64,000 nt of DNA from assembly GCA_039096225.1 (NCBI GenBank), contig JBBPEB010000030.1, positions 186,001-250,000 on the forward strand, written 5' to 3'. This DNA comes from Blastocystis sp. Blastoise. Lineage: Eukaryota > Protista > Bigyra: Opalinata. The notes below the pieces were generated by a model. The model had not been told where the DNA came from. It saw nothing but the letters and a program-made list of their open reading frames with translations, and did no database searches. The position numbers and the translations under genes are program-made. The first letter of the stretch is position 1. Each line of letters opens with the position of its first letter. This document shows positions 1-64,000 of the stretch, piece by piece.

Positions 1-452
1 ATTTATATATATTATTTACCAACAAAGAATCTAATTCTCTCATAAGAGAACAATAAAATTGAGTTTGAGCTTTCTTTACAAGTATTATACAATAAAGAAT
101 ACATTCATATTGATCTTTTTCTAGGTCATATTCAATACTACATAATAAATTGTGTATACATAAAGGAAAAGAATATATAAGTTTATACCTATGTGAAGAT
201 AGAATTTCCATATTTATCCTTTGTTTCCAATCTAAAATAAATTAGTGTGCTAATTAAATAAATATACTTGGAGTATTATTATAATCGTTATTTATTATCA
301 TATTGGAATCTAAAAAAAATAAAAGAACGAATAAATCATAATACAAGTAACGATTATACTTATTTATAATATATATTATTTACTATATCTATATCTTCAT
401 ACATACATATAGATTTAAGAAAAGAAATAGGCTTCGTTGAATTAGGACTCAT
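1..452 (-). CDS. Hypothetical multi-exon protein, 5' part, runs off the left edge
   Basis: Four short exons joined by GT-AG introns stay in frame from ATG 452 (MSPNSTKPISFLKSIY...NWKQRINMEILSSH...IEYDLEKDQYECILYC). No recognisable family. Confidence 0.3.
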
Positions 453-1425
453 TTAGATTTGCTGAACTATAGAAATAATAATTTATTTATAGAACTTGTA
501 GTATTTTTATGATGTATCATCACAAAAAACAGCATTGCTAATATATCATGTGGTCAATATGATAATTAGTATTAAAGAAAAAAGAATATATGATCATTAA
601 GACATATACCACGATATTTATATTCGTATAGAATGTTTATTTTATATTCTAGATATAAAAAGAAACCATAGAGATGATAATTTGAATAATATATGTTTGA
701 TGATTCATACAAATTATTTATAGATGTTCTCAGTATATCTTATTTTATGATAAAAACAATTTAGTATAAATATAGATATAGGAAACACACTATTCAAATC
801 CCAAGAAAAATCTTGTTTTGTCAGTCTGTTTTTCTAAGCCATTTTTTTATTTGGGGTTGTTACGATTATGATTTTGGTGATTCAATAGCTGCTACTCGTA
901 GATAGAATAATATTCAGTTTAGTTATTTGACATCAATAATTGTGTATACATTTCCTTTTCAATGATTCACTTAATTATTGTTTCTCGATTATCTCGGATG
1001 CTTGGTATAGTATGTGGTTTGTTGTGAAATGAAATATAGGGTCAGTACAAAAGTTTGTTGAGGTAATTATTGTTGATCCCTTAAAATTTGCTTGGTTCTA
1101 TGTATAATATATTTACCTAGACTATAAAAATATGAAAAGACTGAAAAAAACAAGAATATAAAAATGAATATGAAACATTATTGTGTTTTTTCCTGTTATA
1201 CGTATATAGTATCACATTGCTATAGACAGTATACTTATTCGATGTAATTATTATAATAGTACTTGAAAAACTAATAACGAAAAACACAGTTTTTAAAATG
1301 ATAAAAGAATCGAAAAAGAATTTGGGATGAAGAATGAGTTCAGTTAGGAAGTTTAACCAGTTTTTTCCATTAAATATACTAATAATTATCTATTTTGTTA
1401 TTATAAATAGTTAAATTTTGAGGAG

Positions 1426-4494
<3,069 letters not shown>

Positions 4495-5905
4495 TTGATA
4501 TATATATATATATATATACCTTGTTTTTATTAGTATGTAACCTATGTTTCTCAATAAACTCTCTATTTACTATATTCTACATTATTATTGTATTACATAC
4601 TTTTTACAACACTCTCTTTATATGTTAAAATTATTTTCTATATAAAAATTTTTTTTTTTATATTCTTTTGTTATTGAATAATTTATATAAATATTATTTA
4701 AATAATGTTCTTTTTTAACCATTCATAAATAAATTTGTTTATGCTTCATTCAGTATAAAAATTGGGTATCTATTCTAAGCATAGTATAAACAGAAACTCA
4801 AAAATAAGATTGATATAAGATGAAAAAGCAATAACACCTCGCTATTATATATATATATCGACACATAAGAATAAATATCGATACTTATGAATAACTATAT
4901 ATATGCTAATAATATCTTTTATATGCAAATTATAAAAATATCTCAATTAAAAATGGTATATAATGCTATAGAAGTAATGCTAAAAATGAAATCATTTCAT
5001 GAAAATATTTTCATTATACAGTCTTATATAACAAAGTATATATATACATAGATAAGTTTATAATCAAATCTATATAAAGAAACAGTGGGATTTTTAAAAT
5101 ATGATCTTTCAAATAAGGTATCAACAAAAACCATGAATTTTCATTCAATATTTTACAGAAAAATAGCAAATATGAGATATAGAATATTTTTCATGATATA
5201 TTATGAATCCAAACTATAGTTATTTAAAGATATCATCGACGACCAATCACATCAATAATGTTAGTATCTCATTGTTCATGTTTTTTTATACTAAAATATG
5301 TTTTACAATATATATATACTTGTATATTTATATATAATAATAAAAGAATTTATTACTTCACAAGTTACTGAAAGAATATAATATCTTCCCATATATTTTT
5401 CATCATTTCATGAATTCTAGATTATCAGATAGAATAGTCTCTTCTTGTAGCTAAATTATGATCTAACAAAGTCTTATCAATAAAACTGTTGATCCAACCT
5501 AAATTCTTAAAATTAAAGTATTATATTCCACTCATAGATAAGCTTTGAATTTCTGTTAATTGAGTAATTGTTGATATTTCTATATTTGATAATGACGAAA
5601 ATGATTACACTTACATCTCAATAATTAATATTTGAGATTTGGTATAACGAAAGTCACCTTGTTTTCCAAAGCATATATTGATATATTAATATGTAAATAT
5701 CACAATAAACTATTGATTCAACAGATTTTACAAAAAAAAGATTCCCACGAGAATAAATTGAGGATATATGCCTACAAATAATAACAGAATGTGGATGTTA
5801 TGGAAAATGTGTCTACCAAGAATGTACATATTAGCAATATCTTTTGTTTATAGAAAGTATTTGAAAACAAAAGATTTGTTTTCAAAGTAATTCTATTATT
5901 AATAA

Positions 5906-7858
5906 ATGTTTTTCTTTGTTGTAATAACTGCGATATTGCTTTCTGAGATTCAAGTATATAATTGATTGGACAATCAAACAGTATTTAGGCTTCAACATTA
6001 ATAAAAACGAAATTAATTCATAGCAATTATCCATGGATCTATTATACAAATATGAAAATAGGATCTCAAGAATCTCCTGCTCAACTAGCAATTGTAAGTT
6101 TTTTTTAAACTCTTTCAAGAAATATTTTTTATAGAGCACACTTATTGGATCCACCATTGTACAATCGAAAACATGTTTTGGATGTAATTATGTATATGGA
6201 ATTCTTTACTAGTTTTTATAATTTAGGCTTCTTCATATCCTTATGATATGAATAATTCTACAACTGTGTTACCTATTAGTTGTGACAGTTATGAATGTCA
6301 ATCAAGTATGGTATCATCTCATTTTTTTCTATTCTCATGTTCACTCTTATATATCACTTTTTAGATACTTGTGGTCGTCGTGATTGTGATGGAACTTGTC
6401 AACCTTCAACTCATGCATGTTGTGCTAAATCTGATAAATCTATTTGTGGTTTCGGTTTAGAGTTTATGAGTAATATAGAGTATATATTAATAATAATTTG
6501 ATCATTGTCTATCTACTTATATTTTTTCCTATATTATAGAGTATATGGTAGTGTCATCCGTGATAATATAATGTTCCAAACAACAACAGGATGGTCTACA
6601 CCTTATCCTACTACTATAGGTTATATCGAGTATTGAATAATTTATTACATATATATATTTATATTGTATATCTAGTCGTATAGTTGGTACTTATAAAGAA
6701 AAAGATGGACTATTAGGATTAGCTTATAAATCGAAGGGCTGTGACCCTTCTTGTTTTAATACTTATTTTGATGATATGGTAGATACTATAAGTGGAATGA
6801 ATAATATATTTACCATGTGTTTTGGAAATAACGATGGAATTCTTACTTATGGAGGAATTGATAAAGATCTTTATGTATATTGTTGTTTATTTGCTTTTTA
6901 TTCTTAATATTTATTTTTATATCTTAAACTATATGATTTCAATTATATTATTTATGATAAAACTATTATTGTTTTTTTTCTTCATGTTTATTTATTCATA
7001 TTTGTATAGTATGGTAATATAACATGGATCAATTTGATTGGAGACGGATTCTATTCTGTAGAATTTAATGATATTCGTGTCAATAATATTTCTATGTTTC
7101 ATTCAATTGTATATATATTTACCTTTTTATTTATAGTTGAAATTATGGCTACAAGTACATTCTTGATTTATTTATTTTTATTTTAATAATATATATAGGA
7201 AACTCGTTATGCCTATTTTAATACGATGGATTTTGCAATAAGCCTTCAAAGTGATCTTTATCAATCGATTGTGGAATACCTCAAAACTAACTACTGTCAT
7301 CTTCCTTGTATATTCTATATACTTATTATTATTCATATTATTTACATTCTATGAATTTATTTCTAGAGTATATATCTCTTATATACAAAATATATATTTT
7401 ATATAATTTGTTATTTATTATTGTACTTAGCTATATGTGGTAAACAGACTATTTTTGAGAATTATTGTTTGACATCTCCTCCTTCTTCTGATTGGCCTTC
7501 AATTGATATTTATTTGAATGGAATACCTATCTCTCTATCACCAGATCTCTATTTTATTCCATTACCTGACAAAGATAATACTATATATTGCTTTGCAATC
7601 AATAAATTGACTTCAGGTGAGGTATATTATATATTATGTGCATATATATATATATATGCTATTTTCTTATTGATTTATAGGATGTAAATACATTCGGGAG
7701 TTCGTTGATGAGAGGCTTTACTTTTGTTTTTGATAAAGAACAAGATCGAATTGGAATTGCCACTCCTAGTAGTTCTTGTCATGGTATATTATTATTATAT
7801 GTATTATTATGTTTATTATGTTTATAATTATATTTTTAATTATTTAAATAATATTTAG

Positions 7859-7892
<34 letters not shown>

Positions 7893-8199
7893 CAACATCA
7901 TTAGGAGGTATTAACAGATTATTTATTACTTCTCTACCTGATAAACATTTTTTAAATAATTATATTATTATTTATTGTATAACCCTTGCTATTATGTACT
8001 TCATTATAGTCATTATGTATATATATATATATACTATTCATTTTTTATATACAGTATGTACTAAATAATCTTATTCTATAGATTACAATATCGTTCGTAT
8101 CATAACAAAGTGCAATTTGTTAATGAGAAATCTATAAATAATAACTCATTAGATTTATCTTCTCAATCTTTAACAAATCAAAAACATTCTACCATTTAA
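5906..8199 (+). CDS. Tandem paralog of the aspartic protease, predicted catalytically inactive, 13 exons
   Basis: Colinear with 1426-4494 (QTTTGWSTPYPT, DGLLGL, DKEQDRIGIATP); 12 GT-AG introns give an open frame to TAA 8197-8199; DTG replaced by STL and DSG by NTM. Confidence 0.85.
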
Positions 8200-9833
8200 A
8201 GTAATTTTGAATCTTCAGATTAGAATGAAAAATTAGACTTACGAATACTATTATTTAGTCACCCAACTACGTCTAACCTGGAAAATATACATATTTTACA
8301 ATATTTATTTAACTATATATGTATTATATAATTTGTGTATAATAGTATATATATATCTATATCTTTAAACATCTCAAAATATCTCAATTATTATATCCAT
8401 AGTGTCTTTTATTTATTATCAATAATTATTTCATCATATGCAAAGTCATGTACTCTGGTTTATTAAAATCATTTGTTAATAATTATAGGTCTATCTATAA
8501 TTTGTTAATAACTTTTTATTATTAAATTGAATTATATTATAGAATTTCAAAAGAGATTTGTTTTGTTGCTATCTGTCTTTTGATTTTGATTTGTGAGAAT
8601 TTACAGCGTTTATAATACCGTAAATTTTATTTGTTTATATATATTTGCAAAAAATAATATATAAATGGAAAAATATCAACCAATTTTTTATAAAAAACAC
8701 GAAATAATGAATGCTTCTAATATACTATACATTAATGGAAATATACCATTGGATTAGAATTCACTTTAGTAAAAGAGTAAAAAAAATGAAAGCATCAAAC
8801 AGTCAAAAAAACATAGAATGATACTACATATGATCATATATACTATAAACAGTTTAAAAACTATTTTTATAAGAATTATAGAAAAACATTAAATAGTATA
8901 CAAATAAAAGAAAAGTTATAATAAAAATTGTTTTTATTTTTCAATAAACAATGTTTTTTATTTTTATTCTTATATTTTGTGAATGGAATATAGAATATAG
9001 ATTTTGTTATATGTATGATACACTTATATTGGAAACGAATACTATTTCTATGTATTGTCAAGTGATAGACAAAATTATTATAAGTTTTTTTTTATAAATT
9101 AAAATTAATAGTATTTTATGTTATATATTCTTATACAAATGATTCATCAAGAGAGTAGTGTTGTTATTTCAATAATATAATATTTTTTTTCTCAAATAAA
9201 AAGATTCAAGTCAATAGTGAGTTATTATAAAAGTCTGAACATTAAAAATAACTTGTTTTAGCTCAGTTTAAAACAATTTTAGGATAAATATGGATGAAAT
9301 GATGTATTCATTTTAAGTTGAAAAATAGGATAGTCTTCTCATTGATATGTGGTTGTAACTACATAATATAGCATTATCAATCAAGAAAGTGCTCAAATAA
9401 ATAGAAAAAACACAATATTTTGGGAAATCCAAAAATTCCCAGGAGAATCATGAATAATTTAGGAGAGAATGCCATTTTTCTGGAAACTTGGCTTCTGATG
9501 GGATTTGGATCTTAGAATAAAAGAAGCTATTCACGGTTATTTTTGTTTTTATAGTAAAAACCAATAAATACTCATGGGAATTACCAGAAGAAACATTTTT
9601 TGTTTTCTTTACTTATTCATTTAAGGTTGTTTTCTATGAAAGGATATATGCTTTTAAGAAAATTATCTTTTACACTTGTATTAAATAATGAAATAGACAA
9701 ATGAAATGTTAAAAATGAGATTTTTATCCAATAGAAACACTTATATCATAAAGATTAATAAAATGAGAAAGACATTTCATTGAGTAATTGTGTATATTTT
9801 ATTTGTTTATAAGAGTCAAGTACATATATAAAT

Positions 9834-12800
9834 ATGGCTCAAGTTCCTATTAATTTTACTGAAGTTGCTAATCTTAGCAGCTTAGGTATTGCTCCTGCTA
9901 ACATTAACTTCAAGAATGTAACTATGGTATCTGATAAATACATTTGCATTCGTGAAGAAGGTGCTACTCCCTCTCTTGCTATCGTTGATACTGATAAGAA
10001 CTTCCAAGTTACTCGTCAACCCATGGGTGCTGAAGCTGCTATTATGAACCCTGTATCTAAGGTTATTGCTCTTCGTAAGGGTAATCAACTTCAAGTATAC
10101 AACCTTGATATGAAGTCTAAGATGGCTTCTTTCAAGCTTCCTGATAGTGCTTCTGTTACTTATTGGACTTGGATTGATACTAAGACCATTGCTATTGTTA
10201 CTCAAGCTGGTGTTTTCCATTGGTCTATTGAAGGAGAAGCTACTCCTAAGAAGATCTTTGATCGTTTACCCGATCTTGCTTCTTCTCAAATTATTAATTA
10301 CAGAGTTTCTGCTAATGGTAAATGGTGCCTTCTTATTGGTATTAAGAAAGGTGCTAACAATTCTATTGCTGGTGATATTCAACTTTATTCTATTGAACAT
10401 AAGAAGTCTCAACATCTTTTCGGACATGCTGCTGGTTTCTGTACTATTGAACCTGCTAAGGGTAAGCCTTCTGTTGAAGTTTTCGTCTTCATTGAAAAGA
10501 AGGATGCTATGCCTCAAGGTAGATTCTTCTGTATGGAAGTTGGTAATCCTCAAGGTTTTAAGATTGTCCCTAAGGAATTCAAGTTTGCTCCTGATGCTCC
10601 TACTGATTTCCCTGTATCTCTTGAACTTGATCAAGCTAAAGCTATTGCTTATGTTGTAACTAAATTCGGTTATGTTTACATGTTTGATGTTTTCACTGGT
10701 TCTCTTCTTTTCAGATCTCGTCTTTCTACTGATACCATCTTCGTTACTGTTAATACTCAAGATGGTGGTGTTTTCGGTATTACTACTCAAAAGGGTCAAG
10801 TTCTTAAGGTATCTATGAATGAAGATAATCTTATTCCTTTCGTTCTTAATACTCTTAAACAACAACAATTAGCTCTTGAATTAGCTACTCGTCTTGGTTT
10901 ACCTGGTGCTGATGATATTTTCCGTGCTCAATTTGAAAATGCTATGCAAAGAGGTGATTTCAAGAGTGCTGCTAAGATTGCTTACTCTTCTCCTCCAGGT
11001 GTTCTTCGTACTGAATCTACTCTTCGTAGACTTCAATCTATGTCTGCTATGCCCGGTCAACAAGCTCCTTTCCTTCAATATGTTTCTACTCTTCTTGAAT
11101 GTGGTCAACTTAATGAAATTGAAACCATTGAATTATGTAGACCTGTCTTCCAACAAGGTAAGAAGAATATTATTGAAAATTGGTTAAAGGATAATAAGCT
11201 TACTTGTTCTGAAGCTCTTGGTGATATTTTCTTCCAACAAGATGCTAAGCTTGCTCTTGGTGTTTATTATAAGGCTAAGGCTCATGATAAGGTTATTGCT
11301 TGTTTAGTTAGACAAGGACTTTTCGATAAGGTTCTTCAATATGCTAAGACCAATAACTATACTCCTGATTATAATGATCTTATTCGTCGTTTAATTCAAA
11401 GTGATCCTCAAGGTGCTGAAAACTTTACTAAGATGTTAGCTAGTACTGATGCTTCTCTTATTGATGCTGAAAGTATTGCTGATGCTTTCCTTACTATGGG
11501 ATTCACTCAACAAGCTACTGGTATTCTTCTTGAAATTATTCAAAAGAGAGGTGATCTTCCTGAAGATGGTCATATTCAAACCCGTGTTCTTGAAATTAAC
11601 CTTTCTCAAGGTCATACTCAAGTTGCTGAAGCTATTCTTTCTTCTAACATTATGACTCACTTTGATAAAGCTAAGATTGCTTCTCTTTGTGAAAGAAGTG
11701 GTCTTGTTCAACAAGCTCTTGAATTATATTCTGATCTTGATGATATTAAGAGAGTTATTGTTAATACTCAAATGTTAAAGCCTGAATGGTTAGTTACTTA
11801 TCTTGGTTCTATGGCTCCTGAAAATTGTATGGAATGTCTTCGTGCTTTAGTTTCTTCTAATCTTAGAAATATTCAAATTGTTGTTAAGGTAGGTCAAACT
11901 TATGCTGAAACTCTTGGTAGTGATAATATTGTTGCTCTTCTTGAAGAATATAATTCTACTGAAGGTCTTTTCTACTTCCTTGGTTCTATTGTTAATACTA
12001 CTAAGGATCCTAAGGTTCAATTTAAGTATATTCAAGCTGCTACTAAACTTGGTCAATATAAAGAAGTTGAAAGAATTTGCCGTGAAGGTGAAGCTTTTGA
12101 TCCTCAAGAAGTTAAACAATTCCTTATTGAAGCTCGTTTACCTGAACCTCTTCCTCTTATTCATGTTTGTAATAGATTTGATATGTTAGATGAAATGACT
12201 CAATATCTTTATGAAAATAAACTTCCTAAGTATATTGATGCTTTTGTTACTAAGGTTGCTCCTCAAAAGACTCCTGTTATTATTGGTAAACTTATTGATT
12301 TAGATGCTTCTGATGAATATATTATTGGTCTTCTTAATGCTGTTAGTGCTCAATGTCCTATTGCTCAACTTGTTGAAGTTGTTGAAGGTAGAAATAGACT
12401 TCGTATGCTTCAAGGATGGTTAGAAGCTCGTCTTTCTGAAGGTAATCAAACTCCTGAACTTCATAATGCTATTGGTAAGATTTACATTACTATTAATAAG
12501 GAACCTCAAGAATTCCTTCTTAAGGATCAATTCTATGAACCTGCTGTTCTTGGTAAATTCTGTGAAAAGTTAGATCCTTATCTTGCTTATCTTGCTTATA
12601 GACGTGCTAATGGTGGTTGTGATGATGATCTTATTCGTGTTACTAATGAAAATGGTCTCTTTAAGGATCAAGCTCGTTATTTAGTTGAAAGACAAGATGA
12701 AGCTCTTTGGACTAAGGTTCTTAATGAAGAAAATGAATTTAAGGATCAACTTGTTGAACAAGTTGTTAATACTGCTCTTCCTGAATCTAAGAATCCTGAT

Positions 12801-15041
12801 GAAGTTTCTAAGACTGTTAAGGCTTTCATTGATGCTGATTTACCTGAACATCTTATTGGTTTATTAGAAAGATTAGTTCTTCAAGGTTCTGATTTTGCTA
12901 ATAATAAGAATCTTCAAAACTTACTTATTATTACTGGTGTTCGTGCTGCTAGAGATAAGGTTATGGAATATATTAATAGACTTGATAACTTTGATGGTCC
13001 TAAACTTGCTCTTTTCTGTTTAGATGAAGAATATAAATGTTATGAAGAAGCTTTCACTATTTACAAGAAGTTCCAAATGCCTGTTGAAGCTGTTTGTGTT
13101 CTTCTTAATCAAATTCAATCTATTGATCGTGCTTATGAATTTGCTGAAAGATGTGCTAATCCTCAAGTTTGGTCTAAGGTTGCTAAGGCTCAATTAGATG
13201 ATGGTCAAGTTGATGCTGCTATTGCTTCTTATATTCGTGCTCAAGATCCTTCTAATTACTTAGATGTTATCTTTGCTGCTGAACGTGATGGTTGTTATGA
13301 ATCTCTTATTGATTATCTTCATCTTGTCCGTAAGACTATGAAACAAGCTCGTGTTGATACTTCTCTTGTTTATGCTCTTGCTAAGACTGATAAGATGGCT
13401 GAATTAGAAGAATTTATTATTTCTCCTAATGTTGCTCAAATTCAAAATGTTGGTGATCGTTGTTATGATGAAGGTATGTATGAAGCTGCTAAGAGACTCT
13501 TTGATAATATTGGTAATAATGCTAAGTTAGCTGCTTGTTACATTGCTCTTGGTAAATATCGTGAAGCTGTTGATGCTGCTAAGAAGGCTAATGCTGTTAA
13601 GACTTGGAAGGAAGTTAATGAAGCTTGTCTTAAGGCTCAAGAATATAAACTTGCTGCTACTGCTGCTCTTTCTATTATTGTTTCTCCTGATCATCTTGAA
13701 TCTCTTGTTAATACTTATGAATCTCGTGGTCTTTATGATGAAATTATTAAGATTATGGAACAAGGTCTTGGTTTAGAAAATGCTCATACTGGTATTTTCA
13801 CTGAACTTGCTTGCTTATATTCTAAGCATCGTCAAGAAAAAGTTATGGAACATCTTAAGATTTTCTGGAATAGAATGCATGTTCCTAAGGTACTTCGTGC
13901 TTGTGAAAATGCTCGTCTTTGGAATGAAGCTGTTTATCTTTATGTCCAAACTGAAGAATATGATATGGGTGTCCGTACTATGATGGATCATGCTGCTGAT
14001 TGTTTCAATGAAAGTGAATTCTATGATATTATTCAAAAGGTCCGTAATCAAGAATTATTCTACAAAGCTATTGATTACTTCTTATTAGAACAACCTCTTC
14101 TTCTTGAAAAGTATCTTGCTATGTCTAAGGCTAACCTTGATCACTCTCGTGTTGTTCTTCAAGTCCAAAAGGCTAAACATCTTCCTCTTATTCAACAATA
14201 TCTTAAGAGTGTTCAATCTGAAAATATTGCTGTCGTTAATGAAGCTATTAATGATTTATGTATTGAAGATGAAGATTATGAAGCTCTTAGAGAATCTGTT
14301 GATTCCCATGATAACTTTGATCAAATTGCTTTAGCTTCTAAGCTTGAATCTAATGATCTTCTTGAATTCCGTAGAATTGCTGCTTATCTTTATAAGAGAA
14401 ATGAAAAGTATGAAAAGTCTGTTGAAATCTCTAAGAAGGATGAAATGTTTGCTGATGCTATTGAAACTGCTTGTGTTTCTCGTAAGGATGAAATTGCTAC
14501 TGATCTTCTTACTTATTTCGTTGAAAAGGGTGATAAGGAATGTTTCTCTGCTACTCTCTTCACTTGTTATGATCTTATTGAAGCTGATGTTGCTCTTGAA
14601 CTTGCTTACAGATACAACTTTATCTCTTTCGCTATTCCTTATTTCGTTCAATACATTAAGGAAACCAACAACAAGATTGCTGAATTAGAAAAACTTGTTA
14701 AGCCTGAAGATAATGGTTTCGTTCAACCTGCTGTTGCTCCTTTCGGTGGTGTAATGCAAATTGCTGATGCTGCTGCTCCTATGGCTCCTATGGCCCCTAT
14801 GGGTGCTCCTATGGGTGCTCCTGCTCCTATGGCTCCTATGGGTGGTATGCCTCCTATGGGTATGGCCCCTATGGGCGCTCCCATGGGTGCTCCTGCTCCT
14901 ATGGCTCCTATGGGTAACATGGCTCCTATGGGTGGTATGCCTCCTATGGGCATGGCTCCTATGGGTATGGCTCCTATGGCTCCTATGGGTGGTATGGCTC
15001 CTATGGGCGCTCCTGCTACTCAAATGGGTGGTATGTGGTAA
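9834..15041 (+). CDS. CLTC: Clathrin heavy chain, intronless
   Basis: 1735-aa ORF with typical terminal domain (TMVSDKYICIRE, AEAAIMNP), CSEALGD, FCEKLDP, LEFRRIAAYLY. Confidence 0.99.
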   Translation: MAQVPINFTEVANLSSLGIAPANINFKNVTMVSDKYICIREEGATPSLAIVDTDKNFQVTRQPMGAEAAIMNPVSKVIALRKGNQLQVYNLDMKSKMASFKLPDSASVTYWTWIDTKTIAIVTQAGVFHWSIEGEATPKKIFDRLPDLASSQIINYRVSANGKWCLLIGIKKGANNSIAGDIQLYSIEHKKSQHLFGHAAGFCTIEPAKGKPSVEVFVFIEKKDAMPQGRFFCMEVGNPQGFKIVPKEFKFAPDAPTDFPVSLELDQAKAIAYVVTKFGYVYMFDVFTGSLLFRSRLSTDTIFVTVNTQDGGVFGITTQKGQVLKVSMNEDNLIPFVLNTLKQQQLALELATRLGLPGADDIFRAQFENAMQRGDFKSAAKIAYSSPPGVLRTESTLRRLQSMSAMPGQQAPFLQYVSTLLECGQLNEIETIELCRPVFQQGKKNIIENWLKDNKLTCSEALGDIFFQQDAKLALGVYYKAKAHDKVIACLVRQGLFDKVLQYAKTNNYTPDYNDLIRRLIQSDPQGAENFTKMLASTDASLIDAESIADAFLTMGFTQQATGILLEIIQKRGDLPEDGHIQTRVLEINLSQGHTQVAEAILSSNIMTHFDKAKIASLCERSGLVQQALELYSDLDDIKRVIVNTQMLKPEWLVTYLGSMAPENCMECLRALVSSNLRNIQIVVKVGQTYAETLGSDNIVALLEEYNSTEGLFYFLGSIVNTTKDPKVQFKYIQAATKLGQYKEVERICREGEAFDPQEVKQFLIEARLPEPLPLIHVCNRFDMLDEMTQYLYENKLPKYIDAFVTKVAPQKTPVIIGKLIDLDASDEYIIGLLNAVSAQCPIAQLVEVVEGRNRLRMLQGWLEARLSEGNQTPELHNAIGKIYITINKEPQEFLLKDQFYEPAVLGKFCEKLDPYLAYLAYRRANGGCDDDLIRVTNENGLFKDQARYLVERQDEALWTKVLNEENEFKDQLVEQVVNTALPESKNPDEVSKTVKAFIDADLPEHLIGLLERLVLQGSDFANNKNLQNLLIITGVRAARDKVMEYINRLDNFDGPKLALFCLDEEYKCYEEAFTIYKKFQMPVEAVCVLLNQIQSIDRAYEFAERCANPQVWSKVAKAQLDDGQVDAAIASYIRAQDPSNYLDVIFAAERDGCYESLIDYLHLVRKTMKQARVDTSLVYALAKTDKMAELEEFIISPNVAQIQNVGDRCYDEGMYEAAKRLFDNIGNNAKLAACYIALGKYREAVDAAKKANAVKTWKEVNEACLKAQEYKLAATAALSIIVSPDHLESLVNTYESRGLYDEIIKIMEQGLGLENAHTGIFTELACLYSKHRQEKVMEHLKIFWNRMHVPKVLRACENARLWNEAVYLYVQTEEYDMGVRTMMDHAADCFNESEFYDIIQKVRNQELFYKAIDYFLLEQPLLLEKYLAMSKANLDHSRVVLQVQKAKHLPLIQQYLKSVQSENIAVVNEAINDLCIEDEDYEALRESVDSHDNFDQIALASKLESNDLLEFRRIAAYLYKRNEKYEKSVEISKKDEMFADAIETACVSRKDEIATDLLTYFVEKGDKECFSATLFTCYDLIEADVALELAYRYNFISFAIPYFVQYIKETNNKIAELEKLVKPEDNGFVQPAVAPFGGVMQIADAAAPMAPMAPMGAPMGAPAPMAPMGGMPPMGMAPMGAPMGAPAPMAPMGNMAPMGGMPPMGMAPMGMAPMAPMGGMAPMGAPATQMGGMW
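14770..15035 (+). repeat. Coding (GCT)CCTATGG(G) repeat giving the APM/PMG-rich clathrin tail
   Basis: Many ccTATGG units translate to APMAPMGAPMG. Confidence 0.9.
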
Positions 15042-15529
15042 ACGAAGTAATTATTTTTCTTTTTTCCATTTTTGCGATATCTGATATATATATAATATAC
15101 TATTAGTATTATATGTAACATAGTCTAGTTTAGTCAATAAACATTTTTATTGTGTATAAAAAATTGTTAAAAAAATTTATCTGTTGTTTTGTTTGTATAT
15201 TAAGTTTGTAATTGTTAGATAAAAAAATTACATTTGCTTTGAATAAAATAATTTTTTTTTTGAGAATAATATTATAATATTTTCTTCCAGCTAAAATTAT
15301 TTTAGCACTACAAATGACATACGAAAATATAATCGTGAATAATTAAATATTCTGTATTTTCTTTTTGTTTTTTCCCAAATAGAACATCATCATTAACTAA
15401 ATTCATATCATTCAACTTTGTTCTGATTATCGCAGTATATGTTATAAAATCTACTGATATTTTTATAATTCATTATTTGATTTATGATGTATCTATATTT
15501 ACTATCTTTTAGAAACAATCTTCTCAACA

Positions 15530-18122
15530 ATGGCTGTAGAAAACTTAAAAACACTTCTTATATGTGTAGGTGGTATTTATGTATCTTATTTGACATATGG
15601 TATTTGCCAAGAAAAAATATATAAATTTGTTGGTGCCAATGATCAATACTTCACTTACACATCATTATTATTAGCTATTCAATGTTTTGTTAATGTTACA
15701 TTTGCATATATTAGTATATTATTAAAAATTATATATTATTTATTATATATAAATACAATCTATATAATGAAATTTCGAAAAGATACTATATGAATTCAAA
15801 TAACGAAATACATTTCTATAGCTGGAAAGATCTTTAAATCGAAGAAAACAATTAACTTTTTAGAAATGAAAGAAAAGGAACTTGTGGGTCGTTCTGTTTC
15901 CGTTATGGTGAAAAATCAAGCGTATATATAGCTTATATTAAAGAATATTCTTGTAGATATTTATATTTTTATAAAAATAATAATTATATATATATGAACG
16001 TTATCGAGGATATATTTCTATTTATTTTCTTATTTGCTTTGATATATTCTGATTTTTTTCTTTTATTTTAGTACTCCTGGTATTATTACTAGTGTTGATA
16101 AGCCATCCAATAGTGTTAAAGTCTCTTTTGTTATGGCAAATGGAGAGAAATATGAACGAAATATTGGTAATCCTGAAGTATATAGGATATGATTCTTTAT
16201 TATAGTTATTTATGATTATTTGTGATTATTTATTATGATTCTTTGTTATGCTTATTTATGATTCTTTATTATAGTTATTTATGATTATTTGTGATTCTTT
16301 ATTATGATTATGGTTGTAGCTATAATTCTTATCATTAATATGATATATATATTACCTATCCTCTTTAGGAGCGTATACTCTTTACTAGTGCTCGTCTCGT
16401 TGACTATATGCCTTATGGTATTTCGTATATTATTGCTATGATGGCCTCCAATAACTCTCTTAAAGTATATATATATATATTATATATATTATATATTATT
16501 CTGTATTATCTATATTTTATTCTTTGCTATCTATATATTATTCTTTGCTATCTATCTATTTATATATATATAGCATATTAATTATCCTACACAAGTTCTT
16601 GCGAAATCCTGTAAAATGGTACCAGTTCTTCTCTTTGGAGTACTCTTTGGAAGTATATATATATATTATTCTAATATTATTCTGATATTATTCTGATATT
16701 ATTCTAATATTATTTTGATATTATTATAATATTATTATAATATTATTATAATATTATTCTGATATTATTCTAATATTACTCTAATACAATTCTAAAATTA
16801 TACCAAATATAGAACGTTCTTATCCTCTTAGTAAATATCTTTGTGTCGGTCTTATTACTCTTGGCTTGATTATATTCAATATATTCTCTAAAAATAAGAA
16901 AATTCGTGCTGCTTCAAATAGTACTTATGGATTATGCTTATTAGGTCTATCTTTATGTTGTGATGGAATATCAGCACTTCAACAAGTATATATATATATA
17001 AGTATTCTATTTATTTATTATTTATTTTTGATTTCAATTATTTTTTATTTTAACAGTTTTTTTTTAAAAGATTTCATGATATATTTCTTTCTATATATAT
17101 ATATAACAAATCTTTCTTTACTTTCCTTTTATTCTCTATATTTCTAAATATTTATTATTTTTCTTTACTATGTTTCTATTTTTTACCTCTCTCTTTATTG
17201 AATATATAAATATATATAGTATATAATAAATAAATAAATAAATAAATATATAAATAAATATATTTATAAATATAATAAATAAATAAATAAATATAATAAA
17301 TAAATATAATAAATAAATATAATAAATATAATAAATTAATATATATATATAAATAAATAAATAATAATATATGTATTATATATCTGTAGGATGTTGTAGT
17401 TACTCGTTATCGCCCTTCTACTTTTGATCTTCAAGTGAATGTTAATGTGTGGGGTGTTCTCATTGCTTCTATTGCTGCTATCACTACTAAGGAATTCTTA
17501 CCTGGATTTCAATTTATTATTCAGAATCCTACTATTATTTATGTATTTATTTATATATTTATATGAGTATATCATATTTTATGTCTTCTTTCATATTCTT
17601 TATTTTATATTCTTTAGTATATTCTTGAATTCGCTATTTGCAGTTCTATTGGTCAACTCTTCATTTTCTTAACAGTTCGTAACTTCCAACCTATTGTATA
17701 TATATACATATATATAATTTAATCTTTTTGAATTCTATTTGTAGTGTTTTTTAAAACTATTTCATAGTATATATATAAATATATTAATATAGGTTCTTGC
17801 TACTATTACTACTACTCGTAAATTCTTTACTATTCTTCTTTCTGTCATTATTATGGGTAATCCTCTTCAAGTCGAACAAGTATATATAGAATCAAATTAT
17901 ATATATTTAGTCTTTTTTATATATATTACTATATTTGAATACTAATATTTATATTATTTTTATCTTCATTTTTTCACCATAAAATTTACTTTTATATATC
18001 GTTATTATTAAATATATATTAAATATATATTGAATGTATAGTGGGTAGGTATCCTTTTAGTATTCATTGGACTGGCTAGTGATATTTTAAATAAACAGAA
18101 ACGAACAGATAAAACTGCTTAA
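15530..18122 (+). CDS. SLC35B1: SLC35B1/UTr-type (UAA family) nucleotide-sugar or ATP/ADP transporter, 10 exons
   Basis: Spliced motifs YGICQEKI, SNNSLKHINYPTQVLAKSCKMVPV, SSIGQLFIF, TITTTRKFFTILLSV. Confidence 0.88.
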
Positions 18123-19099
18123 TTTATATATATTTATATACATATATTCTGATTCATTATATATATATATGTTTTATATTATAATACCCTTAATTTATGT
18201 TTTATTGCTATTTAGAGCATGTTAAAAATATACTTATTATTGTTGTTCTATAATTAATATCTAATTATTATAAATATATTAATTAAGGCATTTATTTTTT
18301 TTATAATATATTTTTTTATATATGATTATATTATTTCCTAATTATAATTATATTATGCATATACATATATTGTTTTATTCATTATGTTATATATATATAT
18401 TATATTATATATACATAAATTATTTATTTATGTTATTCTTATGGAGTATGTGGGCTTTTATTTATAGAGATATTCTATTTTAGTATATCGTCTATATATA
18501 GATTTAGTGGAGTTGCTATTCCCCTTCTCTTCTAAATTATCATTTATTATAATATATATATATATATTTGTTTTGTTTTTATTTGCTTTTTTTAAATAAC
18601 AATCATTAGAAACTATTTAGCGAAACTTAAGTTTTTATATTATATGATGATTCATTTATTTTAAATAACATTTAAATCAATTAATTTTCATAATTAACAC
18701 TGGTTTCTATAATAAATTCTATTTTTTAAAAGTTTGCAACTTGTAAACATTGAAGTCTCCAATAAAACACATTTTTCCATTCAATTGGCGAAAAGACATT
18801 ACCATGTTTTCTTTAAAGATCAATTTTTTTGCATATCTGACTCTTTATATGATCTCACCATAACCAACATATAAAAAACAATCCATACTCGTTAGTCAGC
18901 AGTTCTTCAGTTTATTCTTTCTTTTTTATAATAGGAGAAAAAACACCTAATTTACCGAGAATCATGATTAATCTGGTAGATCCTCTTTGAAATCAATGTT
19001 TCCCCTGGTTTTCAACGTTTTTATTTGGTTTTCTTTTTTTTGTTTTCATTATAAGGGGAAAAAAGACATATTATTATTTTTGCTTGTTTCTTAATCAAT

Positions 19100-19486
19100 A
19101 TGGCTACAACTCCTGATAATAGACGTAAACCTTACTCAAATGAACTTCTTGCTGCAGCTCCTATTATTGCTGAAAAGTGTGCTGAACAAAACATTGCTTT
19201 CATGGAATGTAAGAAAGAACATGAAAAGGAACATCCTAGAGTTTGTTTAGAACAAGCTCATAAAGTAGAAGATTGCGTTTTTTCTACGTATATTTTTATT
19301 TTTACTATGTGTTCTTTTTGATTCCTATTAACTTTCTTTTATTCTACTATTAGAGACGTTAAAAAAGCTTGCCCTGTTGAATTCAAGAACTTTACTGATT
19401 GTTTATATTCTTATAACAATAGATATGAAGATTGTAGAAAAGCTCAACTTGCTTTCATGAAGTGTTGGGAAAGTGCTAGTCATTAA
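19100..19486 (+). CDS. NDUFA8: NADH:ubiquinone oxidoreductase subunit A8 (CX9C protein), 2 exons
   Basis: SNELLAAAPIIAEKC...FMEC...PRVCLEQ...C and C...FTDC...CRKAQLAFMKC give four CX9C pairs. Confidence 0.88.
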
Positions 19487-19792
19487 ATTCTTCTAGTCTT
19501 TGCTTTTTGTTATATACTCTATATTTTATCTATTTATATATTTTTTAATGATTTGATTTGTAATTAATAGGAGTGTTTTGTTTATAAACATGTGCATTTT
19601 AAAAGAACAATATTTTACTTATATGAAACAATTAACTATATATAGTATATTATTCAATTCTATGTTATCTCTCTATATTAACAAAACTATTGATTTATAT
19701 AAGAAAAGGGAACTGTTTTTCAAGAGAATATAATTGGAAAAAAAAGATATAAATGGTAATAATAAGACAAAAAAGAATTTGCTATAAGAAAA

Positions 19793-24178
<4,386 letters not shown>

Positions 24179-24908
24179 ATACCAGTAAACCTTTCTGATA
24201 TTTGCTCAATATAATAGTAATTATTTTTCCATTATTAGCTGAGGATGAGTAATTAATATGGATCTATTTCATATCTATTTCGTATTCTATATAGAATGAT
24301 TGCTCATTTCATAGAAAGGATTATCAAATGATTTTCATTGTTTATGAAAAAAATGATCCTTTTGTGTTTTTTAATTGATTCTTCCTTACAGATTGTATAA
24401 TAGTTTTTTAGGAATTTTTGGAATATACTTAAGTATCTAGAAATAGTATAAGGATCTTTAAATAACGAATATCTTATGGAATTGATCGATGACAATTATT
24501 TAACTTCGTTAATAAGATGAATTTTTGCATTCATTGAATATTATATTATTATTCAATGAAGAAAGTCGTGATTTAAAGTACCATAAAAGTAATTCATTGG
24601 AAACAACAATTTTCTTTTAAAAATTCAAATAATTTTCTCATGTATTTTAACTACTATCTCAATTTCAAAAAAAAAAATGAATCAAAACACTTTTATAATT
24701 AACAGAATTCATTACCATTTTAAAATGGAGAGTGATAATCATGAAGAAAATGATTCATGACTACAGAAAAAAAATATTCAAAATAAATAGAAAAAAACAA
24801 ATATGATAATTTTATAAATAAAACATCATGGAAGCAAAAAAAATTCAAAAGAACTATTTATCAAAAGTAACCAACTAGACAGATGAAGTACATCAAACAA
24901 TCTCTATT

Positions 24909-25187
24909 TTAAAGGGAACCTTGAGAAACTAATGTTAAAAACTCGCTGAAGCTGATCATACCATTTTTATCATTATCAATAATAGCAAAGACTTTCTTAG
25001 CTTTGATAGAATCTAAATTACTTCCAATAATTTTTAAAAGTTGTTTGAATTCTTCGAAGTTGATATTATTAGAATTATCAACATCAACAGATCTGAAGGC
25101 AAGATAGCTTTTATCTAACTATACATAATAATTGAACTACAATAAAGCGTTACTTACTAAGGTAGATTCAAATTTTACTATGGTCAT
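24909..25187 (-). CDS. Small two-EF-hand Ca2+-binding protein (about 80 aa), 2 exons, absent from ORF track
   Basis: MTIVKFESTL|LDKSYLAFRSVDVDNSNNINFEEFKQLL...KVFAIIDNDKNGMISFSEFL; 39-nt GTAAGT..TAG intron at 25119-25157. Confidence 0.85.
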
Positions 25188-26246
25188 GATGTTTTGAGAT
25201 ATTTATTCTTTTGAAATATTCTAAAAACACAACATTAACTCTCTGAGCGGAATACCCGATTTTAGCGATTATATTCAAATTATATGAGAAAAATATAGAA
25301 TTCTAACGGTTCAAGTTAGTCTTAAAAAAATAGGTTTTTTCTGTTGTTATTGGCTTATTCATAGAGAACATCAAATGAATTGCTTGAATCATTTCTTTTA
25401 ATTATTTTGTTAATTTTTTTAAATGCTTGAAATGCCAATTAGTTTTTACTTTGATTTTCTATTTTCGTTGAACAATAACAAACTTTCTTTGTACATAAAA
25501 TATATGTAAATATAAAGGTCAAATAGCAACTGTCTCTTAAAAAAAGATAATTCTAACAGTTATCTATCATAACGAGCGTCCTTCATGAGACCTGATAATA
25601 TGAAATAAGTGGAAACAATGCAAAAAAGAAATAAAACAAGTTTTTAAAGAATTACATGTGAAAAACATTCGTTGATTCTGGTTTAAGTATTTCAAAATAT
25701 ATGTTATTCTTCTATGTATCACTTGATTATATTAATGGACAATTTATACTGTTGAATAAAAAGTGAAAACGAAACTTTGATTTTGATTTGAGTTTTCAAT
25801 ACTATTTTTGTTTCTGACACTATTTAGAATCTTAACCAGTATTCTCGTGAATTTTCAATATGTATTTTTATAGAAATACTAGTAATTGATTTTTTTTTAT
25901 GGTATGATTTGGAGACAACAACGTAGATCTATGTCACTAATAATAGAAATGATAATAATAATATAAAAGACATGATGAAAGAATCATTATATAAAACAAA
26001 TGAAATTTCGTTCTTCACTATGTATGCCAAATGTTTTTATATGTAAGATTTATCAATAGCTGTTCATTTGCGTATTAAATATCAACAAAATTAATTTAAA
26101 TGTCTCTTTTAAACAGACATACGGCAAAAAATAGTAAATTGGTATTATATATCAATTTCTCTGTATAAAAGAAAAATAATCGGAATTATCTTTGGTGGTT
26201 GAAAGTCATAAATTTCTTTTCTTATTCTTTTTGATACTCTATTAAA

Positions 26247-27469
26247 ATGGATCAAGAAATTAATACTCAAGAAGGAAACACCTTATTCCTTAAAAACCTT
26301 CCATTGACTATTACTGTTGAACAACTTGAATCAACATTAGGTGAATATGGTCCAGTTAGAAGAGCTTTCATCGTCAATGTATTTATTTAGTTTTATTTTC
26401 TAATTTGTTATTCTAGGATCGTCAAGGTGCTTCTCGTGGATTTGGTTACGTTGAATTGTATGCTATATATCATTGCTCATTTTTATTTTATGAATTGACT
26501 TTATTTTATTTTACTTTTTCTAGTGCTTTTGCTTCTGATGCTCAAGAAGCAGTCAAGAAAATTGATGGTACAAATTACTATGGTAACACAATTAAAGCTG
26601 AAATTGCTAAACCTAAAAAGAGAAGTCGTAAAGAAGTGATTAGTTCATTATCCAAGAAATCAGAAACCACTGCTTCTGAACAAACTAATACTATGGAAAT
26701 AGAGAAAGAAAGTGAAGAATCAAGTGATGAAGATGAAGAAAATAAAGAAGAGAAAACATCTGAAATGAAAGAAGAAGAAGAAGAAGAAGATAAAAGTAAT
26801 ATTCCAGATATAGAAATAAAGAAAGAAGATTTTAAAGTTCAATTAGAAAATAAATTAAAAGAAGAAACTATAAAACGTTTACAAACTATTCTTGTATTTG
26901 GATTACCTATTAATATGAAAGCAGATAATCTTAAAAAGAAGTATATATAGGATTATTATTATATGATTATTATGATTATGATGATGATTATTATTAAGTT
27001 ATTATTATATGATTATTATGATTATTACAATTCTATTCTCTTTTATATTCTATGATGTATATTCTATCTAGGTATCCCTTAATATTTAAGAATAGTGAGT
27101 TTACTTATCCTAATGCTTCTCCCTTTGGTGGTAGAGATACTGTCGCTCATATTATCGACACTAACCAAGATCATCTTAAGGAAGTATATATATATTTATT
27201 ATTCATATTATTCATTATTGTTATTTTTATTATATATAACACTATTCTAGTATATATATTATAAATATTATATATATATAGTTAGTGAAGAAGATCAATG
27301 ATACTCCTGGTTTAGCTGCCCGTCGTCTCTCGTCTATTCCCGCGACTGCAGGAGCTTTTGAGAGATGTCGTCTCATCGTCCGTAATATGCCATTCTCTTT
27401 AGCTGAAAAGGATATGATTCATTTATTTTCAAAAGTTGCTCCTTTACATAGTATCAACATACCTAAGAA

Positions 27470-27550
<81 letters not shown>

Positions 27551-28863
27551 TTGTGGTAGAGGTTTTTTATTTGTTCAATATTATACTAATACTGATGCTG
27601 ATAAATGTATTGAAGAACTTAATAATACAGAATATAAGAGTCGTGTTATGATTATTGATAGATCTGTTAATAAGAATGATTATGTGAATATTCAAAAACA
27701 AAAAGGTAATTATTTTATTAATAATATATATAAATATATGTTAGTTGTTTCATTATATATTTATTTAATATTTTTATTTTAGAAGAAGAAGAAGAAGAAG
27801 AAGAAGAAAAGAAAGAAGAAGAAAAGAAAGAAGAAGATGAAGAAGAAAAGAAAGAAGAAGATGAAGAAAAGAATGATGAAGAAGAAGAAGAAGATGAAGA
27901 AGAAAAAGATGATGAAGAAGATGATGATGAAGAGAAAGAAGATGATGAAGAAAAAGAAGATGAAGATGAGAATGATGATGAAGAAAACCAACATGAGGCC
28001 ATTGATCATAAAGTCCATCCTGTCCTTGGAGATGCCAATGAAGGAAAAACTATATTTATACGTAATTTATCTTATGATTGTACGGAGACTAATCTATATC
28101 AATATTTTGAAAAGTATGGTAAAATTGTTTATGCAAAAATTGTAAAAGATAAGTATGTTCTTATTTATAATAATATTTATTATAATGATAATAATAATAA
28201 TAATAATTGTTATATATATAGAGTAAGTGGTATTAGTAAGGGATGTGGCTTCATAAAATTTGAAGAACAAAGTAGTGTAGACACTATTCTCAAGTTATAT
28301 CAACGTATTCAAGTATATATAATGATTATCACTTTATATTTTATAATATTCTATTATACTCATAATATATATATATATATATATAGAATGAGGCAATGAC
28401 TTATAAGCCTCACGATGACACACCTGCGGATGGTCAACAAGATCGATTTATTATGAATGAACGAAACTTATATATATCTCTCGCTTTATCTAGTGACTCT
28501 CTTAAAACTGAAATAAAAGATAGAGAGATGTTTAATAAGGATAAACGTCATTTATATTTAATGAAAGAAGGAGAAGTGAATAGAAATACCGATGCAGCTG
28601 TAGGTGTACCCGAGAAAGGTATATATATATATATATAAAATTATTATCATTATATAATAATATATTTCGATGTTTCAACCTTATCTATATATCCATATTA
28701 TATATCTATATATCTATATAGATATGGTTAAACGTGATAATAATGCTTCGGAGAAGAAGACAAAACTAAAGAATCCTCTTTTCTTTATAAGTCCCTTCCG
28801 TCTTGCTATTAAGAATATTGGTAAACATATCGATTCTACTACTCTTAAGAAAATATGTATTCG

Positions 28864-28897
<34 letters not shown>

Positions 28898-29177
28898 TTA
28901 TTATGTCAATATATTTAATATACTCTCAATTATAATCATCTACTATTGTAGTATTCTATAATATATAATATATATATACCCTATGTATTCTATAGTGCTA
29001 GTCAGAAAGGAATGAGTAGTGGAATAGTAGATCTTCGTGAAGGCGATCCCTCACTTCGTACGGATAAGAAAGATCATATTGAAGTCGTTCAAGCTATTAT
29101 CAGTACTAATAAAGAATCTTTAGATGAGAATGGTAAACCTAAACATCGTGGTATGGGATTTGTTGAATTTACTAGAC

Positions 29178-29244
<67 letters not shown>

Positions 29245-29991
29245 TATACAATAATATATTATACATTAATATATATTATATATATATATTATATAGCATC
29301 ATGCTTTAGCTTGTCTTCGTATATTGAATAATAATCCTAATTACTGGTGGTTATGTCTCCCTCCACGAGAAGGTGAAAACATACCAGCCGTCAATGTATA
29401 TATATATATATATATTATTTTTCTTGCTTATTTAATTGTATTAGTTTTATATAATAATAATAATATATAATATAATAATAATAATAGTAATAATAATGAA
29501 TATATATATATAGGACCATAAGACTAAGATTATTCGTGAAAAACCAACTGGTGAGTTATCTCGTCCTATCGTTGAATTCGCCATCTGCAACCATTCTCTC
29601 CTTAGAAAGAAGCAGGAAATTAGAGTATATTATGCTAATTCTATAATATATTCATTTTATAATAATTTATTTTCTTATATATATTAATCTTCTAAATATC
29701 TATATAATGTCTTCATTCCTATAGAATGAGAAGAAAGCTTTAGCATCAAAGATTGATGATGCTCCTTTAACTCGTTCTAATAACAGTAAATATGTATCGA
29801 AAGATGACTTAAAGCAAAGTATGAAGTCAAAACGTCCTCTTCGTAAGAAGGCTTATCATAGTAAATTCGCTAGTAATCAAGCTCCTCGTAATCCTTTACC
29901 AAAGAATGTTAAAGTATTAAGTAGAGCTACAGGTGGACAAAAGAGAAAAGTTGGACATAAGGCTTTTGATAGAAAGAGATCTAGAATCTAA
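26247..29991 (+). CDS. RBM28: Nucleolar multi-RRM protein RBM28/Nop4, 14 exons
   Basis: RRM motifs (SRGFGYVEF, RLIVRNMPF, GRGFLFVQY, HRGMGFVEF), acidic tract, DKRHLYLMKEG, KLKNPLFFISPFRL, RPIVEFAI. Confidence 0.9.
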
Positions 29992-30258
29992 ACTATAATC
30001 ATTTTTTAAAAAATTTAATGTTATGAATTTATAATTCTTGTTTGTATCTGTTATTTTATTTATTTTTGTTTGTTTCTGTTATAAAGATTTATATATATTA
30101 TATTGTTGTGTTATTATATTTCTTTTATATTATGACAGACAATGATTAATGTGAAGGTTTATAAACCATAAAGTATAAATAAGGTACAAAACAAATACAA
30201 TAAAAATGATCTTAATTATGTAGATCAGAAAACTGAATTTCCAATAAGATAGATTCCT

Positions 30259-30656
30259 TTAATATCTCCATTGAATAGTAACTCCTTTAAAGATATCACC
30301 TTGAAGAGCATCAAAGATAAGTACACCATCCTTATAACTAAAAGAAGAAAATAATAAAAATAAAAAACAATAATGATAGAATATATATTCATATAGATAA
30401 TAGAAATATATACACAGGAGTGAATTGCTTTTGATTAACGAAAACAAAAGAAGGCTTATTATTAAATCCATAGAATAAAACAGTATTTACAGAAGGAATA
30501 TCTTTATAATTTTCAGCAACGGTAGTAATACTAAACTTTTGTTTTTTATGTTCCATAGTAAAATGACTATATTGATTGTTTTCATAAGGATCTATATATA
30601 TATAGTGAATAATCATATTTTTATATATATAATAACTGAATATAATATTAATGTGT

Positions 30657-30702
<46 letters not shown>

Positions 30703-33700
30703 CATACCAATGCAATCACCATCATCTATATAGAATTCTCCAGTAGCTTCCATATTTTTATCTAAGAAGACTTCAATAGTAACATTACCTTTACGAGTAT
30801 CAAACACGGTAGGTTTAGGAGGTTGAGTAATAAGTATATGGCCACCTTTTACATATATTGGTATATTATCTATAGTAACAGGTTCATCTTTCCATTCACC
30901 TTCAGTTTCAATAATTGTCTCCTTATTCCACCAAGAATACCATTTTCCCGCGGGGAAATAACTATGAATAGAAGTAACATTAGGCTTTAAAACAGGGTTA
31001 ATAAGAACAGCATCACTCCACATCATTTGTTCATCTATAGCATGAGTCTCAGAATCTTGGGGATAATTGAAAAATAAGGGACGAGCAACAGTATTACCAG
31101 TAATATGAGATTTAAACATTAATGTATATAAATAAGGTAATAAAGTATAACGAACATTCAAAGCATCTCTCATATGAACAGCAACTTCATCACCAAAAGC
31201 AGCAGGATCTTGATCAGGAGAGCCAATAGCATTATGATTACGACTAAAAGGATAGAATGCACCTAATTGAGTCCAACGAGTACATAGTTCAGCATTCGTT
31301 GTACCAGAAAAACCACAAATATCAACACCAACAAAAGGAATACCATACATATTAAACATAGTAGTTGCTATATAATAATAATAATAATAAAAATATTTCT
31401 CATACTATAAATATTAAATATATATATTAAGAAATATATACATATTTTTAACAATAAGTAAATAAATAATATAAAATAAATATATAAAATAAAAAATATA
31501 AAATAAATCATATAAAATAAATAAATAGATAGATATACTCCAAATAGAGTCTTTAAGATGTCCCCAATTGGAATCATTATCACCTCCCCAATGTCCTCCA
31601 AATTTCCCTTGTCCTACAAAACTAGATCTACTTATATCAAAAGATCGTTTGCCTGTAGCTTCTTGCATACGTTTTAAAGTAGTTTCTGCTTCATAATAAG
31701 CATATAAACTATGCATATTATAATGTAATTGATCATTATAATGAAGAGTATCCATGCAAGCAGTATTAGCAGTTAATTTACCACCATAAACATTAGGTAA
31801 ATATGGAGGATTATTAAGATTATTTTCAGCACATGGAGTAACAGTATTAACACCAAGTTCATTCATATCAATCCAAGCAGCATCAATAGGTATATCTTTT
31901 CTATAAGTTTCAAGCATTTCTTTTAACCAGAAAGTAGCATTAGGATGAGTATAATCACTAATAACTTCAGTACCAGCCCATTGAGTAACTTTATAGAATC
32001 CTTTTCCATCAGGATCACGCATTAAAATATTATACTCTATATAAATAATAATAATAATAATAATAAACAATAAATAATATCTCAAATAATAATAATAATA
32101 AACATAATAATAATAAAAACAAATTACTTTTAGCACTATCAGCAACATAATAGTCTTCAGGAAAAGCGGGATCAATCATAATAACATATTTCATATTTTC
32201 ATCATGTAATTGTTGAATGAATTCAGGAAGACCTGCAAATTCTTTCTTATTATACGTGAATATATGACACTGATCAAAAGCATCAATATCATTCCATTGA
32301 ATATCATAAGGTATTTCATATTTTCTCATACGATCATGTACAGTTTTAACTGCTTCTAATGAATTATATCCCCAGCGACAGAGCTGGAAGCCGAGACCCC
32401 ATACAGGAGGTAGGAAAGGTTTACCAACAAGGGAAGTATATCTATGGAGAGAAGTAGAAGAAGAGGAAGATACATAAATATTATTATATATATAATCTAG
32501 ATAATGAAGAATAATTGTAATGATAATATATAGAATGAACAAAAAACTACTTATGAATAAAATAAATAGAATTCCATATATAAAATTAATATTAATATAT
32601 GAATAATAAATAAAAATTCATAAAAACTATTAATATAAATATATACTGTTCTACTACTTCTTCAGGAGTGGGTCCCATGAATATATAAATATCAATAATA
32701 CCACCAATAGTTCTGAATGTAAGTGCAGGAGTAGGTTGAAGAATAATATCCATAGCATTACTATTATAAAATAAAACACCATAAGCATTATTATCTTTAT
32801 CTAAACCCATATAGAAAGGCTGATGACCATATAAATTGTGATAACCTATATATATATATTATTATTATAAGGTAACTTTAGTTTATTAATAAATGTAATA
32901 AAAATAATAATAAATATAATAATATAATATAATAATATAATATAATAATAAATATGATAATATAATATAATAATATAATATAATATAATAATATAATATA
33001 ATAATAAATATACCGTTAGGACAAGTAGCATCATGAGGGAAGATTGTGATTGTTTTCCAGTTAATATCTAATAGAAGAGGAATACCTGTATGTTCTCCAA
33101 GACCATAGATTTTATTTGTAGGAAGACGAGTAGCTAATTGAATGAATTGATCACTATACATAAAACCACCTATACTTGTATCAAATATAGTAGCACCAGT
33201 AGAAACTCTTGACTATAAAGAAGTAGTGTTTTAACTTAGAATTGATCAATAGTATCATAATAATATATAATAATAAGTATAGATAAAATAAAAATATATA
33301 TATAATGAGTATAAATAAAGTAAAATCAACTATATATAACAATAATGAGTATACAGTAATCAAATAAACATAATAATATAAGTTTTTTACATACAACATT
33401 AATAGAGAATGTTTCTTCTTTATAATCAACAGAATAGTCAATATTTTCTGGTTTTTCTTCAGATTTGGATAATTCAATAGGTATTTCAAAACGAGCCTTT
33501 TCAGAATCAGTTATCTTGATGTGAAGTCTCTTATCAGTTTCATAAATAGTTTCTAAATGAAGCTTATTCACAGGATTAGGATAAGGAATATTAGTTTCTT
33601 CATGCTTAAGAAGGGTAGCAGTATCCTTTCTTTCTTCACGCTTTAATTCACTTGTAGAATATCCAAAGTTTTTAGGTAAATAACACCAAGGTTGACCCAT

Positions 33701-33868
33701 ATTAGATTGAGCAGGCATATAACAACAACCATGAGAAGCACAATCTTCTTGAATATCTCCATGAATTACAGGAAGACAGTCGAGTCTATCAATGTCAGGA
33801 ATATCACACTGATCAGATAGAGAGGAAGCAAGCAAAAATACAAAACAAAGGACGAATAATTTCATCAT
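30259..33868 (-). CDS. GH31 alpha-glucosidase (GAA/sucrase-isomaltase type) with N-terminal trefoil domain, 8 exons
   Basis: Signal peptide, trefoil (C..RLDC..C...GCC..PWCY), YGLGEH, WIDMNE nucleophile, HWGGDN acid/base, [16 protein letters not shown]. Confidence 0.95.
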
Positions 33869-34374
33869 GTAATGACTTATACAAAATAAAAACAATTGTG
33901 TTGTTGTATCAATTTGATTTTTAAAAAGGAGATTATTGTATTTATGACCCTATATATGAGATTTATGTTTATCAATAGGGTATTTTCTACTTTTAAATAA
34001 GGGTCTATTTTGGTTTTGTAAATAAAACATGGAAATATTGAGAAACATAAGAGGAAAAAATATTTCGTAAATCGTAATTAAAATCATTTGTGTTGATTAG
34101 GGGGATATAAATGGTTTCTCTGGAATATATAAAAATTGGATGGTCATGATTATGTTTAAAAGTTTCTCTATACTTAGATTATATAATCGTGAATATTCAA
34201 AAGTTCTTTGAAAATATGGAGATTATTTGTGTGTCATTGAGATTTCCGTTTATATATGATGATTGGTTGAATCTGGAATAAAAGTGGAAACATCAAAGCA
34301 AAGGAGGTTTAGATCTTTCTTTTTCTAAACAGAGTTTACTTCATAATTTTTTGTTTGATTATTTGAAAGAAATT

Positions 34375-35556
34375 ATGAAAGTAAGTTTCTTGATTGTACT
34401 AATTGTTGCTGTTGTTGCCTTTGATAATGGTTTAGGCTTGACTCCACCTATGGGTTTCAATACTTGGAATAAATTCCATTGTAAGATTGATGAAAAATTA
34501 GCTAGAGATACTGCTGATGCTATGGTTAATCTCGGATTACTTGAACTTGGTTATGAATATATGAATCTTGATGATTGTTGGCAAGTTGCTCGTGATAATA
34601 CTACTAAAGTTATTATTGAAGATCCTAAGACTTTCCCTTCTGGTATGAAAGCTCTTGCTGATTATGTTCACTCGAAGGGTCTTAAATTCGGTGTTTATTC
34701 TGATGCTGGTACTATGACTTGTCAAAAGAGACCTGGTTCTCTTGGTTTTGAAGAAGTTGATGCTAATACTTATGCTGAATGGGGTGTTGATTACCTTAAG
34801 TATGATAACTGTAATAATGAAGGTATTATTCCTGAACATCGTTATCCTCCTATGGCTGATGCTTTTAAGAATGCTAAGAGAACTATGTTCTTATCTATGT
34901 GTGAATGGGGTCAAAATAAACCTGCTGAATGGGCTCGTTTAACTGGTAATTCTTGGAGAACTACTGGTGATATTAAAGATACTTGGGATAGTATGATAGG
35001 TATTTGTGATAAGAATGAACCTTTATGGAGAGCTGCTGGTCCTGGTGGTTGGAATGATCCTGATATGTTAGAAGTTGGTAATGGTGGTATGACTTATGAT
35101 GAATATAAGACTCACTTCTCTCTTTGGTCTATTATGAGATCTCCTCTTCTTATTGGTTGTGATCTTACTAAAGCTACTGAAGAAACTTTAGAAATTCTTA
35201 AGAATACTGAAATTATTGCTCTTAATCAAGATAGACTTGGTGTTCAAGGTCATCGTGTTTGGTCTGATAAGGGAGGAAATAAAGAAGTTAAAGGTGATAT
35301 TCCTACTGGTAATATTGAAGTTTGGAGTGAACCTTTAATTGATGGTTCTTATGCTATTGTTTTATTCAATAGAGGAACTGAACCTGCTGATATTACTGCT
35401 ACTTTCACTGATTGTGGTATGAGAGAAAATACTTCTGCTTATGTCCGTGATTTATGGAAACATGAAGATTTAGGTGTTTTCGAAAAAGAATTCACTGTTA
35501 AAGGTATTGCTAAGCATGCTGTTGTTGTAATTAAAGCTACTCCCAAACTCATGTAA
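34375..35556 (+). CDS. GH27 alpha-galactosidase, secreted, intronless
   Basis: FDNGLGLTPPMGFNTWN, NLDDCW, DYLKYDNC, SWRTTGDI, WNDPDMLEVGN; start at MKVSFL signal peptide. Confidence 0.95.
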   Translation: MKVSFLIVLIVAVVAFDNGLGLTPPMGFNTWNKFHCKIDEKLARDTADAMVNLGLLELGYEYMNLDDCWQVARDNTTKVIIEDPKTFPSGMKALADYVHSKGLKFGVYSDAGTMTCQKRPGSLGFEEVDANTYAEWGVDYLKYDNCNNEGIIPEHRYPPMADAFKNAKRTMFLSMCEWGQNKPAEWARLTGNSWRTTGDIKDTWDSMIGICDKNEPLWRAAGPGGWNDPDMLEVGNGGMTYDEYKTHFSLWSIMRSPLLIGCDLTKATEETLEILKNTEIIALNQDRLGVQGHRVWSDKGGNKEVKGDIPTGNIEVWSEPLIDGSYAIVLFNRGTEPADITATFTDCGMRENTSAYVRDLWKHEDLGVFEKEFTVKGIAKHAVVVIKATPKLM

Positions 35557-36392
35557 ATCTTAAATTAAGAAAGTTGCTCTGCTTTAGGATATTAAATGAT
35601 TCTATTTTTTTCTTTGTTTAGTTTTTTCTTAATTTCATATTATTTTAATAACATGAATTCCTCATTTTGTATAGAAATAAAAAAACATATATATAAACAT
35701 AGTTCTTCATTAATAAATTGAAAGAATGAAATCATTTGTTTGTATTGGATAGTTTTTAATTACTATCTTCAAAGAATGACGATAGTAAAGTTATGAAAGC
35801 AATTCATTTAGTAAAATAAATCTGAATTCAAGATAATTTAGTTGTCATTAGTATTATTTATGGGAAATAAAGGTGAATATTATTTTTTTCTCTCTATAGA
35901 CCTTAACGGAGTTATATTTATAAAAGTGAAATAAATACCTAACTAAGAAAAGAAAAATGAATGAATCGTTATCAGTCAAATACTAACAACAAAATATGAG
36001 GAATACGTGTGTACAATACTTTTTAATTACAAATTGTTTCCAATTCTTATGCTAACTCTCGATTTATGGTTGTATGCAAAAATTATTTGCAAACAACAGT
36101 GAGAATAGAATGAGAATTTGTTTATTAAAAACCCGTGAATATTTTGAAAAATACAAGTAAAAAAATGAATTCCCCAAAGAATTACAAATAGATTGTATGA
36201 ATGACAAAGAGAAGAAAAAAGATGAGTTCTCCAATAGAATGATTCGAATAAAAAGATCTGCTGAAACCAAAATACAAAATGGAATGGAACAACATTTGGG
36301 TGCAAAGTTCTTTTGGCAAGTTCTGTTGTAAGAGATACTTTAAGAGTATTTAGATATTTATATAAATAATTAATAAAGTTAAAGAAAAGAAA

Positions 36393-36991
36393 ATGTTTAA
36401 GATCAATTTACCTAATGAAAATTCAGACGATAAAGTTTGTTGTACTCAAGAATGGGGTGTAGGTAATCCTATTTATGATGGTGCTTTATCTATTGTTATT
36501 ATTGGTGCTTCAGGTAACTTAGCTAGAACTAAGACTTATCCTTCATTATTCAGAATTTTTAAGAATAATTTAATGCCTGTTGTTACTAGTATTTTTGGTT
36601 ATGCTAGATCTAAGTTGACTAATGAAGAATTCCGTGAAATGATTCGTAAGGAACTCGATGTATGTTTTATTGTCTTGTTCTTTTTTAAATATAATATTTT
36701 ATTACTTTATATAGGGTACTGAAGATGAAATTGAACGATTTTTAGACAGATTATATTATCATCCTGGTATTTTATTTATTTTTAATTTAAAATAATTAAT
36801 TTATATATATATATATTTTTTATAAATAATAATTTAATTTACTATTCTTTTAGGTGCTTATGATAACGATGAAGATTATTTAAGTATGACAAGTGAACTT
36901 GAAACTCATGAACATTCTATGTGTAAAATTTATATGAATAATACTAAGAATACTACTTGTAGTGTATATTATATTATTATTATTATTATAC

Positions 36992-37034
<43 letters not shown>

Positions 37035-39107
37035 GTTTATTATTAATATATAGTCTAATCGTCTTTTCTATTTGGCTATTCCTCCAAGTCTCTTCATTCA
37101 AGTAGCTACTTCTTTAAATAGTATGTTTTAATGATTCTATTTATTATAGAACGATTACATCTATTTATAATAAAACCATCAATATTTTATATATATTATG
37201 ATACTAATTGTTTTATATATAATATATATAGAGAATTGTAGAAGTGCTGGTGGTTTTAATCATTTAATTATCGAAAAACCTTTTGGTAGAGATTTAACTT
37301 CTTGTAAGGATTTGAATGATCAAATTCTTTCTTTATTTAATGAAGATGAAATCTATAGAATAGATCATTATTTAGGTAAAGAAATGGTTCAAAATCTTTT
37401 AGTTTTACGTTTTGGTAATTTACTTCTTTCTCCTTTATGGAATAACTTATATATTGATAATGTTCAAATTATTTTCAAAGAAAAGAAGGGTGTTAATGGT
37501 AGAGGTGGTTATTTTGATCAATATGGTATTATTCGTGATGTTATGCAAAACCATCTTCTTCAAGTATATATTGTGTTTGTCTAATATTGTTTTATAAATC
37601 ATTTTAATATATATATATAATATTATATACTATTACTTATATTATTATATCTTCAAATTGTTACCTTAATAGCTATGGAACAACCTGTATCTCTAGCTGC
37701 TCATGATATTCGTGATGAAAAAGCGAAAGTCTTAAAAAGTATCCCTCCACTCAAATTAGAAGAAGTTGTCGTTGGACAAGTATATCATTATTATTTTATT
37801 TATTTATTATTATATTATATTATTATATATATTAGTATATATATATTATTATACTATTATATATTTATTTTTATAATTAATATGCTAATAATTGACTACT
37901 ATAAATAGTATGGTCGTGATGAGACTGATAGTCAAGAATCCTACAGAGAAGATCCCTCTGTTCCCGCGGATTCTTTAACTTCTACTTTTGCCGCTGCTAT
38001 TATGCATATTAATAACAATCGTTGGGCTGGTGTTCCTTTCTACTTAAAATGTGGTAAAGGTATATAATAAGTATAATAATAATAATAATTAGTATAATCA
38101 CTATTATTTATTATATCTATACTAGTCTCTTATATACTATCATCATAATTTGTTCTATATAGAATAATATATTCTATATATTTATAAAGGATTGGATGAA
38201 GATAAGGCTGAAATTCGTATTCAATTTAAATCTATCCTTGCTCCTCTATTTGGTCATATTCAAAGAGATGAATTAGTTATTCGTGTTCAACCAGATACTT
38301 CTATTTATATGAAGATGAATGTCAAGTCTCCAGGTATAGTTATATAATTATTATGAAACTTATTTTAATATTTATTATCATTATACACTATATTATCATT
38401 ATATATTCTATTATTATATTATACTCTTTATTATTATTCTTATATACTATATTCTAATACTAAATATTATTTCTATAGGTTTAACTACTCAACCTATGTT
38501 ATCTGAATTAGATCTTACGTATAAACAAAGATATGATTCTGCTTATATTCCTGATGCTTATGAAAAACTTATTATCGATTGTATGAGAGGAGATCATAGG
38601 TATATTTATTATTATTCTTACTTCTAATTCATCATATTCATTATATATATATATATATTATATAGTCATTTTGTACGTACTGATGAATTAGAAGGTTCTT
38701 GGAGAATATTTACTCCTCTTCTTCATCAAATTGAAGTATTTATTTTATTTATTTATTTATTTATTTATATATTTATTTATTTATTTAATCATTTATTTAT
38801 AAATCACTTATTTCTATAACTTTTCATATACAATAAATACTATATGTATATATAAATGAATTCATAATAATATATAATAATTATCTATAGGATAAGAAAG
38901 TTGTTCCTATCTCATATCCCCGTGGTTCTCGTGGTCCTGTTGAAGCTGATCAACTTAGAGATAATTATATATATATTTATAATTATATTATATACATATA
39001 TATTTATAATTATATTATATATTATATACATGTATATTTCATATAGTAATGGTTATATTCGTTCTGAAAAGTATCAATGGAAAGAACCTATATTAAAATC
39101 TGCCTAA
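36393..39107 (+). CDS. G6PD: Glucose-6-phosphate dehydrogenase, 12 exons
   Basis: [49 protein letters not shown]; two junctions are non-canonical (see findings). Confidence 0.96.
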
Positions 39108-39733
39108 ATGAAAAGTACTTGTTATTACTATTAACAATTATATATATGTATGTAATAGTATAAACAACATATATATATAACATATTTTTTATGGATATTC
39201 TCGCTTTTGCTATATATATGTCCTTTTTTGTATGTATTATGATTTTGTTATCATTGAACAATTTGTTTGTTTTTGATTATATATAAATATACATACTTAA
39301 ATCATTTCTATTCTTAAAAAGTCATGTATAATTTAAAAGTGCACGTCAATCGCAGAATAACTTCAAATTTGTAACTAGAAAAAAATATTTTTACAATAAA
39401 TTATTTGTAAAATATATTACTTGAATGTATAAAATGATAACTAGCAATGAAAAACAGTGAATTATAAAAAAAAGTACATGCTATGAAATAGTTTACTATA
39501 TTTTCTAAGAATATCAAATACAGTAGAGAAGATTCTGAAGAATAAACGAAGAATTACTCTTGAAAATGCTGTCAAAACAATTCACTATGTAAGTTTTTGT
39601 TGTCTTCTAATCATAAAATGAAAGAAAAGAACCATATCTTTTTATTACATCAACAAATAAAACATTATAAGCCTGTTCACAATAAATAAACAAAATTAAA
39701 AATTGAAAAAAAAATAGTTTTCTTTTCTTAATC

Positions 39734-41788
39734 ATGGAGTCTATTGTAACCGAAATTCGTAAAAGATTGAATATTCATTACATGCCTAAGTGGTCTGAGT
39801 TACCAGGATTAGAGATACAAGGAAAAAGACTACGTGAAATTCTTGAACAGACATTTGTTTATGGAAATAATGAAATGTATATTTTATATATTAGATTGTA
39901 TATTGATGTATTTAGTGTTGTGATGTCAGGTCCAGAAGGAACAGGAAAGAAATTCTTACTTCATCATGTTTTGAATAATTTACAGATTGAATACTCTGAT
40001 AAAGAGGAAAATCCATTTGATGTCAATAATTATATTAGTGTTTGGTTAGATGGAAGTTATTTAGATGATGATAATTCTGCATTTCGAAGTATTACTCGGC
40101 AATTATCAGATACTGAAATCATGAGAGGTAACTATATTATTTTTTGAATAGTTCATAAAGAATAATTGTTATAGACAAACGAATTCGAAGTAATCAACGA
40201 AATAATTTAGAATTTGTCGAAACAATATCCTTATAAGCGGTATATAATAGTATAGTATATAATAGTATAGTATATAATAGTAGAGTATATAATAATATAT
40301 AATAATATATAATAATATATAATAATATATAATAATATATAATAATATATAATAATATATAATAATATATAATAAAATATAATAATATATAATATGCTTA
40401 TTTTCTTTAATCTATTACTCCTTGAAAGAGGCTGCATTATGTGGATATCCACTATTAATAGTATTAGATGATTTCCCTTCTTTTTGTGATCGTAAGAAGC
40501 AGACATTATTATATTCATTAATGGATTTATGTGGACAACCAAATGTCAAGATTACTGTTGTTTGTATTAACAACGAACCTTCTTCTATACAGAAATTTGA
40601 AAAAAGAATTACTTCTAGGTAATATATATATACATAATTAATTATGATATAATAAATATTTTTATTATTCAAATATTCAATTTAATATATATATATATAT
40701 ATATATACAAAAATTGAATTGTTTTAATTCTATAAATAAGAAATTATATTAAAAAATTATTATACAATTAATTTTTACTTAATATATCTATTAATTATTC
40801 TTATTCATAGATTCTCTCAAAAACAAATTATTTGTATTCCTCCAACATTTAATTCTATATATACATATTTTCAAAAAATAATGGTTCTGAAACCATCTGA
40901 AATTGATTCAGACGTCCTACCTAGTTTATCGAATTTAACTCAATATAATACATATATGGAGAATCTTATTAAGAATAAAACTATCTCTAATTATTTAGAA
41001 CAATTACTGTCTACTTCAGTTATTCCTATAACTATAAGTATCCTTATTAGTATTATTTGATATTATTCTTTTTATCTATTATATTATATACTATTTGCAG
41101 CATTACTCCTTGTATTACATTTATTATTATTTTTTCATTTTTATATGCATATTTTAGTATAACTATGTAGAACTGTTCTTATTATTCTTTTAATAATTAT
41201 ATATAAAAACTATTATAATAATAATTATATATAAAAACTATTATAATAATAATTATATATAAAAACTATTATAATATATATAATTATATAACACTATAAT
41301 AATTATAATTATATATAAAAACTATTATAATAATAATTATATATAAAAACTATTATAATATATATAATTATATAACACTATAATAATAATAATTATATAA
41401 AAACTATTATAGCAACTAGTCTATATTCTATTATTCCTTAATAATATATGTACATTACAACGAATATTATTATTTAGCCTTGAGCAAGTATCTTCTTATA
41501 CTTCGATTCTTTATACATATGAAGACATCCAAAGAGGATATAACCGATTCCTTGATTCTATTAATTCATTATATAATTGCATCACATGTATACTATTCTA
41601 CATTTTTTTGTATTATAATAAATCATAATAATAATTTATCTATATCTTTTATATATATTTATATTTATACTATGCTTATTATAGATTTAGGATTATATGA
41701 ATTATGTTTGTTAATTGCAATCAAAAAGAGAACAGAAAAAACTGATGAAAAATTCAACTTTATTCATATTTATACAGATTTCTTAACG

Positions 41789-41821
<33 letters not shown>

Positions 41822-42272
41822 TTATACTTATTAAGTATCTTATGAAAATCTTTTTTATTATGTATTTAGATGGGTTCGAAAAGAACAAAAGAAATTATCT
41901 ATAAAGGAAATTGATGTAGATACCGCTTGGAAAGTATTTTCTTAATCATTATTTATTATATCAAATACTATTCATATGATTATATATATATAGTGTTTTG
42001 AAAAATTATTAAATTATCAATTAGTTCAATTTACTCCTTCTTCTCATGGATTAGGAAATAAAAATGATATTCCTTATAATATCTATATTAGTTTAAATGT
42101 TACCGTATATATATATAAGCTATTTTTATTATTAAATAAGTATTTTTTATTGATATATGTTTAATATTTCTTTTATATATAGCCATATTATATCAATGAA
42201 ATGATTAAAAGCAATAAGTTACAATGTCCTACAGAAATATCTTATTGGGCTCTTCAATGGGAAGAAATCTAA
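39734..42272 (+). CDS. ORC4: Origin recognition complex subunit 4, 10 exons
   Basis: GPEGTGK, IVLDDF, KQTLLYSLMD, FEKRITSRFSQ, LGLYELCLLIAIK, terminal CPTEISYW. Confidence 0.85.
40225..40418 (+). other. U12-type AT-AC intron in ORC4
   Basis: 5' ATATCCTT, branch TTCTTTAAT, 3' TAC; removal restores the frame VET|SLKEAA. Confidence 0.92.
41038..41449 (+). other. U12-type intron with probable GT-AT termini in ORC4
   Basis: 5' GTATCCTT, branch TTCCTTAAT followed by 7 nt; in-frame join TI(S)TLQRILLF. Confidence 0.7.
41190..41410. repeat. AT-rich minisatellite (about 28-nt TAATAATTATATATAAAAACTATTATAA units) inside the ORC4 U12 intron
   Basis: Repeated AAAAACTATTATAA units are visible. Confidence 0.85.
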
Positions 42273-42647
42273 TTGTTTTTTTGTCATAATGTAATCTTCA
42301 TTCATTCTATGTTCTATTGTAAAGTGTTTTTGATTCATTTCAAGGTGTTTTTATTATTTATTGCATCAAATCTTTTAGCTACTAGTCAGCAATATAGCAG
42401 TTATTATTTTTCAGTATACTAGCAGCACATGACATTTTCTTTTATCCTATTAGCAGACAATGCTACAATCAGTCACTTTTTCAACCAACTTATCGACAAT
42501 ATAACAACCAATTCTGATCACTGTTATCGTCATGAACATAATGAATATATTTTATTTATTTAAATCACAGTTATTTGATAAAAAACACTTCTTTATCCTT
42601 TAAAAAAAATTGTTTTTTTATTTTTCTTTGTTTGTATTCTTTTCAGA

Positions 42648-43730
42648 ATGAGTAAAGGAAAGCCGTCAAAGTCATCTGGAAGATCTAAAGCTAGGAGTTC
42701 AATATCTTGGATATTTCTAGCACTTGTTTTTATCATTGTCATTACATTCCTGTGTTATGCCGGACAAGCTTGGACAAAACAATCAGAAACACAAAACAGT
42801 AAATTTTCAACGATTTCCAAGAAGTCTAAGAAAAATCATCATTTAGATTCAGGAACTCTTACTATGTCATCCCATGTACCTCATGATGGTACTTTATATA
42901 CGTATGTTTTTTTAATTGAGAATTTGTTTGTGGTACAATTATATATTTATATATATATTAATTTTAGGCAAGGTATTTTTTTTTATGATCAGAATACATA
43001 TTATGAGAGTGGTGGTTTATATGGTCAATCTCGAATTCAGAAAGTTAGTTTTCCAGATGGTATTGTTTTAAAACAATATACGTTTCCTAAAGAGATTTTT
43101 GGTATATAGTAGATTCTATATATGTTTGTATTTTCATTTGCATATGATATAATGAATATATTATAATAATGTTATATGTGTTAAATATAATAAATAAATG
43201 AATATTTTATAGGTGAAGGAATAACATTAGTGAATAATACTATATATATGTTTACATGGAAAGAGCATAAAGGTTATAAATTTGATTTAGATTTGAATTT
43301 ACTAGAAGAATTTACATTTAGTACTCGTACTGGTGAAGGTTGGGGAATGACTTATGATGGTATATCTATAGTTGTAAGTGATGGTAGTAATAGTATAATG
43401 TTTTGGGATCCTAATACATTAAAAGAAACAAAACGAATAAGTGTTCATTATCAAAGTGGAAAAACTGTAGGATATTTAAATGAATTAGAATATATTAATG
43501 GATATATATATGCTAATGTTTATTATCAAGAAATAATAGTGAAGATTAATCCTTTAGATGGTCAAGTTGAACAAATACTCGATTTATCTTCTTTACGTCC
43601 TCTTTTAGGTGATAATTCTGGTTATTCCGCGGAAGTACTTAACGGAATTGCATATGATGGAGTGAATGATACTATTTGGATTACTGGAAAACGATGGTCT
43701 AAAATGTTTGGAATGAAATATCAAATATAA
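42648..43730 (+). CDS. Type II (plant/bacterial-like) glutaminyl cyclase with N-terminal signal anchor, 3 exons
   Basis: YTQG, YESGGLYGQS, FGEGIT, FTWKE, EGWGMT, SDGS, LNELE, VLNGIAYD, TGKRW. Confidence 0.92.
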
Positions 43731-44068
43731 TATATTATATATATATATATAAATTTCATATTCCTTGTTTGTATTATTATTATATATATAAATTTTCTGG
43801 TTTCATTAAAGTTATTATTTATTAGTAGATTGTATTGTTAAAGAAAAGAATAAAAATTATTTTAATGTACATAATACAATGGATTCAATTATATAAACAA
43901 AAATAAAAGAAATAGAGATGTATCTCACAATCATCTTTATAATTAATTAAAGAAAAAAAAAGATATTTTTATAAAATATAAATTATAAAAAAAAAGTAGA
44001 GTAATATATAAAGAAATCAACTATTTATATATATTTTATTTGTTGAAGAACTAATAAAAATTAAAATA

Positions 44069-44250
44069 TTAATTGGAAGAAGAACTAGGATGATATTTTC
44101 CAAATAATCCAGCAGTATCTTCACCATAATCCTATATATATATATAATAATGATAATAAAGAGAAAGAGAAATATATATAACTATATATAATTATATATA
44201 TACAATATTGATAACAGCGAGAATAACAACTGCCATAATAATAATTAAAG

Positions 44251-44281
<31 letters not shown>

Positions 44282-45300
44282 ATGAGGATATTAAGAATAT
44301 ATTATATATATACAGCAGTCCACATATAGATTTGATAATCTACAACTTCAGTTATATTAATATTAGTATCCGGTAGAGATCATACAATATATATTCATAG
44401 TGATAATATAATAATAAAGATAATATAATAATAAAGGTAATATAATAATAAAGATAGTTTAATAATAAAGATAGTTAAATAATAAATCTAATAATAAATA
44501 TACGTGTTAAAGAATGATAAGTAGAAGAAGAATTAAAGAGAACCATAGAAATAGTTGTTTTGGGGAAACCATTAATAGTCTAATAAAAATTTAATAAATT
44601 TATAAGTGAATAAAAAAAAATAAAATAAAAAAAAAAATAAAAAACTATAAAAAGAATATAATTTTTCTTTTAAATATATATACGTTTTCTAATACAGTAG
44701 TAGAGACAGTAGATTTAACATAAACATAATGAAATGAAGAAGGAGACGAACTAATATCAGCATCTAAAGAGGCAAACATATCTTCTTCATTAGAATAAGT
44801 TTTCATTTGATATCCAGTTGGACAAGTAGTATTATCAGCAGAATAGCATATATAATTAGTAGTTGTATTATAAGTTTCAGGAATAAAATTCAATTTCCCA
44901 TAAGGAATTTGAGCGTATTCTACTTTTCCAATATCTGTTGTATTCAACGTTTCTATATATATACATATAACAATACATATAATAAGAAAAGAATGAAAGT
45001 AGAAATATCAATACGATTCATAGATTAATATATTTAAATACCTAAAGATTGTGAAGCAAAGTGAATAGCAACTACATGTTCAACAGTGTCAAAAACATCA
45101 CAAACAGGCATTTGGGTTTGTTTGAATGATGCATCCATACCTAATAAGGAATTCACATATGAAATATATTCTGAAGGATAGAGACTGTAGAATGAGGTGG
45201 AACTCTTCAAGTAATTGGCATGATCATGCATGAAAACATCGTATTCTCCAAAGGCTAATGAAACGAAAGAAACTACAAGGAAGAAAATCTTAAATGACAT
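44069..45300 (-). CDS. ATP6AP2/renin-receptor-like V-ATPase accessory type I membrane protein, 6 exons
   Basis: Signal peptide; C-terminal YQIYMWTALALIIIMAVVILAVINIDYGEDTAGLF resembles the ATP6AP2 TM and tail. Confidence 0.6.
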
Positions 45301-46242
45301 CTTATTTGGTTTGAAAGAATTATCAAGAAATATATGGGATAATAAAATAAAAACCTATAGATTTGGTCTTTTTTTTGTTTTTCATGGTTTTCTATAGATT
45401 CATAACGAAAATTCGTTTTTTATTAAAAAGAAAATAGAGCTGTTTTTATTATTTCAAAAACCATAAACTTTATAGAAGTGAATGTCTCCTAAGTATTCTG
45501 TATCTTCTTTTGATTCAAACTCATTACTCGATATATACATTGTTGCTATATGAAATCCATTAGAGATTAAACGACCATTTATTCTTATTCAAGTCTATTA
45601 TACTTTGATATATTGGATAATAGGAACGTGATATGTGAAGATACCGAATACTGAGAAAATATGAATAAACGGTGAAATTCAATATTATTTTTCTCAGTTT
45701 TTTAGATTTCTTATTTATTTTATTTTTCTAAGTTTGAAATATATTTGAATATTCAGTGGATACGTTGGAAGTGAAGAGTTAGTACTATATTTCTTATTCA
45801 ATCTTTATTAAATGTAAAAGAGAGTCTTTTGATGTTTTTATATGAGTTTTACTTTTTTTGCTTGATTTCCTAGGATCTGTGTACTATAATTATTTACAAT
45901 TATAAAAGAATTGAGATTGGTATGGAAAATGTACCCAATAAACTAGTTCAATACTTACTAAAAATTGTTTTTAATCACTTCTTCTTGGGTATTTCTGAAA
46001 TATATACTATCTCCTCATGATATATGATATATATGTATACTAATAACGATTATGAGAGTTTGTCAAGTGACCATTTCTTTTGCATATATCTTTTTTTATG
46101 TAATTTATGTGATGTTATGCGATAGAAGATAGAAAAAGAGGATGAAAATTAATTGAAAGTAAGTATGAAATGAGTAAGGAGAGTAGATATTGTGATTGAT
46201 AATTGAATGATTGTTTTCTAATCAGAGAGACTTGGGAATCTC

Positions 46243-46584
46243 ATTGGTTATATGAAGAGATATATCCAATCAGTTTGTAGATGGCGTAGTCTTGTTCGTA
46301 ATTAGGAGATGTTTTCATTCTCAACGTTGTATCCAATGAATAGACTCTTTGAAAAGAGTTGACGGTTCTATTGGTTCTTTCAGATATTAGAAAATCAAAT
46401 TATTTTTGTTGTTCTTTAAGGAATGAATGGTTGTTATAGACTAGAATCTTTGTTTTATTGGCCAATGTTTTCATAACCCAATCAATGCGGAATTACCTCT
46501 TTGTTGCGAATGTTCTTCAAGATGACGCGTTGCCTTTTTACTCTTAATGCTATTCTTCTAGGGTTCGTCGTGGTATTTGATTGG
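46243..46584. promoter_or_regulatory. Cluster of eight CCAAT/ATTGG boxes upstream of the HSP20 gene
   Basis: Motifs at 46243, 46266, 46333, 46370, 46457, 46462, 46478, 46580. Confidence 0.5.
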
Positions 46585-46797
46585 CGTTTCTTCCCTTTTG
46601 AAGAACAAGTCAGAAAGAAAAGTGATCGATAATTTATTAAAAAGTACTTTGATATATATACCGTTTTTAACAGAATCCATATACTCCAATATTTTTCATT
46701 TTATAGATCAGACACATATATTGACATAATATTTTTTAGAATATATTTTTTTCTTTCTATTACTAATTGCTATTTTTGTATTGCTCACATACTAATC

Positions 46798-47923
46798 ATG
46801 ACTGGAACTACTTCTGGAAGCATCAAACACAAAAATCCTTCTTCACACTCTGTTAATTCTCGTACTAAAACAGCACATAAGGGATCTTCACCTAAAATGC
46901 CTATTCCTCGCTATAACTATTATTCAATGCCTCAAGACACTTCAATGCCTTATCTTTTATCTACAAGTCAAATTCCATCTACTAATCCTTTATATTCTCA
47001 AGCTTCTATTCCTGTAGAAGATCCAAGCAATCTCTATTACATGAAAACAGCTACTCCTTGCTATGGAATGCTTCCTAGTAGTCCAGTCAATACTATAGAT
47101 CCATATTTTCCTTCTATGGTAGTACCTCCCTATACTTTAAATCCTGTTGCACAAGAAATGAATCCTATATGTTCTTCATCCGTTCAACAACAACCATCTA
47201 TTAGCATAATTCAATCAGATACTGTAGAAGTATTTATATTATTTTTATTTTTAATATTATATATATTGTTTGTATAAATTAGATTTATGATACAATAGTT
47301 TTAATTATATATATAATAAGAAATTTATATATTATACATATGTTTTTATAGTTTCAAGATTGTTATAAGACTTTTGTTGATATTCCTGGACTGAGTGAGA
47401 AAGATATTAACATCGAAGTTGAAGGCAATAATATTGTTGTTAATGGAAATCGTACATTATCTTATGCTAATTCTAGAAGTATCCTTTTTAAAGAACGTTT
47501 TTCTGGTCCTTTTCGTATATGTATTCCCGTATGTTTTTTATAATTTATTTTTTTAAGTTATATATTATTATAAATATTTATGATATTAAATGTATAATGT
47601 AAATATATTATTAATAATATAAATATTTATGATAATAATAAATATATTAATATATTAATAATATAAATTTTTTAAATAATAATACATATATAAATATATT
47701 AATAATATAAATAATAATGCTATATATAAAATAAAAAAGGTAATAATTACCCTTTTTATAGTTTCTTCCTGAGAAAGTTGATGTACAGAATATTCGTGCA
47801 TTTATGGAGAATGGAGTATTAACAATTCATTTTAAGAAGATGATGAGACATATTAAAGAGAAACAAACTCAATTATTTCGAAAAATATCATGTCGAATTG
47901 CTCCTCAGAAAGTTATGTATTAA
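46798..47923 (+). CDS. HSP20/alpha-crystallin domain protein with long P/S-rich N-terminus, 3 exons
   Basis: VDIPGLSEKDINIEV, ERFSGPF, LPEKVD, IRAFMENGVLTI. Confidence 0.85.
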
Positions 47924-48929
47924 AGTGATGTGATTATTTAATTATATAGAAAGAATTATTATTCATTTCTTTTCTATTTTATAAAACATAATTTATCTGT
48001 ACCATATAATATATTCTATACAAGTTTCTTATTCTTCATAATAGAATGAATACTCTTTCTTATACTATTATTTTTTTTATATAATTTTTATATATTACCT
48101 TTTGATTTTCTTTCTTATATTTCTATATATATATATATTGTGAGATATTTATTTATTATTGTTAGTATAGCTTTTGTCGACTTTTCATGGTCGTAAAAAT
48201 AATTTTCATATTTACTTTTGATTCGTATATATTCTTTTTTTTAAATAACTAATATCCTATTATCTATTTTTTTTTTATTTGATACTATAAATAAATATCT
48301 ATATATATAATAATAATAATAATGATAACAATAATTTTAGATATACTTTGACTTATTTCGTGGTAATGCCTTTTTATATCTATTCTATTTTTTTTTCTAT
48401 TTATATTTGAAATTCATTTATTCAAAGTCTTTTTTTTCTTTATATATATTTTTATATTCTCTATTTATTGTATTATAGTTTTTCTTTTGACATTTCTATC
48501 TGCTTTTCTTTTCATATAAATAATATATTATATATATATATATATATATCATTTAATATATTATTATATATATATTTCTATAAATGTACTTTTGATTTTA
48601 TAATAACTTTTGATTCTTTATTTATATATACTTTTGTTTTCTACTATTTTTTTTGTTCATCTTTATTCTCGTTCTTTTGTTTATTGGTTGTTTTGTTTGA
48701 TTATTAAATTGAATTTATTAAAATTAAAATAACACATGCATGTATTATTTTATACATTAAAAGAGTGACTGTCTTCTTTTATAGAAAAAGTTATAAAGAA
48801 TATTACCACGGTAATTATCTTCTTTCTTTATATTTTTTAATAGATAATCATGAATAAAATGAATATCACTTTTTCTACAATTGTATTTTATTATATTGAA
48901 TTTGTTTTTTGTATACTATAAATTAATTT

Positions 48930-50180
48930 ATGTCTTCTGAAACTAAAAAGAGAAGAGCAGATTCTACAGATACATATTGTGGAGAAACTACTAATAATTC
49001 GATGTTTACTCCATTTGACATGTGTGATCCATCTATTGGAGAATTTTGCAGCGCTTTTATTCAACAAGGTCTCTATGATTTCACAACTCTAGATACACGA
49101 TCACAATGGAATTATCATGCAGTTAATTCTCAAATTCAAAAGGTTTTACAGAAAATTCCGTATATTTTGTTTATATACACGCTATTTTTATTTCTATAAT
49201 ATCTATTTCTTATTCAGTTAATAAAGATCCTATAATTGTAAGCTTTTCTTTTATTTAGTGCTATAATGTATCCAGGATCTCTTTCTAAAGTTCAGGTAGA
49301 CTGTATTGAATATTCTGATTATTTTGCTGCTTATGTTGATATTCCTGGAGTACCCAAAGAATCACTGGATATATCTATAGAAGAACCTTATTTGTTTATT
49401 CAAGGAAGTCGTAATTTAGAATATGGAGAAAATGCTGATTATTTACATCAAGAACGATTTAATGGACCTTTTATGGTTTGTATTCCTGTATATCTATATA
49501 TTTTAATTTCTACTATCTATTAATTGCTATAATTCTATATATATTCATGCAATATATACTTATTCTCTATATTATATATTCTATAGATTAACTCTCATGT
49601 TATTGATTTGAATACAGTGAAAGCTTCTCTTGAAAATGGTATATTAACTGTTGTTTTTAATAAAAAGAACGATAAAGAATCTAAATCAAGTCGTACCGTA
49701 GAATTCATTGACTCCTCCTCTTTAAATAAAACATTATCAAATAATAGTTCTTCTAGTATATTGTTGCATCTATGTTGTTAAAATTATTTTATATATGAAT
49801 ATTATAGATTTAAATATTATTTGTTTATTTATTATAGATTTAATTAAAAATAAATATTATATATTTAATTGAAATTATATAAATATTATATATTTAATAT
49901 TATATACTATTATTTCTACATATATATATTTCTTTTAGATTCTTCACGGACTAATAATACCTTTATTACCGGTCCTTCTTTTAAAACACAAACTATATTT
50001 TCTAATAGTAATACGCCTGTAGTAACACATATAAATGATAATAATTCTATGAATACAAATAAAGATACATCAGCCACTTCTGAAAAGAAATCAGAAGAAC
50101 AAATGCATATATCTCCATCTATATCTACTGATTCTTCTATTCATATTACTCTTCATTCTAATTCTTCTCCTCAAGACTAA
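48930..50180 (+). CDS. Second HSP20/alpha-crystallin domain protein, 4 exons
   Basis: VDIPGVPKESLDI, ERFNGPF, VKASLENGILTV; shares the intron position after CIP with its neighbour. Confidence 0.85.
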
Positions 50181-50707
50181 CAATAATTATATATATATTA
50201 TAGAATTCTATTATTCAATAGAATTTATTAGTATTATTTATATATCAATTTTTAAACTTTCTTTTATTTTTATTTACCATATTATTTTCCCTATTTTATT
50301 TTTGTCATTTTTTTGTCTAGTTTAATTATAGTTGTTTTTAAGTGTTTTTGTTTTTTAAATAATAATATCTTCAAGATAATAAGAGATAATGATATCAAAC
50401 AGTGTATTCATCACATATTAAGATTCTTAGATAGTTATTATCAATGTTATATATTATATGTTAATTCTTCAAATTATTCAGAAAGATATTATTACTTATT
50501 AATATTTACAAAAAGGAAACAAAAAGGAATATCACAAGTAATTATATGTAATTAATCCAAACAATATGATTCCAATACTTTTGATTCATTAATAATGTTC
50601 AATTTAATAAATAACTAAAAAAAATTGTAAAAACGGGTACAATATAACAAACTGAATAATGAATATAGAAATATATCTATATAAACATATTTGATAACAA
50701 ATAAATA

Positions 50708-52339
50708 TTAATAGTTCTTATCTATTCTTTGTTTTTTAGCTTGTCTTCTTCTTTCTTCTGCCCTAAAGAATGGATGTATATGACGAACTGTCTTCTTTAT
50801 AACATGATCCGTAGAAGACATGGGTTTTAATCCTGAATTTGAAGCTGAACCCGATAATTCACTGTAAATAAACAAAGAACCACCTGATAAGGTACTAATA
50901 TTTGATTTTGATTTCCCACTTTTTGATCGTTCTCTTCCTTCGTAATCTCCACCTAAACTCATCTTTATTTGTTTACGTTCTTCTCTTTCTAATTCTTTAT
51001 TCTCATCAGATTCTTTTATACCAATATTTAATAGTTGTTCTTCTAAATCTTGTTGATATGATGTAATTTCTTGTTCTGTAATTAAATTCATAATAACTTT
51101 ATAAGTATATCCTTGAGCAGTTAAATATTGTTGACGTTTATCAGCATAAAACATATCTTGAGTATCTGAAGAGACTAATGAATAGAAATAAGCATTATAA
51201 CCATATGTAGATCCTGTTTTAGGACGAAGAATACGACCAAGACGTTGTGCTTCTTGTCTTCTAGATCCGAAATGTGAAGCTATTTGAATAATAACCGTTG
51301 CTTCGGGAAGATCAATAGATGTATCTCCTACTCTACTAATAAAAAGACAATTAAGTTTACTATTGGTTCGGAATTCTGATAAATATCGATTACGTTCAGT
51401 CTATATAATATAATATAATATAATATAATATAATATAATATAATATAATATAATATAATATAATATAATATAATATAATATAATATAATATAATATAATA
51501 TAATATAATATAACACTATATATATACAGCTGACACTTTACCATAAATCATGGGACATTTCATACTTTTAGCATAATATATTAACGCAGTAATATCATCA
51601 CTAAATACCAAGATCTTATCTCCTCTCTTCTGATGATAATCAATGAGATATTTACATGTCATAAATTTAGTAGGATTTAAAATACATAATTTTCGTTGAA
51701 CATCTTTCGAACTATTTAAATAATTTTTATAGAATAAAGGCGTCATTGGACACCACACTTCAAAACATCGCACGGTAGCCAAATAACCTTTCTAAATAGG
51801 GGATATATATAATATAAAATAATATAATATAATATAATCTATAATATAACTATAATATAATATATAATATAATCTATAAAACTATCAATAGTATAATCTA
51901 TAATAAAAATAATAATAATAATAATAATAATAATATATATATACACTTGTAAGATCCATCCAATTGGCTTCAAAGAGTCTTGGTCCTATAAGTGTATGTA
52001 AACTCTCAATTTGATTATCTTCACGAACGAGAGTGGCCGTTAACCCTAATTTACAATGACATCGGAGCATATTCACTACCTATATAATGGTAACATATAT
52101 ATATATATGATAAAATACGAAAATAATAATAATAAATATAATAAATATAATAATAATAATAATAATAAATCTTACCATTTGGAATGTTTTTGCAGGGACG
52201 ACATGGACTTCATCCAGAATAACAAGTCCCCATTCTCTCTCTCTAATTTGATTCATAATAGCAATAGATTTCTCATTAGATTTATGAGGAGATAACATTG
52301 GATATGTTGTTACTAATACACAACATTCTGGAAGAGCTT

Positions 52340-52375
<36 letters not shown>

Positions 52376-53296
52376 TATAGGATAAAAATAAAGTATTAAA
52401 TCTTTTAAATAATATATTACTTTTGAAGCACTACTTAATTCGATAATATTCTCATCTTTTATTTCAGACCATGTATGATATTCACGTATCCACTATATAA
52501 TCATATAATCATATAATAATATATATATATATATATACTTGAGTAACAGAGACTATACTATTACAAAGAACAATAGTACCTTTCTTCATTGTGGAAGTAG
52601 CTGTTACTCCAACTAATGTCTTACCAGCACCACAAGGAAGAACAATAATACCGGATCTTGCCCGCCCATTTCCGAACATTTTACTAAGTGCCCGCTCTTG
52701 ATAAACACGAATGTGTGTTGAGGGTCTTAAACGGATATCTAAATTAGGAATACTCTATAAATAAATAAAATAAATAAAATAATAATAATATATATAATAT
52801 ATAATAATAATAAACATAGTAAATTGAATAAATAATAAAAAAATAGAATAATTTACCTTATCATTTCTAAAATCATATTCTTCTAAAAGTGGATAATTGA
52901 GTTTTAAGCATTCTTCTTTTACTTTAGGTAATTTTTTCTCATCAATATAGAATGAATCTACTTTTGTACTGAGTTCATAAGATTGTTCGCTTTCTTCTTT
53001 AAAGATTGAATCATCATCAATTGAATTTCCCGCTTTCTCTGATTTGGCTGTATTTTGTATACCAGTCATAGATGAATCATGTATATCTAAATCAGCACCT
53101 ACTTTCTATAAACAAATATATAATAATAACTTTACAAATATATAAATATAATTACAAATTAATAAATCTATACATATAAACTAAAATTAATAAATATAAA
53201 TATAATAAAAACTTATTAAGCATACTAGAACTTCAAGGTTTTCTTCTAATTCCTTTTGAACAATACTACTTTGAAATCCTTCTGTTGTTTCCTATT

Positions 53297-53341
<45 letters not shown>

Positions 53342-54281
53342 CAATAATAATTATAATAATAATAAATTTAATAATAATAATTCTATATACTGTATTATCT
53401 TTATTAATTTTAGCATCTGCTATAATCGGGTCATTTAATAATTTACGTAAAATTTCAATATATGGACTTTCAATCTATATAGAAATATAAAGATCATTAT
53501 AAAATATAAATTAATAAAAACATATATATACTTGATATTGATTATCTTTTAAGACTAATTTGACTTTTCCATGAGTACTTGTATTTAACTGAATATCTTT
53601 AATCATATCTTCTGTTAACGATACTTTAGATAAACGATCCAATACCTATATTATAATTATGTTTTTATTCCTAATATAAACATCAAAACGATTAATTTCT
53701 TTTAAATAAATAATATTAACATTATAAATATCAACTTATGAAATACATTATAATTACCTTGATAATACTCTCTGTACTTAAACCTACTGAAACAGCTGAA
53801 TATAAAGATGAATTTGTAATTTGATATTCATGAATATGTTGAGGTCTTGATCTTGGTTCTGCAATAGCTGTCAAGAACTCTACTGCCTAGAAATAACAGA
53901 AAATGAAAACAATTTCAATATAAAAAAAATGAGAGCAAAACTTACTTGAGTATATAAAGGTCCACCAGTTTCCAAATAAACTCTTTTATTAGGACAAACC
54001 CATAAGGGTCGTTTCTCATGATCTGGTTTTAATACTAATTTTGAAAAATCACAGAAATGAGAAACTATAATTCTATAATGGAATAAATAATTAAAATAAT
54101 TACCATCATCTATTCTTCCAGACTCATAATCCTCATCTTCAAATTCAGAATCATCCTAATTAAAGAAAAAATTACATCCGATGTAATTATAACCAAATAC
54201 TTCATTATCTACATAATCTTCATCGGTATTCCTCCTTCCTCGTCTACCACTTCCTATTCTATGAGCACCAATTGGAGGCAT
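50708..54281 (-). CDS. ERCC3: TFIIH helicase XPB, 14 exons
   Basis: [52 protein letters not shown]. Confidence 0.97.
51403..51512. repeat. (TAATA)n microsatellite in an XPB intron
   Basis: Perfect pentamer array. Confidence 0.95.
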
Positions 54282-54961
54282 TTATCTATAATTATCCTAA
54301 TAAAAAGAAAACACACAAAATTCTATGACTTAATTTCTTTTTCAACTGAATAAAAAAGAAATATTCGTTAAAATTCTTATTATATAGAAATATTTTGTTA
54401 TGTGAAGTCAAAAAATGATTATAATATATCTTATAGTATAGTTGAATCATCTATAGTGAAGAAACGTATAAATAATATGAAGAAAATGAATCATGTGTAT
54501 TACTTCCATACTATTTCAACTTAATTTTATTAATATATAATTGGGACAACGACTAATGATTCACTTTAGTCTTCTTTTTCATAATACACTTTTTTTCACA
54601 ATTTATTTTGAAATTTTACTTTTTTTTTCTTTGTTTTTTTATTCATATCACTCAAACAGTCAAAGATTATACTATAATTTAGTTTTAATAAATATTGAAC
54701 AATAAAAAGAAAGAAAGATCAGTGAAGCTTTTATAACATCGTCTCTTTCTAAAGCTCATGAAACATCATCTCAAGTTCTTCTTTATTTACTCTATATCCG
54801 TTATCTTATATCATATTTTTTGCTGATATTTATCAGAAAAAAACATTATTTGTGATTAAAACTGCGTCATCAAATCACTTTTATAATTTGGCTGTATATA
54901 TGATATTCATGATTTAACGACATCAACTATTTTATTAATAGTCTTCAAGTTATTCTTCAAA

Positions 54962-56990
54962 ATGAGATTGAGGACTCCTTTTATAATACTGGTTGTAGCT
55001 TTATTATGGATACTTGCATATTTTTATGTGGCAGCTTCTATATCTAAAGGAACATTTAAGCAATCTTCGTCCAATAACAAAATAAAATTTCATCAGAGTT
55101 CTGAAAAGAAAATAGTGGATAAAGAAATGTTAACATTTTCTGTTTCTGATAAGAAGGTTTCCTATGTATCTACAGCAATGACAAAGAATAACGAAAATGT
55201 ATTTTTGTTTATTTTTCTCTAACATATGTTCTGAATTTTCAAAAATAATGTATATTGTCATCTAGTTTGAACAAGTATCAACTCTCAAAAGTCAACAAAT
55301 CGGATATCCTATTGTTTCTAATGAAGAAACTAGAGAAGTTCATAAAAGTATACTTGAGCCTAGTCCAATTCATAATTTAAGACACTCTCAAAATTCTGTT
55401 ATTCAAAATTCTTCTCCTTCTCAACAAGATTCAGTTATCCATGAAAGTAAATTCTTTAAATAGTTCAATTTCTTTATTTTTGACATATTTCTTTATATTT
55501 TATGAATATTATTTATAGGTGAAAAGACAGAATCATCTTTATCTCATAATACTATACATAAAGAATCAATATCAAGTTCTACTTCTTCTTCTAAATGGTC
55601 TGAAAAAGATAAATTAAATCATAAAAATAGAATTCAAAATAAAGTATATAATAAACCTTCTCAAATGATTCATTATCAGCCATTATCATTAAATCCTATA
55701 TATGGTCAAATACAATTTCATAAACAACCGAATATTCCAATTATAAATTCTTCATTAAGAACTGTTGATACTTCTAAACCTTTAAAACCTATTATAAATA
55801 ATCCTCATAAAGATGGTATAGAAACAGAATATATATTTGAATATCCATCATTTGTATTACCACCTCCTCTTAATGTTGAATCTACATTAACTGCTTCTTC
55901 ATTTACAAATGCAGGATTTTATCAAATGGTTCTTGGTAGTAGTTATCAACAATGTATACAAGATTCTATTTATAATTCAAAAGAAACATCAGTAAATATG
56001 TTTCATAGCGTTAATTGTAAAGAGAATCCTGGATTATGTGGTAATTCAAATACGTGGTTAACTTATTGTCAAAATCAATATCATATAGGAAAAATATGGA
56101 TAATAAAAAATTCGAATTTACCTATGAATATTGATTGTGGTTGGAGTAGTCCTTATTATCCAAGTAATTTTAAATCTTCTATGACTTCTAGACAATTAGA
56201 AGGAAAATATGTATTTTTACCTATTCCTGATGGTTGGTCTATACAACATTTTGTTGATGGTGTTTTACCAAAATTAGTTCAAATGGAATCCTTACTAAAT
56301 GATCCGAATGTCAAATTTCTTGTTGAATTACAAAATAATCGTTTTCCTATTGTTGAAAAATTATATAATCGACTTGGTATTTCCTCAGATCGTTTATTAT
56401 ATAGTAAACAATATCAAGGTACTATACATTTTGAAGAATTAATATTTCCTTGTATTACTCCTCCTATTCATCCTTATCTTTGGCAACGTGCTCAATATTT
56501 ATTGAAATTACCTCATATTATTAATCCAAATCTTCCTGAACCTGATACTATTGTTTATATATCAAGAAATCAAGGTACATATAATGGAGGAAGAAGAGTA
56601 GTAAATGAAGAACAAATCTTAGAATATTTACGTGATTATTTATCAGATACTCCTTATAAATTAGTATTATTCCGTGCTAAAGATTATCCTGATTTAGATT
56701 CTCTATTCGAATTCTGGTCACATGCTAAGATTGTACTCGGTCCTCATGGAGGTGCTTTTGCTAATGTTATTTTCTGGAGACCTCATACAGTTCTTTTAGA
56801 ATTCTTATATAATAATCCTGGTTATATAAGTCAACATTATAATTATCGTATGATGTTTTATTTAGAAGCTACTATGCTAGATATGAATTATCATTCTGTT
56901 CTTTGTAATGCGATTAATGGAGGAATTAACCCTGATCTGGATTGTGATTTTAATACTATTAAAACAATTCTTGATAATTATATCAATTAA
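54962..56990 (+). CDS. GT61-family glycosyltransferase, type II membrane protein, 3 exons
   Basis: N-terminal TM, Ser-rich stem, HFVDGVLP, YISR, RRVVNE, GPHGGAFANVIF. Confidence 0.82.
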
Positions 56991-57281
56991 TTACTTTTTT
57001 TTTTCTCTCTCTCTTCATTCATATTTGTTATTATATTATTTTAAATATATATAAATATATTGTCATTTTTTTTCACATACTATCTACTTTTTTGATACAT
57101 AACTTATTATGTATTTGTTTTTCTCTATTTTTTGATGTATTCTATTAATTTTCTTTTCTTACATCTCTCTCTAATGAATAAAAGCAAAACAAATTTTTCT
57201 TTACACAGAATTGTTGTATTTATAAATAGAAGATATAATATAAATAAGATGATATTACAAAATAAAAGGATTGCTATATAA

Positions 57282-57315
<34 letters not shown>

Positions 57316-57330
57316 TATTAAAAATAATAA

Positions 57331-60221
57331 TTACTTTTTTAATTGAGCTTTAATTTTTGTCATCGTAAGAATAAGAATTGTTTTTAATGGTTTTCTACGA
57401 TTTTCTTTTAATTTACTAATTGAACACCATATATCTCCATGAGTAGGGTGTGCATCTTCAAATCTTTGTAATAATTTATTTTGATCTTCTTCTGTACCAT
57501 ATTCTAATTCAAATATATAATAAATAGCCCAATGATCACCAATATCTGAGTTAATAGCTAATGAACGATCCATCCAAAGACGTGTTTTCTCTACAAGTCC
57601 ACTTGACCAGAAACGACGGGCTGCAAGCATAATAATATAAGGATCTTCACTATATTGAGATAAAGCCTTTGTAATTAATGTCTTTTGTTGAGGTTTTGGA
57701 GCATTCAAAATATCTTCAACAATTAATCGTCCTATAGAGTATTTTATAAAGTAATAAGAATTATTATATAGTTATAATCGTATTTATTCATGATTTTATT
57801 TATAAAATAGAATATAAATATATATATATAATAAGAAGAATAAACTAATAATAAGTATATATAAAAAAAGATTATATAAATTTTGATTAAATATAAAAAG
57901 AGATCACTATAAAAATACCACTAGATGGATTTTCTTGAAGTGCTTTCGATAATAATTGAGTCACTAAACTATTATTTCCTTGTTCTCTTTCAAGCTGAAT
58001 AGATTCCAGCCAGATTTCAGTTGATTTTGGATTCTTGATACGAGCAATTTCTAATAAAGAACGTGCTTTAGCAACGGAAGTAATACGTTTTTCTAAACGA
58101 ACATAAAGAAGCCATAAAGGAGTCGATTGTTGACAACGTTGAAGACCATCTCTTTATATAGTATGTTATAGTATAGTATAGTATATTAAATAAAAGAATA
58201 AATGAATATCTAAATATATATATATATATATTTATAAATAAGAATAAAAAAAAATTATACCTATAGAATTTTCTAGCTTCAGAGAATTGTTCTTTTTCTT
58301 CTTTTAGTTGTCCAAGCATCATCCATAATTTATCATACGAAGGATATTTATCTTTTGCTTCTAATAATATTGTTTCTTCTTCTTGATAATTATTTAACTC
58401 CCATTCTAATAAAGCACTCTTCATCCAAACACGTGGACTCTTACAACTAGCACGTGATTTTGCAAGGATATCACGAGCACGATCAAAGTTATTATTTTCA
58501 TATTCAATCTATATATATATGAGATATTATTTGAAAAATTAAATTAAAAAAAAAAATAAATTAATCATTAATTTATAAATATTTCAAAATATAATATATA
58601 TACTTGCATAGCTGCAAGCCAGATTCTTTCAGAAGAAACAAATTCCTTATTAGAATTATTAATAAGAATAGCTTCTTCTAATACTTTTCTAGCCATATCG
58701 ATATCATGTAATTTTCTATATTGTAATTTAGCAGACATAAGCCAAAGGAGTTCACTATGAGGACAATGAGACACAGCTGTCTTTAAGAGAGAAGCAGTAG
58801 AAGAAGGAGTACCATATTTCTCTTCTAATTCCGTCGACTTTAACCATATATCCTCACGATCTATATATATATATAATGAAATATAGAATTATAAAGCGTT
58901 ACTTAAAAAATATAATAAATAAAAAAATATATATAATAGAGAAAATAATAATAAATATGATAAAAAATAATAAATATAATAATATACCTGGGAATACACC
59001 TAAAGTATAAGCATAAATAGCTCTTGCAGTTTCAATCGATCCATTATTAACACAATTACTAGCATCTGCAAGCCATGTTCTAGAACGATCTTGTTTCTCT
59101 ACACCAATATCTAAGACATTCTTTATAATACAACTACATGTCTCACGAGCACCGGCTTTTTCCATATTTTCAGCTTGTTTGATCCAATCATTCCGATTAA
59201 TTACAACCTATATGATATTCATGAGTAATATATATAAAGTATAAATATACTATATACAGAATATATAAAAACAATAATAATAATAATATACATTATTCGT
59301 TTGAAGACTTTTGACAGCTCTTTCAATAATAGTATTAATTCTATGTATACTTCCATTTGTCTCTTCTAATTGAGCAGCAGTAAACCAAATAGTGGGCTCT
59401 GTAGGTAATGCTTTACGGGCCTATAGGGGTAGGAGTATATAGAATATAGGAAATATAAAGTTAATAAATAGTTATATAGAGTATAGGAAATATAGAGTAA
59501 ATAAAAATAGTATATAATAAACAAATATTAATAAATAAATAGTTATGTAGAATATAGGAAATATAAAGTTAATAAAAATAATATATAATATATATAAATA
59601 TATAAATATATAATATAATATATATAAATATATAATATAATATATATAAATATATAATATAATATATATACTTGATTAAGAACTTTTCTTGCATTTTCAT
59701 AAGTTTCTAATTTAGCAAGTGCCAGCCATAACTCAATACTTTCAGGGACATTTTCAACAGCACGCTGAAGTAAAATTAAGGCAGATTCAGGAGGTTCTAG
59801 TTCAATAGCTGTTCTCCATAATAATACAGAATTAGGAATAAACTCAATTGCTTTCCAAAGAACTCTTTTTTTCTTATTAATATCAGTTTCTAATTCAGCA
59901 GCCTATATATAATTATTATTATTATTAATTATAGTATAGTATATATAAAAAATATATACATATATATAATTATTTTAATAAAAATAATCATAAACAAGTA
60001 AAAAAGTTTAAAAAAAATATATAGATCAATGAATATATATAATATATATATACGTGTAACCATATTTGAACTGAAGTAGGTAGTCTCTTAACAGCATCAA
60101 TAAGAACAATCTTAGCATTTTCAGGTGTTTGTAATCTAGCTGATTCTAACCATATTTCTTCACTCTTAGGACAACTTTCACATCCTTTACGAATAATCTT
60201 ACGAGCTTGAGCTACTTTACC

Positions 60222-60252
<31 letters not shown>

Positions 60253-61975
60253 GTATAATATAGAATAAGAGAATATTTAATATATATATAGATAAAGAAT
60301 AGAATATATAATAAGAAGTAGGTAATGAAAATAGTTAAAATGAAATAATTATATATATATCTATAATTTCATTTAAGAATTAAAAAGATATAAAATAAAA
60401 AAAAAGAATAAAATAAAAAAAAAGAATAAAATAATAAATTTAAAGAATAACAAAATAATAATAACAATAATAATAGCACTAAAATACCTGCTGCTTCTTC
60501 TAATCTTGCGTAACTAATCCATCCTTGTTCATTTGTAGGATCTGCTTTAACTAAAGAAGCAAATATAGTACGTGCCTTTTTAATATCTCCTATTTCTGCT
60601 TCTGTATTAATTTTCATATCATTTAAAGAAGTCATATAACCTTTTGGATCAACTACAGTTTGACCTGTTAAACTATCTCCTTTCTTCTCTAATGTTTGAC
60701 CAAGTAACTATATAATATAATATAATATAATATAATATAATATAATATAATATAATGATTATTTAAATATATAAAAAAATGTGATTATTTAAATCAATTA
60801 TTATAAAATAATGGAATAATTATATCGATTTATAATAATTTAAAATAAAACTAAAATAAGATTCCTATAATATTATACTTGTTGACGAGCACTTGAATAA
60901 TTCGTCGATGTTTCTGTACCTGAAGTCGATGTATATCCACTTGGATCTACTATATAAGGAGATAATGCATTCTGCATACGTCTTGCTTCTAATAGAGAAT
61001 CAGGAGCAGGAGTAAAAGACTCCTTCTTCTTCGATTGTCTCCATTTTAATGATTTATCACCTATATCTTCGATAGAATACCATTCTTCTTCAGTCATCTT
61101 CTCTAAGGGTCTCTAGGATAGATTATATATTATATTATATAATATATAATATATAATATATAATATAATTCATATTAATATAATATAAAATTTCTATAAT
61201 GAATAAAATAAGAAGAACAAATTTCTTTTAAATAAATAAGACTTATAAAAAAAAAACTAAAAAAACTTTTTTATGAATAAAAAAGTATTAAAAAAAAATA
61301 TCATACCTTTTTATCCACTAAAACAGATCGAATATCTGTATTTAAGAAAGGGCTATTTGTATTATTTTCACTATCAGTAGACTTCTTTTTATTTTTACGA
61401 TTCATCATCGATTTATCAATAGCCTACAGAGATATAATAAATAACAAAAAAATATAAATATCATAATAACATTAAATTTATAAAATTTACATCGAAAATA
61501 GCTTCAGCCTCAGCATCCTCGGCATCATATTCATTACTATAAAAAATAATTAAGCATGCTAGAATTATAAATAGATATTATTGTTTACTTTTCAGTATCA
61601 ATGCCAATATTATTATCACCTGATTCATCAAATGTTATATCCTCGTTAGTGCCCTATATATTCATTAAAAATAGAATTATTTTATATAGTATTTGAAATA
61701 AAATTCAATTAAAAAAAAAGATTCACGTACACCTTGATCACTTTGAACGGCGGGGCCAATATCGAATCTGTAAAATAAGAAAAATTCATAGATAGAAGTA
61801 ATAACATAAATATACCTTGTAACAAAACCTGTTGCACCACGCCCTTTACCAGGTTCATAACCAATTGGAGCTATTATAGGGAATATATAGAAATATTATA
61901 ATTTCCTATCAATTAAATAAGCATACCTTCAATATTATCATATGTTCTTGGACGTTTAGGACCTATTCCAGACAT
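57331..61975 (-). CDS. PRPF6: Pre-mRNA splicing factor Prp6 (HAT/TPR repeats), 16 exons
   Basis: [58 protein letters not shown]. Confidence 0.96.
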
Positions 61976-62130
61976 GTCAATTTTACTTTATGAATAAATA
62001 ACTCTAGAATGATATAAGTTATATATATGAAGAGTTGTCAATAATATGTATATATATACAATTCAAAAAAAGTATAAAAAGAATGACTTTTATCGATAAA
62101 AAGAAAATGTATTAAAAAAAGGAAAATTAC

Positions 62131-62249
62131 TAGAGAATTACAAAAAACTAGAGCTAGGAAAAAAAGTGGGCGTAATTTTGTCGTTTTTTTGTCTTTTTTG
62201 AGTGGAAATTTGTTCTTTGTTAAAAAAAGTGGTTTTTTGTAATTCTCTA
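62131..62249. mobile_element. 119-bp hAT-like MITE
   Basis: Perfect 18-bp TIRs TAGAGAATTACAAAAAAC (62131-62148 and 62232-62249) flanked by the 8-bp direct repeat AAAATTAC (62123-62130 and 62250-62257). Confidence 0.8.
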
Positions 62250-62787
62250 AAAATTACGGTTTTAATTTAATTTTGAGTGTTTTTGTGAGAATTCCCTATA
62301 AATAATCTAATTTTTAAAAATCAAGTTATTCTTTTAAAGTTGAGAAATAATGTATCAAATACATTAATAAATCGGTCGGTGAATGTTAAGGTATGGCTGT
62401 ATTAGGGATTATTTTTTTTGGAGTAATGGGAAGAATATGTCTTTTTCCATTTTGTTCAGAATCCTTTGATTTATAAAATTCTAATTGAAAATAAGTATTT
62501 ATGATATGTAAGAATATTATAAAATATGGGTTTATGATGAAATAGAAAAATAAACAATAAAAAACTATTCCAGATATTATAGAAACAAAGAAATTCATTA
62601 TATTTGATGCTAGATATATTATGTTTATTGGAGACAATTTAAAATAAATTAAAGTATCCAATAATACAAGAGAAACTAATAAAATGATATAAAACAATAG
62701 CAAATAATAAATAGAAAACAAAAAATATAAATAAGAAAAAAAGAAACTACCCTACTATAAAAAATAAATAATATAATATATAGAAAG

Positions 62788-64000
62788 TTAATAACAATTA
62801 AGTTGTCTTCCGTCACTATCATATTTTAATTGTTTATTAAGACTACGTTTGAAATCAGGATCATCAATAGAAAATAGTGGTTCTTTGATAGTAAGTATGA
62901 CTTCATCTTCAAGATTTTCTTTAATATAGTCAATCATTGTTGTTGGAGACATTTTTTTGTCAGAATGGATATAGTAACGAAGTTAAAGAAATAAAAATGA
63001 TTTTTATATAAATAAATTATTAATTATTTATATTATAATAATATATATATGGAAAATAAGACTATATGATAGCAAATAGATTATAAAGGATATAATATAA
63101 GCATCATTAAGTTTATCAAAAGGATCATTTGATATAGTTTTACTAGTAAGAATACTATTTCTTAATGATTCAGTCACTAATGGATTATTACGAAAAGAGT
63201 AATCAAGTTAAAGAAGACTATATGATGTTGATATATATATGTTATAATTATTATTATTATGATTAATATGATTAAATTATTATAAATATAATTATAAATA
63301 ATAATAATAAAAATAGTGAAAAAAAAAATGAATAAAATTTTAAATATAAATAAAATAGTAAATAGAAAAAAAAGGATATATATTCTTTATAGTATCCATC
63401 AAATATTTTATCAAAGGTATTCATACATACAAAATGATTTAAGCCACATGTAAATATAGATTTAATAGATGTAGCATCATTCATAGAAGGATCTTCAGGA
63501 ATAAGTTGTAAGTTATATTGAATAGGATTTGCTATATTATGACGAGCATCACGATAATCTTGACGTATATAAGGGATTTCTTCAATTGAATCAGAAATAG
63601 GTTTTGTTTGAGAAGATATTTGTGTATTTTGAGGTAGAGATGGATCCATTCGTGGTCTTCTTGTATTTCTTCTTTGAGGAAGAGGAGGTAATGTGGGTTT
63701 TACACGTAATCTACGAGGTGTCTGTGTAACAAGTGAATTTGTTGTAGTTGTTGAAGGAGATGAAGATGATGATGAAGGAGTTATTGAAGGAGATGAAGAT
63801 GATGATGAAGGAGTTGTTGAAAGAGTTGTTGAAGGAGTTATTGAAGGAGTTGTTGAAGGAGTTATTGAAGGAGTTGTTGAAGGAGTTATTGAAGGAGTTA
63901 TTGAAGGAGTTATTGAAGGAGATGATGAATTCTCCAAAAATGGAGAATTATAAGAATATATTGAATAATAATGTCTAGCTATATATATAAATATTATAAA
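62788..64000 (-). CDS. 3' part of an unknown protein with mucin-like (PSIT/PSTT)n region; last two introns are AT-AC
   Basis: Exon ending at 63380, exon 63094-63198 and exon 62788-62973 join in frame to TAA. Confidence 0.75.
62974..63093 (-). other. U12-type AT-AC intron
   Basis: ATATCCTTT...TTCTTTAAC-TTCGTTAC; in-frame DAYI|YIHSDKK. Confidence 0.92.
63199..63379 (-). other. U12-type AT-AC intron
   Basis: ATATCCTTT...TTCTTTAAC-TTGATTAC; in-frame YKEY|SFRNNP. Confidence 0.92.
63755..63925 (-). repeat. Coding 12-bp tandem repeat (Pro-Ser-Ile/Thr-Thr)
   Basis: GAAGGAGTT(A/G)TT units on the + strand. Confidence 0.9.

Follow-up and report, generated by a model that had tools for sequence, protein, structure and literature searches.

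Four U12-type introns in a tortoise Blastocystis: probable members of a genus-old minor-intron set

Minor introns in Blastocystis and other lineages

To our knowledge, de novo gain of minor introns is well documented in Physarum alone. In Blastocystis subtype 1, 346 of 35,412 introns (1%) are minor, or 253 by intronIC (PMC5608401; PMC10639083). AT-AC introns make up 77% of this set and 49% are in phase 0, as against 22% in phase 0 for ancient minor-intron sets; a possible recent gain has been proposed, and Larue and Roy called for further Blastocystis genomes to explain this phase-0, AT-AC-rich set (PMC10639083). In animals and plants, U12 introns represent less than 0.5% of introns, are mostly GT-AG and avoid phase 0, and distance-dependent choice of the 3' site is established for the mammalian ones (PMC3584512). 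No minor-intron analysis of tortoise Blastocystis genomes was found in the literature.

Blastocystis sp. Rus-B ("Blastoise"), isolated from a Russian tortoise host, has a genome of 33.3 Mb with 23.1% GC and 8,547 genes (PMC12129017). The window analysed here is a stretch of 64,000 nucleotides (G000:C20:186001-250000), and the genome searched comprises 33.34 Mb in 34 contigs. Comparison contigs stem from human-gut metagenomes and are assigned to Blastocystis, not to human (33-49% GC). Homology searches were done per exon, spliced models being joined for local alignment only.

The four introns and the genes that carry them

Two genes of the window harbor the introns, two in each:

39734-42272, + strand: ORC4 gene, 10 exons, 445 amino acids with both U12 introns used
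40225-40418, + strand: U12 intron A, AT-AC, 194 nt, phase 0; donor 40225-40232, branch motif 40403-40411
41038-41449, + strand: U12 intron B, GT-AT as assembled, 412 nt, phase 1; donor 41038-41045, branch motif 41434-41442
62788-63978, - strand: final three exons of a gene for a GT77 nucleotide-diphospho-sugar transferase that has a Ser/Thr/Pro-rich insert
62974-63093, - strand: U12 intron C, AT-AC, 120 nt, phase 0; branch motif 62990-62982
63199-63379, - strand: U12 intron D, AT-AC, 181 nt, phase 0; branch motif 63215-63207

All four combine an RTATCCTT donor with a TTCYTTAAY branch motif, whose end lies 7, 7, 8 and 8 nt from the 3' end in introns A, B, C and D, the branch A being followed by 8-9 nt. 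The pairing within two genes and the 7-8 nt spacing, both reported in the initial annotation, are confirmed, as are its count of three AT-AC introns and no GT-AG one (termini AT-AC, GT-AT, AT-AC and AT-AC) and the phase 0 of all three AT-AC introns (phases 0, 1, 0 and 0). In a scan of the window, neither the donor alone (13 versus 11.3 expected) nor the branch motif with AC alone (2 versus 0.57) rises above chance, while the joint pattern of donor, AT-rich spacer, branch motif and AC occurs 3 times versus 0.12 on average with 60 permuted donors. Intron C contains in-frame stops; within 45 nt, neither C nor D offers an in-frame GT-AG alternative, and no GT is found within 45 nt of the intron D donor. 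That removal restores the frame is seen against the ORC4 orthologues for A and B and against a GT77 paralogue for C and D. Judged by motif, reading frame and orthologue alignment, which bear out the coordinates first assigned to them, introns A-D are genuine minor-spliceosome introns.

The gene order G6PD, ORC4, glutaminyl cyclase-like (window 36300-43730) is conserved in L108, a Blastocystis lineage of 40% GC. The deposited ORC4 protein (KAK8792782.1, Blastocystis sp. Blastoise) carries the PF14629 ORC4_C domain; its model is spliced at GT-AG junctions, 40216-40430 and 41050-41419. Compared with U12 splicing, it loses 7 residues of a gap-free conserved helix and gains 14 hydrophobic ones. The U12 junctions yield the 445-residue protein, colinear with its orthologues, and splicing of intron A restores the 7 residues in a gap-free alignment to all of them. 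The deposited model hence appears mis-spliced at both sites. Sequencing run X1 contains 0.39 of the ORC4-region words, close to the spliced-transcript expectation and compatible with either junction choice. For intron B, colinearity with the orthologues favors the GT-AT end at 41449; the alternative end, an in-frame AC at 41458, would remove three residues. The first G of this intron matches the next mRNA base, so an AT-AT intron overwritten in polishing could explain its GT start.

Comparison of positions with the orthologues locates both ORC4 sites in other Blastocystis contigs. Site A holds an AT-AC intron in L108 and a GT-AG one in L112, 30 nt long, in which a remnant resembling a U12 branch site precedes the AG by 6 nt, and no intron in L113, L114 and L117; site B is AT-AC in L108, L113 and L117 and AT-AA in L114. 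Since both sites are occupied in other Blastocystis lineages, both positions are older than the tortoise lineage. Neither is occupied in the ORC4 genes of Daphnia and a cercozoan; in the latter, a GT-AG intron of phase 0 lies one codon away from site A. With the positions missing from these two outgroups, a gain in the Blastocystis stem is possible.

The GT77 gene runs past the window end, to about G000:C20:252400. Initially described as having no recognisable family, it does contain a GT77 domain (PF03407, E=3.5e-11, on L024:1108-1383), encoded by an upstream exon just outside the window. A paralogue on G000:C21 displays 56-60% identity, its three 3' exons matching to their ends. At the sites of introns D and C, gaps of 69 and 72 nt, respectively, separate these matches within a single stop-free frame; the inserts (G000:C21:1079495-1079563 and 1079669-1079740) are of 3n length and fall outside the strict U12 pattern. 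The paralogue supports the predicted exon boundaries of introns C and D and suggests that their positions predate the duplication; its inserts may have been converted or exonised, or may never have become introns. A search limited to proteins of similar length returned no orthologue of the GT77 3' exons.

Machinery, density and intron ends across the genome

The genome contains one candidate gene each for U11, U12, U4atac and U6atac. U11 (62.9 bits) and U6atac (63.8 bits) score over cut-off; U12 (46.8 bits, E=6e-7) and U4atac (29.7 bits) stay below it with correct pairing. U4atac and U6atac form a perfect 12-bp duplex, against at most 10 in 300 shuffles, and by computed pairing U11 and U12 are complementary to all four introns. 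Of two proteins sought, a SNRNP25-type domain (PF18036) is just over cut-off and a PDCD7 piece (PF16021) is weak and below it. An intact minor spliceosome is supported by the four snRNAs. In U6atac (L001:1501-1617, - strand) the 5'-splice-site box reads GCCGAGA instead of the AAGGAGA of the Rfam consensus and can pair little with the donor. This box was discarded as a novelty of the lineage: it recurs in 60 metagenome contigs of 33-60% GC, mostly non-Blastocystis-like at the 5' end, and is so widespread that the Rfam U6atac consensus is not universal. A 63-nt AT-AC candidate lies on the opposite strand (L001:1355-1417, + strand), about 80 nt from the end of the U6atac gene.

The initial annotation put U12 introns at about 3% of the introns it could splice, four of about 130. 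This figure stands locally, with 4 among some 110-160 introns predicted in the window by a self-trained, unvalidated HMM, and fails as a property of the genome by motif counts and by tiles. Extrapolated, the window rate predicts ~1,560 strict AT-AC introns and ~1,560-2,080 overall. The strict genome pattern (U12 donor, AT-rich spacer, branch motif and AC, in five length bins of about 40-200 nt) gives, against a reversed control, 89/24, 141/20, 82/31, 42/18 and 35/12 AT-AC hits per bin. The total is 389 versus 105, an excess of 284 +/- 22 that still counts some loci twice and takes in multi-copy genes and one repeat. Branch motif plus AC at the spacing of the initial annotation occurs 561 times genome-wide, chance included, versus 566 and 486 at other spacings, and donor-only and branch-only counts are mostly chance. 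Extrapolating these motif counts, with longer introns and relaxed motifs allowed for, we estimate 300-600 U12 introns genome-wide; at 1.5-2.6 introns per kb (same HMM), minor introns would be about 0.4-1.2% of all introns. An unbiased sample of 20 spread 10-kb tiles (200 kb) holds 1 strict and 2-4 relaxed candidates, versus 3 strict ones in the 64 kb of the window. With 450 U12 introns in the genome, at least four per window has P=0.012, or ~6 of 521 windows, within-gene pairing ignored. The 3% density is a local cluster and a small-sample effect, not a genome property.

Genome counts are inflated by a multi-copy gene family with up to three U12 introns per copy, found on C8, C13, C14, C23, C26 and C31 (e.g. 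C13:1255849-1260168). In addition, a near-identical 91-nt stretch resembling a U12 AT-AC intron occurs at G000:C3:984011-984101 and, on 9 contigs, at 12 or more further places; it is probably the end of a dispersed element or, less probably, an introner-like family.

The most populated length bin contains 4 strict GT-AG minor introns versus 4 in the control, as compared to 141 versus 20 for AT-AC. The AT-AC share in this bin is ~95% or more, GT-AG being almost absent, and the dominance is genome-wide and seems to exceed the published 77% of subtype 1. Counted by eye, ~60% of ~58 genome loci end 7-8 nt past the branch motif (range 6-11), and other Blastocystis display 6-9 nt: genus-wide, the spacing is slightly shorter than the mammalian one. 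If phase 0 had its subtype 1 frequency of 49%, three phase-0 introns out of three would have P=0.12, and phase 0 among major introns here is 39-52%. In window and tiles, major donors start with GTAT in 197 of 246 cases, their consensus GTATAT being exact in 131 of the 246, and G is rare at +5.

Three introns lacking U12 signals also have odd ends by homology: GT-AA and TT-AG in G6PD (37564-37656 and 38965-39046, + strand), and AT-AG at L014:2753-2869 (- strand). The G6PD orthologue in L108 has GT-AG at the same two positions. In all three, the deviant base is that of the spliced mRNA, and both DNA and RNA short reads were used for polishing and annotation (PMC12129017), which makes RNA-driven polishing the likely source; the alternative source would be a relaxed rule for the terminal G. 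Canonical intron ends showed no general exon-like overwriting.

Origin of the introns and comparison with known systems

The introns of the window are probably ordinary members of a genus-old Blastocystis minor-intron set, kept vertically with losses and minor-to-major conversions. In a scheme that extends the computed pairing to splicing, U11 would bind the RTATCCTT donor and U12 the TTCYTTAAY branch site, U4atac/U6atac/U5 would then join, and the 3' end would be the dinucleotide ~8-9 nt past the branch A. The set, some 300-600 introns and near 1% of the total, would date from the base of the genus or earlier. A sieve may have shaped it: as GTAT-type major donors resemble GT-AG minor donors, GT-AG minor introns could convert easily and leave behind the AT-AC ones, which would need two terminal changes. 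The residue would be a nearly pure AT-AC set with a phase spectrum like that of major introns. From one contig, L112, we infer the minor-to-major direction at site A. Four introns in one window would reflect within-gene pairing, chance and window selection.

The same donor resemblance would also ease gain in the major-to-minor direction, and a less probable reading, to which we give perhaps one chance in a handful, is that Blastocystis, and the tortoise lineage especially, still makes AT-AC minor introns, which would form a young, phase-0-rich set. They would arise by major-to-minor conversion, by intronisation of AT-rich coding sequence or from donors carried by a mobile element. The absence of the ORC4 positions from the outgroups, the stop-free 3n inserts of the GT77 paralogue off the strict U12 pattern and the 91-nt U12-like stretch at 13 or more places all speak for it. 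However, both testable introns are older than the lineage, which refutes for the ORC4 pair the lineage-specific creation first proposed; the paralogue gaps indicate positions older than a duplication at 56-60% identity; the U12 total is no higher than in subtype 1; and the repeated hits look less like independent gains than like gene copies or a transposon end. Were it true, the birth of minor introns could be watched directly, given RNA-seq for three genomes from tortoise and several from human hosts.

Far less credible are two further readings. The motifs might be unused, the major spliceosome cutting at nearby GT-AG sites as in KAK8792782.1. This model comes from a pipeline favoring RNA-supported introns, which counts against the U12 junctions in ORC4, and single motifs are at chance level in this AT-rich window; yet the model breaks the conserved ORC4 helix, U12 motifs stand at identical positions in orthologues, and introns C and D offer no in-frame GT-AG option. 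Equally improbable is an origin as ancient eukaryotic U12 introns that predate the radiation of stramenopiles. DNA-replication genes, to which ORC4 belongs, are enriched for minor introns (PMC3584512), and the cercozoan intron lies one codon from site A, but no position is shared exactly with Daphnia or the cercozoan, and the phase-0 bias is opposite to that of ancient sets (22%; PMC10639083).

These introns extend the AT-AC, phase-0 minor-intron pattern to the deep tortoise branch of Blastocystis. At the two ORC4 positions common to the genus, introns have been lost, termini have changed and a GT-AG counterpart occurs; the comparison also indicates that deposited gene models misplace U12 junctions. 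The result adds a data point to the open question of minor-intron gain and not a new system.

With Physarum polycephalum, the introns share a narrow branch-to-3' window and ends including GT-AT, AT-AA and AT-AT; massive gain, a changed branch motif with a compensating U12 snRNA and phase-0 avoidance are found in Physarum only (10.1101/2020.10.12.336362). Instead of Physarum-type thousands, ~284 strict minor introns above control (389 raw) are counted here, and the branch-pairing region of the U12 snRNA is that of the Rfam consensus, with no sign of co-evolution with the branch motif. Animal and plant U12 introns have in common with them the RTATCCTT donor, a TTCCTTAAC-like branch site, the lack of a polypyrimidine tract and a 3' end set by distance, the optimum being 11-13 nt there (PMC3584512), whereas the introns here most often end 8-9 nt past the branch A. 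Of the ruler-like 3' site selection initially proposed, branch anchoring is supported, while its newness is not: it is a textbook U12 property (PMC3584512). The claimed novelty of density and termini also falls, as the density is like that of subtype 1 and the AT-AC bias, like the phase-0 bias, is already published (PMC10639083). Subtype 1 is the closest match, with ~1% density, AT-AC enrichment, favored phase 0, four snRNAs and several introns per gene. Compared to it, the minor introns here are longer (mostly 55-200 nt versus about 40) and strict GT-AG ones look rarer, at ~5% or less in the tested bin versus ~23% non-AT-AC in subtype 1.
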